A stretch of 32,000 nt of DNA from contig JBHIAT010000005.1 in assembly GCA_046758705.1 (NCBI GenBank), positions 18,009 to 50,008 of the forward strand, written 5' to 3'. The position numbers and the translations under genes are program-made. Positions 1 through 32,000 of this stretch are shown piece after piece; positions within the stretch are counted from its first letter, which is position 1, and each line of letters opens with the position of its first letter. Source of the stretch: Candidatus Bipolaricaulia bacterium (GTDB taxonomy: Bacteria > Bipolaricaulota > Bipolaricaulia > JBHIAT01). A model generated the notes under the pieces. The model made no database searches and was not told the DNA's origin. It saw nothing but the letters and a program-made list of their open reading frames with translations.

Positions 1-737
1 GTTTGATCGCCCTGGCGGACGAACTGAAGCGGGTGGGAGAGCTCCTGATTGTTGCGCCCGAAAGGGAGCGCAGCGGCAGCGGCCACGCCATCACCCATGA
101 CGCTCCGTTGCGGGTCAAAGAGGTGCGACTCAACCACGTACTCCTCGGCTACGCGACGACCGGAACGACCGTGGATGCGGTGAAACTGGGTCTGGAAGTG
201 CTCTCTAAAGCGAGGATCGACTGGATCGTCTCCGGGATCAATGCCGGGGGGAACATCGGCATCGATCTTTTCTACTCGGGCACCGTCTCCGGAGCGATCG
301 AGGGAACGATCAACGGCTATCCGGCCATGGCTTTCTCCCTCTACCGGGGGAACCAAGACAGACAGAACCTGCGTTTCCGGGGCGCCGCCCAGATCGCCCG
401 AGAGATCTTCGAAGCGGTGGTCGAACGGGGCCTCCCGCGCTGGACGTGTCTGAATGTGAACATCCCCAACCTGGAGCGCGATGCGATCGCGGGGATCGAG
501 ATCACCGAGCAGGCGCTCGGACATTACGCCGATGCCTTCGAGCTGCGCACAGATCCGCGCGGGTTTGACTACTATTGGATGAAGGGACAACGGGTCTCCC
601 CCAACAGCAAACAACGGGACGATGCCCAGGCCATCGAAGAGCGTAAGGTCACGATTACCCCGATCCAGATCGATCTCACTGACTTCGATCTGCTCGAACG
701 GATGCGACGATGGAATCTGAGACTTTCCGAGCGCTAG
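1..737 (+). CDS. surE: 5'/3'-nucleotidase SurE, 5' end outside window
   Basis: ORF 3..737. The motifs SGINAGGNIG and LFYSGTVSGAIEG are typical of SurE. The usual N-terminal ~20 aa are missing, so the gene begins left of the window. Confidence 0.85.
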   Translation, partial: LIALADELKRVGELLIVAPERERSGSGHAITHDAPLRVKEVRLNHVLLGYATTGTTVDAVKLGLEVLSKARIDWIVSGINAGGNIGIDLFYSGTVSGAIEGTINGYPAMAFSLYRGNQDRQNLRFRGAAQIAREIFEAVVERGLPRWTCLNVNIPNLERDAIAGIEITEQALGHYADAFELRTDPRGFDYYWMKGQRVSPNSKQRDDAQAIEERKVTITPIQIDLTDFDLLERMRRWNLRLSER

Positions 738-1516
738 CCGTCCGAGCGGCTCGCGAGGCCGGGACAATGCTTAAAGAGAACCTCGGCCGAGCCGTCAAGT
801 TCGAGCGCAAGAGCAGCGCAATCGATCTGGTGACCGAATTCGATCATCGGGCTGAGGAGTTCATCATCGAGACGATCCGTGACCACTATCCCGCCCACGG
901 GATCCTCACCGAGGAGCGCCCGCCGCAGCAAACCTCCGCTACCCACAAGTGGATCATCGATCCGTTAGATGGGACGATTAACTACTCCAAAGGGTACCCG
1001 CTGTTTGGCGTCTCGATTGCCTTGGAGGTAGACGGGAAGGTGATGCTCGGCGTCGTCTACATCCCGATGCTGGAGGAATGGTTCATCGCCGAGCGAGGCC
1101 AAGGAGTCACGCGCAACGGGAAACCGATCCGGGTCTCTGAGACGGATCAGCTGATCGACAGCCTGCTGGCGACCGGTTTTCCGTACAAGATGGAAGGGTT
1201 GCGCCGCAACCTCGCTTACTTCGCTAGCTTCGCGCAACGGGCCCGGGGGATCCGCCGAGACGGTGTCGCTGCGCTCGATCTCTGTTATGTGGCGATGGGT
1301 CGGTTCGACGGCTTCTGGGAGCCGGCCCTAAATCCCTGGGATGTCGCTGCCGGTGCACTCATCATCGAGGAGGCCGGTGGAACGCTCACCGGCTTCGACG
1401 GAGAGCCTCTCAGCATCTACGGTGATACGATCGTCGCCTCCAACGGGAAGATCCACGAAGTGATGATCGAGGTGATCCGGTCGACCCCGTCCCCTCAACG
1501 TTCAGAGGGTTCATAG
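710..1516 (+). CDS. inositol monophosphatase (IMPase/SuhB) family protein
   Basis: ORF 710..1516. It has the classic IMPase motifs EE(R)PP...WIIDPLDGTINY and WDVAAG. It overlaps the surE 3' end by 28 nt, an operon-like arrangement. Confidence 0.85.
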   Translation: MESETFRALAVRAAREAGTMLKENLGRAVKFERKSSAIDLVTEFDHRAEEFIIETIRDHYPAHGILTEERPPQQTSATHKWIIDPLDGTINYSKGYPLFGVSIALEVDGKVMLGVVYIPMLEEWFIAERGQGVTRNGKPIRVSETDQLIDSLLATGFPYKMEGLRRNLAYFASFAQRARGIRRDGVAALDLCYVAMGRFDGFWEPALNPWDVAAGALIIEEAGGTLTGFDGEPLSIYGDTIVASNGKIHEVMIEVIRSTPSPQRSEGS

Positions 1517-1998
1517 AGTCGAGGGGCAAGCTTAAGGTAGGGGTTCACCTCACGACCTTCGGCGAGCGGCCGGGCGAGTTGACGGTGCAGGATCTCGATC
1601 GCCGCCTGCTGGTTGGGCCAGATGAGTGTACTGCTTATCCTCTCTAGCGGCAGCCAGCGATGATCGTCGTGCTCGCCGCTGATGCGCACCTCGCTCTGTT
1701 CGTCAAGCTGTGCGGCGAAGCACGGGACCATGCGGATCTGATCGGTCCGCTCATCGTAGAAGAGTTCAACGTATTCAATCATCCAAAGCTCCACGGGCCG
1801 GACCCCGGTCTCCTCGACCGTCTCCCGCCAGGCGGCTTGGACGGCCGTCTCCCCCGGCTCAATCTTTCCGTGGACCGCCTGCCAGGTTCCCTCCAATTCA
1901 AGCCCCGGACTACGATGGAGAGCAAGATACTCCGGACCTTCGGAGGTGATCCGGAACGGATAGACGCTGACCGTATCTCGGTCGATCCCGGGCGGCAT
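1495..1998 (-). CDS. NUDIX hydrolase
   Basis: ORF 1495..1998. The Nudix box GKIEPGETAVQAAWRETVEETG fits GX5EX7REUXEEXGU. The gene is convergent with the IMPase gene. Confidence 0.85.
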   Translation of the reverse strand: MPPGIDRDTVSVYPFRITSEGPEYLALHRSPGLELEGTWQAVHGKIEPGETAVQAAWRETVEETGVRPVELWMIEYVELFYDERTDQIRMVPCFAAQLDEQSEVRISGEHDDHRWLPLERISSTLIWPNQQAAIEILHRQLARPLAEGREVNPYLKLAPRLYEPSER

Positions 1999-2130
1999 GG
2001 AACTCCCTTCGCTGATACTTTGAGCTAAATTTTAGCACTGTAGGTCGATCTCAGTCAACCACTCCCATTGTATTTTCCGACGACGGGCTGTTACAATAGA
2101 TTTTAAGGTCAAGCGAATCGAGGTGATACA

Positions 2131-3075
2131 ATGGGGGGGGTCAAATTCGGATTGCGGATCCCGGGCTTCTCGATCGACGGGAGCCGGGGTACCGTTTTTA
2201 CAGACCAAATTGTCAGCTTTCTGGGGAAACTTGAGGGAAAATTCGACTCGGCGTGGATCTGCGACCACTTTTTCCCGTGGGCGGCCTTTGAGGACCCCAC
2301 GACGGACGCGTTGGAATGTATGACGAGCCTGAGTTATCTGGCCGGACGATTTCAGGGGCTCGATTTCGGCAGCATCGTGCTGTGCAACTCCTACCGCAAT
2401 CCAGCACTGCTGGCGCAGATGGGGGCGTCGCTTCAGACACTCAGCGGCGGCCGGTTCATCCTGGGAATCGGAGCCGGCTGGAAGGAGGATGAGTACCAGG
2501 CCCATGGTTATGAATTTCCCCGGGCGGCGGTGCGGATCAAGCAACTAGAAGAGGGGGTAAACATCATCCGTCGCATGTGGACGGAGGACGATCCGAGCTT
2601 TTCGGGGGAACACTACCGGATCGAGAACGCCTACTGTCGGCCGCGGCCGGAGCCGGTTCCCCCGATCATGATCGGTGGTAGAGGGGAACAGCTGATGCTA
2701 CGAGTCGTGGCCAAGCATGCCGACTGGTGGAACTTGGCGGCCGGGACGGCCGAACAGTTCCGCCACAAGATGGACGTATTGAAAAGCCATTGCAATGAGG
2801 TGGGACGGAACTTCGATGAGATCGTGCTGACCTGGAGCACGGAAGCAGTGGCGATCGCCGAGACCGAGGCGGAGGCGGAGCGGTTGGCTCAGGGAAGTCC
2901 GTTCATCGACATCGGGAAAGGTGAGGGAATCATCGGGACACCCGAGCAGGTAACCGAGGCGTTCAAGCGATTTACCGATCTCGGCGTTGAACACTTCATC
3001 AGTCGGTTCGTCGACTTTCCCAAGACAAGGGGGGCGAAGCTGTTTGCCGAGCAGGTGATCCCGAACTTCCGATAA
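2131..3075 (+). CDS. luciferase-like (LLM class) flavin/F420-dependent oxidoreductase
   Basis: ORF 2131..3075. The N-terminus (KFGLRIPGF..), the ILGIGAGW motif and the length (314 aa) fit the LLM family. GAGGTGA lies 4 nt upstream of the ATG. Confidence 0.75.
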   Translation: MGGVKFGLRIPGFSIDGSRGTVFTDQIVSFLGKLEGKFDSAWICDHFFPWAAFEDPTTDALECMTSLSYLAGRFQGLDFGSIVLCNSYRNPALLAQMGASLQTLSGGRFILGIGAGWKEDEYQAHGYEFPRAAVRIKQLEEGVNIIRRMWTEDDPSFSGEHYRIENAYCRPRPEPVPPIMIGGRGEQLMLRVVAKHADWWNLAAGTAEQFRHKMDVLKSHCNEVGRNFDEIVLTWSTEAVAIAETEAEAERLAQGSPFIDIGKGEGIIGTPEQVTEAFKRFTDLGVEHFISRFVDFPKTRGAKLFAEQVIPNFR

Positions 3076-3163
3076 TCTTTGTCCAACTTGTCTTCTCCAA
3101 TATGAGTATGGAGGGAACCTGCTATAAGTCGCCTGGGACGGCTCCTAGGTGTTTCCACTGTCC

Positions 3164-3340
3164 CTACTCGTCGCGAATGACTGCACGCACTTTCTCGACG
3201 AGCTCTTCCGGAATCTCCTTCATGTCGTGCACTGTTTGAACATGTTCAGCGGCCTGCTTCAAAATCTCTTCCTCTGTTTCAGCACGAGCCACAAAGTCGC
3301 AGTCCATGCCAACGTCCCTACAGTGGAGTACTTTTGCCAT
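3164..3340 (-). CDS. DUF1059 family small protein
   Basis: The ORF track gives 3164..3400, but the internal ATG at 3340 (MAKVLHCRDVGMDCDF...) is preceded by AAGGAGGTG with a 5-nt spacer. The sequence pattern is typical of DUF1059. Confidence 0.7.
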   Translation of the reverse strand: MAKVLHCRDVGMDCDFVARAETEEEILKQAAEHVQTVHDMKEIPEELVEKVRAVIRDE

Positions 3341-3467
3341 TTTGCACCTCCTTTTGCCATCGATATGAACAGGATTGGCAGGTTCCCTCCACGATCTCAC
3401 TGTGAACTCTGTACCAGTATAGACTCTCCATAGGTGTGAAGGTCAAATAGTTTCCGGCCAGTCGCTT

Positions 3468-6400
3468 TTACACCTCTGGTCTTGGCAAATCCGCGCAGGT
3501 TTTGCGATACGGTTTATCCCCCATATACTGCTCCCACTCCGCGCGGGTCAGGTTGCGATTGGCTATGCCACAGGCATGAGCCTGCCATGACTCCAGGTCA
3601 ACGTCCCACAGGATGAGGGTATTGTCGGTACTAGCGGAAGCTAACGTTTTGCCGTCCGGGCTGAAAACTACGCTGTTCACCCAGTTAGTATGGCCGATGA
3701 GGGGTTGACCGAGGGGTTGGAGAGTTTCGACATCCCACAGGATGAGGGTATCGTCCCCACTGGCGGAGGTTAACATTTTACCGTCGGGGCTGAAGGTCAC
3801 GCTGTTCACCCAGTCGGTGTGACCGGTGAGGGGTTGACTGATAGGTTGGTGGGTTTCGAGGTCCCACAGGATGAGGGTGTGATCAGCACTGGCCGAAGCT
3901 AAGGTTTTGCCGTCGGGGCCGAAGGTCACGCTGTTCACCGCATCCGTGTGACCGGTGAGAGGCGAGTCGATGAGCTGCCGGGTTTCGACATCCCATAACC
4001 GAATCTCACCTTGGGTGCAGAATCCAAGTATGCTAATGCCGATTGTTTCGACTTTTCCACAACCGGCGGAGGCCAACGTTTTGCCGTCGGGGCTGAAGGC
4101 CACGCTGTTCACCGCATCCGTGTGGCCGGTGAAGGACGGATCGAGTGGCTGTCGGGTTTCGATATCCCACAGGATCAGGATACCGTCGCCACCGGCAGAG
4201 GCCAACGTTTTTCCATCAGGGCTGAAAGCCACACTGTTCACTGCACGAGTGTGACCGGTGCGGGGTTGACCGAGTGGCTGTCGGGTTTCGACATCCCACA
4301 GGATGATGGTGTTGTCCCGGCTGGTGGAGGCCAACATTTGGCCATCGGGGCTGAAAGCTACGCTGGTCGTCGCATCCGTGTGGCCGGTGAGGGGCAGGCC
4401 GAGCGACTGTCGGGTTTCGACATCCCACAACCGGATTTCACCTTGGATGCATCTTCTCGTTCTGCCGATGATGTTGAACCCTCCGCAACTGGCCGACGCT
4501 AACATTTTGCCATTGGGGCTGAAAGCCACGCTGGTCACATCGCTGATGTGTCCATGTAGGAAAGTGGTGAGGTGGGGTCTGTATTCCAGCCCGGTGAGCA
4601 GAATATTTCGAGCTTCAACGGTGTCGCTGGCTCGGACAGCTTCCACACTTAATAACAAGGCCAAGTCCAACTGCTGCTCATTTAATTGATTGCGGGCTTG
4701 CGCAGCCAATTGGCGGGAAAGCGCCACCCGGCGCTGTTCGTCAGCTCGCCGCCACTGGATGCCTGCCAGCAACGCCAGAGTTACAGTGATGATCAAACCG
4801 GCCGCCAATCCCAGTGTGACCCGCCGCCGCAGGCGCTCTCGGGCGGTACGATCCCGCTCCCGCAGTGTTAGGCTAACCTTGATGTATTCCTGCTCCGCCT
4901 GGCTCAGATGAGTCTCTCGTTCAGTCAGCCACCCCTCTGCCTCGACCAGCGACACGCCGCGCAGCAACGCGCCTTCGTCCCGACCGCTCGTCTCCCACTG
5001 GCGCAGTGCGGCCCGCAGCCGCTCCTGCCATGTGCGGAAGGCACGGTCGGCGTTCATCCACTCGCGCAAGCTTTTCCATTCCCTGATCAAGGTTTCGTGC
5101 ACGATCTCCACTGTTTTTTCCCCAGTTGCCTCGTCTCGCCCGGTGACAACCAAGCGAGCATCGGCCAGGCGCGTTACCAGGTCCCAGTTGTCTTCCCCCA
5201 CCTCAGCACGAGTTGCCAAGCGGCGGGTATCCTCTGTCCCTTCGCCAGGACGCACCAATTGGATGAAGACCCTCTGGGCCCGTTCCTGCTCCTCCTGGTT
5301 GAGCCTATCATACTCCTCCTCAGCATAGCCTGCCAGAGCCTTTTCCACACCGCCGATCTTTTTGTAGGTCGCATGAGTCAGTTTGCCGTCCCTCTGCCTC
5401 TCCCACAGCCGGGTCAGTGCGAACTCCAACAACGGCAGGTTGCCCGGTTCTTCACCGATAGCGTTCAGGATGTGATCGGTCAGTCCGTCATCAATCTTCA
5501 TACCAAGTTGATGGGCTGGTTTTTCAATCGCATCTTGTAGTTCCTGGCGAGTCATTGGACCGAGTTTCAGGTCGGCGTTCTGCAAAGCATCGGTGAAGGG
5601 ACGGTAGGAGAGGGCATGTCCGAAAAAGTCGGCGCGTAGGGTGAGCGTGAGCATGAGGATGGGTTCCCGCCGGTCACGCTGGACCTCGGCTGCCTCCAGC
5701 AACCCGTCCAGAAATCGTCGACGAATCTCCGGCTCCGGACACAGCGTGTAGAGTTCCTCGAACTGATCGGCAACCAGCAGCAAGCGGCTGGCGTCCGGGC
5801 TTTTCTGCAAAATCCGCTCCACGACCTCATGCATGCCGAGGTCCCTTTGGCTCAGAACCTCTGCCAATTTGCGGGTTTCGACCAGTCGGTCGGTCTCGCT
5901 CATCTCCGGCTCGAGTAGGGGCAGCAGGGTGGCCGCCAGCGCGTGGAATGGACGGCTGCCGGGGTGGAAGGAGGCGATGAGCCAACTTCCTTCGTGGTGC
6001 AGGCGGGGCAACAGCCCGGCGAAGACGACCGAGGATTTGCCGCTGCCGGAAGGCCCGATCACGGCAGCCAGAGGCTTTTTTTGCACAGCCTCCACCAGCC
6101 TCTCGGTAAACACCTCCCGCCCGAAGAAAAACGGCGCATCCTGTTCACGAAAGGCAAACAGGCCACGATAAGGACAGGGTGGGATAGTCCGTTTATCCAG
6201 CGTCGGCCAGGCGTCAACCAGCATGTCGGTCGGGATGATAAAGGCGGCTTTGACCTCTGGTCGTCCCTCGGCTGCCACGGCCATCCCGGCCACACCATCC
6301 AGTTGCTCGTCCCACACCGGCGCGCCGCTGAATCCCGGCTCCACACGATAGCCGGTCTCTTTTACGTCCTCGATCTGCACCCAGCCGGCGGTCTGGCGCC

Positions 6401-6812
6401 CGCGCATCAGGCCGGAGGTCCACACGCCATCGTCGTGCCCGGTTGGAAAACCGAACGTCCGGAAGGAGTGCTCCCACAAGTCATCCGCCTTCACCAGGCG
6501 CACGGGCTGGGCACCGACGGGCGGGTCGCCATCCAGTTCTAGCCCGGCGATGTCGCCCTCACTGTCCGACCGAGGTGGCTGCCAGAGGATGACTCGCGCG
6601 GTCAGGACGCGGCTCGGCTCGACCAGAAGAGGGAAGTCCAGACGCACCTCGGCCTGCAGCGTTTCGGATGTGTCGTTAGACAGGCCCAGCGCCTGAGAAA
6701 CCACGTGGGCACAGGTGAGCACCTGTCTCTCGGCAACCAGGAACCCGGTGCCGGCGATCGCTCCATTTGCGGCTAAGATGCGCACAATGGATGCTGTCAG
6801 TTGATCATTCAT
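3468..6812 (-). CDS. trypsin-like serine protease / STAND P-loop NTPase (nSTAND-like) / single TM helix / 7x WD40 protein
   Basis: 1114-aa intact ORF. N-terminal catalytic triad context: TCAHVV, DIAGLEL, GFSGAPVW. The linker motif CPYRGLFAFREQDAPFFFGRE is followed by Walker A GPSGSGKSS (nt 6036-6056). A hydrophobic helix VTLGLAAGLIITVTLALLAGI lies at nt 4758-4820. Seven WD40 units (FSPDG...LWD) follow. The ATG overlaps the upstream gene's stop by 8 nt. Confidence 0.9.
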   Translation of the reverse strand: MNDQLTASIVRILAANGAIAGTGFLVAERQVLTCAHVVSQALGLSNDTSETLQAEVRLDFPLLVEPSRVLTARVILWQPPRSDSEGDIAGLELDGDPPVGAQPVRLVKADDLWEHSFRTFGFPTGHDDGVWTSGLMRGRQTAGWVQIEDVKETGYRVEPGFSGAPVWDEQLDGVAGMAVAAEGRPEVKAAFIIPTDMLVDAWPTLDKRTIPPCPYRGLFAFREQDAPFFFGREVFTERLVEAVQKKPLAAVIGPSGSGKSSVVFAGLLPRLHHEGSWLIASFHPGSRPFHALAATLLPLLEPEMSETDRLVETRKLAEVLSQRDLGMHEVVERILQKSPDASRLLLVADQFEELYTLCPEPEIRRRFLDGLLEAAEVQRDRREPILMLTLTLRADFFGHALSYRPFTDALQNADLKLGPMTRQELQDAIEKPAHQLGMKIDDGLTDHILNAIGEEPGNLPLLEFALTRLWERQRDGKLTHATYKKIGGVEKALAGYAEEEYDRLNQEEQERAQRVFIQLVRPGEGTEDTRRLATRAEVGEDNWDLVTRLADARLVVTGRDEATGEKTVEIVHETLIREWKSLREWMNADRAFRTWQERLRAALRQWETSGRDEGALLRGVSLVEAEGWLTERETHLSQAEQEYIKVSLTLRERDRTARERLRRRVTLGLAAGLIITVTLALLAGIQWRRADEQRRVALSRQLAAQARNQLNEQQLDLALLLSVEAVRASDTVEARNILLTGLEYRPHLTTFLHGHISDVTSVAFSPNGKMLASASCGGFNIIGRTRRCIQGEIRLWDVETRQSLGLPLTGHTDATTSVAFSPDGQMLASTSRDNTIILWDVETRQPLGQPRTGHTRAVNSVAFSPDGKTLASAGGDGILILWDIETRQPLDPSFTGHTDAVNSVAFSPDGKTLASAGCGKVETIGISILGFCTQGEIRLWDVETRQLIDSPLTGHTDAVNSVTFGPDGKTLASASADHTLILWDLETHQPISQPLTGHTDWVNSVTFSPDGKMLTSASGDDTLILWDVETLQPLGQPLIGHTNWVNSVVFSPDGKTLASASTDNTLILWDVDLESWQAHACGIANRNLTRAEWEQYMGDKPYRKTCADLPRPEV
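3600..4550 (-). repeat. in-frame WD40 repeat array, 7 units (43 aa; two units carry Cys-flanked insertions)
   Basis: Units start H(T/I)xxVxSVxFSPDG and end (I/L)LWD. Boundaries were counted from the translation and checked against nucleotides (His codon at 4548-4550). Confidence 0.85.
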
Positions 6813-7134
6813 ACCGCTCTTTGCGCTTCCAGGTCAACGTCACATTGAAATTGGCCTCGGCGCCGGCCGATGCGATAAACGCGCCGAGATCTGCGCTCAA
6901 TTTGAGTCCGAACTCCACGTCGACCTCGTCGGGCGATTCGCTCAGGTCGCGCAGTTTAGCGATGATAGCGCTGGCTGCGGGCTTGATTCTTTCCAACGCA
7001 TCCTCGAAGGTCTGGCTGGCTTTAGCGGCGATCTCACCGGGGCGTGCCGCGCGCACCATGCCGCCTTCCGGCTCGTCCACTTCGACCACGATCGAGCCAC
7101 CACCGTCCAAGGGAAATTCAATCAGGTGTTTCAC
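6805..7134 (-). CDS. small trypsin-co-occurring (trypco-like / CU044_2847-like) protein
   Basis: 109-aa ORF with a GTG start at 7134 preceded by GGAGG (6-nt spacer). The pattern IEFPLDGGGSIVVEV...VEFGLKLSA...ANFNVTLTW matches my recollection of the small proteins encoded next to trypsin-STAND genes. It is translationally coupled to the downstream protease-STAND gene. Confidence 0.6.
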   Translation of the reverse strand: MKHLIEFPLDGGGSIVVEVDEPEGGMVRAARPGEIAAKASQTFEDALERIKPAASAIIAKLRDLSESPDEVDVEFGLKLSADLGAFIASAGAEANFNVTLTWKRKERYE

Positions 7135-7547
7135 GGCTGACCTCCGGCTTAAAGTATAAACCTTCTACAGATGTTTTGACAGGTACTTGTTGTCCCATCG
7201 ATCCCGGGATCCTTTTTCGGTTGTTATTCTCACGGTAACTCCTGAACTGGCTAATTCGTTTGTTGTGGTTCCAAGGATGGGTTAGGTTTGGTCTTCAAGA
7301 AGGATTCTTTCTGTTATAGGTTTGGTTTGGCTAGGAGGGTGTCTTGCAACTTATATTTGGCTGATAAGAAAGGCAATTGAATAGTTGTATAGCTTTCAGC
7401 TCTTGGTTTCCGTTTTCGTTGTGAAAGCGGAAACTTCTTGGCACAAAAGCCCTTCTCGAGTACCCTAAGATCAGGATGATTTCCGTGAAAAAAGACAAGT
7501 CGGAAAAATATCTACACGGGTCCGAAATCCCCCAGCGGGTCGCCTTT

Positions 7548-7803
7548 TCTATATCGAATGGTATAGACGGGCTCTCTACCGATCGGTCTATACTAAAAGA
7601 TAGAGAACAGTCCTCTACCGGTTGATAGACTTTCGGGAGCCCGAGTAACTTGAATCCTGTCCCTGGCTGAAAAACCGCTCTCTACAACTCCCTATAGAAC
7701 TGAAGTGAGGGCACGTTCTCAATCCCTTTACAGATGGGCGATAGAACGTGTTCTGAGAGGGCTTCTATTGGCTTTCAAGACCGCCAGCTACCTTCTAGAT
7801 AGG
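7548..7803. repeat. cluster of at least 8 (G/T)ATAGA(A/C) motifs in both orientations within an intergenic region
   Basis: ATAGA occurs on + at 7563, 7600, 7625, 7694 and 7741. TCTAT occurs at 7548, 7587 and 7764. There are three longer units of the form CTCTAC(C/A)-N-(T/G)ATAGA(C/A). About 0.5 copies of a pentamer are expected by chance in 256 bp. Confidence 0.45.
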
Positions 7804-7897
7804 CTGAAAATGGGCCTGAAATGCCCTGTCAGTAGGATTTGGATTGATTCTTTTGGTGTTCTTGGAGGGCACCGATGGGAGCCGATGGACGCAAAAC

Positions 7898-7906
7898 TAG
7901 ACATTA
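7898..7906 (+). repeat. TAGACATTA motif copy a (context CAAAACTAGACATTAT), upstream of the EamA gene
   Basis: Exact 9-mer shared with 8927-8935 and with the reverse complement of 9019-27. Confidence 0.6.
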
Positions 7907-7977
7907 TTACTCGTAAATATTGATCATGATGTAATTTGTACGGTAGCTAGGGTTCCTATTTTTCTGGAGGTACTGAC

Positions 7978-8892
7978 TTGATCCTGCTCAAAAACGTGCA
8001 CTTTCGTGCCGTCCTCCAAGCGCTATTTGTGACTTTCTTGTGGTCCACCTCGTGGGTGCTGATCAAGATCGGTCTGGAAGAGATTCCGGCATTGATCTTC
8101 GCCGGTTTGCGCTATAGCCTGGCCTTCATAATTCTGCTTCCCTTCTCACTTCGGGCTCACATGACCCAATCGGCACCCCGGCCAAAACTTTCTCGGCAGA
8201 GTTGGATGTCTCTGCTCTCGTTAGGCCTCCTGCTCTATGCCCTGACTCATGGAGCCCAATTCCTTGGGCTCAGTTACCTACCAGCCGTTACCGTCAGCCT
8301 GCTGTTGAACTTCACCCCGGTCCTGGTTGCCCTGATGGGCATTCTGCTGCTGTCCGAGCATCCCAGTCCGGTTCAATGGGGAGGTTTCGGACTCTATCTG
8401 ATGGGCATCGTTATCTTCTTTTTTCCTCTTGTGTTGCTTGAAGGTGAGATTTGGGGATTCATCGCCATGGCCGTCGGAATTCTGGCCAATGCGGGTTCTT
8501 CGGTCCTGGGCCGACACGTCAATCGAAGTGCTCAGATTTCTCCACTCCTTGTAACGACGATCAGCATGGGGATGGGTGCCTTTGTCCTGCTGATCGTTGG
8601 GATCTCAGCGCAGGGTCTGCCCCCCCTCAGCCTCACCAGCTGGGGGATCATCGCGTGGTTGGCGGTCGTGAACACCGCGTTTGCTTTCACGCTTTGGAAC
8701 TACACGCTACGAACTCTGTCGGCCATGGAATCCAGCATCATAAACAACACCATGCTCATCCAGATCGCTCTGCTCGCTTGGCTGTTTCTCGACGAGCGGC
8801 TAGGTTGGCAGAAGGTGATCGGCATGGTCATTGCCGGATTGGGCGTCCTGATCGTTCAACTGAAACGATCATCCCGAGTGAAAAGACGCTAG
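7978..8892 (+). CDS. EamA/DMT-superfamily transporter
   Basis: 304-aa ORF with about 10 hydrophobic segments and two EamA-like halves. It has a TTG start with GGAGG 8 nt upstream. Confidence 0.8.
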   Translation: MILLKNVHFRAVLQALFVTFLWSTSWVLIKIGLEEIPALIFAGLRYSLAFIILLPFSLRAHMTQSAPRPKLSRQSWMSLLSLGLLLYALTHGAQFLGLSYLPAVTVSLLLNFTPVLVALMGILLLSEHPSPVQWGGFGLYLMGIVIFFFPLVLLEGEIWGFIAMAVGILANAGSSVLGRHVNRSAQISPLLVTTISMGMGAFVLLIVGISAQGLPPLSLTSWGIIAWLAVVNTAFAFTLWNYTLRTLSAMESSIINNTMLIQIALLAWLFLDERLGWQKVIGMVIAGLGVLIVQLKRSSRVKRR

Positions 8893-8926
8893 TCTTAAGT
8901 TGAAAAGCCAGCCAGATCGTCAAAAG

Positions 8927-8935
8927 TAGACATTA
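8927..8935 (+). repeat. TAGACATTA motif copy b (context CAAAAGTAGACATTAC), downstream of the EamA gene
   Basis: Direct repeat of copy a (14 of 15 nt including the CAAAA flank). It is an inverted repeat of 9019-9027. Confidence 0.6.
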
Positions 8936-8993
8936 CAATAAAATTAGCAGCTCCTTTTACACTCTTGAAATCCAGATAGGTAGGAAATCGCTC

Positions 8994-9022
8994 TTGAGAA
9001 AATTAGACGTTATGGTTATAAT
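8994..9022 (+). promoter_or_regulatory. sigma70-like promoter TTGAGA-17 nt-TATAAT
   Basis: -35 at 8994-8999 and -10 at 9017-9022, 34 nt upstream of the ATG at 9056. Confidence 0.45.
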
Positions 9023-9027
9023 GTCTA
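9004..9027. promoter_or_regulatory. near-perfect palindrome TAGACGTTA-tggtta-TAATGTCTA (9-6-9), a recombinase core-site-like or operator-like element overlapping the -10 box
   Basis: Read directly. The arms match 8/9. The right arm is the exact reverse complement of the motif at 7898 and 8927. Confidence 0.45.
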
Positions 9028-9055
9028 AAAATGGCTGTAACCAACATAGGCAAAC

Positions 9056-9772
9056 ATGAAAAGAGCTGAAGATATTGTTTTCTATAATGAGACGGGTAAC
9101 CTCACCTCCACCTCAGAAAATATAGACGGAATTCCTAACACTTGTCCTCTCTGTCACAGGGCCATAAGACCAACCCAATTTTTTGCCTTTCTTCAACCGA
9201 ACGAAAGGCTCCAAGTTACCTATGGTTGTACGAATGAGGAATGTCAGAGGCTCTTCATCGCTATCTACAGATATGTTAGCGACCCAGGTAAAGGACAGAC
9301 GTGGTATAAATTCCAAGAGGTAGCTCCGGTTGAGATTGAGAAACGTGGGTTCAGCAAAGAAATCGAATCCTGCTCTGAAGACTTTACTAAAATCTACAAT
9401 CAAGCATTTGCTGCAGAGCAGCTTGGTCTGGATTTAATCTGTGGTGCTGGCTACAGGAAAGCCTTAGAGTTTCTTGTTAGAGATTACTGCGTTCATCTCA
9501 ATCGTGATAACGAAGAGGAAAAGGAGAAGGTTAAAAGCAAGCCTTTGGCCAACTGTATTGACGAGAATATTAAAAACAAAAGAATCAAAGCAATGGCAGA
9601 ACGCGCTTGGTGGCTAGGTAGTGACGAGGCACACTATATGAGGCTATACGAGGAAAACGACATAGAAGACCTGAAAGCCCTCATTGAAGCTACTAGAAGT
9701 TGGGTAGAGACTGACCTTATAACTGAACAATACTCTGAGGAGATAAAGAAAAAGCCCAAAAAGAAATCATGA
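9056..9772 (+). CDS. Zn-ribbon + DUF4145-like domain protein
   Basis: 238-aa ORF. The N-terminus has CPLCH...C..EEC. The C-terminal pattern YRKALEFLVRD...AERAWWLGSDEAHY resembles the DUF4145 signature (R.alE ... G(N/S)..aH). The stop overlaps the next gene's ATG (ATGA). Confidence 0.5.
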   Translation: MKRAEDIVFYNETGNLTSTSENIDGIPNTCPLCHRAIRPTQFFAFLQPNERLQVTYGCTNEECQRLFIAIYRYVSDPGKGQTWYKFQEVAPVEIEKRGFSKEIESCSEDFTKIYNQAFAAEQLGLDLICGAGYRKALEFLVRDYCVHLNRDNEEEKEKVKSKPLANCIDENIKNKRIKAMAERAWWLGSDEAHYMRLYEENDIEDLKALIEATRSWVETDLITEQYSEEIKKKPKKKS

Positions 9773-10344
9773 AAACCGACACCATACAGTTTCTCACCCA
9801 AGAGGAACTCGAGCAGCTGCTCAAGGTCATCAAGAAGCACTCCAAACGAGACCATGCCATTTTCTATACGGCTTACCGTCACGGTCTCAGAGCCAGTGAG
9901 GTAGGACTGCTGCAGCTCCAGGACCTCGATTTAGATAACTTCCGAATCCGGATTCGGAGACTCAAAGGCAGCCTTAGCTCGGTTCATCACCTCAGTCCTA
10001 AAGAGGTGTCTATGCTCAAGTCTTACCTGAGAACCAGAAAGGGAAAAGATAACAACCCAGTTCTTTTTCCCTCTAATCGAGGCACCCCTATTTCAAGAAA
10101 GACCCTGCACGTAATGATGCAGAAGTATGGAGAACTGGCAGGAATCCCTAAAGAGAAGAGAAAATTCCGGGTTTTAAAACATAGTATAGCCACCCATATG
10201 TTAGACGCTGGCTTCGACATCATAGAGGTGAAAGACTGGCTGGGCCACAAGAATATCGAAAACACTATGGTCTATGCCCAGCTCACCAGCCGAGTCCGAG
10301 ATGAGCTGGCCAGGAAGCTCTCGACTTCACCGAGGATTGTGTGA
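9769..10344 (+). CDS. short (191 aa) tyrosine recombinase, FimB/FimE-sized
   Basis: Motifs in order: GLRASE (Arg I), RRLKGS, VLKHSIATHML, WLGHKNIENTMVYAQL (Tyr nucleophile). No separate N-terminal core-binding domain is visible. The HxLR box reads RVLK. Confidence 0.8.
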   Translation: MKTDTIQFLTQEELEQLLKVIKKHSKRDHAIFYTAYRHGLRASEVGLLQLQDLDLDNFRIRIRRLKGSLSSVHHLSPKEVSMLKSYLRTRKGKDNNPVLFPSNRGTPISRKTLHVMMQKYGELAGIPKEKRKFRVLKHSIATHMLDAGFDIIEVKDWLGHKNIENTMVYAQLTSRVRDELARKLSTSPRIV

Positions 10345-10362
10345 TAGAAGGAGGAGACAGTT

Positions 10363-11349
10363 GTGGTGAACACTGACGAAGACGATGTAATTAAGAAACT
10401 AGATAAATATGGACTGGAGATCAAAGAATTAGCTTCTATCCTGAAAGTTAATATCGGTGATATCTTAAACGCTGTTGAGGCAGGGGAATCGCTTTTAGAG
10501 ATGTTACAACGTTTCCAGAAAGAATACGATTACAAACTGTCGTATTTCTATAGACATTTATTAGATTTAGAGGACGGATTGGAGACTCTAGATGCACTTG
10601 GTATTTATATAGATATACCTGACTTTACATTAAAAACAGGAGAGCCTGCGGTCAAACTCAAGAGTGGGAAAGGACCTCACCCCTTTTTGCGGACACGTTT
10701 TAGATTCGATGAATACTATGGTAGAAGAAAAATGGATTATATTGACTACTCTCCAGAGTTCCGTCGAACACTTGACCTTCAAGAGAAAATTGAGCAGGGT
10801 CATGAGCCAACCCAAGAAGATCTGTCGAGACTTTATACTGTAGGCGTATTTAGGTTTGGTCGAGATTTTGTTGAAAGTGTCCTAGCAGAAGGCGGGGAAA
10901 AAGAGTTCCTAGACTGGATAACAGATTGTTACTCCAGAGTAAACGAGCAGATGAACAAGTGGCTTGGAAAGGAGTATAAGGAATTTCAGCCAAATCCTCC
11001 GGCCCGCTTGCGGTGTGAAGATGGTCATCTTGTGCAATCAAGAGGTGAGATGCTCATTGATAACTGGTTATACCATCAAGAGATACCACATGCTTATTTT
11101 CGAAAAGTACCAAATGTTCCCAAAACAATGTACTCAGATTTTTATATCCCCGTTGAGAAGACCTGCTACATTGAATACTGGGGTCGTGAGGATGTTCCAA
11201 GGTATAGGGAAAGGATGAGGAGAAAGATTGCATTGTATCAAGAATACAATATAAACCTTGTTTCGCTGACAAATCCAGATATTGAGAGACTTGATGACGT
11301 CCTCCCTGATGAACTTCGAAAGTACCTTCCAGAGTGGATCTTTAAATGA
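10363..11349 (+). CDS. hypothetical protein with a C-terminal PD-(D/E)xK-like (Vsr/HJR-like) nuclease module
   Basis: 328-aa ORF with a GTG start preceded by AAGGAGGAG. The C-terminal pattern SRGEMLIDNWLY..IPH.Y...YSDFYIP...YIEYWG resembles the nuclease-like modules attached to some UvrD-type helicases. This rests on recollection only. Confidence 0.45.
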   Translation: MVNTDEDDVIKKLDKYGLEIKELASILKVNIGDILNAVEAGESLLEMLQRFQKEYDYKLSYFYRHLLDLEDGLETLDALGIYIDIPDFTLKTGEPAVKLKSGKGPHPFLRTRFRFDEYYGRRKMDYIDYSPEFRRTLDLQEKIEQGHEPTQEDLSRLYTVGVFRFGRDFVESVLAEGGEKEFLDWITDCYSRVNEQMNKWLGKEYKEFQPNPPARLRCEDGHLVQSRGEMLIDNWLYHQEIPHAYFRKVPNVPKTMYSDFYIPVEKTCYIEYWGREDVPRYRERMRRKIALYQEYNINLVSLTNPDIERLDDVLPDELRKYLPEWIFK

Positions 11350-11496
11350 AACTCCGGCTCTGATTCTGTGGAAAGCTTGAAGTAAGGCTAGCGTTAAAAC
11401 CCTTTACACAGCGCCTTTTTAGAGCTTCCACTTTATCATCGATTGTCTGCTTCAACCCATTGACGACCTCTCACCCTTCCTCTACCCTATCCTTAT

Positions 11497-11976
11497 ATGC
11501 GCATCCAGATAGACACCGGAAGCCGTTTAGACGAAAGTGGTGATACCACCTTTGGCTTCTCAGATGATATTCAAAAGGCCATTCGCCTCAAGCAAAGAGT
11601 CCGAGACCAATGTCTTCAGGCTTTAAAGGGTAGGAGGCTCAGCAAAGAGCTGCGTCTCTTGGCAGCGTGCGTGTATCTTTTAATCGAAGATTATTTGGAA
11701 GACTTAGAAAGTATTGTGATTGATAACGAATATGAAGGGTATCAGGGTGACATCAAACGCTACCTACTCAACTTAATCAAGACCCATACTGATGCTCACT
11801 TTCCAGAAGCTCGTATTCAGGTAGTCTCAATTGGGAAGAAATCAGCTGCCCATGAGGTAGCATATCAGACTCTTATTAAAAAGAGAAAGGCAGATAGGGT
11901 TCTTCGAGTTCGGGAAATCCTTGAACTGTTGATTCCTAAATGGAAAAAGGCCGGGGGTTTTCCGGGTTTACGGTAA
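11497..11976 (+). CDS. hypothetical protein (159 aa)
   Basis: The ORF sits in a gene-sized gap and is co-directional with its neighbours. I recognise no motif and see no clear SD. Confidence 0.4.
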   Translation: MRIQIDTGSRLDESGDTTFGFSDDIQKAIRLKQRVRDQCLQALKGRRLSKELRLLAACVYLLIEDYLEDLESIVIDNEYEGYQGDIKRYLLNLIKTHTDAHFPEARIQVVSIGKKSAAHEVAYQTLIKKRKADRVLRVREILELLIPKWKKAGGFPGLR

Positions 11977-12123
11977 CGAGTCGCACTCAAGGTGCGGAAG
12001 CCCATAGCTACACCTTATCGGGCTTGCGCCTTTGGGGATTCACTATGGCACCCAGCCTTTCACTTAACATTATAGCAGGTAGAGTTACCTTGTCAAGTAT
12101 CGAGGAGGAGGTAAACTATTACT

Positions 12124-12360
12124 ATGAAGAACGAACAATGCCCCATCTGCGGAGGGAATCTAAAAGAGGAGCTTATCACCCACGAAGAGCGGGATGAGTC
12201 AGGCACCCTCTATATCTTCGAGAATGTCCCGGCCCTGGTCTGTGAGGAGTGTGGAGATTACCTGCTGACTGATGAGGTAGTCCAGCGCCTCGATCAGCTT
12301 ATCCAAAAGAATGAACCGGTCCGCACCGTGGAAACCCCAGTCTACGACTTCGCCTCGTAG
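12124..12360 (+). CDS. YgiT-type (MqsA N-terminal-like) zinc-finger protein
   Basis: 78 aa. It has CPICGG...(27 aa)...CEECGD and the pattern 'FENVPALVCEECGDYLL'. GGAGGAGG lies upstream. No HTH domain is attached. Confidence 0.65.
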   Translation: MKNEQCPICGGNLKEELITHEERDESGTLYIFENVPALVCEECGDYLLTDEVVQRLDQLIQKNEPVRTVETPVYDFAS

Positions 12361-12383
12361 ATTTTATCGTGAGTGAAGTATCC

Positions 12384-12414
12384 CAGGGGAGCTTTCGGGT
12401 TCCTCTGTTTTTTT
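12384..12414 (+). terminator. putative rho-independent terminator
   Basis: 7-bp stem CAGGGGA / TCCTCTG (one G-U pair), a 10-nt loop, then TTTTTTT at 12408-12414. It lies between convergent genes. Confidence 0.4.
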
Positions 12415-12484
12415 ATCCCCATCTAAGCCGAGTGAACTGAAGATGATTTGAAAAAGCTAAAGTTATTGAAGTGAAATCGTAGTT

Positions 12485-13276
12485 CTATGCCTCTACCCAA
12501 GACAAATCGTTATCATCCAGGAAGTTGATGAGTACATCCGCAGCAATAGCCTCTCCGATAACTAACTGTGTAATATCACGAAAGTACTGGAGCAAAACGC
12601 CGATTATTTGCCCCTCGGAGAACTCATACACATTTCCCGCCTCGTCCGTTACAGGATACAGAAACCCGCTACTTTGCTTCTTGAGTGCTTCTAGGGCACT
12701 AAGATGTAGTTTAGGAATAGGGGCGTGTTTGCTGACAACTACACCCACAACAGCATCTTCAATTTCTGCAATCACCGGACCTCCAGAATTACCTGGATTG
12801 AAGGCACCGTTGACAACATAATGTTTTACAACTGAGTTGCTACTTTGAACCGGATTGAAGCCCGCGAGGTATCCAACAGACAGTATCGGAGACGGTCCAT
12901 TGTAGGCAAGTGGATACCCCCAAGTATGAACTCGCTCTCCTATGGCCGGCAGAGCTCTTTGTATTCGGAAGCCTTCTGTCGGTTGCTCGGTGAGTTCGAG
13001 TGCGGCCAAGTCCAGATCAGCATCTACTACTATATCCTTGACAGCCAACTGCTGACCTGTGCTCGAAATAATGACGAGGTCGTGAGCTGCAGAGCCTCGC
13101 ACTACGTGCTCGTTAGTGATAAGAAAGCCGGTAGTGAGTGAAAACGCTGTTCCCTTCTTTGATGTCTTGTTAGACACAACCATATAGGTTGACCGAATCA
13201 TCGGCTGTTCCTCTGAGCCGACTGATGTAAGCAACCAATTGGTTGCTGTAGGTATATTTGTTCTGTTTGCTTCCAT
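12485..13276 (-). CDS. stand-alone trypsin-like (S1/chymotrypsin fold) serine protease
   Basis: 263 aa. Triad contexts are ITNEHVV, DLDLAALEL and NPGNSGGPV. The ATG is preceded by AAGGAGGA with a 6-nt spacer. Confidence 0.8.
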   Translation of the reverse strand: MEANRTNIPTATNWLLTSVGSEEQPMIRSTYMVVSNKTSKKGTAFSLTTGFLITNEHVVRGSAAHDLVIISSTGQQLAVKDIVVDADLDLAALELTEQPTEGFRIQRALPAIGERVHTWGYPLAYNGPSPILSVGYLAGFNPVQSSNSVVKHYVVNGAFNPGNSGGPVIAEIEDAVVGVVVSKHAPIPKLHLSALEALKKQSSGFLYPVTDEAGNVYEFSEGQIIGVLLQYFRDITQLVIGEAIAADVLINFLDDNDLSWVEA

Positions 13277-13439
13277 CTCTTTTCCTCCTTCAGCTAAAAA
13301 TGTTTGCCGAATGCGAATAACTTACTTTTTGCTTATGCATGCTACATCATTTGCGTTATACGTTCAATGACATGCCCTATCTTCAAGACACAAGTTGGGA
13401 GATCTAATTACTCTCCTGATTTTGTCCCCACCTCCCCTC

Positions 13440-13467
13440 TTGACACTCCTCTCCCCCATGCTAAACT
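13440..13467 (+). promoter_or_regulatory. possible promoter TTGACA-16 nt-TAAACT
   Basis: -35 at 13440-13445 and -10 at 13462-13467, in the intergenic region upstream of the gene at 13653. Confidence 0.3.
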
Positions 13468-13626
13468 ACCCTGACAACCGCCTGTCCATGTCCGACACCC
13501 CACGTCGGCGCAAGGTGTCCAAGCGACATAGTCCATCTTTCAAAATATTGAAACCAAGCCACAGAACACTATGACAAGGGGATGACGACATACACCCAAA
13601 CGCCGACATCCCTACTGACAGCCACC

Positions 13627-13643
13627 TATGACACGGTGTCATA
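13627..13643. promoter_or_regulatory. palindrome TATGACA-cgg-TGTCATA, 10 nt upstream of the HTH gene start
   Basis: Read directly. It is part of a run of TGACA/GACAC motifs across 13441-13643. Confidence 0.35.
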
Positions 13644-13652
13644 CCATCTATC

Positions 13653-14225
13653 ATGCCTGAAGAATCTTACACCCTGACCTATCAACAAGTTGCCGAGCTC
13701 CTCGGTAAATCTCGCCGAACGGTTCAACGCTATGTGGAGGAGGGGAAGCTCTCCAAGGACGAGGTAATGACCAAGACAGGCCAGCGGGTTTATTTTTCAG
13801 AAGCCGAAGTCAAAAAGCTCCAACAGGAGCTGCAGGAACCCCGCAGGGGTGACAGAGGGGGTGACACGTCATCCCAGCGCACACTGGCACTCCAGACGAT
13901 GGTAATGGGCCTTCAGAATCAGTTAGATAAGAAAGACGACCAGCTGGAGAAAAAAGAGGAAAAGATTGAGAAGCTGAATCGGGAGCTGGGAAGAATGGAA
14001 GGTCAGATGAAAGACCAGGGAAAGCTGGCTGAGGAACGAAGGCGGCTGGGGGAGAACCTAAAGAAAGAACAGGAAGAAAAGGTAGCTCTGGAGGGGGAAA
14101 TTGGCGGTCTCAGAAAAAGCCTGACTCGAGGACTGCTTACTGTAAACCTAATTTACATTATTGCTATCCTCGTCGCCGCCGCGATCCTCTTTTGGCCTCG
14201 GATTCAATCGCTTTTAACCCGCTAA
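13653..14225 (+). CDS. excisionase/MerR-like HTH + coiled coil + C-terminal TM helix protein
   Basis: 190 aa. The N-terminus LTYQQVAELLGKSRRTVQRYVEEGKL is a typical HTH. The centre is rich in E/K/L heptads. The C-terminus LLTVNLIYIIAILVAAAILFW is hydrophobic. Confidence 0.55.
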   Translation: MPEESYTLTYQQVAELLGKSRRTVQRYVEEGKLSKDEVMTKTGQRVYFSEAEVKKLQQELQEPRRGDRGGDTSSQRTLALQTMVMGLQNQLDKKDDQLEKKEEKIEKLNRELGRMEGQMKDQGKLAEERRRLGENLKKEQEEKVALEGEIGGLRKSLTRGLLTVNLIYIIAILVAAAILFWPRIQSLLTR

Positions 14226-14240
14226 TAGCCCTACAGACCT

Positions 14241-14450
14241 ATGATTAAGGTAATCCCTACCACTAAATTTCAGCCCACCCGAGCAGCCCTTAAAAGTAAG
14301 GAGCCCTTCTTGGTGTACCAGATCAAGGACGGCAAGCTCATCATTCAGGAGCTGCAGGAGTGCCTGGAAGACATCCGCAATGGGAAAGGGCAGATTGACG
14401 TGAGAGGGGGTGATGTTTCAGTGAAAAAACCCCAGGTTTTCTACAGATAG
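14241..14450 (+). CDS. hypothetical small protein (69 aa)
   Basis: ORF only. There is no SD and no recognisable motif. Confidence 0.25.
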   Translation: MIKVIPTTKFQPTRAALKSKEPFLVYQIKDGKLIIQELQECLEDIRNGKGQIDVRGGDVSVKKPQVFYR

Positions 14451-14779
14451 GCCTTCCAGTAGTAAGCGAGCAATTTTTGTCGTTTAGAGATTAAAAGAAG
14501 CTTCCCTTGGGACTTTTGGTGCCTCAAGATGAGAAGGTTGAGGAGAGCGGTCATCTGTAATGAAGGATGCACCAACTATTGCCATCTGTTGGCTAACGCA
14601 ACGAATGTTCCTGAATAGTGCAGAGGTGGTAATGGAACGAAGCCGGTTTCAGCGAAAGAAGGAATGGTGAGATGCTGAAATCTGCACCAGAATTGTGCTT
14701 CAGGTGCAAGGGATATCGTCGTCATGATACCTTAGCGACAAAAAATGTTCCATTACTACGGGAAGGCCAGACTGGGAAG

Positions 14780-15202
14780 TTACGACGGCGTTGAGTGAAC
14801 CTCCTCAAGCCAATGCCCCCGATGGGTGCGTTTGATTCCCGTACTATCCACGACCAGGATCACCGGTTCCTCGGGATCGAGCTGGGGTTCCGGGTCTAAC
14901 CTCAACTGGGGCAGCCTGAGGCTAAATGTGGTGTAGTCTGGAGCCGGAAGGTGAGTAAGCTTGCCAAGTGCACGTGCGAACCCTTCTAACTGTCGATAGG
15001 GAAGATGGAAAGCAGCTCGAATCATGCCCAGGGGAAGCATCAGCGTCTCCGGGTAAACGAAGGGATGCCCTCGCTTACCTTCGTTCATACGAGCGATCTC
15101 TTGATGCCAATCTTTGAGGACATCGACCTTAAGCAGGATCTCACCTCGTCTGACGAGCTGCTCATTGTACTGCACCCAGTTGCGTGATTGACGATGAGCC
15201 AC
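14780..15202 (-). pseudogene. IS5-family-like DDE transposase, N-terminal fragment
   Basis: 140 aa. The pattern NWVQYNEQLVRRGEILL...VVDSTGIKRTHRGHW matches NW.YN..L..RG ... DSTG.K of the IS5/IS903-type transposases as I recall them. The ORF stops just after the first catalytic Asp, and the remaining ~2/3 of the enzyme is absent. It has a GTG start with GGGAGGGG upstream. Confidence 0.65.
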
Positions 15203-15346
15203 AGTTATCCCCTCCCATCAGCTAATTTAGCCCTTTCGTGGTGATTTGTTCAAGGCCCAATTGGAGTAGGACTTGGATCACCCTCTCAAAGTTGCGTTTT
15301 AGGTGCTCTGAGTATATCCTGAGATAAAAACCAAAGGAGGATAACT

Positions 15347-16237
15347 ATGAACACCGAAAGTTATCATTTCAAGTTAGGCGAATTTGAATGCGTTTCTATC
15401 AGCGATGGCAGCTTCAATTATCCGATTGAAAGCTTTTTTGCCAACGCACCGAAGGAGCAACTTGAAGAGACCCTTCGCCAACACGACCTGCCATTAGAAC
15501 ATCTAACCACGCCGTACACCTGTCTGTTTGTCAGCACGGGCCAGCACCGGGTGATGATAGACACGGGTGCAGGAAATATAGGAGCAATCGCAGCCAAATT
15601 TTTCCCAAATGTGGACCATTCAACAACAATTACGGGCAATTTGCTCCAGAACATGGAAGCAGCGGGTATTAAGCTTGCGGACATTGATACAGTCATTATC
15701 ACGCACGCTCATCCAGATCATATTGGTGGCACACTTGATGATGGCAAGCTCGTTTTCGCCAACGCCCACTACTTTATCTCGAAAGACGAGTGGGATTTTT
15801 GGACTTCGGATATCGCTACAGCAAAAACTCCAGAACCCATGGTGAACATCGCGCGCAAAAATCTCGAACCCCTTCAAGATCGGCTGACCCTTATTGATAT
15901 TAATGATGAGTTTGAGACCGTGCCGGGCATCCAGGCTATTGCAACAGTCGGACACACGCCCGGTCATATCGCCTTGTCCATCGCCTCCGGTGGCGAGCAA
16001 TTGCTGCACATCTCCGATGCAGTGCTTTATCCGCTCCATCTGGAGCACCCGGAGTGGATCCCGGTCTTCGACATACTGCCTGAGGAAGCTGCCGCCAGCA
16101 AGCACCGAATCTTGGATCGGGCAGCACAGGGGAAGGCATTGGTGTTTGCCCATCACTTCCCTCCCTTCCCGAATCTGGGTCACGTTGTCAAGCAAGGGGA
16201 AGGATGGCAATGGCAACCGATTGAGACGAAGAGGTAA
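15347..16237 (+). CDS. MBL-fold metallo-hydrolase
   Basis: 296 aa. It has ITHAHPDHIGG (HxHxDH) and GHTPGH. AAAGGAGGA lies 7 nt upstream of the ATG. Confidence 0.85.
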   Translation: MNTESYHFKLGEFECVSISDGSFNYPIESFFANAPKEQLEETLRQHDLPLEHLTTPYTCLFVSTGQHRVMIDTGAGNIGAIAAKFFPNVDHSTTITGNLLQNMEAAGIKLADIDTVIITHAHPDHIGGTLDDGKLVFANAHYFISKDEWDFWTSDIATAKTPEPMVNIARKNLEPLQDRLTLIDINDEFETVPGIQAIATVGHTPGHIALSIASGGEQLLHISDAVLYPLHLEHPEWIPVFDILPEEAAASKHRILDRAAQGKALVFAHHFPPFPNLGHVVKQGEGWQWQPIETKR

Positions 16238-16412
16238 GGAATCGTCGAGGCCATTTGATAAGCTGCGCCTAACACAGGTGTTTCAGCCAGCTACCTATCT
16301 TGGCTTTAATTCAACACTGTTCAATTACAGGAATTGTTCAACAAGCCCGCAATTAGCAGGCTGTGTTGAAGTTGAATAAATACGAGTTACTCGGAGCGGA
16401 AGACTCATAGAG

Positions 16413-16440
16413 AAGCAGCAAATCGCTGCTTTTTCTGTCT
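16413..16440 (+). terminator. possible rho-independent terminator
   Basis: Stem AGCAGC (16414-16419) / GCTGCT (16425-16430), loop AAATC, followed by TTTTTCTGTCTTATTTT. Confidence 0.35.
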
Positions 16441-16526
16441 TATTTTGAGTTCTTAATGCCCGTCGTCAGACCAGTGTGGTGGGTCTCCCACCAGTTTGAT
16501 TACACCATAGGATGATCCTCCCAGCA

Positions 16527-16555
16527 TTGACTGAATCCCGCTTCTGATCTATAAT
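16527..16555 (+). promoter_or_regulatory. sigma70-like promoter TTGACT-17 nt-TATAAT
   Basis: -35 at 16527-16532 and -10 at 16550-16555, 65 nt upstream of the ATG at 16621. Confidence 0.5.
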
Positions 16556-16620
16556 AGCATTGTTATTACCGGGAAGGGTTATTAGCGGCAATTAACTAAA
16601 TTGAATGGGGTGTAGTTAAT

Positions 16621-17232
16621 ATGAGCAAGGAGGACACTATTCTCAGTGAGATAACAAAATTCTACTTGGATTCCGGCGATTTTAATGGTCTTCCTATCCG
16701 TGAGATTATCCGAAACTTTGAATTAGAAGGAAAAGAACTCGAAAACGTTCTCGCTTCTTTAATTGAAGAAGATAAAATCTCTCTCAACCTTGGAGACCGT
16801 CACCCAAATCCTCACATCAAGGCGTTTGATGAAGAACCTGCGGAAACACAGATAAAAAAGCTGCAGAGTTTAAACCTAGAGGACGCCTGCGCTTATCCCA
16901 CAAGATCACACCTCCAAGAAGTGGTTGACGTATCTGAGTATCAAGATAGACTCTTTACACTAAGGCTAGCCTTAGGCGAACCGCAGCTATTGGGGAGATC
17001 AACCCCTATCGAGAACCTCGGGATTCACCGGATAGCGGGGCCGCTCCAGGCTCCCGGTCGCGAGCGAGGCCTGGGCAACCAGTCGATCGCTTCTACAACT
17101 CTTCCTCTGGCCCCGGCAGATCCGGGCAGGTTTTTCGGTACGACTCATCGCCCAAGAACTGCTGCCACTCCGCGCGGGTCAGGTTGCGATTGGCTATGCT
17201 GCAGGCACGGGCTTGCCAGGACTCAAGGCTGA
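16621..17232 (+). CDS. hypothetical protein, probably 3'-truncated or chimeric at the island junction near 16991
   Basis: The first ~123 aa are AT-rich and protein-like. From ~16992 the frame runs through the 55-bp direct repeat and then antisense to the WD40 gene tail, giving a Pro/Arg/Gly-rich read-through. Confidence 0.35.
   Translation: MSKEDTILSEITKFYLDSGDFNGLPIREIIRNFELEGKELENVLASLIEEDKISLNLGDRHPNPHIKAFDEEPAETQIKKLQSLNLEDACAYPTRSHLQEVVDVSEYQDRLFTLRLALGEPQLLGRSTPIENLGIHRIAGPLQAPGRERGLGNQSIASTTLPLAPADPGRFFGTTHRPRTAATPRGSGCDWLCCRHGLARTQG
16992..17046. repeat. 55-bp direct repeat, left copy
   Basis: GGGGAGATCAACCCCTATCGAGAACCTCGGGATTCACCGGATAGCGGGGCCGCTC. It is 53/55 identical to 29393-29447; the mismatches are at 17013 and 17014. 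On the minus strand it encodes ..ERPRYPVNPEVLDRG-stop. Confidence 0.9.
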
Positions 17233-19921
17233 CATCCCACAAGAGGATAGTACCATCGTCACTTCCCGACGCCAGTGTTTTACTATTTGGGCTGAAAGCC
17301 ACACTGTTTACGCTAGACTTGTGGCCAGTGAGGGGTGACCCGAGCGGCTGGCGTGCCACGACATCCAATAGGATTACTGCACCATCGGCATTCGCCATCG
17401 CCAACATTTGGCCGTCCGGCCTAAACGCTACACTTTTCACTCCCCGTTGATCTGTGAGCGGTGGGCCAAGCATCTGCTGCGTTGCCACATCCCACAGAAT
17501 GATAGCGTTTTCCTGACTGGTCTTGCCTAAACTGCTTGAAGCCAGCAGTTGGCTGTCCGGGCTGAACGCCAAGCTGGTCACCCGTGCGGTATGCCCAGTG
17601 AGAGGCTGGCCAAGCGGTTGACGAGAGGTGACATCCCATAGCCTGATGGTGTCATCCCAACTACCCGATGCCAACGTTTTTCCATCGGGGCTGAAGGTCA
17701 CGCTTGACACCTCGTCAGTGTGTCCGGTGAGGGGTGGACCAAGCGGTCGACGAGCGGCGACATCCCACAAGATGATAGTGCCGTCCTCATTACCTGACGC
17801 CAGCATTTTGGCATCCGGGCTAAAGGTCACGCTCACCACCCGGCTTTCGTGTCCGGTAAGGGGTTGGCCAATGGGTCGACCAGTCGCGACATCCCACAGG
17901 ATGATGGTGCCGTCCGAACTACCCGACGCCAGTATTTTTCCGTCCGAGCTGAAAGCCTCGTTCAGTATGTTTTCTTTGATGGAAGACTGGCTTACTGGTC
18001 GATGTTCCTCAACATGCCATAAGATGATGCTGTCGTCCCTTTCGCCTGAAGGTTTACGACCAAACGATACCAACGACTGGCCATCTGGAGTGAAAATCAC
18101 GTTTGATATCGGGTCGGCGTGTGTCGTAAGGGACCGAGCAAGTGGCTCAGGGTTGGCAAGATTCCACATGATAATGGTGCCGTCCCGATCGCTCGACGCC
18201 AACGTTTGGCCATCCGGACTGAAGGCCACGCTCAACACCTCGTTAGTGTGTCCGGTGAGAGGTTGGCCGAGCGGCTTAAGGGTAGTGGCATCCCAAAGGA
18301 TGAGGGTGTTGTCCCGGCTGGCCGAGGCCAACATTTGGCCGTTGGGGCTGAAGGCCACGCTGTTCACAAGATGCTTGTGTCCGGTAAGGGGCTGGCCAAT
18401 GGGTTGACCAGTGGTGACATCCCATAGCCTGATGGTGTCGTCTGAACTACCCGACACTAGCATTTGGCCGTCGGGGCTGAAGGCCACACTGGTCAGCCAA
18501 CTTGCATGACCGGTAAGGGGCTGGCCAATGGGTTGACCAGTGGTGACATCCCATAGCCTGATGGTGTCGTCCCAACTACCTGACGCTAACATTTGGCCAT
18601 CGGGGCTGAAGGCCACGCTCACCACCCAGCTCTCGTGTCCAGTAAGGGGCTCGCTGATGGGCTGACCAGTCGCGACATCCCACAGGATAATGGTGTCGTC
18701 CGAACTACCCGATGCTAGCATTTGGCCATCCGGGCTGAAGGTCACGCTGTGCACCCAACTATTGTGGTCAGTTAGAGGGGGGCCAAGAGGCTGGCGATCC
18801 GCAACATCCCATAGCCGAATTTCGCCTTGCTTGCATAATCCACCTTCGTGGTCAGCGCAACTGCCCGAGGCCAACATTTTTCCGTCTGGGCTAAAGGCAA
18901 CGCTGTATACCCAGTTAGTGTGTCTGGTGAGGGGCGGTCCGAGCGGCCGGTGGGTAGCGACATCCCACAGGATAATACTGTTATCCCAACTGCTTGAGGC
19001 CAGCGTCTTTCCATCTGGACTGAAACTCACACTCAACACCCCGGCAGTGTGGCTGTGCAGGAAAGCGCTTAGGCGAGGGTTGTGTTCCAGCCCGGTGAGT
19101 AGACTACTTCGAGCTTCCAAAGTCTTTTTAACCTGGTGAGCTTCCACACTTAATAACAAGGCCAGGTTCAACTGGGCATCCAAGTGAGTGAGGGCTTGCG
19201 CAGCCAATTGGCGGGAGAGGGCGATCTGGCGCCGCTCTTCGGCAATCTGGCGCTGATAGAAAGCCCACCCTGTCAAAAAGGCTAACGCTACCGCTACACT
19301 AATGGCAACTATTGTGAGTGTCCTTTGGCGCTTAGCGGTGGCCTTACGACTGGCGGTGATGTACTGGGTTTGAAGTGACGTGGGCTTAGGTTCTTTCTCT
19401 GCGGCTTGCGCTAGCCATTCCTCCGCATCTCGTAGATCACTCCCGCGCAGCACAAAGCTGTTGTCACGCTCGTTGCTATCCCACTCAATGGCACGCTCCA
19501 GCAAGCGCGTATGCGCACGCACCCAGTCCAGATCGGTATCGATGGCTTCGATCAAAGATTGGAGGGCGCCATCGAAATCGTCACTCTCACGAAAGAAAAT
19601 CCAGTTGAGTGCAGCCAGAGCTTGAGGCACGGCTTCGGCGTCAACATCACGACGCACGATGGGCGTGAGCCGTTTATGGTGCTCGACAGCGTGAGCAAGC
19701 TCTTGAGCACAGACCTCTGAGTCCACGGAATCCGGACTGATGACGAATACAAACGTGTCAGCCGCCTCAATGGCAGAATAAACCTCCTCCAGCCACTCCG
19801 CAGAGGGGGGAATATCCTCCCAGTCAACCCAGGAGTCTCGGTCACGTTCGCTGAGCGCTTCATGTAGATCACGTACGAAATCCTGATCTTGGCGCGAGTA
19901 GGAGATAAAAACGTCAGCCAT
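17093..19921 (-). CDS. TIR domain / helical linker / single TM helix / 14x WD40 protein (no NTPase)
   Basis: 942-aa intact ORF. N-terminal TIR pattern: DVFISYSRQD...FVFVISPDSVDSEVCAQEL. Hydrophobic helix LTIVAISVAVALAFLTGWAFY at nt 19256-19318. 14 WD40 units follow. GAGG lies 5 nt upstream of the ATG. Confidence 0.9.
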   Translation of the reverse strand: MADVFISYSRQDQDFVRDLHEALSERDRDSWVDWEDIPPSAEWLEEVYSAIEAADTFVFVISPDSVDSEVCAQELAHAVEHHKRLTPIVRRDVDAEAVPQALAALNWIFFRESDDFDGALQSLIEAIDTDLDWVRAHTRLLERAIEWDSNERDNSFVLRGSDLRDAEEWLAQAAEKEPKPTSLQTQYITASRKATAKRQRTLTIVAISVAVALAFLTGWAFYQRQIAEERRQIALSRQLAAQALTHLDAQLNLALLLSVEAHQVKKTLEARSSLLTGLEHNPRLSAFLHSHTAGVLSVSFSPDGKTLASSSWDNSIILWDVATHRPLGPPLTRHTNWVYSVAFSPDGKMLASGSCADHEGGLCKQGEIRLWDVADRQPLGPPLTDHNSWVHSVTFSPDGQMLASGSSDDTIILWDVATGQPISEPLTGHESWVVSVAFSPDGQMLASGSWDDTIRLWDVTTGQPIGQPLTGHASWLTSVAFSPDGQMLVSGSSDDTIRLWDVTTGQPIGQPLTGHKHLVNSVAFSPNGQMLASASRDNTLILWDATTLKPLGQPLTGHTNEVLSVAFSPDGQTLASSDRDGTIIMWNLANPEPLARSLTTHADPISNVIFTPDGQSLVSFGRKPSGERDDSIILWHVEEHRPVSQSSIKENILNEAFSSDGKILASGSSDGTIILWDVATGRPIGQPLTGHESRVVSVTFSPDAKMLASGNEDGTIILWDVAARRPLGPPLTGHTDEVSSVTFSPDGKTLASGSWDDTIRLWDVTSRQPLGQPLTGHTARVTSLAFSPDSQLLASSSLGKTSQENAIILWDVATQQMLGPPLTDQRGVKSVAFRPDGQMLAMANADGAVILLDVVARQPLGSPLTGHKSSVNSVAFSPNSKTLASGSDDGTILLWDVSLESWQARACSIANRNLTRAEWQQFLGDESYRKTCPDLPGPEEEL
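17231..19051 (-). repeat. in-frame WD40 repeat array, 14 units
   Basis: Units were counted in the translation, and the boundaries checked against nucleotides (His codon of unit 1 at 19049-19051). Confidence 0.85.
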
Positions 19922-19951
19922 GTCACCCTCTGGGACAGTACGACTTTTGCT

Positions 19952-20884
19952 TCAATTGGATCGCTGTTCGGTTAAAGTTGCGATGTCGAGCGCCAGACGG
20001 TCGAAAAAAGCGGATTCAGGTTGAGCAAGTATCGTCCGAGCGTTCAGGTCACGCAAAGGTACCGAGCCGATTCCAGGGTCAAGCACCTCCCAAGGCACAA
20101 CATCCGCCAGAAGTCCAGGCAGCAACAGCGGAAAGATGCCCCGTGGACCGTCGAGTTGAGCATACGACCCCAGTGCCCAGTGTACCTCCTGTATGACCGC
20201 TTCGCTGTTCAGCGAAGCATCACTCAACAGGACCACAAAGGCGTCGGCGATGCGCAGATTGTCCTGAACTGCTATACGCCAGTTTTCGCCTGCCCGCAAT
20301 GCTGTCAGATCGCGCCACACCGTCAGACCGCGTTCCTCCAGAGCTTTCTGAACTTTAGCTGCAAGCACCTCATCCTCACGCGCATAACTGATCAACACCC
20401 GACACCCATAGCGCAGTTTGCGTTCCATCCAGATCAGCTGCTCCACACTGCGCGCGTCAGGTTCCGGGAAACCACGCAGCCACCAGCCAATCTTGCTTGC
20501 AGATTGGATCGGCTTCTTGTTAGTGAATCGCAACTTCAGCAGTTCTGAGGTAAAGTCGCGCACGGTGGTGGACTTGAACGAGAAATGGTACGTGCCTTCG
20601 GCATTGGTAGCAATAACAGCGTATTTGCCATAATTCTTGTAAGGGATCTGATCCATCTGTTCTTTTGGCACAGCCATACAGCCGGCCAATTTATAAGCCA
20701 GCGTATAGATGCGCTGACCATTGCTGTTCACCACGCTGGTGACGATCCACAGCGTACCCCCACTGGCCAGTTTGTAGATCACCTTGCTCTTGCTGCGGTA
20801 GAAGTTAGCGCGGAACGCGGGATGCCCGCCGGGGCCACGTCGCAGAATATCCCAATTGACATAGGCCAGTGCATGTCGGCTCAT
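19952..20884 (-). CDS. unknown N-terminal domain (~165 aa) + C-terminal TIR domain protein
   Basis: 310 aa. C-terminal TIR pattern: RVLISYAREDEVLAAKVQKALEERGLTVWRD...AFVVLLSDASLNSEAVIQEV. I recognise no motif in the N-terminal half. Confidence 0.75.
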   Translation of the reverse strand: MSRHALAYVNWDILRRGPGGHPAFRANFYRSKSKVIYKLASGGTLWIVTSVVNSNGQRIYTLAYKLAGCMAVPKEQMDQIPYKNYGKYAVIATNAEGTYHFSFKSTTVRDFTSELLKLRFTNKKPIQSASKIGWWLRGFPEPDARSVEQLIWMERKLRYGCRVLISYAREDEVLAAKVQKALEERGLTVWRDLTALRAGENWRIAVQDNLRIADAFVVLLSDASLNSEAVIQEVHWALGSYAQLDGPRGIFPLLLPGLLADVVPWEVLDPGIGSVPLRDLNARTILAQPESAFFDRLALDIATLTEQRSN

Positions 20885-20899
20885 ATGGATTTATTCCCC

Positions 20900-22663
20900 T
20901 TAACCAGCCTTGTTTCTCATTTCACCTTCTCTTCTGTCTTCAGTTTGCTGGGCGTACAATTCGGCCAGCGCATTTTCCATCCGCTGCACCCAACCGGTAT
21001 GTTCACCCTTGAGAATCTTTTCTGTATGCTTGACCAGTTTGTCGACGTTTTTTGGATCTGCCTGTTCCTTAGGCAACAACGCCGTCCACCAGGCCTGCAC
21101 ATTGGCCAAGTCCGTCGCCACTTGGTTGTATTTCATCAGCGTGTTCTCGATCTGCTGGTATTCCAGGTATGTGATGAAAGCAGCCGCCAACGCCGTCGTC
21201 AGCGCGATCCACAGTTCTACCCCCAACGCAGCCAGCAAGGTGCCCACACCACCAGAGATGTAAATCAACCATTGTAAGCGCTTCAACTGCCGCTCCAGTT
21301 TAGTCGTTTTGAGCCGATAGAAATTGAGCTGGTCACCCAGTCGAATAGTGATGTAGCGATCGGGTGTGAGGAAGCTGAATCCGTCGTCGTCCGCCGCCGC
21401 GCCGTCCATCTTAGGTGGAATAGGATCCACGTACGGGCGCAAGGCCGATAGATTCACGTCGGTTTGCATTAACTGACGGCTGACGGACTCTACCTCGCGG
21501 GTCAGTTTGGCCTCTCGGGAAGTCTTCCCCATCTGCTGATCGTTGTAGATCCCGGCCTTGGCGCGATAGCGAAATATCTCTCGTTTGATCGCTTCGGCGC
21601 CGGCACGCAGCAACACCCACTTGTTGCCTGCTTTGAAGCGGTTGGCCGCCGCCACCAAAATAGAAACTGTGATCGGCACGATCACGATGACATAGTGAAG
21701 CACCTGACCCTGCCAAGAACGGTCATTCTGTATCCCCAACTCCCTTTGGCTCAATACCAGGAGTGTGCCGAGCACCCCCAGCGTCAGAATCCCCAGTTGC
21801 AGTCTGTTAAAGCTGATCTGCTGGCGTTTAGCGTTGTCGTCGTAGAGCGCAAAGCGCTCCCAGACCAGCCTGAGTGTTGTGTGCCTGCTCAACTGGCGAA
21901 TGATCATTCGTTCCAGCCCTGCGATCGGATCATCTAGCGAAAAGAGATGAAAATCACCATCGGCGATAATCTCGGCCATTACCGGGTCGTCGATAAAGGA
22001 AGGCTTTTCCTGACATAACGTGGCGATTTCGTCTGCCAGCCGTCTGCTGCCTTCGATAACAATGATGGGCCAGCCTCGCCGCACGCTACGCAACACCTCT
22101 TCCTTAGCAATGAGACCACCATTGACGAGCACTGTCACGGCAGGGACTCCTTTAGCCAACCCCTCTGCTAACTCATATAGTGTATCTGTTTCTCCGCCCC
22201 AGTCATTGCTTTCTACTAATACAAAATGGGAGTGGTTGGGATCGAGCGGCGCGCTGTCCTCAATGCTATCTTCGGCCGGTCCGCCAGGGTAAGTGACCTT
22301 GCCCGCAGGCGCCACGCCCAACAGAGTTGACCTTCGTCCCCGGTCGACAACGCCCTGGCCCATCATGGCCATCACCCCCACCTGCGTGCCGCCGTCAATG
22401 ATCAACGCGCCCGTGTCGGCGGCGGCGCGAGCGATGCCGCGACTGAACAACTGAACCAAGCGGGATTTCAGTTCCTCATCGAGACCTGCCGCACCACCGA
22501 CGATCATAAGCAGCGCTTTTGGTTGTTCAATGCCCAGTACGTGTAGGATGTTGGCGGCGCTTGTTTCAGCCGGTGGAGCCACCAGTTGCGCCCGATTGCC
22601 GTTAGGAAAAAGGATTTCCTTTTTGCTCTCGTCTTGATTTGCTTGTTGTGTGCCCACTAGCAA
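20900..22663 (-). CDS. SLOG (TRPM/LSDAT-like) domain + two SLATT-like 2TM modules; predicted nucleotide-gated membrane effector
   Basis: 587-aa ORF. SLOG-like Gly-rich motifs: MIVGGAAG, IIDGGTQVGVMAMMG, VLVNGG. Four hydrophobic helices: LGILTLGVLGTLLVL, VLHYVIVIVPITVSILVAAA, WLIYISGGVGTLLAALGV, LWIALTTALAAAFITYL. The likely true start is the GTG at 22657, which has GGAGG 6 nt upstream, rather than the TTG at 22663. Confidence 0.75.
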   Translation of the reverse strand: MLVGTQQANQDESKKEILFPNGNRAQLVAPPAETSAANILHVLGIEQPKALLMIVGGAAGLDEELKSRLVQLFSRGIARAAADTGALIIDGGTQVGVMAMMGQGVVDRGRRSTLLGVAPAGKVTYPGGPAEDSIEDSAPLDPNHSHFVLVESNDWGGETDTLYELAEGLAKGVPAVTVLVNGGLIAKEEVLRSVRRGWPIIVIEGSRRLADEIATLCQEKPSFIDDPVMAEIIADGDFHLFSLDDPIAGLERMIIRQLSRHTTLRLVWERFALYDDNAKRQQISFNRLQLGILTLGVLGTLLVLSQRELGIQNDRSWQGQVLHYVIVIVPITVSILVAAANRFKAGNKWVLLRAGAEAIKREIFRYRAKAGIYNDQQMGKTSREAKLTREVESVSRQLMQTDVNLSALRPYVDPIPPKMDGAAADDDGFSFLTPDRYITIRLGDQLNFYRLKTTKLERQLKRLQWLIYISGGVGTLLAALGVELWIALTTALAAAFITYLEYQQIENTLMKYNQVATDLANVQAWWTALLPKEQADPKNVDKLVKHTEKILKGEHTGWVQRMENALAELYAQQTEDRREGEMRNKAG

Positions 22664-22687
22664 CCTCCTGTTTTGAAACGCTCGGTT

Positions 22688-24961
22688 TCAAGGGTTGCGG
22701 TGTACATGATATGTTGGAAAGGTGCCATACCCTTTAGCCAACGGAGTTTGTCCGACGTAGTCGCACGTGAAGTCACTGATGCGCTCAGCTGCTGCCAAGG
22801 CCGCGAACGGTTGGCTAGCGTAGACATGACCCGGCGGCGTGATCGGCTCGATCCGGGCAGCCCAATTGACGTGCGAACCGGTGTAGCTGTGCTGTTCAAT
22901 GACTGGATCTTTGCAAGAGTACACAGGGCCAGCATGCAGCGCAATGCGAAGGTTCAGATCCTCGGGCAATCCTTTCTCCATCCAATCGGTGCTGCGCAGC
23001 CAGTCACTCAGTTCGAGGGCAAAATTGCCCGCCTGCTTGACAGAGGAGAAGACAAAATATAGAGCATCGCCCCAGGTGTTCTTCATTACCGGCTTATGGG
23101 GAGATGCAGCTACCAGATCGGAGACTGCTCCCATGAAGTGCGCCACGAAGCGTGGGATCTCTTCCTCAGTGAGCTTACTGTACCCCACTACGTCGGCGAA
23201 GAGCATCGCCATGATCTCTTGGGGAAAGCCAGGTGGAGTGGTTATCAGGTAGGGAACGGTTGGAGTCGCAGGTTTGCTGGTTACCGGGGCGGATTGGATG
23301 ACGATAGTCTTCTCTAGTAGAGTAGCAATATCCACCACCTCAGGTTCTCGATCCTGCGAGCGCCAGTGTTCCACCAGTGAAGTGGTGCCCCCTGGTCCAT
23401 CGCCAGGGCGGCCGTCCCACACGACCAGGGGGATCACCTCGGTATCCAGCATCTGTGCCCGTAGCGCTGCCAGGCCATCCTGCATGAGGTTGGAGTATTC
23501 GTAGGCAACCGCACTTCCTGAAGCGCGATGCTCGCTGGCAACCATAACGCGGGCGACCTGCTTCAACACGCGTCGGAAACGCCTCCCCCAATTGGCTCCA
23601 GGAATGATGTCCACACTGGCCGTCTGAAACTCATCCTTCGGAAATGGCAGTACAACATGGATCTCACCTTTTTGCCTTAGCATCGCTTCCAGGAAGAGGA
23701 TGTCGGAGCCGCAGGCTGCTGAGGCGTAGCCAATGCGTGCATCCAATTTCTTCAACCTAGCAGCGATCTCCTGACGGACCAGCTTTTCCAGTGATTGGGG
23801 AAAGCGCGGTCGAGGCCGGCCCGGTTGGTCAATCATATGGCCGGCAAAGACGACGATCCGGGGAATCCCAAAACAGCGGTCGAAACGATGTTTGTCACCA
23901 CCCAGGTACTCCATCAAGAGTCGGGCATTGTGCCGGGTAGAACCCAGGTCGGCGTAATTTCCTTGCCCCTGTTCTGCTGCTCGGATATATCGGGCTTCAG
24001 CCTCGATCCACTCACCTAAGATGATTGCCGCCTCCCCCAGCGATGCCTCAGCCCAGTAGTCATCCTGCTCCTGCAATTTTTCCAGACAGAGAACACGGAC
24101 TTTGCGGGCCAGCTCCTTGGCGTGCTCTTGTTGTCCCATCAGCAGGGCCGTGGTGGCCGCGTTGATCCCGGTGTAAATGGCATCGTCAACTTTGTTCCCT
24201 CTTACCGCCAGGCGGTACGCCTTGGAATAAATATCGTGTGCCTGACGCAATTGGGCTTCTCGTTCGGCAGGGTCCGTTGCCTGTTCCCGGAGATCTTTGT
24301 GAGTGCGAGCAAGGAGGCCGAGCGTCTCCCCATCGGTATGCCCCTCGTGGTGGAGTTGGGAGAGAATCTCATTGGCTCGTTCGATCGCTCCACTGCGGGC
24401 GAGCGCCAATCCCTTAAGTTGCCTCAGGCGCACGTTTTTGGGCCAGTGCTTCAAGCCCGTAGCGATAATGTCATAAGCCAACAAAGGTTCGCCCGCCTTC
24501 AGGATCCGGTTGCCCAGCACTTCGTAGAGCTCAGAGGAACCGGCCCAATGCCCCGATGATATCGGTGCCCAAATCGATAGGAGATCTGTCAGGTCCAATT
24601 TGTCAGGGCCCTTCAGTCGTTCCAGCGCTTCTGTAACGGCTTCATAAGAAGAGCCAGAAGCGGATGAAGATCTCCGAGACGGGCTCTCAATCCGATACCC
24701 CAGAGCAATGATCGTCTTCAACACTTCCATCGCTGTTATGCGATCGTATTCCTTCTCGGACTCGGAGAGCTGCGCGTAGGGCAACAGGTCGGGATGCTTC
24801 TTGTTCGCGTCATCCTGCTGAGGTCCATAGGTCCAGCCTGCGGCAATGCGCTGCTGAGCCCAGAGGTCATGGTTATTTTCGGCCAGCAACTCGGTGAGTT
24901 TGCGAAGTCCCTTGGGCAACTTCATGCCCGAGGTGTCAATCGGTTTAGGTTCGTAAGTCAT
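22688..24961 (-). CDS. RyR-like domain / TPR-like (DUF4071-like) region / SLOG/LOG-like Rossmannoid module / class III adenylate-guanylate-type nucleotide cyclase
   Basis: 757 aa. The RyR-like segment is LAENNHDLWAQQRIAAGWTYG...HPDLLPYAQLSESEKEYDR. A helical repeat region contains YTGINAATTALLMG. The Rossmannoid module reads IVVFAGHMID...GYASAACGSDILFLEAML..GEIHVVLPF. The cyclase motifs FADVVGYS, WGDALYFVF, LRIALHAGPV and GSHVNWAARIE are all intact. The ATG overlaps the upstream stop (ATGA). Confidence 0.8.
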   Translation of the reverse strand: MTYEPKPIDTSGMKLPKGLRKLTELLAENNHDLWAQQRIAAGWTYGPQQDDANKKHPDLLPYAQLSESEKEYDRITAMEVLKTIIALGYRIESPSRRSSSASGSSYEAVTEALERLKGPDKLDLTDLLSIWAPISSGHWAGSSELYEVLGNRILKAGEPLLAYDIIATGLKHWPKNVRLRQLKGLALARSGAIERANEILSQLHHEGHTDGETLGLLARTHKDLREQATDPAEREAQLRQAHDIYSKAYRLAVRGNKVDDAIYTGINAATTALLMGQQEHAKELARKVRVLCLEKLQEQDDYWAEASLGEAAIILGEWIEAEARYIRAAEQGQGNYADLGSTRHNARLLMEYLGGDKHRFDRCFGIPRIVVFAGHMIDQPGRPRPRFPQSLEKLVRQEIAARLKKLDARIGYASAACGSDILFLEAMLRQKGEIHVVLPFPKDEFQTASVDIIPGANWGRRFRRVLKQVARVMVASEHRASGSAVAYEYSNLMQDGLAALRAQMLDTEVIPLVVWDGRPGDGPGGTTSLVEHWRSQDREPEVVDIATLLEKTIVIQSAPVTSKPATPTVPYLITTPPGFPQEIMAMLFADVVGYSKLTEEEIPRFVAHFMGAVSDLVAASPHKPVMKNTWGDALYFVFSSVKQAGNFALELSDWLRSTDWMEKGLPEDLNLRIALHAGPVYSCKDPVIEQHSYTGSHVNWAARIEPITPPGHVYASQPFAALAAAERISDFTCDYVGQTPLAKGYGTFPTYHVHRNP

Positions 24962-27900
24962 GGTATTCCTCCTTCCTCTGGCTCTGGCAGATTCGGGCAG
25001 GTCTTGCGATACGGCTCATCGCCCAGATACTGCTGCCACTCGTCCAGTGTGAGATTGTGTGTCAGGCGGGAGCAGGCTTCGGCAATCAGGTCTTCCGGCT
25101 GCCACAGCCACACGCGGGCGGTGCCGTCCCAACTTGCTGAGGCCAGCCGGCGTCCGTCGGGGCTGAAGGCTACGGCGCTCACCGGGCCATCGTGGAACAT
25201 GCGGGCGACCTCGCGCCCAGTTTCTGCCTCCCACACGCGGGCGGTGCCGTCCACACTCCCTGTGGCTAGCTGGCGTCCGTCGGGGCTGAAGGTTACGGCA
25301 GACACCCTGCCATCGTGCATCATGCGGGCGAGCTCGCGGCCAGTCGTTGCCTCCCACACGCGGGCAGTGCCGTCCCAACTTGCTGAGGCCAGCCGGCGTC
25401 CGTCGGGGCTGAAGGCTACGGCAGACACCAGGTCATCGTGCATCATACGGGCGATCTGGCGGCCGGACTCCGCCTCCCACACGCGGGCGGTGCCGTCCCA
25501 GCTCGCCGAGGCTAGCCAGCGTCCGTCGGGGCTGAAGGTCACAGCCACCACCTGGCGTTCGCTTTCATGCATCATCTGGGCGACTTGGCGACCGGACTCC
25601 GCCTCCCACACGTGGGCGGTGCCGTCTCTGCTCGCTGAGGCGATCCACTGCCCGTCGGGGCTAAAGACCACGGCATTTACCCGGTCTTTGTGGGTCATGC
25701 GAGCGATCTCGCGGCTGGATTCTGTCTCCCACACACGGGCAGTGCCGTCATCGCTCGCCGAGGCCAACCAGCGTCCGTCGGGACTGAAGGCCACAGCATT
25801 CACCGGGTCTTCGTGGGGCATGCGGGCGATCTGGCGGCCGACCGTTGCCTCCCACACGTGGGCAGTATTATCATCGCCTCCCGAGGCCAGCCAGCGTCCG
25901 TCGGGGCTGAAGGCCACGGCATTCACCGGGTCTTCGTGGGGCATGCGGGCGATCTGGCGGCCGGCCGTTGCCTCCCACACACGGGCAGTGTTGTCATCGC
26001 CTCCCGAGGCCAGCCAGCGTCCGTCGGGGCTGAAGGCTATGACAGACACCCTACCTTCATGCATCGTGCGGACGACGTGGCGGCCGGCCGTTGCCTCCCA
26101 CACGCGGGCGGTGCGATCCTCGCTGGCTGAGGCGATCCACTGCCCGTCGGGGCTGAAGGTCACGGCGCTCACCAAGCCTTCATGCGTCATGCGGGCGATC
26201 TGGCGGCCGGTTTCCGTCTCCCACACACGGGCAGTACGATCCCCGCTGGCCGAGGCGATCCACTGCCCGTCGGGGCTGAAGGCTACGGCACTCACCGGGC
26301 CTTCGTGGGTCATGCGGGCGACCTGGCGGCCGGTTTCCGTCTCCCACACGCGGGTGGTGCCATCCTCGCTGGCCGAGGCGATCCACTGCCCGCCGGGGCT
26401 GAAGGCTACCTCCAACACTGGGCCATCGTGGGGCATGCGGGCGATCTGGCGGCCGGTTTCCGCCTCCCACACGCGGGCGGTGCCATCCTCGCTGGCCGAG
26501 GCGATCCACTGCCCGCTGGGGCTGAAGGTCACGGCATTGACATCACCATTGTGGGTCATGCGGGCAAGTTCACGCCCAGTTTCCGCCTCCCACACGCGGG
26601 CAGTGCCGTCCCTGCTTCCCGAGGCTAGCCAGCGTCCGTCGGGGCTGAAGACCACAGTCCTCACCGGGCCATCGTGGGGCATGCGGGCGATCTGGCGGCC
26701 GGTTTCCGCCTCCCACACCTGGGCAGTGTTGTCGTTGCTTCCCGAGGCCAGCCAGCGTCCGTCGGGGCTGAAGGTGACAGTTACCACCGGGCCATCGTGA
26801 GTCATGCGGGCGATCTCGTGGCCGGACTCCGCCTCCCACACGCGGACGGTGCCATCCCAGCTGGCTGAGGTTACCCAGTGACTGTCAGAGTTGAAGGCCA
26901 CGGCAGACACCCCGCCTTGGTGAGTCATGCGGGCGATCTGGCGGCCGGACTCCGCCTCCCACACGCGGGCGGTGCCGTCCACACTCCCTGTGGCTAGCTG
27001 GCTTCCGTCGGGGCTGAAGGCTACGGCAAACACCCAGCTTTCGTGCGCCATCTGGGCCACGGGACGCGAGAGCAGCGCTAGGCTGTGACGTAGGGCTTGG
27101 TCACCCTCCAACGTGGGAACGCGTCGCAGGGACTCCACGACCAAGAGCACGCTGCGCGGCAGCAAATCTGCTTGCTGGACCCGCACAAACTCGGCCTGAG
27201 CCGCCAACTGGCGTGCCAACTGTTCCTCGGCCACCTGACGCTGCTCTTCAGCGATCCGGCGCTGTTCTTCGGCGCGTCGCCATTGCAGGCCAGCTACCCC
27301 GCCCAAAATCAGAGCTGCCAGCAGACCTAGGGTAAGCCCTAAGATCACGCGCCGCCGTAGGCGTTCTCGCGCTGCCCGCTCCTGCTTCCGCAGGGCAAGG
27401 CTCTCCTGGGTATATCCTTGCTCATCCGGGTTTAGGTCGTCGGGCCGCTCGGTCAGCCAACGCTCAGCTTCGGCCAGCGAGGCACCGCGTAACAGGGCGC
27501 CCTCGTCGCGCTCAGTGCGCTCCCACTCGGTCAGGGCTGCTCGCAGCCGTTGCCTCCAGAGAAGAAACTCCCGGTCTTCGTCTAGCCAACTCTGCAACTG
27601 CTTCCATCCTCGGACGAGGGCTTCATGAACCACCTCGACCGTTTCCTTGCCAAAGACCTCGCGAGCGACCCCGACTTTCTCCTCCTCTGTGACACCATCC
27701 CGCCCTGTCACTAGCAGCCGGGCGTCAGCCAGGGTCTTGATCACCGACCGGGCCTCTTCGCCGAGCTCGACCAACGTGGCCCGCCTGCGGGTGTCTTCAC
27801 TCCCTTCTTCAGGCTGTGCTACACGGACCAGCCGGGTAAAGACGCGGCGAGTAGCCTTCCGCTGCTCTGGCGTGAATTTCGCAAATTCCGCCTCTGCCCG

Positions 27901-29193
27901 CTGGGCGATGGCCCCTGCTACCTCCCCGATGTCCTCGTAAGCAGCGTGGGTCAACATCCCGCCCTGTCGCTGCGCCCACAGTTCCGTCAGCGCAAACTCC
28001 AACAGAGGCAGGTTGCCTGGGTTATCTCCTACATCGTCAAGGATGCGGTCCACTAGCCCGGGCTCGAAGGTCAGCCCTACCTTTTGAGCAGGATCAACGA
28101 TGGCTCGTTCCAGTTCGTCTCGTTTCATAGAGCCCAGGTTGACCACGCCCCCCTCCAGGCGGTCGCTCAGATCTCGTGTTAAGGCGAGAGCGTTACCGTA
28201 GAAGTCAGCCCGCAGGGTGAGCAGAACGGACAGCGGTGCCCGCTCTAAAGCGTTCAGCAGAGCTGTCACAAAGGACTTGCGATCTGTTTTCGGCGTCAGG
28301 GTGAAGAGTTCCTCGAATTGATCCGCCACCAGCAACAGTCGGTCGGTGCCCTCGGATTTCTCCAGGAGGCGCTCGACGGCGTCCTCCAGGAGTGTCTCTC
28401 CGTTTGCTAGCCGCTTTCCCAACTTCCGAGCCTCTGTCAGGCGGTCCGTCTCGTTCAGGCTCGGCTCCAGGAGCGAGATGAGGGCCGCGGCCAGGCGGTG
28501 GAAGGGGCGATCTCCGGGAGTGAAGAGAACCGCATCCCAGGTCGCTGCTGGCGGGCGTTGACGACGCAGCAGAGGTAATAACCCCGCTTGCACGACGGAG
28601 GATTTGCCGCTGCCAGAGGGCCCGACGACCGCCACCAGATTTCGATTCAGCGTTGCCTTCAACAACCGTTTGGAAAATTCCTCCTGCCCGAAGAAGAAGG
28701 CAGCGTGCTCCTCACCAAAGGCCCGTAGACCCCGATAGGGACACAGGGCCACGCGCACTTCTTCCGGCCGGACTGCCTCCTTCCCCCGGACGGCTCGCAC
28801 CAGTGCATCCAACGCCTCGGAGTCGGTGAGGTCTTGGTGTAGATCCACCCAGGTGTTAAGGAACAGGAAACCGGAGGTGAGGTCGGCACCGGGGAGTAGG
28901 ACGGGGATGACAGGAAAAACGCGCCCGGCCTTCTCCTCCTGCACCTGGCGGTCTAGGGCGAACCCTATCTCCCGCTTTTGCCAGAGGCCTAGGTCATGGG
29001 GGCCGAGGAAGACAGCCACGGCGCGTGCGCTGCGCAGCGCTTCTTCCAGGGCCTGGGGCCAGGGCAGACCCGCCACCAGGTTCTCACGGTCCAAAAAGGT
29101 GGCAATCCCACGGGCTTCCAGAAGCTGCCGAACGGTCTGGATCGATTTGCGATCAGGACTGTGGTAACTCAGAAAGAGGTCATAAGTACTCAT
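24958..29193 (-). CDS. TIR / STAND P-loop NTPase (nSTAND-like) / single TM helix / 16x WD40 protein
   Basis: 1411-aa intact ORF. TIR pattern: YDLFLSYHSPD...AVAVFLGPHDLGLWQKREI. The linker CPYRGLRAFGEEHAAFFFGQE is followed by Walker A GPSGSGKSS (nt 28603-28623). Hydrophobic helix VILGLTLGLLAALILGGVAGL at nt 27286-27348. 16 WD40 units follow. Confidence 0.9.
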   Translation of the reverse strand: MSTYDLFLSYHSPDRKSIQTVRQLLEARGIATFLDRENLVAGLPWPQALEEALRSARAVAVFLGPHDLGLWQKREIGFALDRQVQEEKAGRVFPVIPVLLPGADLTSGFLFLNTWVDLHQDLTDSEALDALVRAVRGKEAVRPEEVRVALCPYRGLRAFGEEHAAFFFGQEEFSKRLLKATLNRNLVAVVGPSGSGKSSVVQAGLLPLLRRQRPPAATWDAVLFTPGDRPFHRLAAALISLLEPSLNETDRLTEARKLGKRLANGETLLEDAVERLLEKSEGTDRLLLVADQFEELFTLTPKTDRKSFVTALLNALERAPLSVLLTLRADFYGNALALTRDLSDRLEGGVVNLGSMKRDELERAIVDPAQKVGLTFEPGLVDRILDDVGDNPGNLPLLEFALTELWAQRQGGMLTHAAYEDIGEVAGAIAQRAEAEFAKFTPEQRKATRRVFTRLVRVAQPEEGSEDTRRRATLVELGEEARSVIKTLADARLLVTGRDGVTEEEKVGVAREVFGKETVEVVHEALVRGWKQLQSWLDEDREFLLWRQRLRAALTEWERTERDEGALLRGASLAEAERWLTERPDDLNPDEQGYTQESLALRKQERAARERLRRRVILGLTLGLLAALILGGVAGLQWRRAEEQRRIAEEQRQVAEEQLARQLAAQAEFVRVQQADLLPRSVLLVVESLRRVPTLEGDQALRHSLALLSRPVAQMAHESWVFAVAFSPDGSQLATGSVDGTARVWEAESGRQIARMTHQGGVSAVAFNSDSHWVTSASWDGTVRVWEAESGHEIARMTHDGPVVTVTFSPDGRWLASGSNDNTAQVWEAETGRQIARMPHDGPVRTVVFSPDGRWLASGSRDGTARVWEAETGRELARMTHNGDVNAVTFSPSGQWIASASEDGTARVWEAETGRQIARMPHDGPVLEVAFSPGGQWIASASEDGTTRVWETETGRQVARMTHEGPVSAVAFSPDGQWIASASGDRTARVWETETGRQIARMTHEGLVSAVTFSPDGQWIASASEDRTARVWEATAGRHVVRTMHEGRVSVIAFSPDGRWLASGGDDNTARVWEATAGRQIARMPHEDPVNAVAFSPDGRWLASGGDDNTAHVWEATVGRQIARMPHEDPVNAVAFSPDGRWLASASDDGTARVWETESSREIARMTHKDRVNAVVFSPDGQWIASASRDGTAHVWEAESGRQVAQMMHESERQVVAVTFSPDGRWLASASWDGTARVWEAESGRQIARMMHDDLVSAVAFSPDGRRLASASWDGTARVWEATTGRELARMMHDGRVSAVTFSPDGRQLATGSVDGTARVWEAETGREVARMFHDGPVSAVAFSPDGRRLASASWDGTARVWLWQPEDLIAEACSRLTHNLTLDEWQQYLGDEPYRKTCPNLPEPEEGGIP
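25102..27045 (-). repeat. in-frame tandem array of 16 WD40 units with a 123-bp (41-aa) period and high inter-unit nucleotide identity
   Basis: Unit consensus is HxxxVxAVAFSPDG(R/Q)W(L/I)ASxSxDGTARVWEAETGRQIARM. Unit 13 has a 2-aa insertion and unit 16 is 31 aa. The boundaries were verified (His codon at 27043-27045). Confidence 0.9.
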
Positions 29194-29260
29194 GACATTC
29201 CACTTTCGTCAAGGGCGGGAACTCTGACAGGTGGTTCTTTGGCATCACTAGGTTGAGATT

Positions 29261-29290
29261 ATAGTATCTCATAGGGTATCAGATCGTCAA
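29261..29290 (-). promoter_or_regulatory. possible operon promoter TTGACG-18 nt-TACTAT (minus strand)
   Basis: -35 is the reverse complement of 29285-29290 and -10 the reverse complement of 29261-29266, about 70 nt upstream of the ATG at 29193. Confidence 0.3.
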
Positions 29291-29392
29291 ACGGTATGTG
29301 GACGACGTAAGGCGTGATGCGTGTATTCATGTATGGTGGTTGCGGGTCATGGGAACTCCTTTACCCTTCGGGTGAAAAGCCGTCATTGTGGG

Positions 29393-29447
29393 GGGGAGAT
29401 CAACCCCTATCGAAGACCTCGGGATTCACCGGATAGCGGGGCCGCTC
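29393..29447. repeat. 55-bp direct repeat, right copy
   Basis: 53/55 identical to 16992-17046. It covers the last 15 codons + stop + 7 nt of the dehydrogenase remnant. Confidence 0.9.
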
Positions 29448-29547
29448 GCCGCGGAGCACCTCCACGATGCCCTCGGCGGCGTGGGTCGCCATCCGCATGA
29501 GCGCCTCGTGGGTATGGGAGGCCATGTGCGGGGTTATGCACAAGGGT
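29400..29547 (-). pseudogene. 3'-terminal remnant (~48 codons) of a D-isomer-specific 2-hydroxyacid dehydrogenase-like gene
   Basis: The minus-strand translation ..LCITPHMASHTHEALMRMATHAAEGIVEVLRGERPRYPVNPEVFDRG-stop matches the typical C-terminus of this family (TPH...T.ea...a..n....l.G.p..n.VN). Upstream of it the frame abuts the stop of the 29548 gene, and the rest of ORF 29400..29714 is antisense to that gene. Confidence 0.55.
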
Positions 29548-30585
29548 TTACCTCTGAAAATCTTTAAGCAAGGTGCTGTCAATGATACGCTCATTCGTTT
29601 GGAGGTTGAAAAGCTTGCCTTTAGTAGCGACAAGAAGCTTTTTGACATCCTCTCGCCGGATACCGAAGCCACGTCCATCCACACAAGCCACCACCTCAAA
29701 AGCCGAACCACCACTTCGCAGCCGCTGATCCCTGAGTTCTGCCAGATGCTGCACGCGAGTTACTTTATCTCGGGCCGTGCCGTCATCTTCAGCCAACTTA
29801 GCTTCAAGAACCACAGTTGGTCGAAACTGGTTAGGTACCAGGAAGTCAGGAGCTTGGTCCATATCCTCAAATCGTTCGGCAACACCAGCTTTATGGTAGG
29901 GAATGTGTCTGGAATCCAACATCTCCTTTACAGCGTTTTCTATGATATCTCCTACTTTTTCAGATACAGCATCTCGGTGTGTAGCAAAGGGACGACCTAG
30001 AAAACGTTCGTAAAGCAGCATTGCATAAGGAATACCTGCTTCAGCCAATTGCTTGATACCCTCAAGTCCCTCTCTTGTATCTGCCTTGTCAAGACGGTGG
30101 ATCACCCCCTCGCTCACAGCAGGCGCTCCTTGCTTAATAAGTTCCACTGCTGTACGGACAAGGGCTGCCACCTGTTGTTGTGTTTTCGAAGTGGTTCGAT
30201 CAAGAAGAGGCTGTCCCTCTCTGGAACGCTTATCGAGCCTACGAGCAGTAGATTGACCAATTTCTACACCGGTCGTCACGCCGGTTATGTAGGCAAATTC
30301 CGGGGGAGAAAAACCGAGCATTGTTCGGAGCACTACCAAGACTAACGGATCCTGATGGAGCACAGCCAGTACTGACTCTGTTGAGAAATCCTCAAAGTTC
30401 GCTGTCCCATTCTTCAGGGCCTCATAAGCCTGCTGAAAGCGAGGGAATTCAACAAATCCCCTTCCCTTCGGCATGACCATAAAGAAGGATTGCAGGTCGT
30501 TGATAAAGCTATCCACGTAGTAGTCGATGTTGGCTGTTAGTTCTTCAGTCGTGACTTCAAAGGGGTAACGTGGGATGCCCATCAA
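29548..30585 (-). CDS. putative type II restriction endonuclease (PD-(D/E)xK)
   Basis: 345 aa. It carries the motif APDFLVPNQFRPTVVLEAKL (PD...ExK). It has a 4-nt overlap with the upstream methyltransferase gene. Confidence 0.5.
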   Translation of the reverse strand: MMGIPRYPFEVTTEELTANIDYYVDSFINDLQSFFMVMPKGRGFVEFPRFQQAYEALKNGTANFEDFSTESVLAVLHQDPLVLVVLRTMLGFSPPEFAYITGVTTGVEIGQSTARRLDKRSREGQPLLDRTTSKTQQQVAALVRTAVELIKQGAPAVSEGVIHRLDKADTREGLEGIKQLAEAGIPYAMLLYERFLGRPFATHRDAVSEKVGDIIENAVKEMLDSRHIPYHKAGVAERFEDMDQAPDFLVPNQFRPTVVLEAKLAEDDGTARDKVTRVQHLAELRDQRLRSGGSAFEVVACVDGRGFGIRREDVKKLLVATKGKLFNLQTNERIIDSTLLKDFQR

Positions 30586-32000
30586 GCTCCCTCATCGCTC
30601 TCTACATTCGAGGTTTCTGGCTTCCGAAAGAAAAGCAGAAATTCATCGCGCATTGTATTTCGGATCCCCTCGATCTGTCGCATGATCTGAAACTCCAGTG
30701 GCATCCCAATCTTAGCTCCTATCTCGATGAGACCGTCCTCCAGTGAGATACCGCCCGTCTGGCCAGTGTTCGAGCCAATAATAATGACACTATAACACCT
30801 AGGACGAAGGACGCGCTTGCACTGCCTCATAACGGCCTCCATGTCTGCAAAGTAATTGGTCACACGCGATTTGATAAGTTGCTGCTTAGTGCTGCCGCTC
30901 CCTCTGAGGCCGACCATACTTTGCTTTAGGTTCTCAATGTCCACTTCTAGAAACTGAAGCTGAGGTCGGTCGTTTTCTACATAGTCGATGGCAAAAGAGT
31001 AGGGTGGAGAAAAAAGCACTCCATCCACCGATTCATCGGAAAGTTGTAACTGGCGAGCATCTCCCTCGATGACCTGCGCTTGTCCCAGCCCCATTCTTAG
31101 TTCTTCACGAGTCTCATTGAAAGCGTGAACAGCTGCAAGATAGCGAGAAAGAAGATCCGGGAATAAGTCCTGGGGCTTCTTCCCCTTGCGACGAGCGGCA
31201 TAGCCCACAGCATCAAGGTAGCATAGGAGCAGCAACTCACGCATCGGAGGCGAAAGCTTGGGGAACGCTTTTGCCAAGTCAAGAGCATCCTCTACTTTTG
31301 TATCTGCAGATTGAAATAAAGTCCGATGCACTACCATCCGCTTTTCATGAGGGGTAAATCGCTGATAGATTTCATCGGCGTATTTGAGTAAGCGTGGAAA
31401 GTTGCTGCAATCCATTTCCAGCACGCCGACCTTAGCCCGCGTCATCAAGCAAGCAAAGGGACTTAGCTCATAGGCGATTGAGTTAATACCCATGATGCTT
31501 GCCTCGATGGATGTTGTTCCACAACCGGCCATCGGGTCTAATATGGTATCTCCCGGCTTGAGGCCCATGACATTCGTGATCGCTTTGATCATTTGCGGAT
31601 GGAATTTTCCACGATAGGGGAATAGGCCATGAGTGGCGTAGCCTACTGCAAAGACATTGGCCACAAAGAAGTTTTTACGTTCCTGTCGAGCGCTGGCATT
31701 CACTTGCTCCGGTGTGTTCATGCAGATACGGAAGTGATAAGTGGGGGTTCCATTGACATTCCTGAAGTATGCTCCTCTTTGAACCAATTCATCGTCGGAG
31801 AGGTGGTGGTACTCCCCGTAAGCCAAGTCTAGTTCGTATATTTGGTTAATCTGGGAGAGCAAGATGTGTGAAGTAGGAAAGAGTTCCTGGACGACACCTC
31901 GAAAGAACTTGCCAGAATGGCTTAGCTTTCCCCTAAGAGCACGTTCAGCAAACGTTTTCCTGATTTCAGTCTGTGCTGGATTCTTCTTCTTCTCAGCCAT
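30582..32000 (-). CDS. DNA methyltransferase (motif I before motif IV; SPPY type, N4-C or N6-A)
   Basis: 472-aa ORF. Motif I is ILDPMAGCGTTSIEA and motif IV is VLFSPPYSFAIDY. The ATG lies on the last 3 nt of the window, so the true start could be outside. Confidence 0.75.
   Translation of the reverse strand: MAEKKKNPAQTEIRKTFAERALRGKLSHSGKFFRGVVQELFPTSHILLSQINQIYELDLAYGEYHHLSDDELVQRGAYFRNVNGTPTYHFRICMNTPEQVNASARQERKNFFVANVFAVGYATHGLFPYRGKFHPQMIKAITNVMGLKPGDTILDPMAGCGTTSIEASIMGINSIAYELSPFACLMTRAKVGVLEMDCSNFPRLLKYADEIYQRFTPHEKRMVVHRTLFQSADTKVEDALDLAKAFPKLSPPMRELLLLCYLDAVGYAARRKGKKPQDLFPDLLSRYLAAVHAFNETREELRMGLGQAQVIEGDARQLQLSDESVDGVLFSPPYSFAIDYVENDRPQLQFLEVDIENLKQSMVGLRGSGSTKQQLIKSRVTNYFADMEAVMRQCKRVLRPRCYSVIIIGSNTGQTGGISLEDGLIEIGAKIGMPLEFQIMRQIEGIRNTMRDEFLLFFRKPETSNVESDEGA

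Follow-up and report, generated by a model that had tools for sequence, protein, structure and literature searches.

Organization of the locus

In an uncultured Candidatus Bipolaricaulia bacterium, five intact and tightly packed open reading frames (g1 to g5) occupy positions 17093-29193, minus strand, of the 32,000-nucleotide stretch of DNA analysed here (the window). The ORF list agreed with a first-pass annotation on the integrity of the five frames, their overlap and their gaps, and g2, g3 and g4 are 100% identical to NCBI-annotated proteins of a 50.2-kb Candidatus Bipolaricaulia MAG contig. The locus and its flank hold the following features:

29261..29290, minus strand, sigma-70-like promoter match 5' of g1 (site scan, consensus resemblance only)
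24958..29193, minus strand, g1 (1411 aa): TIR, nSTAND1 NTPase, one TM helix, 16 WD40 repeats
28744..29193, minus strand, g1 TIR domain, aa 1-150 (Pfam TIR_2, 1.1e-19)
27502..28740, minus strand, g1 nSTAND1 NTPase, aa 152-564 (Pfam PF20703, 2.7e-122)
27283..27348, minus strand, g1 predicted TM helix, aa ~616-637 (hydropathy and flank charge)
25108..27045, minus strand, g1 WD40 array, 15.7 copies of a 123-nt unit, ~79% identity
22688..24961, minus strand, g2 (757 aa): RyR, TPR-S, SLOG-like, class III cyclase
24686..24955, minus strand, g2 RyR domain, aa 3-92 (Pfam RyR, 2e-35)
23906..24452, minus strand, g2 TPR-S/MAP3K_TRAF_bd-like helical repeats, aa ~170-352 (Pfam)
23303..23869, minus strand, g2 SLOG-like Rossmannoid domain, aa 365-553 (predicted model and Foldseek)
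22697..23221, minus strand, g2 class III nucleotide cyclase domain, aa 581-755 (Pfam Guanylate_cyc, 2.8e-8)
20900..22663, minus strand, g3 (587 aa from TTG; 585 aa at NCBI): LSDAT-type SLOG and two 2-TM SLATT units
21941..22546, minus strand, g3 LSDAT SLOG domain, aa 40-241 (LSDAT_prok 4.3e-52, LSDAT_euk 2e-20)
20990..21853, minus strand, g3 SLATT region: DUF4231/SLATT_3 aa 271-405, SLATT_1 aa 437-558
19952..20884, minus strand, g4 (310 aa): rare unnamed N-terminal domain and TIR
20414..20884, minus strand, g4 N-terminal domain, aa 1-157, motif GGTLW.VTS…Y.LAYKL..C
17093..19921, minus strand, g5 (942 aa): TIR, one TM helix (aa ~202-220), about 14 WD40 repeats
3468-6812, in the flank of the locus, second nSTAND1-WD40 gene, with a trypsin head

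The organization of the five genes as an operon, proposed at first pass, is supported by their spacing, by the terminator scan, by the presence of one promoter-like site and by the uniformity of g2-g5. The genes g1 and g2 overlap by 4 nt (ATGA, 24958-24961), while the gaps measure 24 nt (or 30) between g2 and g3, 15 nt between g3 and g4 and 30 nt between g4 and g5. The only promoter-like site found in the promoter scan lies upstream of g1 and consists of TTGACG, a spacer of 16-18 nt and GATACT/TACTAT (9 of 12 positions agree), and terminator-like sites occurred at no higher frequency than in shuffled sequence. Composition is uniform in g2-g5 (GC 0.55-0.57), from which g1 is set apart by its GC3 (0.74 vs. 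0.61-0.64). The neighbours of the locus are a type II methyltransferase, the Trypsin-nSTAND1-WD40 gene, a PDC-S69-like gene and an integrase, and the window is a defence-island context, a mosaic of defence and mobile elements. Matches to Avs models in PADLOC were marginal and limited to the flanking trypsin proteins, g1 not being matched.

Domain composition of the encoded proteins

Pfam agreed with nearly all of the TIR, STAND, WD40, RyR, TPR, cyclase, SLOG and SLATT assignments made at first pass. As had been proposed, each of the three TIR domains has a Glu at the catalytic position, the putative catalytic residues being E75 (within WQKREI) in g1, E233 in g4 (Pfam TIR_2, 3e-19) and E74 in g5 (TIR_2, 2e-27); the W-x-x-x-E of g1 matches WTNYEL of AbTir by eye, whereas the phmmer alignment places the gaps differently. 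The g1 NTPase carries a Walker A motif, GPSGSGKSS, at aa 191-199. Since the N-flank of the g1 TM helix is strongly positive by charge analysis, the TIR and STAND domains are predicted to be cytoplasmic and the WD40 array extracytoplasmic. The TM flanks of TIR partner proteins at other loci have the same charge bias as those of g1. Sixteen WD40 stretches were recognized by Pfam in g1 and at least 12 in g5, and both arrays are built of homogeneous units variable at few positions, with the differences among the g1 units clustered there. The N-terminal part of g4, earlier called an unknown domain, is indeed blank in Pfam (aa 1-157, no match at E ≤ 5) and rare, with 35 representatives among 1.84 billion proteins; of the 21 members scanned, 17 have it joined to TIR, two to KAP_NTPase, one to CHAT and one to WD40.

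The g2 family shows a mean column identity of 60%, with 50-57% identity across phyla. Its RyR profile matches all four RyR2 repeats, with a best domain E of 4e-27, as well as the bacterial structure 3NRT, and the repeat region of g2 is assigned by Pfam to TPR-S (1.1e-17) and MAP3K_TRAF_bd (2.2e-5), aa 104-352 being all-helical in the predicted model. The SLOG-like call for the middle domain found no Pfam match (aa 365-553) and is supported at the level of the predicted fold (pLDDT 85), for which Foldseek retrieved from the PDB SLOG-superfamily folds only: DprA was best (E 2.8e-6), followed by ShosA, a Moco-carrier protein, TM1055 and LOG, all with low TM-scores (0.3-0.4). The domain contains the motifs SAACGSD (414-420) and GDGPGGT (520-526), and its hhalign comparison with the SLOG domain of g3 was not significant. 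The cyclase domain resembles CyaB, RhGC and Cya2 in Foldseek (E 2e-8, target-normalised TM 0.75-0.81), and residue alignment bore out the claim that its catalytic motifs are intact, as both metal Asp (D590, D632), R672, N699 and R703 are kept; the base-specifying position, N628, is non-canonical and invariant in the family. Across the window, Pfam detected no cNMP-binding domain or effector to take up the cyclase product.

Four TM helices are predicted in g3, whose SLATT_1 unit is matched by Pfam at 5e-29. When the PDB was searched with the profile of the g3-family SLOG domain, the best match was MHR1/2 of TRPM2 (1.9e-26), the ADPR-binding region of that protein.

Genomic neighbourhoods of related genes

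Relatives were sampled in 80 genome (GTDB) loci with a g2 relative and 80 metagenome loci with a g3 relative. No g3 relative was present in the 80 genome loci and no full g2 in the 80 metagenome loci, so that the two families, and likewise the five-gene combination, occurred together in none of the 160 loci. In this sample the five genes are therefore not co-conserved as a unit, an outcome that the first-pass annotation had itself named as refuting its proposal. Two TIR-linked modules recur, one in which the g2 family is accompanied by TIR and STAND genes and one in which the g3 family is accompanied by TIR-sensor genes, and among the loci sampled the two are joined in this one only.

A TIR gene adjoins the g2-family gene in 39 of 81 loci, and an nSTAND1 gene lies within three genes of it in 21 of 81. 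Of the 80 GTDB loci, 33% have a TIR gene at +1 and 22% have one at -1, vs. 0% at ±6-8; roughly half of the g2 relatives lack a TIR gene at a distance of up to three genes. Beside the g3 family, TIR genes are found directly downstream (+1) in 22% of loci and at -1 in 8%. The enrichment of TIR genes beside both families is seen even where a STAND gene is absent.

The partners of g3 relatives include g5-like TIR-TM-WD40 proteins, with TIR identity of up to 65% (L091, L093, L135, L143, L144), and at one locus (L089) a g4-like gene immediately 3' of the g3 relative. After the nearest g3 relative come two TIR-FGE-sulfatase genes, another relative, on a Chlorohelix plasmid, lies near a TIR-NACHT-FGS gene, and many are solitary amid housekeeping genes (e.g., DAO oxidoreductase, MFS transporters, Mur ligase); the nearest relatives of g2, g3 and g4 all stand in contexts other than this five-gene set. 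In Pyrinomonadaceae the g2 neighbourhood is syntenic, with sigma-factor-like and peptidase genes alongside, and hence looks vertical, unlike a mobile defence island. On a Priestia plasmid, one operon comprises the genes for PycTM, for a cyclase-TPR-S protein (33% identity to the g2 cyclase, with the NTWGDA and ARIEP motifs in common) and for a separate RyR protein, and a TIR gene lies convergent to it. Plasmid-borne relatives adjoin toxin-antitoxin genes. Overall, partners vary among WD40, TPR, Sel1 and FGE-sulfatase sensors and nSTAND1 and NACHT NTPases. At two loci (L106, L110) TPR-S proteins adjoin g3 relatives, a weak link between g2 and g3 at the family level.

Comparison with known systems

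The claim that no named system covers the five-gene set held for the PADLOC and NCBIfam models: neither g2 nor g3 is covered by a PADLOC model, the PADLOC matches of g4 (TIR) and of g1 and g5 (TIR and repeats) were only generic, and among the NCBIfam models there is none for g2 or for g4. The word undescribed was too strong for the parts, because LSDAT-SLATT, TPR-S and nSTAND1 are curated Pfam families, which according to citing papers stem from published comparative-genomic predictions, and because TIR with SLOG and TIR with SLATT are verified or reported Thoeris types.

The nearest known kinds are Thoeris (TIR with SLOG, TIR with SLATT), Pycsar and NLR-like STAND proteins. In Thoeris, TIR products switch on the SLOG domain of ThsA; type I consists of the TIR protein ThsB and the SIR2-SLOG protein ThsA, type VII of a TIR protein and the SLATT effector ThsH with cADPR as signal, and in type III, as cited in a preprint, several TIR proteins are coupled to one SLOG effector. 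The present locus is similar in having TIR genes with the Glu beside an effector equipped with SLOG as sensor, SLATT as membrane module, or both, in having several of them, as in type III, and in the weak matches of g4 and g5 to ThsB models. It differs in that the SLOG domain of g3 is of LSDAT/TRPM type and fused straight to two SLATT units, that its TIR proteins bear a TM helix and WD40 arrays, or a STAND NTPase, and that a second SLOG-like receiver is present in g2, fused to RyR, TPR-S and cyclase; moreover, the ThcB4 match reached 31 bits vs. a curated cut-off of 220 and the ThsA model was unmatched. The LSDAT_prok and SLATT_1 architecture of g3 and the TPR-S region of g2 also recall the nucleotide-centric conflict systems with LSDAT-SLATT and TPR-S predicted by Burroughs et al. 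(2015) and Burroughs and Aravind (2020), as rendered in Pfam (PF18171, PF18181, PF20308) and citing papers. SLATT is a predicted permeability effector controlled by ADPr derivatives.

With Pycsar, where the cyclase PycC acts with a cNMP-activated PycTM or PycTIR effector, g2 shares a C-terminal cyclase of class III fold in which the metal and transition-state residues are intact and the base-specifying residue is non-canonical, and its Priestia relative is co-operonic with a PycTM effector. However, the PADLOC Pycsar models miss g2, the window lacks a Pfam cNMP-binding effector, and the g2 cyclase sits behind RyR, TPR-S and SLOG regulatory domains. The succession of TIR, STAND NTPase and C-terminal repeats in g1 is that of NLR-like STAND proteins (Avs/AVAST, bNACHT; nSTAND1 of Kaur et al., 2021), from which g1 departs by the TM helix between NTPase and WD40 array and by its translational coupling to a SLOG-cyclase gene. 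The pairing of a TIR gene with a TPR-bearing protein is also found in BcTir/Tpr, an anti-phage system of Bacillus cereus comprising a TIR gene and a TPR-core protein whose alternative partners are TIR, YspA-SLOG, LSDAT and calcineurin (bioRxiv 10.1101/2023.05.26.542521); BcTpr, compared with g2 by description only, is reported to have an N-terminal NADase domain and to lack RyR, SLOG and cyclase. Animal proteins have single domains only in common with the locus, namely the SLOG domain of TRPM2, the best solved relative of that of g3, the RyR domain of ryanodine receptors and, for the g2 TPR region, the MAP3K_TRAF_bd region of ASK1 (MAP3K5). The TRP pore, the RyR pore and the kinase are absent here, and the membrane part is SLATT.

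Proposed mechanism and alternatives

We give about even weight to the view that the locus is a co-transcribed, Thoeris-like conflict operon of the anti-phage or abortive-infection type, with two TIR-centred modules and two SLOG receivers. The WD40 propellers of g1 and g5, variable at a few putative surface positions and placed outside the membrane by the positive-inside rule, would bind an invader- or envelope-derived cue, upon which, judging from its family, the nSTAND1 domain of g1 would oligomerise and the cytoplasmic TIR domains cluster; g5 may be a counterpart of g1 without the NTPase, and g4 could join in or have a separate trigger. The TIR domains would then turn NAD+ into an ADP-ribose-derived nucleotide by cleavage or cyclisation, a step against which it counts that STAND-fused TIR domains are usually NAD+-depleting effectors and not signal makers. 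This signal may bind the TRPM2-like LSDAT SLOG domain of g3, which would open or oligomerise its own four-helix SLATT module, with collapse of membrane integrity, and may also act at the SLOG-like/TPR-S region of g2, switching on the class III cyclase and leading to a second cyclic nucleotide or a drain on NTPs. Further points that weigh against this view are the lack of any locus with both g2 and g3 among the 160 sampled, the solitary g3 relatives, the g2 relatives with no TIR gene nearby, the synteny in Pyrinomonadaceae, the low TM-scores and non-significant hhalign comparison behind the g2 SLOG call, the deviating composition of g1 and the missing cNMP-binding domain. The logic first outlined for the operon, with signal generators, SLOG receptors, a membrane effector and repeat sensors, is supported, and its interpretation as a whole partly so.

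It is rather unlikely that two or three independent conflict systems, [g1+g2] and [g3+g4+g5], simply lie side by side, co-transcribed and without cross-talk. Each module does recur alone, and in none of the 160 loci were the two together, the nearest g2 and g3 relatives have different neighbours, g1 has a composition of its own and the surroundings are a mosaic of defence and mobile elements. Yet the gap between g2 and g3 is merely 24 nt, terminator-like sites do not exceed those of shuffled sequence, and it is g1, the supposed partner of g2, that differs from the common composition of g2-g5. TPR-S proteins adjoin LSDAT-SLATT genes at other loci, LSDAT is named in the BcTir/Tpr preprint as a partner of the TIR-associated Tpr core, and the SLOG-type domains of both receivers would read one class of TIR product.

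The TIR domains might also be terminal, NAD+-depleting effectors (Avs- or SARM1-type), with g2 and g3 answering a fall in NAD+, a rise in ADPR or unrelated cues. This is improbable: the order effector, NTPase, sensor in g1 is NLR-like, the N-terminal domain of NLR-like proteins is normally the executioner, and the systematic Thoeris survey purposely left out Avs TIR domains as likely NAD+ depleters, but three TIR genes by two SLOG-bearing genes form a Thoeris pattern, and TIR genes are enriched next to both SLOG-bearing families without any STAND gene. We see only a slim chance of non-immune transmembrane signalling (envelope stress, kin or neighbour recognition, development), in which extracytoplasmic WD40 receptors would act through TIR/SLOG on a cNMP output and an ion-conducting SLATT protein. 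The high conservation of the g2 family across phyla, its Pyrinomonadaceae synteny near sigma-factor-like and peptidase genes, the many g3 genes amid housekeeping genes and the receptor-like topology predicted, TIR in and sensor out, would suit such a role. The partner proteins, however, vary as in conflict systems, the window lies in a defence-island context, plasmid relatives are next to toxin-antitoxin genes and a PycTM effector, and the WD40 arrays are homogenised with few variable positions, as in allorecognition and immune sensors.

The two modules joined in the operon have a common design, in that both pair TIR enzymes with a SLOG-type receptor, which in one is tied to a predicted membrane pore and in the other to a cyclase.

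Operon organization and composition

Five genes, of which g1 is the most 5′ in transcription, lie side by side on the minus strand of the window:

24958-29193, minus: g1, intact ORF of 1411 aa
22688-24961, minus: g2, intact ORF of 757 aa
20900-22663, minus: g3, intact ORF of 587 aa from a TTG (585 aa in NCBI's protein)
19952-20884, minus: g4, intact ORF of 310 aa
17093-19921, minus: g5, intact ORF of 942 aa

The g1/g2 junction is an ATGA overlap, the remaining gaps measure 24 (or 30), 15 and 30 nt, and a sequence scan gave a promoter-like match upstream of g1, while terminator-like sites were not enriched in the operon block (8 observed vs. 11.2 expected from shuffled sequence). The five intact ORFs and their domains, as read in the first-pass annotation of this DNA, were confirmed, with Pfam supporting almost all of the calls. 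GC content amounts to 0.55–0.57 in g2-g5 (GC3 0.61–0.64), 0.65 in g1 (GC3 0.74) and 0.49 in the upstream genes resembling a restriction-modification system; composition across the region is thus a mosaic, and its uniformity in g2-g5 argues that these genes travel as a group of four in this genome. The GC jump prompted the consideration of an assembly chimera between g1 and g2, which was rejected in view of the precise overlap of their ORFs and of the record of the g2 protein on three contigs (NCBI, Logan). A 50.2-kb MAG contig of Candidatus Bipolaricaulia carries annotated proteins identical to g2, g3 and g4. No tRNA that could mark an integration site was found in the window by ARAGORN.

The stretch just upstream of the operon, on the same strand (29548-32000, minus), has a GC of 0.49 and includes a type II DNA methyltransferase-like gene (30582-32000, minus), running to the window end, and a 345-aa gene overlapping it (within 29548-32000, minus), of no confident family and with a faint EcoRII-C match; the two are probably a restriction-modification pair. 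A 1114-aa nSTAND1-WD40 gene (3468-6812, minus), in which an N-terminal trypsin-like peptidase replaces the TIR domain, resembles g1 in its GC3 (0.70). Between 7000 and 17000 the GC is low (0.42–0.50), and this portion, which looks like an inserted mobile or defense segment, carries the following genes:

9769-10344: phage-integrase-family gene
10363-11349: PDC-S69-like candidate defense gene
12485-13276: trypsin-like peptidase
13653-14225: HTH gene
15347-16237: metallo-beta-lactamase-fold gene

TIR, STAND and WD40 domains of g1, g4 and g5

Pfam TIR_2 was matched by g1 (1e-19), g4 (3e-19) and g5 (2e-27), and the Glu of the W/C-x-x-x-E motif is kept in all three domains (E75 of g1, E233 of g4 and E74 of g5), in agreement with the three TIR domains with catalytic Glu that had been noticed in the sequence. 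In g4 and g5 this residue aligned with the reference sequences AbTir, Cat1 and TLR (phmmer); in g1 the motif was matched by eye, the phmmer alignment being gapped otherwise. The TIR domain of g1 precedes an nSTAND1 domain (2.7e-122) with a Walker A motif, GPSGSGKSS, at aa 191–199, and 16 WD40 stretches follow (Pfam). g5 combines TIR_2 with WD40 (Pfam), and in g4 TIR_2 comes after a 157-aa N-terminus (aa 1–157) that has no Pfam match at E ≤ 5.

Hydropathy predicts a single TM helix in g1 (~aa 616–637) and another in g5 (~aa 202–220), each with a much more positive N-flank, and by the positive-inside rule the WD40 arrays would lie outside the membrane. The same bias was present in 23 of 37 single-TM TIR partners elsewhere, and the opposite one in 8. 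Both arrays are homogenized in DNA: that of g1 repeats a 123-nt unit 15.7 times at 79% identity, that of g5 has units of 129 nt, and the variation is confined mostly to a few repeat positions. Antisense to the WD40 repeats of g1, which are GC-rich, runs a repetitive ORF of 668 aa (24794-26800, plus), most likely no gene but a by-product of repeat composition. Another ORF, of 203 aa and without family match (16621-17232, plus), is a putative gene convergent with g5, with 140 nt of overlap at the 3′ end of g5.

The g4 family is rare. A full-length search recovered seven relatives with the same N-terminal domain; searched by itself, this domain gave 35 representatives in 1.84 billion proteins, fused mainly to TIR, with KAP NTPase, CHAT and WD40 also seen. 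The closest g4 relatives adjoin genes other than g3 (shikimate dehydrogenase and an amidase, where flanks were annotated). An obligate partnership of g4 with g3 was rejected, the g3→g4 order being repeated only in locus L089 of the sampled relatives, where a g4-like gene lies immediately downstream of the g3 relative.

The SLOG-SLATT protein g3

Pfam matches of g3 comprise LSDAT_prok (4.3e-52), LSDAT_euk (2e-20), DUF4231/SLATT_3 (1e-14 for DUF4231) and SLATT_1 (5.4e-29), and four TM helices are predicted from hydropathy. The protein fits the LSDAT-SLATT family (PF18171 + PF18181), in which an N-terminal LSDAT-type SLOG domain is fused to 2-TM SLATT modules. The best solved relatives of its SLOG profile are the MHR1/2 domains of TRPM2 (1.9e-26), reported as the ADPR-binding region of that channel.

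The RyR-cyclase protein g2

RyR (2e-35), TPR-S (1e-17, also MAP3K_TRAF_bd) and Guanylate_cyc (2.8e-8) were matched by g2 in Pfam, and the structure predicted from the family alignment reached a pLDDT of 86. The C-terminus adopts a class III cyclase fold (Foldseek E 2e-8, target-normalized TM 0.75–0.81). Class III cyclases are recognized by two metal-binding Asp, a phosphate-binding Arg and a transition-state Asn/Arg pair, and in alignment to the cyclase structures 3MR7 and 3ET6 the catalytic positions are occupied by D590, D632, R672, N699 and R703. Within the family D590, R672 and R703 are invariant, D632 is kept in at least 90% and N699 is Ser in most relatives. The canonical base-specifying pair is Lys/Asp for ATP and Glu/Cys for GTP; g2 has neither, its first position being an invariant Asn628 and its second variable (Ser in the window), and since Asn628 is at once non-canonical and family-invariant the cyclase product is not predictable.

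Because the whole-protein Foldseek search of g2 yielded only cyclases among its top 50 matches, the middle domain (aa 365–553) was modeled alone, giving a Rossmann-like α/β domain (pLDDT 85). Its top PDB matches were DprA (2.8e-6), ShosA, a Moco-carrier protein, TM1055 and LOG, all of the SLOG superfamily, with Foldseek E values from 2.8e-6 to about 1e-3 and TM-scores of only 0.3–0.4, and the motifs SAACGSD and G(D)GPGGT are conserved within the family. No Pfam match was found for aa 360–570 at E ≤ 5, a profile of the domain retrieved nothing from PDB sequences at E ≤ 10, and its comparison with the g3 SLOG alignment was not significant (hhalign probability 0.1). Given the consistent superfamily of the structural matches and their low TM-scores, the segment is called SLOG-like with moderate confidence; the initial SLOG-like reading finds support in the fold comparison and none in the profile searches. 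In locus L081 a 422-aa protein with TPR-S/MAP3K_TRAF_bd (1-642, plus) matches the SLOG-like profile of g2 with its C-terminal part (positions 366–545, E 1.4e-23), so that the pair of TPR-S and SLOG-like domains occurs also without RyR and cyclase.

The RyR domain of g2 (24686-24955, aa 3–92) matches each of the four RyR repeats in vertebrate ryanodine receptors (best E per domain 4e-27) and is unusually close to the animal repeats. RyR also occurs alone, as a 94-aa protein in L175 (7460-7744), and in duplicate, at the C-terminus of an 893-aa protein adjoining a g2 relative (L083, 8996-11677). A full-text literature search returned nothing on bacterial RyR together with TIR and cyclase.

Genomic neighborhoods of the g2 and g3 families

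The g2 family counts more than 1,900 clusters at E ≤ 1e-5; its best 120 members share 50–68% identity, with a mean column identity of 60% and conservation over the full length. Scanning one genome per GTDB species gave at least 580 g2 loci, of which 80 were kept, spanning Acidobacteriota, Cyanobacteriota, Desulfobacterota, Methylomirabilota, Poribacteria, Chloroflexota and Planctomycetota. A TIR gene directly adjoins the g2 relative in 39/81 loci and lies within three genes in 47/81, an nSTAND1 gene being no more than three genes away in 21/81; by position, the share of loci with a TIR gene is 33% at +1, 22% at −1 and 0% at ±6–8. Two types of partner recur. One is a TIR-TM-X protein of ~500–640 aa, with TPR, Sel1 or a different domain as X, the other an nSTAND1-TM-TPR protein of ~920–1,500 aa, and the g1 of the window looks like a fusion of the two. 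A frequent neighbor of g2 in Acidobacteriota (cluster C2; L001, L003, L004, L009 and others) has ~636 aa, with TIR, one TM helix and a large C-terminal domain that none of the domain probes labeled.

In the locus of the closest g2 relative among the best 120 (L165, 68% identity) a gene for a Macro domain, an ADP-ribose-binding fold, lies upstream (79-633, minus), and a 423-aa protein with weak TPR matches (3180-4451, plus) follows 20 nt downstream, in the place that g3 has in the window. Another close relative is followed by an RyR-repeat protein and a DUF4062-NACHT-WD40 giant, and a further one sits among TPR-S, PLD, phosphoesterase and TIR genes. A full-length relative at 56% identity (P0017) is found on a 3.3-kb contig of a Methanosarcinaceae archaeon MAG and reflects either gene transfer to archaea or misbinning. 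On the Priestia aryabhattai plasmid NZ_CP128553.1 (L175, 3118-11327) one operon joins PycTM, two unknown proteins, a permuted cyclase–TPR-S protein and the stand-alone RyR, and faces a convergent TIR gene of 743 aa. Its cyclase shares 33% identity with that of g2, NTWGDA and ARIEP-T-PG motifs being common to both. In this Bacillota operon the domain set recurs in variant form together with a membrane effector of the Pycsar type, which shows that the cyclase clade of g2 can sit beside such an effector.

Word-limited BLASTP gave 799 clusters of g3 relatives, and the 120 listed among them cover 80–100% of g3 (most ≥93%) at 52–71% identity. In a sample of 80 metagenome loci TIR genes are at +1 of the g3 relative in 22% and at −1 in 8%. 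TIR-TM-WD40 partners similar to g5 occur in L091, L093, L132, L135, L143 and L144, with TIR-domain identity of up to 65%. Two TIR-FGE-sulfatase genes lie downstream of the closest g3 relative (74% in alignment), and a g3 relative on a Chlorohelix plasmid has a TIR-NACHT-FGE-sulfatase gene nearby, in a region with toxin-antitoxin and integrase genes; many others are solitary among housekeeping genes. A hidden conserved partner of g3 was considered for the unlabeled neighbors of ~420–540 aa and rejected, since apart from one TPR-S protein these were identified as DAO oxidoreductases, MFS transporters, a Mur ligase, an amino-acid permease and a histidine kinase.

No g3 relative was detected in the 80 g2 loci by tblastn, phmmer or profile HMM, and no full g2 in the 80 g3 metagenome loci, which held TPR-S, RyR or cyclase fragments only. 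With g2 and g3 never together in the sampled loci, the five-gene set is not a conserved unit, and the composite operon may be a one-off. The first-pass annotation had proposed one undescribed five-gene system: its domains and signaling logic stand, and its unity finds no support in conservation. A weak link between the two modules exists at family level, through the TPR-S proteins adjoining g3 relatives in L106 and L110 and through the partners of the TIR-associated Tpr core, among which a preprint lists LSDAT (bioRxiv 10.1101/2023.05.26.542521). The locus is best described as a single operon made up of two recurrent TIR-centered modules, one pairing the g2 family with TIR/STAND genes and the other the g3 family with TIR-sensor genes.

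Comparison with known defense systems

The locus is outside every curated system, since PADLOC and NCBIfam matches were absent, generic or below cut-off, and the initial claim that no named system has this composition is borne out. In PADLOC no model matches g2 or g3; g4 and g5 have generic TIR matches, g5 and g1 also match a repeat model via their WD40 arrays (HEAT-ARM_XIII in g1), and g1 further matches SAVED_TIR and PDC-S66 via TIR and, weakly, mad3, mad8 and HEC-01A, some weak matches falling on the NTPase region. In NCBIfam, g2 and g4 match no model and g3 matches SLATT domain models only.

In type I Thoeris a TIR-made cADPR isomer activates ThsA via its SLOG domain, in type VII the partner of TIR is a SLATT effector and the signal is cADPR, and in type III, as cited in a preprint, a SLOG effector is coupled to several TIR proteins. 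The window resembles these systems in the TIR domains with catalytic Glu of g1, g4 and g5, in the adjacent SLOG sensor and SLATT module of g3, and in the TIR adjacency recurring across the g3 family; it differs in having only weak ThsB matches (best 5e-8) and no ThsA match (PADLOC), and in the score of g5 against Thoeris_type3_ThcB4 (31 bits vs. a cut-off of 220, NCBIfam). As regards Pycsar, g2 has a class III cyclase fold with the catalytic residues, no PADLOC family matches it at E ≤ 0.01, and none of g1-g5 contains a cNMP-binding or PycTM domain (Pfam). With its N-terminal TIR, STAND NTPase with Walker A and C-terminal WD40 repeats g1 is akin to the Avs/nSTAND1 class, but does not match the Avs1-5 models (PADLOC). 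With the BcTir/Tpr system, in which a TIR gene adjoins a TPR-core protein reported to carry an N-terminal NADase domain (bioRxiv 10.1101/2023.05.26.542521), only the TIR beside a TPR-S protein is common. The component domains are curated Pfam families, derived, according to papers that cite them, from published comparative-genomic predictions, and TIR+SLOG and TIR+SLATT are already verified Thoeris designs.

Proposed mechanism and alternatives

Both modules follow Thoeris logic, with a TIR protein beside a SLOG-type sensor protein, and on the precedents of types I, VII and III a mechanism can be proposed. The WD40 arrays would sense and the NTPase would cluster the TIR domains, as STAND and TIR biology suggests, and the TIR domains, with their catalytic Glu in place, would make an ADPR-derived signal. 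The TRPM2-like SLOG of g3 could receive this signal and gate its own SLATT module; in parallel the SLOG-like/TPR-S region of g2 might receive it and activate the cyclase, for whose product the Priestia PycTM operon is a suggestive hint. A more far-reaching, speculative reading, which we regard as unlikely, is a two-tier second-messenger cascade under Toll-like transmembrane receptors, in which extracytoplasmic WD40 sensors would activate the cytoplasmic TIR domains and an ADPR-type TIR product would gate a SLATT pore via a TRPM2-type SLOG and, via RyR/TPR-S/SLOG, switch on a cyclase making a second cyclic nucleotide.

That the modules are independent neighboring systems, co-transcribed by chance, has an appreciable probability, although still a rather low one: g2 and g3 do not co-occur elsewhere, but the 24-nt gap between them and the shared composition of g2-g5 speak against this reading. 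The TIR domains might instead be terminal NAD+ depleters and no signal makers, which we hold to be improbable. A non-immune transmembrane signaling pathway would agree with how strongly g2 is conserved, with its syntenic setting in Pyrinomonadaceae and with the many g3 genes among housekeeping genes; however, partners vary in the manner of conflict systems, relatives occur on plasmids and the window has a defense-island setting, and such a pathway seems quite improbable.

Biological implications

The locus highlights two large protein families, those of g2 and g3, that are specifically linked to TIR, and if the proposed mechanism is false it is still a clean example of defense islands splicing modules into one transcript. 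The reading of TIR-made nucleotides by SLOG domains is a theme common to bacterial, plant and animal immunity. The predicted order of TIR inside, one TM helix and repeat sensor outside would correspond to a bacterial Toll-like receptor layout. If the proposed mechanism is true, g3 would be a Thoeris-type effector whose sensor corresponds directly, in bacteria, to the domain with which TRPM2 binds ADPR, and we know of no earlier case of a TIR signal feeding a nucleotide cyclase in a two-messenger cascade. The function of RyR repeats would then also become accessible in bacteria, and a RyR domain that reads the TIR product would make a tractable system for what these repeats bind. Should the bacterial RyR be part of the receptor for the TIR product, the gene set would represent a prokaryotic precursor of the cADPR/ADPR–RyR/TRPM2 axis of animals.

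Follow-up and report, generated by a model that had tools for sequence, protein, structure and literature searches.

Introduction

In E. coli, e14 and phage 21 integrate in the 3' end of icd and supply a slightly different replacement 3' end, and the displaced original icd end is left as a pseudo-fragment at the far junction. The locus described here shares with them a dehydrogenase 3' end as the target. However, e14 and phage 21 are prophage-type single insertions that use their own integrase at att, not a stack made of cargo only. In complex class 1 integrons with ISCR1 and a partial second 3'-conserved segment, circular units join via the shared segment, giving one fixed and one variable boundary, and in the Xer-dependent IMEX arrays at dif, tandem recombinase-less elements are separated by copies of a short site. 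Unlike these, our locus has no ISCR/IS91 transposase, no integron integrase and no attC-like folding, and it is a gene tail instead of dif that is repeated.

In streptococci, cis-mobilizable elements (CIMEs) that lack an integrase form stacks at the 3' end of fda or tRNA-Lys, in which decay is most advanced in the units farthest from the gene (PMC7563491, citing Bellanger et al. 2011). Insertion with long target duplication has been described as duplications of 46-423 bp around restriction-modification (R-M) genes, some of them overlapping gene 3' ends, in the absence of mobility genes (Furuta et al. 2010, PMC2853133; also Nobusato et al. 2000). In the Tycheposon stacks of Prochlorococcus genomic islands, stacked integrations are marked by partial tRNAs (bioRxiv 10.1101/2020.12.28.424599).

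Here, we analyse a window of 32,000 nucleotides, the whole stretch of DNA studied, in which two copies of a dehydrogenase gene tail bracket a five-gene operon, see Table 1. The locus is best read as a known kind of reused insertion site and not as a new kind of element.

Table 1. Features of the locus, in window coordinates.
Feature	Position	Strand	Remarks
Tyrosine recombinase, 191 aa	9769..10344	+	catalytic domain only; candidate trans-acting enzyme
Excisionase-family HTH protein	13653..14225	+	coiled coil and C-terminal hydrophobic segment; candidate directionality factor
5' fragment, 123 codons, of a ~420-aa gene family	16621..16989	+	homology ends ...LALGEPQL at nt 16989, at the edge of tail 1
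Tail copy 1	16992..17046	-	ERPRYPVNPEVLDRG (last 15 dehydrogenase codons), stop, 7 nt; without gene body
Palindrome GGGG-AGATCAA-CCCC over the dehydrogenase stop codon	16992..17006		outer edge of tail 1; recurrent breakpoint
Spacer, 46 bp	17047..17092	-	G+C 0.70; TIR-WD40 stop codon to tail 1; distal cargo end
TIR-WD40 protein, 942 aa	17093..19921	-	
TIR_2 domain protein, 310 aa	19952..20884	-	
SLOG (LSDAT_prok) - DUF4231/SLATT membrane effector, 587 aa	20900..22663	-	
RyR - TPR-S - class III nucleotide cyclase, 757 aa	22688..24961	-	start overlaps upstream gene by 4 nt
TIR - nSTAND1 NTPase - WD40 protein, 1411 aa	24958..29193	-	first gene of the operon
Leader, 199 bp	29194..29392	-	G+C 0.49; between tail 2 and operon
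Tail copy 2	29393..29447	-	ERPRYPVNPEVFDRG, stop, 7 nt
Further dehydrogenase coding sequence, 99 bp	29448..29546	-	contiguous with tail 2; ITPHMAS...VLRG; G+C 0.70
XamI-family restriction endonuclease, 344 aa	29548..30582	-	
Type II DNA methyltransferase, 472 aa	30582..32000	-	

Results

Two copies of a dehydrogenase gene tail

Tail copies 1 and 2 are direct repeats, identical at 53 of 55 positions and 12,401 bp apart from start to start; both the alignment and a repeat search agree with the original prediction on this point. The two mismatches stand side by side (GAGAAC versus GAAGAC), and the identity drops sharply at both ends. A 32-nt degenerate tail pattern matches the window twice, i.e., at these two copies, where 0.00 matches are expected from 100 shuffles, and this excludes a chance match. 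No further copy was found inside the window, degenerate ones included, the next-best ungapped match being 29/55.

Both repeats are indeed the 3' end of a 2-hydroxyacid dehydrogenase gene, comprising its last 15 codons, the stop codon and 7 nt. Copy 1 is the orphan that it was predicted to be, as it reads ERPRYPVNPEVLDRG followed by a stop codon and the sequence upstream of it is unrelated to the dehydrogenase. The minus strand of copy 2 reads ...ERPRYPVNPEVFDRG and a stop codon, in frame with a remnant of 47 codons (ITPHMAS...VLRG), which matches the C-terminal end of 2-Hacid_dh (Pfam) and of glyoxylate reductase, GhrB and PGDH (NCBIfam). Copy 2 had been taken for the reconstituted 3' end beside the gene body. 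However, it sits in this remnant, whose upstream end lies ~8 bp or less from the stop codon of the XamI-type restriction gene, and because the remnant is fused to that stop codon, copy 2 is itself a displaced copy. A protein search for the gene body with the remnant as query returned the remnant alone. Thus, the observations behind the prediction stand throughout, and the predicted picture of site-specific integration is supported in part: dehydrogenase tails bracket a self-contained operon free of recombinases, but the right copy lacks the gene body.

A dispersed short repeat, REP- or MITE-like, would be expected to have many copies at unrelated loci, a non-coding origin and a stable hairpin. 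In the window and the contigs that extend it, the copies seen are serial and at one locus, the origin of the repeat is coding and there is no fold signal. On both strands the 55-mer folds no better than its shuffles (z from -0.23 to +0.39).

The operon between the repeats

None of the five ORFs between the repeats contains a recombinase or transposase domain. The claim that no recombinase is present is therefore correct for the interval, but a tyrosine recombinase and an excisionase-family HTH protein are encoded 3-7 kb to the left, at 6.6 kb and 2.8 kb from tail 1, respectively. No tail-like site is found near either gene.

Two classes of mobile element were considered and rejected for the operon. 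A transposon or insertion sequence does not fit the lack of terminal inverted repeats (the inverted similarity of the operon ends scores 8, whereas shuffles average 9.9), the lack of a transposase in the interval and a duplication of 55 bp. An integron gene cassette does not fit the lack of an attC-like fold, and the nearby recombinase of 191 aa scores 68 bits against a cutoff of 265 bits for integron integrases.

A weak sigma-70-like site is located in the operon leader (29290-29261). The closest homologues of the cyclase on long contigs occur in other gene contexts, without the dehydrogenase.

Base composition

The G+C content of the operon is backbone-like, as predicted: 0.59 versus 0.59-0.60 in the backbone, with 0.47 in the left flank and 0.49 in the right. 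At third codon positions (GC3) the values are 0.61-0.74 for the operon (0.61-0.64 in four genes) and 0.46-0.53 for the R-M genes, while the backbone has 0.70-0.77 and the dehydrogenase remnant 0.85. In the AT-rich block at 7.1-17.0 kb, which also holds a fragment of an IS5-type transposase, GC3 is 0.38-0.58 in most genes and 0.67 in EamA. The unrelated cargo blocks thus have compositions of their own, which speaks for serial insertion.

This composition could suggest that the operon is the resident and was invaded by the AT-rich blocks (the R-M pair and the block at 7.1-17.0 kb), with extra tails left as by-products of their insertion, of deletions or of unequal exchange in a rearrangement-prone island. 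The backbone-like G+C of the operon fits this, as do its WD40/STAND genes, which are paralogous to the backbone-side gene 3468-6812 (70-80% nucleotide identity), and the signs of mobile DNA in the AT-rich block (the recombinase, the excisionase-like gene, the IS5-type transposase fragment and a truncated gene). However, four operon genes have a GC3 below that of the backbone, and tail 1, at 12.4 kb from the next copy beyond the operon, requires a duplication that brackets the operon. Furthermore, no fourth tail copy that would close the AT-rich block on the left was found. We consider a resident operon unlikely.

A third tail copy and a shared breakpoint

A third tail copy is present just outside the window, 159-199 bp upstream of the methylase start codon (equivalent to 32159-32199), in short-read contigs of two independent Logan assemblies from two runs. 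It encodes …YPVNPEVLDRE and a stop codon (ATCCGGTGAATCCCGAGGTTCTCGATAGGGAATGATCTCCC), is oriented like tail 1 and shares 39 of 41 nt with it. The order is tail 3, R-M pair, tail 2, operon, tail 1, AT-rich block, and this third copy in the series indicates that the site has been used repeatedly.

All three tails diverge at the same nucleotide, after GATCTCCC(C), 7-8 nt past the TGA, into unrelated DNA. Their inner ends are unequal, at -48 nt from the stop codon in tail 1 and at -141 nt in tail 2, where it meets the stop codon of the restriction gene. The DNA outside tail 1 is not ancestral downstream sequence but the first 123 codons of a ~420-aa gene, cut exactly at the repeat edge. The outer edge of tail 1 and the homology end of this truncated gene agree to within 2 nt, and because of this coincidence the edge is a true breakpoint and not a decay of intergenic similarity. 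The three junctions fall at one defined position, a putative crossover point at the GGGG-N7-CCCC palindrome, and one of them cuts through a gene. Beyond CCCC, their cargo sides show no conserved half-site.

The R-M pair

Relatives of the R-M pair with 82% nucleotide identity are found in three unrelated contexts, with the homology limited to the two ORFs. The pair is demonstrably mobile. No dehydrogenase fragment accompanies the relatives, hence a dehydrogenase-bearing attP is not a conserved part of the R-M element, and no flanking duplications surround the relatives examined. The unit here is ~2.6 kb long and free of mobility domains; its repeat is visible over at least 41 nt and could reach at most 148 nt.

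Assembly support and relatives

Logan contigs align collinearly with the window (99.7-100% identity), and those of two runs confirm the fusion of the restriction gene's stop codon with the dehydrogenase remnant. The k=31 contigs end at 29463 in two runs. Because the repeat interrupts these contigs, it is only the MAG assembly that supports junctions J3 to J5.

A chimeric metagenome assembly through the shared 32-mer, or a chance match, would be an artefactual origin of the pattern. It is in line with a taxonomic label of the MAG that is at odds with the gene content, with composition shifts exactly at the repeats and with independent k=31 contigs that break at the repeats and hence cannot confirm the joins. 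However, chance is excluded by the shuffles. Identity within the repeat runs for no more than 32 bases, and both a sequencing read and the final k of the usual assemblers exceed the 55 bp of the repeat. A wrong join at the 32-mer would still leave the partial tails attached to the operon end (17046/17047) and to the restriction gene at its stop codon. An artefact is therefore highly improbable.

The tail pattern has 0 matches in genome, metagenome and viral collections. In the searchable collections, no empty site, no circular junction, no second genome with any of these junctions and no close relative was found. The nearest relatives of the backbone share no more than 61% identity with it and lack synteny.

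Discussion

Proposed serial insertion at the dehydrogenase 3' end

We suggest, with moderate confidence, that the 3' end of the dehydrogenase gene is a repeatedly used insertion site that carries a stack of three units, and that the operon is one cassette of this accretion array. In the sense direction of the dehydrogenase, i.e., from right to left in the window, each unit would be a partial tail with its own cargo behind it: tail 3 with the R-M pair, the 141-nt dehydrogenase fragment containing tail 2 with the five-gene operon, and the 48-nt tail 1 with the AT-rich block. Each unit would have arrived as a circle of cargo and partial tail and integrated by a single crossover inside the tail of the resident gene, of which we infer an intact copy beyond tail 3. 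One tail copy would then stay by the gene, while the earlier copy and the older cargo are pushed outward, so that the newest unit is probably the one closest to the gene, and the two 55-bp repeats of the operon would be recombination scars. Strand exchange may have taken place at a fixed site, the palindrome over the stop codon, catalysed in trans by an enzyme for which the tyrosine recombinase is a candidate.

The same architecture could have arisen with no dedicated recombinase, through a RecA-type homologous (Campbell) crossover inside dehydrogenase 3' sequence carried by the cargo units or through insertion with long target duplication. The repeats would then be target duplications, and the shared outer edge a fragile or preferred point just past the gene. 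Neither cassette encodes a recombinase, the duplicated lengths are long and variable (55 bp and at least 148 bp), which is typical of insertions with long target duplication and atypical of a fixed att core, and the R-M unit, like its relatives, is cut back exactly to the ORFs. In addition, the k=31 stop at 29463 implies that a 30-mer of the dehydrogenase fragment recurs in other sequence of the samples, which is expected if tail 2 duplicates a resident gene. However, homology-driven exchange does not predict that three independent junctions share one nucleotide, which in one case lies within a truncated gene; the uninterrupted identity of tail 1 is just 32 nt, a poor substrate for RecA; and the R-M relatives examined lack flanking duplications. 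An origin free of a dedicated recombinase is possible, if somewhat unlikely. From the sequence, fixed-site exchange in trans at the palindrome appears favoured over homologous recombination, because three independent junctions share the same nucleotide.

It can also be speculated that a Chloroflexota-type bacterium has an integron-like capture platform with the dehydrogenase palindrome as its docking site, on which recombinase-less defence cassettes use partial tails as recombination sites and are inserted, stacked and possibly shuffled by the minimal 191-aa tyrosine recombinase in trans. Such a platform seems quite improbable.

Comparison with described systems

Like the CIME accretion arrays, the proposed stack has integrase-less cargo, direct repeats derived from a target gene's 3' end (the 53/55 repeat) and tandem stacking, and with tail 3 more than two serial att-like copies lie between different elements. 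In CIME arrays the most decayed unit is also the farthest from the gene and mobilisation needs the recombinase of a neighbouring element, both of which may also hold for this locus. However, the locus has neither ICE/IME conjugation genes nor an integrase adjoining any tail, and the retained tail lengths vary (48 versus 141 nt upstream of the stop codon). This target gene and this Chloroflexota-like host lineage are new to such arrays, and excision is only putative here.

The insertions with long target duplication are also small blocks without mobility genes, flanked by direct repeats >30 bp that overlap the 3' end of a neighbouring gene, and one of the two blocks at this locus consists of an R-M pair cut back to the ORFs. 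Their size range (<20 kb, with repeats >30 bp and no mobility genes) includes both the operon (~12.3 kb) and the R-M unit (~2.6 kb). R and M genes lie inside the unit at 29548-32000 but not inside the 12.4-kb operon. The class is defined against a genome with an empty site, whereas the present locus is known from one genome. It differs further in that two successive events share a breakpoint and that the larger block is a TIR/STAND/cyclase operon.

As in the Tycheposons, successive integrations at the same site would push older elements outward, with partial target copies between adaptive or defensive cargo. In contrast to the tRNA target, the own tyrosine recombinase of intact elements and the PCR-shown activity of Tycheposons, the target here is protein-coding and the cassettes are recombinase-less.

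No new principle is involved, as accretion arrays, cis-mobilizable elements and long target duplications have already been described. If our reading is correct, serial partial gene tails with one shared breakpoint would be a signature that could delimit cargo cassettes in MAGs of poorly studied phyla, where integrase or tRNA landmarks are missing. It would also give exact cassette boundaries for the five-gene operon, useful for cloning and testing. The locus would then show how a defence island grows: unrelated immune modules, in this case a TIR/STAND/cyclase/SLATT operon and a type II R-M pair, are joined one by one to the end of a housekeeping gene, and with each addition a copy of that gene's tail remains.

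Copies of a dehydrogenase gene end share one edge

The two 55-bp repeats that bound the five-gene TIR/SLOG-SLATT/cyclase/STAND operon align without gaps and are identical at 53 of 55 positions, both mismatches being adjacent. The similarity ends sharply at either side, and the copies start 12,401 bp apart. A degenerate pattern of the repeat matches the window at exactly these two sites, against an expectation of zero in shuffled sequences, and no additional copy, degenerate ones included, is present elsewhere in it. Read on the minus strand, tail 2 (the right copy) is ERPRYPVNPEVFDRG-stop, with which a 47-codon remnant (ITPHMAS…VLRG) ends in frame. The matches of this remnant are the C-termini of D-2-hydroxyacid dehydrogenases, glyoxylate reductase, GhrB and PGDH. 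The left copy (tail 1) encodes ERPRYPVNPEVLDRG-stop, and the DNA upstream of it is unrelated to the dehydrogenase. The G+C content is 0.59 in the interval, 0.47 to the left of it and 0.49 to the right. In all of this, i.e., alignment, spacing, reading as a dehydrogenase tail and composition, the original prediction was accurate. Neither a tRNA nor another known RNA was found as the real target.

The flanks are different from what had been proposed. The right copy was taken to be a reconstituted 3' end next to the gene body, but there is no gene body: the remnant is 47 codons long, and a gap of about 8 bp separates it from the stop codon of the gene for a XamI-family restriction enzyme of 344 aa (R), which is followed by a type II methyltransferase (M) whose start codon is at the last base of the window. 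The flank of the left copy was taken to be ancestral, but it is the 5' part of a gene, its first 123 codons; homologues of this gene (462 representatives) typically have 405-445 aa. In the alignment with a 420-aa member, homology is lost after …LALGEPQL at nt 16989, where two bases remain to the repeat. The family of this fragment (about 420 aa) has no Pfam domain. Upstream of the fragment is a near-consensus promoter-like site, TTGACT-17-TATAAT, and Logan contigs (independent short-read k=31 assemblies of the same samples) of two runs, all of those recovered at this place, end at 16562, directly past its -10 box.

Logan contigs with the R-M pair reach 199 bp beyond the window, and in two independent runs they start with ATCCGGTGAATCCCGAGGTTCTCGATAGGGAATGATCTCCC, because the k=31 assembly breaks inside the repeat. 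This start is a third copy of the tail (YPVNPEVLDRE-stop), in the same orientation as the others and identical to tail 1 at 39 of 41 nt. In sense orientation, all three tails read …CGATAGGG(G/A)(T/A)TGATCTCCC(C) and are then followed by unrelated DNA, which is the truncated gene after tail 1, the operon leader after tail 2 and the methylase leader after tail 3. The common end is a GGGG-N7-CCCC palindrome holding the stop codon. The inner ends are unequal, as tail 1 begins 48 nt before the stop codon and tail 2 extends to 141 nt before it. The original interpretation is partly supported: the idea of a discrete cassette still stands, and the third copy lends it more weight, but the placement of gene and flank in it was wrong in detail.

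The k=31 contigs of two runs end at 29463, inside the dehydrogenase fragment, 45 nt short of the first k-mer in common with tail 1. Therefore, another dehydrogenase-like sequence in the samples shares the 30-mer 29463-29492, and the resident dehydrogenase gene is the obvious candidate. A protein search with the 47-aa remnant for an intact dehydrogenase returned the remnant itself, on a 50,212-bp contig of an NCBI metagenome-assembled genome (MAG), as its sole match; the locus tags there are ACE5JP_01360 for the remnant and ACE5JP_01365 for R. A scan with a wobble-degenerate 32-mer for ERPRYPVNPEV, a pattern that does match the copies in the window, gave 0 matches in genome, metagenome and viral contig collections.

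Architecture of the locus

Along the sense strand of the dehydrogenase the pattern of a tail followed by cargo recurs, and the locus is therefore three units joined head to tail, each consisting of a partial tail and its own cargo. The composition of the cargo is unequal among the units and compared with the backbone.

Features of the locus; numbered rows follow the dehydrogenase sense strand, and unnumbered rows belong to the AT-rich block or the backbone side unless stated otherwise
Order	Feature	Window position	GC3
1	Presumed dehydrogenase gene with tail 3	just outside the window
2	160-bp leader, M, R	29548-32000 (R-M pair)	0.46-0.53 (R-M pair)
3	141-nt dehydrogenase fragment with tail 2	29393-29447 (repeat copy)	0.85 (remnant)
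4	199-bp leader, five-gene operon (co-oriented: TIR-nSTAND1-WD40; RyR-TPR-S-cyclase; SLOG-SLATT; TIR_2; TIR-WD40), 46-bp spacer		0.61-0.74 (operon)
5	48-nt tail 1	16992-17046 (repeat copy)
6	Truncated gene and remaining AT-rich block, then backbone	7.1-17.0 kb (AT-rich block)	0.38-0.58 for most genes of the block (EamA 0.67); backbone 0.70-0.77
	Promoter-like site upstream of truncated gene	16527-16989 region
	MBL-fold hydrolase, weak precomputed match to anti-Pycsar Apyc1 family	15347-16237
	IS5-type DDE transposase fragment (DDE_Tnp_1_5), 140 aa, no complete element around it	14780-15202
	Apparent three-gene unit	9056-11349
	Tyrosine recombinase, 191 aa, catalytic domain only	within 7.1-17.0 kb
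	Excisionase-family HTH protein	within 7.1-17.0 kb
	AT-rich stretch, 843 bp	7135-7977
	Trypco1 protein	6805-7134
	Trypsin-like protease - nSTAND1 - WD40 protein	3468-6812
	WD40 proteins in backbone and interval (C-terminal tails)	3468-6812 (3470-3555), 17093-19921 (17101-17186), 24958-29193 (24972-25057)

None of the five interval genes has a recombinase domain, as had been predicted, or a transposase domain. The three WD40 proteins end in a common C-terminal tail of about 40 aa (consensus ESWQ..AC.IANRNLT..EW.Q(Y/F)LGD..YRKTCP.LP.PE; about 80% nucleotide identity between tails), and the same three hold arrays of 129-nt or 123-nt repeats. One of them is the protease-nSTAND1-WD40 protein, which the Trypco1 protein overlaps (3468-7134). 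Together they form a second conflict-type gene pair, where the AT-rich block faces the backbone.

The AT-rich block contains candidate recombination genes, among them those of the tyrosine recombinase (9769-10344) and the excisionase-family HTH protein (13653-14225). Within the block, the first gene of the three-gene unit encodes a 238-aa protein without a family match. The second is the tyrosine recombinase, which overlaps the upstream gene by 4 nt and is without an N-terminal DNA-binding domain. The third encodes 328 aa, with C-terminal matches to the PADLOC candidate PDC-S69 and to a PD-(D/E)XK model. No relatives of the recombinase were found in viral contigs, and no fourth copy of the tail or its core was found near it or at the left edge of the block. 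At that edge, the 843-bp stretch that separates the EamA transporter gene from the G+C-rich backbone contains no ORF, tRNA or Rfam match. The MBL-fold hydrolase lies about 1 kb from the operon, which is centred on a nucleotide cyclase.

Relatives of the cargo and checks on the assembly

Relatives of the XamI-family R-M pair, at 69-82% protein identity, occupy three or more genomic contexts that are unrelated to each other. Among those with 82% nucleotide identity, one is beside a B12-binding gene and an integrase, one beside an IS4 transposase and one within a lipoate/2-oxoacid dehydrogenase cluster; in two of the 82% relatives the DNA similarity begins and ends with the two ORFs. The dehydrogenase fragment was also considered as a conserved part of the R-M element, and this was rejected, as the 82% relatives contain neither the fragment nor flanking repeats. 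The RyR-TPR-S-cyclase family has more than 1900 matches with variable gene partners. Its nearest homologues (68%) are on contigs of at most 5 kb, too short to show the flanks, while those at 65% and 57% are on long contigs with other neighbours and no dehydrogenase tail. A protein search of the JGI metagenomes gave no close relative of the cyclase.

For the backbone LLM oxidoreductase (F420-type), the best 80 genome loci are at most 61% identical in amino acids and belong mainly to Chloroflexota (Anaerolineae, Caldilineaceae); around them there are no common neighbours and no dehydrogenase. The collections searched yielded no close relative of the host. Because of these matches the Candidatus Bipolaricaulia label, or the binning of the MAG (backbone genes 1-3075), looks doubtful.

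For the junctions at 16991/2, 17046/7 and 29392/3 the MAG assembly is the sole source; however, a sequencing read is longer than the 55-bp repeat, in which at most 32 bases are identical. All recovered Logan contigs are collinear with the window and end at the repeats, and none has an alternative junction. Between the window and contigs of the three sequencing runs (SRR29324601, SRR29324602 and SRR29324603) there are 0-8 substitutions per 2.4-6.6 kb, a sign that the samples contain variants of closely related strains.

A possible mechanism

We suggest that a two-step process of circle integration is the simplest one giving the observed arrangement. A circular molecule would form from the cargo and a partial dehydrogenase tail, and this circle would then integrate at the tail of the resident gene by a single crossover, which would duplicate the shared segment and push older cargo outward. 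Repeats of the event at one site would build a stack in which the unit closest to the gene is the most recent. The fusion of dehydrogenase sequence to the R stop codon could then be the circle junction of the R-M unit, which would explain the extra dehydrogenase sequence at tail 2. Similarly, the border between the 46-bp spacer and tail 1 could be the circle junction of the operon unit, which would explain the abrupt start of tail 1.

Some features could equally well be explained by a RecA-type homologous crossover or by the "insertion with long target duplication" known for R-M systems. The latter produces repeats of 46-423 bp, some of which overlap gene 3' ends, and involves no mobility genes (PMC2853133). 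It accounts for the unequal repeat lengths and the lack of recombinases; however, it does not predict the common breakpoint of the tails. Three independent junctions share one nucleotide, and at one of them a gene is cut. This speaks for a defined exchange site at the palindrome, where an enzyme may act in trans as for cis-mobilizable elements (CIMEs) in accretion arrays (PMC7563491). The tail alleles at the two variable sites (L/GT, F/GT and L/AA) fit site-specific and homologous models alike and do not place the crossover.

Comparison with known systems

The interval has no terminal inverted repeats and the 55-mer showed no attC-like or other fold in a structure test, so the transposon and integron-cassette classes were rejected. 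The locus is similar to accretion arrays in which integrase-less islands are stacked at a gene 3' end, such as the CIMEs at fda or tRNA-Lys, is comparable to the tycheposon stacks at tRNAs, and also resembles the long target duplications around R-M genes. Its structure has the testable features of both the accretion-array and the long-target-duplication class. We found no account of a 2-hydroxyacid dehydrogenase as attB in the literature searched. The principle is already known; new are the gene used as target, the lineage of the host and, as cargo, the TIR/STAND/cyclase/SLATT operon beside an R-M pair.

Follow-up and report, generated by a model that had tools for sequence, protein, structure and literature searches.

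To our knowledge, TIR signalling, in Thoeris, in plant TNL receptors and in animal SARM1, has so far been known to act directly on terminal effectors. In type I Thoeris, the SLOG domain of the SIR2-SLOG effector ThsA binds 3'cADPR, and the definition of SLOG and of the TPR sensor reportedly goes back to Burroughs et al. 2015 (NAR) and Burroughs & Aravind 2020 (J Bacteriol), which lay outside our comparison. The TPR scaffold was predicted by Aravind's group to be a sensor of NAD-derived signals, and in the type VIII Thoeris effector ThsI it is TPR-S that is presumed to sense cADPR; one TIR operon may contain SLATT and TPR effectors together (bioRxiv 10.64898/2025.12.03.692087). RyR proteins of the PF02026 family have been shown experimentally to bind 2'/3'-cADPR with nM affinity or to cleave it, the phage protein RyDEP (DyoEdafos gp78) using four residues, H75, W78, H100 and D117, for binding and cleavage (PMC13232231). 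A literature search found no experimental report linking TIR or Thoeris with an adenylate cyclase.

The window analysed here, a stretch of 32,000 nucleotides from a Candidatus Bipolaricaulia bacterium, encodes a protein, hereafter the target, in which the four modules named by the original prediction are all present:

22688..24961, minus strand: target ORF, RyR - TPR-S - SLOG-like - class III cyclase, 757 aa
24680..24961, minus strand: RyR / R12 domain, residues 1-94 (Pfam PF02026; candidate ADPR-type ligand pocket H31, W34, H56, D73)
23906..24658, minus strand: all-helical TPR-S region, residues 102-352 (Pfam TPR-S; also MAP3K_TRAF_bd/DUF4071-like)
23303..23884, minus strand: SLOG-like Rossmannoid module, residues 360-553 (AlphaFold model, Foldseek)
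22691..23239, minus strand: class III nucleotide cyclase catalytic domain, residues 575-757 (Pfam PF00211)

The ORF starts with an ATG preceded by a GGAGGA Shine-Dalgarno sequence, and the strings quoted earlier were all recovered in its translation (YTGINAATTALLMG at residues 263-276, GYASAACGSDILFLE at 411-425 and KNTWGD at 627-632). An identical protein is present at NCBI as 'MAG: RyR domain-containing protein [Candidatus Bipolaricaulia bacterium]' (P0001). At E<=1e-5 the target has 1,933 homologs, the best 120 of which are all full-length, at least 50% identical and of the same architecture, confirming that the ORF and its architecture are real, far beyond chance.

The target is the second of five tightly packed genes located inside a defence/mobile island, in the order TIR-nSTAND1-WD40, target, SLOG-SLATT, TIR and TIR-WD40, with successive gaps of -4, 24, 15 and 30 nt. 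Its neighbours are:

29261..29290, minus strand: sigma-70-like promoter, ahead of the first operon gene (consensus match only)
24958..29193, minus strand: upstream operon gene, TIR_2 - nSTAND1 - (TM) - WD40, 1411 aa (TIR_2 E 8.5e-20; nSTAND1 E 2.7e-122)
20900..22663, minus strand: downstream gene, LSDAT-type SLOG + SLATT membrane effector, 587 aa (Pfam LSDAT_prok 4e-52, SLATT_1 5e-29; NCBIfam SLATT)
19952..20884, minus strand: 155-aa N-terminal domain without match + TIR_2, 310 aa (Pfam TIR_2 2.9e-19)
17093..19921, minus strand: last operon gene, TIR - (TM) - WD40, 942 aa (PADLOC ThsB-type TIR models at residues 1-100; WD40)

The start codon of the target overlaps the stop codon of the TIR-nSTAND1-WD40 gene by 4 bp (ATGA), the two genes being translationally coupled; the SLOG-SLATT gene begins after the 24-nt gap, and the only promoter-like site of this kind lies upstream of the first gene. 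In the 942-aa TIR-WD40 protein, a Glu is found at the 'S..C..EL' motif, aligned with the same motif of the Cat1 and TLR TIR domains; for the other two TIR domains of the operon, the Glu at 'S..C..EL' was identified by sequence inspection only. The operon TIR proteins match ThsB-type PADLOC models weakly, and the target itself has no PADLOC or NCBIfam match, including to the models of known Thoeris effectors.

With its three TIR genes, the operon resembles Thoeris in that a TIR gene adjoins a gene with a candidate signal-sensing domain. It shares with ThsI, likened here by description, a TPR scaffold encoded beside TIR genes, and with type VII Thoeris (ThsH, SLATT) the arrangement of SLATT and TPR effectors in one TIR operon. 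Like ThsA, the target joins a SLOG-fold module to an enzymatic output, and its gene, too, lies next to TIR genes. The outputs differ in both cases: that of ThsI is a nucleotide hydrolase (CMP-hydrolase), whereas that of the target is a class III cyclase, and the target has RyR and SLOG-like modules in addition.

For the RyR domain, the Pfam match (PF02026, residues 3-92, E 2e-35, 121 bits) bears out the RyR pattern recognized by eye, which fits residues 34-74 except for one spacing (W...R, not W..R). The domain superimposes on the Bacteroides thetaiotaomicron RyR-like dimer 3nrt/6uag with 53% identity (TMt 0.92, rmsd 1.1 A), a protein on which a literature search turned up nothing useful. In a direct alignment, RyDEP H75/W78/H100/D117 correspond to H31/W34/H56/D73 of the target; phage RyDEP and sponge-type RyR proteins share with it both the Pfam family and identical H/W/H/D ligand residues. 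The equivalent H, W and D are invariant among five aligned family members, and the H100 column is H or N. These correspondences designate the RyR domain as a candidate site for an ADPR-type ligand. Unlike RyDEP, however, the domain is encoded by the host and forms part of a signalling enzyme, and so presumably works as a sensor or built-in regulator and not as an anti-defence protein.

The helical region that follows had been likened to DUF4071, and profile searches agree: residues 170-270 match TPR-S (PF20308, E 1.1e-17, 64.9 bits against a cut-off of 27.6), and residues 173-330 match MAP3K_TRAF_bd (DUF4071, E 2.2e-5) with a score exactly at the gathering threshold. In the full-length model, the region forms thirteen helices with pLDDT of about 90-98. 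TPR-S is kept in every core family architecture scanned, the CHAT variant excepted.

By the profile test that the original prediction had set, the assignment of the third module to SLOG fails; it stands on predicted structure, together with a conserved GxD motif. Neither the window sequence nor 28 diverse members gave a Pfam match for this module at E<=10, nor did it match NCBIfam, PADLOC or PDB sequences; sequence similarity to any SLOG family was not found. Profile comparisons (hhalign) with the LSDAT SLOG of the window and with DyoEdafos gp89 were not significant, and neither was that with a 120-sequence alignment of PF10686 (cpYpsA SLOG; probability 1%). The AlphaFold (AF2) model (pLDDT 88.9, pTM 0.86), by contrast, matches almost only SLOG proteins, pointing to a SLOG fold: Foldseek gave 17 matches in the PDB at E<=1e-3, of which 15 are SLOG proteins and the other two BHMT. 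The top matches are DprA (1.8e-6) and YpsA (2.3e-6, TMt 0.66), followed by MoCo carrier protein, TM1055, ShosA and LOG; ThsA is absent from the top 50. Against BFVD, phage DprA-like and YspA SLOG proteins were retrieved (best E 1e-9, TMt 0.78). Conserved positions of the module are G374-H375, D378, R386-F387-P388, C417-G418-x-D420, E425, W458, R461 and G525-T526. The model places C417-G418-x-D420, which varies little or not at all, between strand 2 and helix 2; it may correspond to the YpsA-clade G53/E55 motif after strand 2, albeit without significant alignment. In YpsA, G53/E55 form the GxD/E motif of the nucleotide site (PMC6459960). LOG-type hydrolase chemistry is unlikely, since the Glu of PGGxGTxxE is not conserved (E531 is variable). 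The SLOG-like module had been proposed as the nucleotide-binding sensor; it is neither the sole candidate nor the best-precedented one, RyR and TPR-S being candidates as well.

The C-terminal cyclase domain proved complete, as had been read from the sequence. Guanylate_cyc (PF00211) matches residues 583-754 above its cut-off (E 2.8e-8, 34 bits against 21.9), and the fold is that of CyaB (3r5g), Cya2 (2w01), Rv1900c (1ybt) and Ma1120 (Foldseek, TMt 0.70-0.81). In alignments with 3mr7 and 3et6, the metal-binding pair D590 and D632, the transition-state pair N699/R703 and the phosphate-binding R672/K743 are conserved. Bacterial class III cyclases (CyaB, Cya2, Rv1264, Rv1900c) and Pycsar PycC share with the target the fold, the metal Asp pair, the Asn/Arg pair and the phosphate-binding Arg/Lys. 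They differ from it in the specificity position, where the target has Asn628 in place of Lys (AC) or Glu (GC), and in the regulatory modules, which are unique. The earlier suspicion of non-canonical specificity residues was well founded: alignment to known cyclases shows neither canonical pair of purine selectors, Lys/Asp in ATP cyclases or Glu/Cys in GTP cyclases, with N628 at the Lys/Glu column, S692, variable in the family, at the Asp/Cys column, and KNTWGD shifted by one residue relative to canonical cyclases. Judged from its intact catalytic residues, the enzyme is predicted to be competent. Since most relatives have Ser at the transition-state Asn position and the specificity positions are non-canonical, the predicted activity and product call for caution. 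Membership in Pycsar was considered and rejected, no PADLOC Pycsar model matching the target.

The family is widespread: Acidobacteriota, filamentous cyanobacteria, Deltaproteobacteria and other phyla encode it, and the SLOG-like module is present in 3,607 clusters (50% identity). Of the best 149 family representatives, 85 have a TPR-MID-CYC and 29 a RyR-TPR-MID-CYC architecture. A TIR gene lies within 6 kb in 52 of 77 genome loci of relatives, adjoining in 40 of them, and an independent survey of metagenomes gave 46 of 80. TIR frequency, 28% at gene rank 1, has dropped to 8.7% by rank 2 and to 1/135 from rank 5 onwards, a linkage measured as decay with distance inside loci and not as enrichment over the genome background. 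The most recurrent neighbours are four unrelated TIR protein families and an nSTAND1-TPR family. Taken together, these results show that TIR genes are associated with the family both strongly and specifically, lending strong independent support to the relay of the original prediction, in which a TIR product could control a nucleotide cyclase. The SLOG-SLATT gene, considered as a conserved partner, was rejected: an LSDAT/SLATT homolog occurs in 0 of 80 genome loci, and its adjacency is thus specific to this window.

On balance, we favour the view that the target is a multi-sensor class III cyclase acting as receiver and output of TIR-based, Thoeris-like, NAD-derived signalling. Since it sits among TIR genes, as do most of its relatives, it probably turns an NAD-derived alarm molecule into a cyclic-nucleotide signal. 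STAND/WD40 proteins would detect the invader, and their TIR domains would make from NAD+ a signal derived from ADP-ribose, either a cADPR isomer or a related molecule. The ligand would bind the non-catalytic part of the target, that is, the RyR pocket (H31/W34/H56/D73), the TPR-S scaffold and/or a candidate SLOG pocket formed by GH..D, RFP and CGxD. Because RyR domains (RyDEP, the sponge-type RyR and the 3NRT protein are homodimers) and class III cyclases both work as homodimers, binding would rearrange the dimer and so activate the C-terminal cyclase, which would make a cyclic nucleotide with Asn in place of the usual Lys/Glu selector. In this window, the SLOG-SLATT pore protein may serve as a parallel effector for the same TIR signal.

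If this model is true, a TIR-coupled cyclase would convert one messenger into another, a step of which bacterial immunity has so far had no described example. The placement of an RyR/R12 domain in a presumed host sensor protein provides a tractable bacterial test of R12 domains as cADPR receptors. The family is also large (thousands of clusters) and unstudied, and contains a SLOG-fold domain without Pfam, NCBIfam or PADLOC match. A further extension, which we propose tentatively, is a two-tier cascade: the TIR-made ADP-ribose-derived signal would be received by the host RyR/TPR-S/SLOG modules, the Asn-selector cyclase would make a possibly non-canonical cNMP that spreads or amplifies the alarm, and the RyR domain could act as a built-in glycosidase that resets the system. 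Under this reading, it would also be the first RyR domain of a cellular organism found to sense ligands of the cADPR type, a point of relevance to the old debate over a link between cADPR and ryanodine receptors.

The target might instead be a terminal abortive-infection effector, a TIR-triggered cyclase that drains the NTP pool or floods the cell with cNMP without a dedicated receptor. We consider this unlikely, although the Thoeris effectors known so far act by killing or arresting the cell (bioRxiv 10.64898/2025.12.03.692087) and the target occupies the effector position beside TIR genes. No cNMP-binding neighbour was found in the window or among the recurrent neighbours of relatives, which is in line with such an effector and leaves a dedicated downstream cNMP receptor unsupported. 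Nevertheless, some family members have N-terminal cNMP-binding or GAF modules, which suggests that this family reads cNMPs as signals, and the window already encodes a SLATT pore effector. We know of no class III cyclase acting as a depletion effector in bacterial defence. We rate a cyclase product serving as second messenger as more likely than killing by NTP depletion.

A housekeeping role, as a sensory adenylate or guanylate cyclase that responds to an endogenous metabolite (NAD+, ADPR, nucleotide pool) in ordinary cAMP/cGMP physiology, with no part in TIR signalling or defence, appears quite improbable for the target. It would fit the third to half of relatives with no TIR gene within 6 kb (25/77 in genomes, 34/80 in metagenomes), as well as three loci (P0065, P0090 and P0099) surrounded by chemotaxis, chaperone, transporter or response-regulator genes, and the presence of the classical signalling modules GAF, cNMP-binding and REC in family variants. 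By contrast, the top recurrent neighbours are TIR genes of four unrelated families, TIR frequency peaks at the adjoining gene and vanishes by rank 5-6, and the target is translationally coupled to a TIR-STAND gene in a defence/mobile island. That the RyR and/or SLOG modules degrade or process the TIR signal enzymatically (as a RyDEP-like glycosidase or a LOG-like N-glycosidase), the target then mainly setting a threshold or terminating the signal against autoimmunity, is very doubtful: the RyDEP catalytic dyad H75/D117 is kept as H31/D73 and the closest viral structural matches are phage YpsA-like SLOGs, predicted degraders of cADPR-type signals (PMC9503650), but 6/8 tested phage RyR homologs bind the signal without cleaving it although their sequences are highly conserved relative to RyDEP (PMC13232231), the LOG-motif Glu is not conserved, and the cyclase has remained catalytically intact across the family.

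The non-TIR surroundings of two RyR-less relatives raised the idea that TIR linkage depends on the RyR module. This dependence was rejected by the mixed metagenome set, in which a TIR gene is present in 21/42 loci of RyR-less and 25/38 loci of RyR-containing relatives (Fisher p = 0.18). The match of the helical region to MAP3K_TRAF_bd recalls the regulatory region of animal ASK1/MAP3K5, a weak similarity. ASK1 combines a TPR scaffold, a Rossmann-like domain and a catalytic output, as does the target, whereas the domain order is different and the output is a kinase instead of a cyclase. Finally, the swappable small-molecule sensors (GAF, cNMP-binding) found at the N-terminus of family variants fit an input-transducer-output design.

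The 757-aa protein encoded at 22688-24961 on the minus strand (hereafter the target) is specified by a single ORF, whose ATG start codon is preceded by GGAGGA, with a 4-bp overlap with the stop codon of the upstream gene. Every peptide string quoted in the original prediction was found in it, and the proposed RyR pattern matched once one spacing was corrected. Pfam identified the following regions:

Residues 3-92: RyR (E 2e-35)
Residues 170-270: TPR-S (E 1.1e-17)
Residues 173-330: MAP3K_TRAF_bd/DUF4071 (E 2.2e-5, exactly at the cut-off)
Residues 583-754: Guanylate_cyc (E 2.8e-8)

Together with a SLOG module recognized by predicted fold, the RyR, TPR-S and Guanylate_cyc matches confirmed the four-module organization. 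The full-length AlphaFold model was confident (pLDDT 87.5, pTM 0.80), with weak segments only at 95-103 and 555-573, which place the module borders at ~1-94, 102-352, 360-553 and 575-757.

An identical protein is on deposit from a Candidatus Bipolaricaulia MAG. The full-length target retrieved 1,933 homologs at E<=1e-5, named at source 'TRAFs-binding domain-containing protein' or 'class 3 adenylate cyclase/TPR', the best 120 of which are full-length, share at least 50% identity and have the same architecture. Queried alone, the SLOG-like module yielded 3,607 clusters at 50% identity; among their best 149 representatives, 85 combine TPR, SLOG-like module and cyclase, and 29 carry RyR in addition. 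Variants (relatives P0134, P0161, P0187, P0185, P0140 and P0124) swap the N-terminal module of the TPR-S-SLOG(-cyclase) core for GAF, cNMP-binding, nSTAND1 or a second cyclase plus STAND NTPase; one variant carries CHAT instead of the TPR region and another REC instead of the cyclase. The conserved core therefore comprises TPR-S, SLOG-like module and cyclase, RyR being one of several interchangeable input modules.

The original prediction had made its SLOG reading depend on profile hits. None was obtained for the SLOG-like module in Pfam at E<=10 (window sequence and 28 diverse members), NCBIfam, PADLOC or PDB sequences, and hhalign was not significant against the neighbour's LSDAT SLOG or the PF10686 cpYpsA-SLOG alignment; on that measure the reading would fail, but the predicted structure displayed the SLOG fold. 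Modelled alone, the module is a beta-alpha Rossmannoid (AlphaFold, pLDDT 88.9, pTM 0.86), and nearly all its Foldseek matches in PDB and BFVD are SLOG-superfamily structures. The 17 PDB matches at E<=1e-3 include H. pylori and S. pneumoniae DprA, MoCo carrier protein, TM1055, ShosA, LOGs and YpsA 2nx2, which gave the best TM (0.57/0.66); in BFVD, phage 'DprA-like' and 'YspA cpYpsA-related SLOG' proteins matched (best E 1e-9, TMt 0.78). The module is thus predicted to be a divergent SLOG-fold domain without a Pfam, NCBIfam or PADLOC model, a member by predicted fold only. Its most conserved residues, G374-H375..D378 after strand 1, R386-F387-P388, C417-G418-x-D420 after strand 2, and E425, W458, R461 and G525-T526, form a plausible putative pocket; its CGxD element is reminiscent of the GxD/E signature that marks the nucleotide site in the YpsA clade (PMC6459960). 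Conservation does not extend to the Glu of the LOG catalytic motif, and a ligand binder is more likely than a LOG-type hydrolase.

The cyclase fold matches CyaB, Cya2, Ma1120 and Rv1900c (TMt 0.7-0.81). Alignment to the solved cyclases 3mr7 and 3et6, combined with family conservation, placed the metal-binding pair at D590 and D632, phosphate binding at R672 and K743, and the transition-state pair at N699/R703 (Ser in most relatives at position 699); the enzyme is probably active. The specificity residues are indeed non-canonical, as first remarked: the Lys (AC)/Glu (GC) selector column holds Asn628, at least 90% conserved, with K627 one position before, and the second selector column (S692) is variable across the family. 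No Pycsar model of PADLOC matched, and assignment as a Pycsar cyclase was rejected.

The RyR module shares 53% identity (rmsd 1.1 A) with a dimeric B. thetaiotaomicron RyR-like protein, and relatives of it occur in 201 phage records. RyDEP, a phage protein of PF02026, acts as a homodimeric glycosidase on 2'/3'-cADPR, which it cleaves using an H75 and D117 catalytic dyad, W78 for adenine stacking and H100 for phosphates; of eight further phage RyR-domain proteins that were tested, six bind 2'/3'-cADPR, and the two studied in more detail have nM affinity (2026 preprint, PMC13232231). Direct alignment with RyDEP (DyoEdafos gene 78, MN234187.1) showed that H31, W34, H56 and D73 of the target occupy the H75, W78, H100 and D117 columns, the H, W and D being invariant in the family members aligned. 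DyoEdafos also encodes a cpYpsA-type SLOG protein (15387-15803, PF10686, annotated 'DprA-like'); thus phages carry both domain types fused in the target.

The target is one of five minus-strand genes, closely packed (gaps of -4, 24, 15 and 30 nt) and preceded by just one promoter-like site:

24958-29193 (-): TIR_2-nSTAND1-WD40, first gene
22688-24961 (-): target, second gene
20900-22663 (-): LSDAT-SLOG + SLATT, third gene
19952-20884 (-): N-terminal domain without Pfam match + TIR_2, fourth gene
17093-19921 (-): TIR-WD40, fifth gene

The third product, lying directly between the target and a TIR gene, fuses an LSDAT-type SLOG to SLATT_1/SLATT_3 membrane domains and resembles a type VII Thoeris-like pore effector equipped with a SLOG sensor of its own. 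The fourth (310 aa) has its TIR_2 C-terminal to the 155-aa unmatched domain. In both TIR/WD40 proteins, a hydrophobic, TM-like stretch (e.g. TLTIVAISVAVALAFLTGWAF; VILGLTLGLLAALILGGVAGL) separates the WD40 repeats from the N-terminal TIR (or TIR-nSTAND1) part, raising the question of where the propellers are located.

TIR linkage recurs among relatives. Scanning a single genome for each GTDB species gave 517 loci, of which the best 80 were fetched; neighbours were clustered and representatives scanned with Pfam. The most recurrent families in these 80 were:

TIR_2+DUF4062, ~506 aa, 22 loci
nSTAND1-TPR, ~934 aa, 19 loci
TIR_2/ThsB_TIR, ~638 aa, 16 loci
Triple TIR_2, ~687 aa, 13 loci
TIR-TPR, ~528 aa, 5 loci

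In 52/77 genome loci the relative has a TIR gene within 6 kb, and in 40/77 an adjacent one. Distance within the loci served as an internal control: TIR frequency drops from 28% at gene rank 1 to 8.7% at rank 2 and 3-5% at ranks 3-4, and is 1/135 at rank >=5; the nSTAND1 maximum lies at rank 2. No SLATT/LSDAT homolog was present in the 80 loci, so that partner is particular to the window. In a second, independent set, drawn from metagenomes scanned with RyR-less members as seeds, TIR genes occurred in 25/38 RyR+ versus 21/42 RyR- loci (Fisher p 0.18), and adjacent ones in 22/38 versus 14/42 (p 0.04). The link to TIR is therefore a property of the TPR-S-SLOG-cyclase core and is not confined to the RyR subfamily. 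About one third to one half of relatives' loci have no nearby TIR gene, and certain contexts are ordinary.

Acidobacteriota carry a recurrent four-gene cluster (loci L057-L059, L063, L065, L070, L110, L117, L119, L121, L144 and others) comprising a target homolog, TIR_2-DUF4062 (~500 aa), nSTAND1-TPR (~930 aa) and a ~390-aa protein whose sole match is a weak one to Phenol_MetA_deg (outer-membrane barrel-like). TIR and nSTAND1, separate genes there, are fused in the window protein, a Rosetta-stone-type link. At the locus of relative P0008 (L011/L012), the homolog precedes another RyR-domain protein (893 aa), after which comes a DUF4062(TIR-like)-NACHT-WD40 giant protein.

TIR proteins produce cADPR-type signals that SLOG (in ThsA) and RyR domains bind, and cADPR is the presumed ligand of the ThsI TPR; canonical cADPR is answered by SLATT effectors, and a single TIR operon can contain both SLATT and TPR effectors (bioRxiv 10.64898/2025.12.03.692087; PMC13232231). 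The relay originally suggested, from TIR product to cyclase, is partly supported, and we lean slightly towards it. STAND/WD40 proteins would sense the invader, and their TIR domains would generate an ADPR-derived ligand; its binding to the RyR/TPR-S/SLOG part would re-set the target homodimer and switch on the cyclase, whose cNMP would serve as second messenger. NTP depletion by the cyclase in place of this messenger is less likely. In the window, the SLOG-SLATT protein would act as a parallel membrane effector. Among the candidate sensors, RyR has the strongest experimental precedent; since members without RyR, half of the family, are TIR-linked too, TPR-S and/or SLOG must suffice in them.

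Among known systems, the nearest to the target are Thoeris types VII/VIII and I, phage RyDEP and sponge proteins, and ordinary class III cyclases. It cannot be assigned to a named Thoeris type, since none of the effector models matches; it would share with Thoeris the TIR signal and the sensor-effector arrangement, with a cyclase as the output. The literature searched contained no TIR-linked sensor with a class III cyclase as its output, and Aravind-group papers outside that scope may list the architecture.

The surroundings look like a defence/mobile island, with a Trypsin-nSTAND1-WD40 gene, integrase, DDE transposase, DNA methylase and GC shifts from 0.42 to 0.69. The first of these, at 3468-6812 (-), encodes a second STAND conflict protein (Trypsin_2-nSTAND1-WD40, 1114 aa). 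The segment ~7000-17000 is low in GC (0.42-0.50 versus 0.55-0.69 elsewhere) and is likely a mobile insertion beside the operon; it encodes an HTH protein, a metallo-beta-lactamase-fold protein and:

9769-10344: phage-type integrase
12485-13276: trypsin-like peptidase
14780-15202: DDE transposase fragment

A 668-aa ORF at 24794-26800 (+), antisense to the WD40 repeats, has a repetitive '...SHTRAVPS.LAEA..RPSGLKAT...' translation and is almost certainly no gene but a side effect of the GC-rich repeat DNA. At 29548-32000 (-), a DNA methyltransferase (N6_N4_Mtase/UPF0020, extending past the window) and then a 345-aa protein without Pfam match may form a restriction-modification pair flanking the operon.

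What the first reader, a model, noticed from the sequence alone, without database searches (positions are those of the whole stretch)
25102..27348. A hydrophobic helix separates the TIR/protease/NTPase modules from the WD40 arrays in all three proteins; conserved Cys pairs hint that the propellers are extracytoplasmic
Seen: each WD40 protein has one 21-residue strongly hydrophobic segment directly after an Arg-rich stretch and before the repeats (nt 4758-4820, 19256-19318, 27286-27348). All three end in a conserved ~45-aa tail, (A)C-x-(I/R)-(A/L)-x-(R/H)-NLT-x-x-EW-x-Q(Y/F)-x-GD-x-x-YRKTC-x-(D/N)-LP-x-PE, with two invariant Cys. Inference: if the helix spans the membrane, the STAND/TIR/protease parts are cytoplasmic and the WD40 sensors face outward. 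The Cys pair could then form a disulfide. A transmembrane NLR-like receptor that senses outside the cell would be unusual, since known bacterial STAND immune sensors are cytosolic. The positive-inside signal is ambiguous, because Arg residues occur on both sides of the helix.
Basis: inference. Interest (0 to 1): 0.65.

Follow-up and report, generated by a model that had tools for sequence, protein, structure and literature searches.

The report
Membrane-spanning TIR/STAND proteins, outward WD40 sensors
Three immune-type proteins in this window each very probably cross the cell membrane once, keeping their enzyme and ATPase parts inside and their WD40 propeller "sensor" outside the cytoplasm; the layout is common and already listed in published tables, but its topology has never been tested.

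Summary
Each of the three minus-strand WD40 proteins has exactly one 23-residue uncharged segment (Kyte-Doolittle 2.2-2.5) at the stated coordinates, and all three end in the same ~45-aa two-Cys tail.

The interpretation passed every computational test I could run.
- Hundreds of homologs keep one such segment at the same place. Its hydrophobicity is conserved but its sequence is not.
- Across 278 homologs the N flank holds 5.3 K+R and the C flank 2.9.
- Some homologs add LysM, lectin-like or FGE domains after the tail. One adds a second helix followed by a basic end.
- Relatives without the helix give the sharpest contrast. Proteins with the helix keep both tail Cys in 231/239 cases, against 12/21 without it.
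- Their WD40 arrays hold about five times fewer unpaired Cys. Blade insertions carry 0 or 2 Cys, almost never 1.

The reading is therefore a single-pass N-in/C-out receptor with an extracytoplasmic propeller and probable disulfides (about 0.75).

"nSTAND1+TM+BetaPropeller" and "TIR+TM+BetaPropeller" are listed in the supplement of Kaur et al. 2021. No experiment exists. I could not measure Cys-Cys distances or check the genome for Dsb/VKOR.

The parts
3468..6812 (-). P0001: Trypsin_2 - nSTAND1 - TM - WD40 propeller - tail (1114 aa)
   Evidence: ORF, translation, Pfam.
6303..6752 (-). P0001 trypsin-like peptidase domain (aa 21-170), predicted cytoplasmic
   Evidence: PF13365 Trypsin_2, E=3.1e-12.
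4974..6173 (-). P0001 nSTAND1 NTPase (aa 214-613), predicted cytoplasmic
   Evidence: PF20703, 407 bits against a cut-off of 27.1. Walker A GPSGSGKSS is visible.
4752..4820 (-). P0001 predicted transmembrane helix: uncharged stretch aa 665-687, VTLGLAAGLIITVTLALLAGIQW, with a GxxxG motif
   Evidence: KD19 = 2.37. Flanks hold K+R 8 (N) and 5 (C); summed Hessa scale is -1.7 kcal/mol.
3603..4559 (-). P0001 WD40 propeller (about aa 752-1070) with two Cys-bracketed blade insertions (C776/C788 at nt 4449-4487; C918/C932 at nt 4017-4061)
   Evidence: PF00400, 7 stretches. Propeller pLDDT is mostly >90 in the single-sequence AF2 model.
3471..3608 (-). P0001 C-terminal two-Cys tail (aa 1069-1114; C1081, C1106)
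   Evidence: Alignment A1; profile search.
17093..19921 (-). P0002: TIR_2 - TM - two WD40 propellers - tail (942 aa)
   Evidence: AF2 with a 40-sequence alignment gives mean pLDDT 90.9.
19553..19912 (-). P0002 TIR domain (aa 4-123), predicted cytoplasmic; Glu74 is invariant in 40 homologs
   Evidence: PF13676, E=3.6e-27. Invariant columns of A2.
19253..19321 (-). P0002 predicted transmembrane helix (aa 201-223, TLTIVAISVAVALAFLTGWAFYQ), the middle of one continuous helix spanning aa 182-245
   Evidence: KD19 = 2.17. Flanks. DSSP of the AF2 model.
17234..19072 (-). P0002 WD40 arrays (aa 284-896), with one Cys-bracketed insertion (C355/C363, nt 18833-18859)
   Evidence: PF00400, 12 stretches. 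Model; Cys contexts.
17096..17239 (-). P0002 two-Cys tail (aa 895-942; C907, C932): two short helices (899-910, 916-923) followed by a coil
   Evidence: A1. AF2 pLDDT >90 up to about aa 930.
24958..29193 (-). P0003: TIR_2 - nSTAND1 - TM - 16 WD40 repeats - tail (1411 aa); first gene of the five-gene TIR/SLOG/SLATT cluster
28801..29175 (-). P0003 TIR domain (aa 7-131)
   Evidence: PF13676, E=1.4e-19.
27502..28740 (-). P0003 nSTAND1 NTPase (aa 152-564)
   Evidence: PF20703, 409.5 bits.
27280..27348 (-). P0003 predicted transmembrane helix (aa 616-638, VILGLTLGLLAALILGGVAGLQW)
   Evidence: KD19 = 2.48. Flanks hold K+R 8 (N) and 5 (C); Hessa sum is -1.9.
25102..27081 (-). P0003 WD40 arrays: highly repetitive 41-aa units with no Cys at all
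   Evidence: PF00400, 16 stretches. Repeat analysis; Cys list.
24961..25110 (-). P0003 two-Cys tail (aa 1362-1411; C1374, C1399)
   Evidence: A1.
19952..24961 (-). Genes lying between P0003 and P0002: RyR/TPR-S/class III cyclase protein (22688-24961), SLOG (LSDAT_prok)+SLATT_1 membrane protein (20900-22663) and a 310-aa TIR_2 protein (19952-20884). These are the likely signal readers and effectors.
   Evidence: Pfam.

Best explanation
P0001, P0002 and P0003 are most likely single-pass, N-in/C-out (type II) membrane proteins.

The cytoplasmic side would hold the N-terminal output and switch modules: the trypsin-like peptidase or the TIR domain, with an nSTAND1 NTPase in P0001 and P0003. A 23-residue helix bracketed by Arg would span the membrane. 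A short helical stalk, the WD40 propeller or propellers and the two-Cys tail would lie outside the cytoplasm. There the tail Cys pair and the Cys-bracketed blade insertions probably form disulfides.

Inferred working model:
1. The propellers bind a ligand in the periplasm or at the cell surface. In P0003 they are highly repetitive and vary at a few positions.
2. Binding clusters the receptors. Clustering would pass through the TM helix, which often carries GxxxG, and through the continuous helix that runs across it.
3. Clustering lets nSTAND1 oligomerise and brings the TIR or protease domains together.
4. In the five-gene cluster, a TIR-made NAD-derived signal would then be read by the SLOG domain of the SLOG-SLATT membrane protein and by the RyR/TPR-S/cyclase protein.

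What is shown: the anatomy, the family-wide conservation of the helix, the charge bias, the fused domains in homologs, and the Cys statistics. What is inferred: the topology itself, the disulfides, the existence of a ligand, and all the signalling steps.
For: 1. The helix.
- Each protein has one uncharged stretch of 23 aa, with KD19 of 2.2-2.5 and no rival segment.
- The summed Hessa-2005 scale (values recalled from memory, approximate) is negative for all three window proteins and for 114/118 homologs.

2. Family conservation of the property but not the sequence.
- 115/122 proteins examined (119 listed homologs plus the three window proteins) have exactly one such segment at the same place.
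- The stretch has a median length of 23 aa and a range of 19-34.
- Composition is Ala/Leu/Val/Ile/Gly with 0.0% Pro.
- Trp+Tyr make up 13.9% of the last five residues against 2.9% of the first five.
- GxxxG occurs in 59/238 helices against 33+-4.5 in shuffles.

3. Positive-inside rule. K+R is 5.29 in the N flank and 2.91 in the C flank. N>C holds in 237 of 278 homologs, N=C in 28 and N<C in 13.

4. Domains fused after the tail in homologs.
- Two LysM domains in P0058, P0308 and P0372.
- 3keto-disac_hyd/DUF1080 lectin-like domains in P0356.
- FGE-sulfatase behind a Pro/Thr linker in P0286.
- P0295 has a second hydrophobic helix followed by KSKKNSKGRIK. This gives a self-consistent in-out-in topology.
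- P0193 is only MGRK + helix + linker + WD40 + tail, a classical signal-anchor layout.

5. Comparison with relatives that lack the helix. These relatives replace the helix cleanly with a polar coil between conserved flanks.
- WD40-array Cys outside bracketed pairs run at 0.137 per 100 aa (n=197 with the helix) against 0.744 (n=11 without), MWU p=4e-8.
- Cys-bracketed loops occur in 32% of helix-bearing proteins against 0/11.
- Within the P0003-type subfamily the figures are 0.26 against 0.75.
- Both tail Cys are kept in 231/239 against 12/21, Fisher p=3.8e-7.
- The cytoplasmic N-terminal parts of the same proteins hold 0.64 Cys per 100 aa.

6. Cys co-occurrence. Insertion-bearing blades hold 0 Cys (88 cases), 1 (2), 2 (111) or 3 (2).

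7. The AF2 model of P0002 (mean pLDDT 90.9) shows one uninterrupted helix over aa 182-245 that runs through the TM segment. DSSP shows nothing else in that stretch. The linker and tail helices are modelled with pLDDT >90.
Against: - There are no experimental data for any member of the family. No dedicated topology predictor (DeepTMHMM, Phobius) was available.
- The C flank is still unusually basic for a translocated segment: 2.9 K+R in 15 residues, and Arg at position +1 in 197/278 homologs.
- Relatives without the helix carry the same linker, WD40 type and tail. In print they are as common as the TM form: 427 'nSTAND1+BetaPropeller' strings against 278 with TM. The sensor module can therefore work in the cytoplasm, and the tail Cys pair is not restricted to exported proteins. 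It is still intact in 12/21 helix-less proteins.
- About 30% of the Cys in TM-bearing arrays do not fall in a recognisable pair.
- In the P0002 model, C355 and C363 lie on opposite strands of a hairpin but are offset by three residues in the DSSP register. The model does not obviously place them as a cross-strand pair, and coordinates could not be read.
- The statistical tests are not corrected for phylogenetic relatedness, and the helix-less sample is small (11-21 proteins, roughly 5-8 lineages).
- I could not check whether this Bipolaricaulia genome has a disulfide-forming system, because the genome search was shut.
Confidence: 0.75

Rival explanations
1. The hydrophobic helix only tethers the protein to the cytoplasmic face of the membrane, as an in-plane or re-entrant (monotopic) helix. 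Both the NTPase/TIR part and the WD40 arrays would then stay in the cytoplasm, as in known cytosolic STAND sensors.
For: - Relatives without the helix have the same flanks, WD40 type and tail, so they are necessarily cytoplasmic.
- Arg clusters occur on both sides of the helix.
- STAND autoinhibition usually needs contact between sensor and NOD module (established knowledge of Apaf-1 and NLRs).
Against: - An uncharged stretch of 23 residues with no Pro and no central turn motif is too short for a re-entrant hairpin.
- It is not amphipathic, with a moment of 0.26-0.42, so an in-plane position is unlikely.
- This reading does not explain the N>C charge bias, the LysM/lectin fusions, the second-TM homolog or the Cys differences from helix-less relatives.
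Confidence: 0.1
2. The protein is soluble at rest and the hydrophobic helix is a latent effector or oligomerisation element. It would insert into, or disrupt, the membrane only after the STAND switch is activated.
For: - TM helices are common effector modules in bacterial conflict systems (Kaur 2020).
- GxxxG enrichment fits helix-helix association.
- The helix is dispensable in many relatives.
Against: - The helix lies between the NTPase and the sensor, not at the effector end. These proteins already have TIR or protease effectors.
- The AF2 model shows it as part of one continuous helix spanning aa 182-245 rather than as a separate element.
- A stretch with KD 2.4 would be captured co-translationally by SRP (established knowledge).
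- Long-term Cys depletion and pairing in the downstream domain argue for permanent residence outside the cytoplasm.
Confidence: 0.06
3. The segment is a buried hydrophobic helix of a soluble protein and has no relation to membranes. On this view the Cys patterns reflect lineage history rather than compartment.
For: The Cys comparisons are not phylogenetically corrected, and the helix-less sample is small.
Against: - Sequence inside the segment is free to vary while hydrophobicity, length and the Arg brackets are kept. This is the signature of a lipid-facing helix, not of a specific packing interface.
- No charged or Pro residue occurs in a median of 23 positions across 238 proteins.
Confidence: 0.03

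Closest known systems
nSTAND1 conflict-system NTPases (Pfam PF20703; Kaur, Iyer, Burroughs, Aravind, eLife 2021, PMC8195603), including the catalogued architectures 'nSTAND1+TM+BetaPropeller', 'TIR+nSTAND1+TM+BetaPropeller' and 'TIR+TM+BetaPropeller'
   Same: - P0001 and P0003 match PF20703 end to end.
- The exact domain string of P0003 appears 6 times in supplement file 1 of that paper. The string of P0002 appears 2 times, and the generic nSTAND1+TM+BetaPropeller string 278 times.
   Different: - The main text of the paper does not discuss the TM helix, its topology, the tail or the Cys pattern.
- 'Trypsin+nSTAND1+TM+BetaPropeller', the architecture of P0001, does not occur in the table.
- There are no experiments on any TM-bearing member.
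Cytosolic bacterial antiviral STAND sensors (Avs/AVAST, bNACHT) and Apaf-1-type STAND-WD40 proteins
   Same: - They share the tripartite logic of effector, STAND NTPase and repeat sensor.
- The P0002 model matches Apaf-1 and a Nostoc repetitive propeller (2ymu, 43% identity) by fold.
- WD40 sensors are reported for bacterial STANDs.
   Different: - The characterised members sense phage proteins inside the cytoplasm.
- Here a membrane helix separates the sensor from the switch, so the usual direct autoinhibitory contact between sensor and NOD module is impossible.
- Kibby et al. only suggest periplasmic or intramembrane sensing for NACHT proteins with several TM regions.
Bacterial receptor Ser/Thr kinases with an extracytoplasmic beta-propeller sensor (M. 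tuberculosis PknD; from my own knowledge, not checked here)
   Same: - Both have a single-pass N-in/C-out layout with a cytoplasmic output domain, one TM helix and an outside beta-propeller.
- Kinase-TM-WD40-tail homologs of this cassette exist, for example P0155.
   Different: PknD has an NHL-type propeller and a kinase output. It has no STAND or TIR module and no two-Cys tail.
Animal Toll-like receptors
   Same: Both combine a cytoplasmic TIR domain, one TM helix and an extracellular solenoid or repeat sensor (TLR layout as described).
   Different: - The orientation is opposite: type I in TLRs with the TIR at the C terminus, type II here.
- TLRs use LRRs where these proteins use WD40.
- The bacterial TIR_2 domain keeps the catalytic-type Glu (E74 invariant) and is probably an enzyme rather than a scaffold.
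- There is no evidence of common descent of the whole architecture.
Type VII Thoeris (TIR ThsB + SLATT effector ThsH; bioRxiv 10.64898/2025.12.03.692087)
   Same: TIR genes lie next to a SLATT-domain membrane protein. In the tested type VII systems the TIR makes cADPR after infection.
   Different: - The preprint does not mention WD40 (0 occurrences).
- Here the SLATT protein carries an LSDAT_prok SLOG domain.
- The cluster here has three TIR proteins, an nSTAND1 and a cyclase.

Membership tests
nSTAND1 STAND NTPase (PF20703) | Full-length match to the Pfam model above the gathering score | tested here: met
   P0001 scores 407.3 bits and P0003 409.5 bits against a cut-off of 27.1, covering profile positions 1-378 of 379. 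P0002 has no NTPase and is not a member.
nSTAND1 STAND NTPase (PF20703) | Walker A and Walker B motifs intact | tested here: met
   GPSGSGKSS and LLLVADQFEE are present in both P0001 and P0003 (sequences).
Catalytic TIR domain (PF13676 TIR_2; NAD-cleaving bacterial TIRs) | Pfam match plus the conserved catalytic-type glutamate | tested here: met
   TIR_2 matches at E=3.6e-27 (P0002) and 1.4e-19 (P0003). E74 of P0002 is invariant in 40 homologs. No enzyme activity was tested.
Single-pass N-in/C-out (type II) membrane protein | One uncharged hydrophobic stretch of about 20 or more residues, predicted to insert | tested here: met
   The stretch is 23 aa with KD19 of 2.17-2.48. The approximate Hessa sum is -0.6 to -1.9 kcal/mol.
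Single-pass N-in/C-out (type II) membrane protein | Positive-inside charge bias | tested here: met
   In the window proteins K+R is 8/5/8 in the N flank and 5/4/5 in the C flank. Across the family it is 5.29 against 2.91, with N>C in 237/278. The C flank is nevertheless rather basic.
Single-pass N-in/C-out (type II) membrane protein | Experimentally shown location of the C-terminal domain outside the cytoplasm | not testable with these tools
   This needs PhoA/LacZ or sfGFP fusions, protease shaving or Cys accessibility assays.
Exported, disulfide-bonded domain | Cys occur as coupled pairs and free Cys are depleted relative to cytoplasmic relatives | tested here: met
   - Insertion-bearing blades hold 0 Cys (88 cases), 1 (2) or 2 (111).
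- Unpaired-type Cys run at 0.137 against 0.744 per 100 aa.
- The tail pair is kept in 231/239 against 12/21.
- The tests are not phylogenetically corrected.
Exported, disulfide-bonded domain | Cys pairs lie at bonding distance in the structure, and the organism has a disulfide-forming system | tested here: inconclusive
- The DSSP register puts C355 and C363 on opposite strands but offset by three residues.
- The genome search for DsbA/VKOR was shut.
Toll-like receptors | LRR ectodomain, type I orientation, scaffold-type C-terminal TIR | tested here: not met
   The ectodomain is WD40, the TIR is N-terminal and the orientation is type II. The resemblance is one of logic only.
Type VII Thoeris | TIR gene in an operon with a SLATT effector | tested here: met
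   A SLATT_1 + LSDAT_prok protein (20900-22663) lies between TIR genes on the same strand.
Type VII Thoeris | Phage-dependent cADPR production and phage defence | not testable with these tools
   These were shown only for the systems tested in the preprint.

The most novel reading that the evidence does not exclude
This very large family of TM-linker-WD40-tail proteins would be a bacterial class of true outside-in innate receptors. It comprises thousands of clusters and is fused to TIR, nSTAND1, caspase, trypsin, kinase, HTH and ParA-like cytoplasmic modules.

On this reading, disulfide-stabilised, diversifying propellers in the periplasm or on the cell surface detect an envelope-level cue such as an adsorbing phage, cell-wall fragments or a neighbouring cell. 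Clustering across a GxxxG helix then switches on a cytoplasmic NLR-like NTPase or a TIR enzyme before anything enters the cytoplasm. In this window the output would be a NAD-derived messenger that opens a SLOG-gated SLATT pore.
Probability: 0.3. Interest if true: 0.8.

Novelty: new variant of a known kind. Interest (0 to 1): 0.5.

Why it matters
All experimentally characterised bacterial STAND and TIR immune sensors detect their triggers inside the cytoplasm. If the WD40 arrays of this family really face outward, bacteria would have a common, single-polypeptide counterpart of transmembrane pattern-recognition receptors. It would join an extracellular repeat sensor to an NLR-type switch or a TIR enzyme.

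That would open two questions: what is sensed at the envelope, and how a STAND switch is controlled without direct contact between sensor and NOD module.

The comparison made here gives a cheap, scalable computational handle on topology. Proteins with the helix keep their Cys in pairs, and relatives without it do not. It also points to simple bench tests. The tail motif is present in at least 9,617 protein clusters but has no Pfam family, and it deserves a name and a structure.

Tried and rejected
1. Plain Cys parity. C-terminal parts have an even Cys count in 73% of cases against 51% for N-terminal parts. Most of the effect comes from the tail pair itself, so I replaced it with the pair/insertion analysis and the comparison against helix-less relatives.

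2. AF2 of P0001 aa 640-1114 without an alignment. The propeller was confident, but the linker and tail had pLDDT below 50, so the model says nothing about the tail. I repeated the prediction on P0002 with 40 homologs.

3. Cys-Cys distances. Model coordinates are not exposed in /data. Only the DSSP register could be used, and it was inconclusive.

4. Fold search of the P0002 model against the PDB. It returned only generic WD40 and Apaf-1 matches and gave no information on topology.

5. Search for the tail in the PDB and for the tail and linker in Pfam. Neither found anything.

6. The idea that the Arg cluster before the helix is an internal twin-arginine (Tat) signal. RR occurs in the last six residues in only 57% of homologs, the helices are strongly hydrophobic, and Arg preference is equally high in the C flank. 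The idea is not supported and I did not pursue it.

7. Search for Dsb/VKOR in the window's own genome. The genome search was shut for the whole session.

8. Literature. I found no paper that discusses the TM helix between nSTAND1 or TIR and WD40 in its main text. It appears only in supplement tables.
Full report
**1. What is there**

The window holds three long minus-strand ORFs that encode WD40 proteins:
- P0001: 3468-6812, 1114 aa
- P0002: 17093-19921, 942 aa
- P0003: 24958-29193, 1411 aa

Pfam gives the following domains:
- P0001: Trypsin_2 (aa 21-170) and nSTAND1 (PF20703, aa 214-613, 407 bits)
- P0002: TIR_2 (aa 4-123)
- P0003: TIR_2 (aa 7-131) and nSTAND1 (aa 152-564, 409 bits)
- Each protein then has 7, 12 or 16 WD40 stretches.

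These are the only strongly hydrophobic windows in each protein. KD19 is 2.37, 2.17 and 2.48, and the next best window reaches at most 1.65. The uncharged stretch is 23 residues in all three and is bracketed by Arg on both sides. The three C-terminal tails align with 22 invariant columns, including both Cys (A1).

**2. Is the segment a membrane helix?**

I searched with the junction region of P0001 (aa 630-770) and found 521 homologs. Of the 122 proteins examined (the 119 listed homologs plus the three window proteins), 115 have exactly one segment with KD19 >= 1.8 at the equivalent place. This count is biased, because the query contained the helix.

The sequence of the segment varies freely, but its properties are held constant:
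- The uncharged length has a median of 23 and a range of 19-34.
- Composition is A 21%, L 18.5%, V 13%, I 11%, G 9%, with no Pro.
- Trp+Tyr make up 13.9% of the last five residues against 2.9% of the first five.
- GxxxG occurs in 59 of 238 helices against 33+-4.5 after shuffling.
- The helices are not amphipathic, with a moment of 0.26-0.42.
- A rough sum of the Hessa 2005 biological scale (values recalled from memory) is negative for the three window proteins and for 114 of 118 homologs.

These are the marks of a lipid-facing transmembrane helix. They are not those of a buried or amphipathic helix.

**3. Which way round?**

The N-terminal parts are 200-660 residues long and have no signal peptide. 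They need cytoplasmic substrates (ATP, NAD+), so N-in is the only sensible orientation. The charge data agree. In 278 homologs the 15-residue N flank holds 5.29 K+R and the C flank 2.91. N>C holds in 237, N=C in 28 and N<C in 13. For the window proteins the counts are 8/5/8 against 5/4/5.

The C flank does remain rather basic, with Arg at +1 in 197/278 homologs. I count that as a point against easy translocation.

**4. Independent markers in homologs**

A second search with the TIR-TM part of P0002 found 4,296 homologs at E<=1e-10. Some members carry further modules after the tail:
- Two LysM domains behind a Pro/Thr-rich linker in P0058, P0308 and P0372.
- 3keto-disac_hyd/DUF1080 lectin-like domains in P0356 and P0361.
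- An FGE-sulfatase domain in P0286.
- TPR-like modules in several members.

P0295 has a second, very hydrophobic helix followed by KSKKNSKGRIKDIHQK. This gives a self-consistent in-out-in topology. P0193 is simply MGRK + helix + linker + WD40 + tail, a classical signal anchor.

The cassette TM-linker-WD40-tail is joined to many different cytoplasmic heads: TIR, nSTAND1, trypsin, caspase/CHAT, protein kinase, XRE HTH and ParA-like. That pattern is typical of receptors.

**5. The tail and the cysteines**

A profile of the three tails finds 9,617 representative clusters at E<=1e-3. The motif has no Pfam family and no relative of solved structure.

Among the full-length top hits, roughly 21 of 24 have the helix. 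Three do not: P0124, P0140 and P0175. In these the ~25-residue hydrophobic stretch is cleanly replaced by a polar coil between conserved flanks (A3). A third search collected more such helix-less relatives. They provide a natural control, because their WD40 arrays must be cytoplasmic.

The comparison gives these results:
- **Unpaired Cys.** In tail-bearing full-length proteins with the helix (n=197), the WD40 array holds 0.385 Cys per 100 aa. Of these, 64% lie in C-x(4-22)-C pairs that bracket blade insertions, which leaves 0.137 other Cys per 100 aa. 59% of these proteins have none at all. Without the helix (n=11) the array holds 0.744 per 100 aa, none of it in bracketed pairs, and no protein is free of them (MWU p=4e-8; loops, Fisher p=0.02).
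- **Matched subfamily.** Restricting to P0003-type tails gives 0.26 (n=7) against 0.75 (n=10).
- **Internal control.** The cytoplasmic N-terminal parts of the same TM proteins hold 0.64 Cys per 100 aa.
- **Co-occurrence.** Blades with an insertion hold 0 Cys (88 cases), 1 (2), 2 (111) or 3 (2) in TM-bearing proteins. Cys almost never occur singly.
- **Tail pair.** Both tail Cys are present in 231 of 239 TM-bearing proteins but in only 12 of 21 helix-less ones. The helix-less losses show several different patterns: Q/C, Q/R, C/R, N/F and Q/Y (Fisher p=3.8e-7).

The window proteins fit this picture. All Cys C-terminal of the helix are in local pairs:
- P0001: 776/788, 918/932 and 1081/1106
- P0002: 355/363 and 907/932
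- P0003: 1374/1399, with none in its 16 repeats

These tests are not corrected for shared ancestry, and the helix-less sample is small. The direction is nevertheless the same in every comparison. It is what one expects if the domain behind the helix lives in an oxidising compartment. It also means that the tail pair alone is not diagnostic, since it survives in over half of the cytoplasmic relatives.

**6. Structure prediction**

Without an alignment, only the propeller of P0001 was confident. With 40 homologs of the same architecture (A2), P0002 is modelled at mean pLDDT 90.9. The model shows:
- A TIR domain with a helical extension.
- One uninterrupted helix over aa 182-245 that runs through the TM segment (201-223).
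- Two linker helices (251-264, 268-280).
- Two propellers.
- A tail made of two short helices (899-910, 916-923) and a coil, with pLDDT >90 up to about residue 930.

I infer, but could not verify, that the linker and tail helices pack together as a cap on the propeller. The DSSP register puts C355 and C363 on opposite strands of an extended hairpin, offset by three residues. That neither supports nor excludes a bond.

**7. Context and likely mechanism**

P0003 and P0002 bracket three genes on the same strand: a RyR/TPR-S/class III cyclase protein, an LSDAT_prok (SLOG) + SLATT_1 membrane protein, and a 310-aa TIR_2 protein. TIR + SLATT is the layout of type VII Thoeris, in which tested TIRs make cADPR on infection. 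P0001 stands apart, between a luciferase-like monooxygenase gene and an EamA transporter gene.

The most likely mechanism is as follows. All steps are inferred.
1. A ligand binds the outward propellers.
2. Binding clusters the receptors.
3. Clustering passes through the TM helix to nSTAND1 oligomerisation and to proximity of the TIR or protease domains.
4. In the cluster, a NAD-derived signal is read by the SLOG domains.

P0003's repeats are 41-aa units with 69% mean identity. Their variation is concentrated at a few positions, as in diversifying WD40 sensors.

**8. What is known**

- nSTAND1 was named by Kaur et al. 2021. The main text of that paper does not discuss a TM helix.
- Supplement file 1 of the paper contains 'nSTAND1+TM+BetaPropeller' 278 times, 'nSTAND1+BetaPropeller' 427 times, 'TIR+nSTAND1+TM+BetaPropeller' 6 times and 'TIR+TM+BetaPropeller' 2 times. 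'Trypsin+nSTAND1+TM+BetaPropeller' does not occur.
- Kibby et al. [quoted passage not shown]
- Dore et al. predict a periplasmic CLec sensor for one NACHT protein.
- Surveys of prokaryotic WD40 proteins, metacaspases and TIR domains do not address this helix.
- The 2026 Nature survey of bacterial STANDs treats WD40 sensors as intracellular.

The architecture is therefore catalogued, and the idea of envelope sensing by STAND proteins has been floated. The topology, the tail and the Cys signature are undescribed and untested.

**9. Verdict**

My confidence that the WD40 arrays are extracytoplasmic is about 0.75. My confidence that the Cys pairs are disulfides is about 0.6.
- This is a common, catalogued but uncharacterised variant of STAND/TIR conflict proteins. 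The scan has met it many times before.
- Interest is moderate.
- The decisive step is a simple topology and disulfide experiment.

Noticed in passing
window 25102-27081 (-), P0003 aa ~705-1364: The 16 WD40 repeats are highly repetitive 41-aa units with 69% mean pairwise identity (up to 90%). Variation is concentrated at about six positions (3, 11, 13, 15, 17, 33). This pattern is typical of recently amplified, diversifying WD40 sensors.
   Followed up: partly
window 4449-4487, 4017-4061 (P0001) and 18833-18859 (P0002), minus strand: Some blades replace the usual 'GSxDxTIxLWD' with 'C-x(7-13)-C-xQGEIRLWD'. This is a variable loop bracketed by two Cys. The insertion recurs in a third of TM-bearing homologs and in none of 11 helix-less relatives.
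   Followed up: yes
tails: window 3471-3608, 17096-17239, 24961-25110 (-): The ~45-aa tail (ACxIANRNLTxxEWxxYxGDxPYRKTCPxLP) occurs in at least 9,617 representative protein clusters. It has no Pfam family and no solved relative.
   Followed up: yes
homologs P0124, P0140, P0175, P0383-P0390: Close relatives lack the helix. A polar coil (for example RQDQEWKALYDESERQ) replaces it cleanly between conserved flanks, so the helix has been gained or lost as a discrete indel.
   Followed up: yes
N flanks of the helices (window ~4821-4865, 19322-19366, 27349-27393, minus strand): Arg is strongly preferred over Lys just before the helix: 87% Arg against 64% in the whole proteins, with RR in the last six residues in 57% of homologs. 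A possible internal twin-arginine export signal was considered but is not supported.
   Followed up: partly
window 19952-20884 (-): This 310-aa protein has a TIR_2 domain only in its C-terminal half (aa 163-264). The N-terminal 160 residues have no Pfam match.
   Followed up: no
window 29548-30585 (-): This 345-aa ORF lies directly upstream of the cluster and has no Pfam match at E<=0.001.
   Followed up: no
window 8001-16000: G+C drops to 43-50% in this stretch, against 55-67% in the regions that hold the three WD40 genes. The composition is heterogeneous, and either part may be of foreign origin.
   Followed up: no
homolog P0295 (1031 aa): This TIR-TM-WD40-tail protein has a second, Cys-rich hydrophobic helix and a poly-basic C terminus (LVLFLCFCCIGAFIIVCIGLYYLYKSKKNSKGRIK). 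It would be anchored at both ends.
   Followed up: partly
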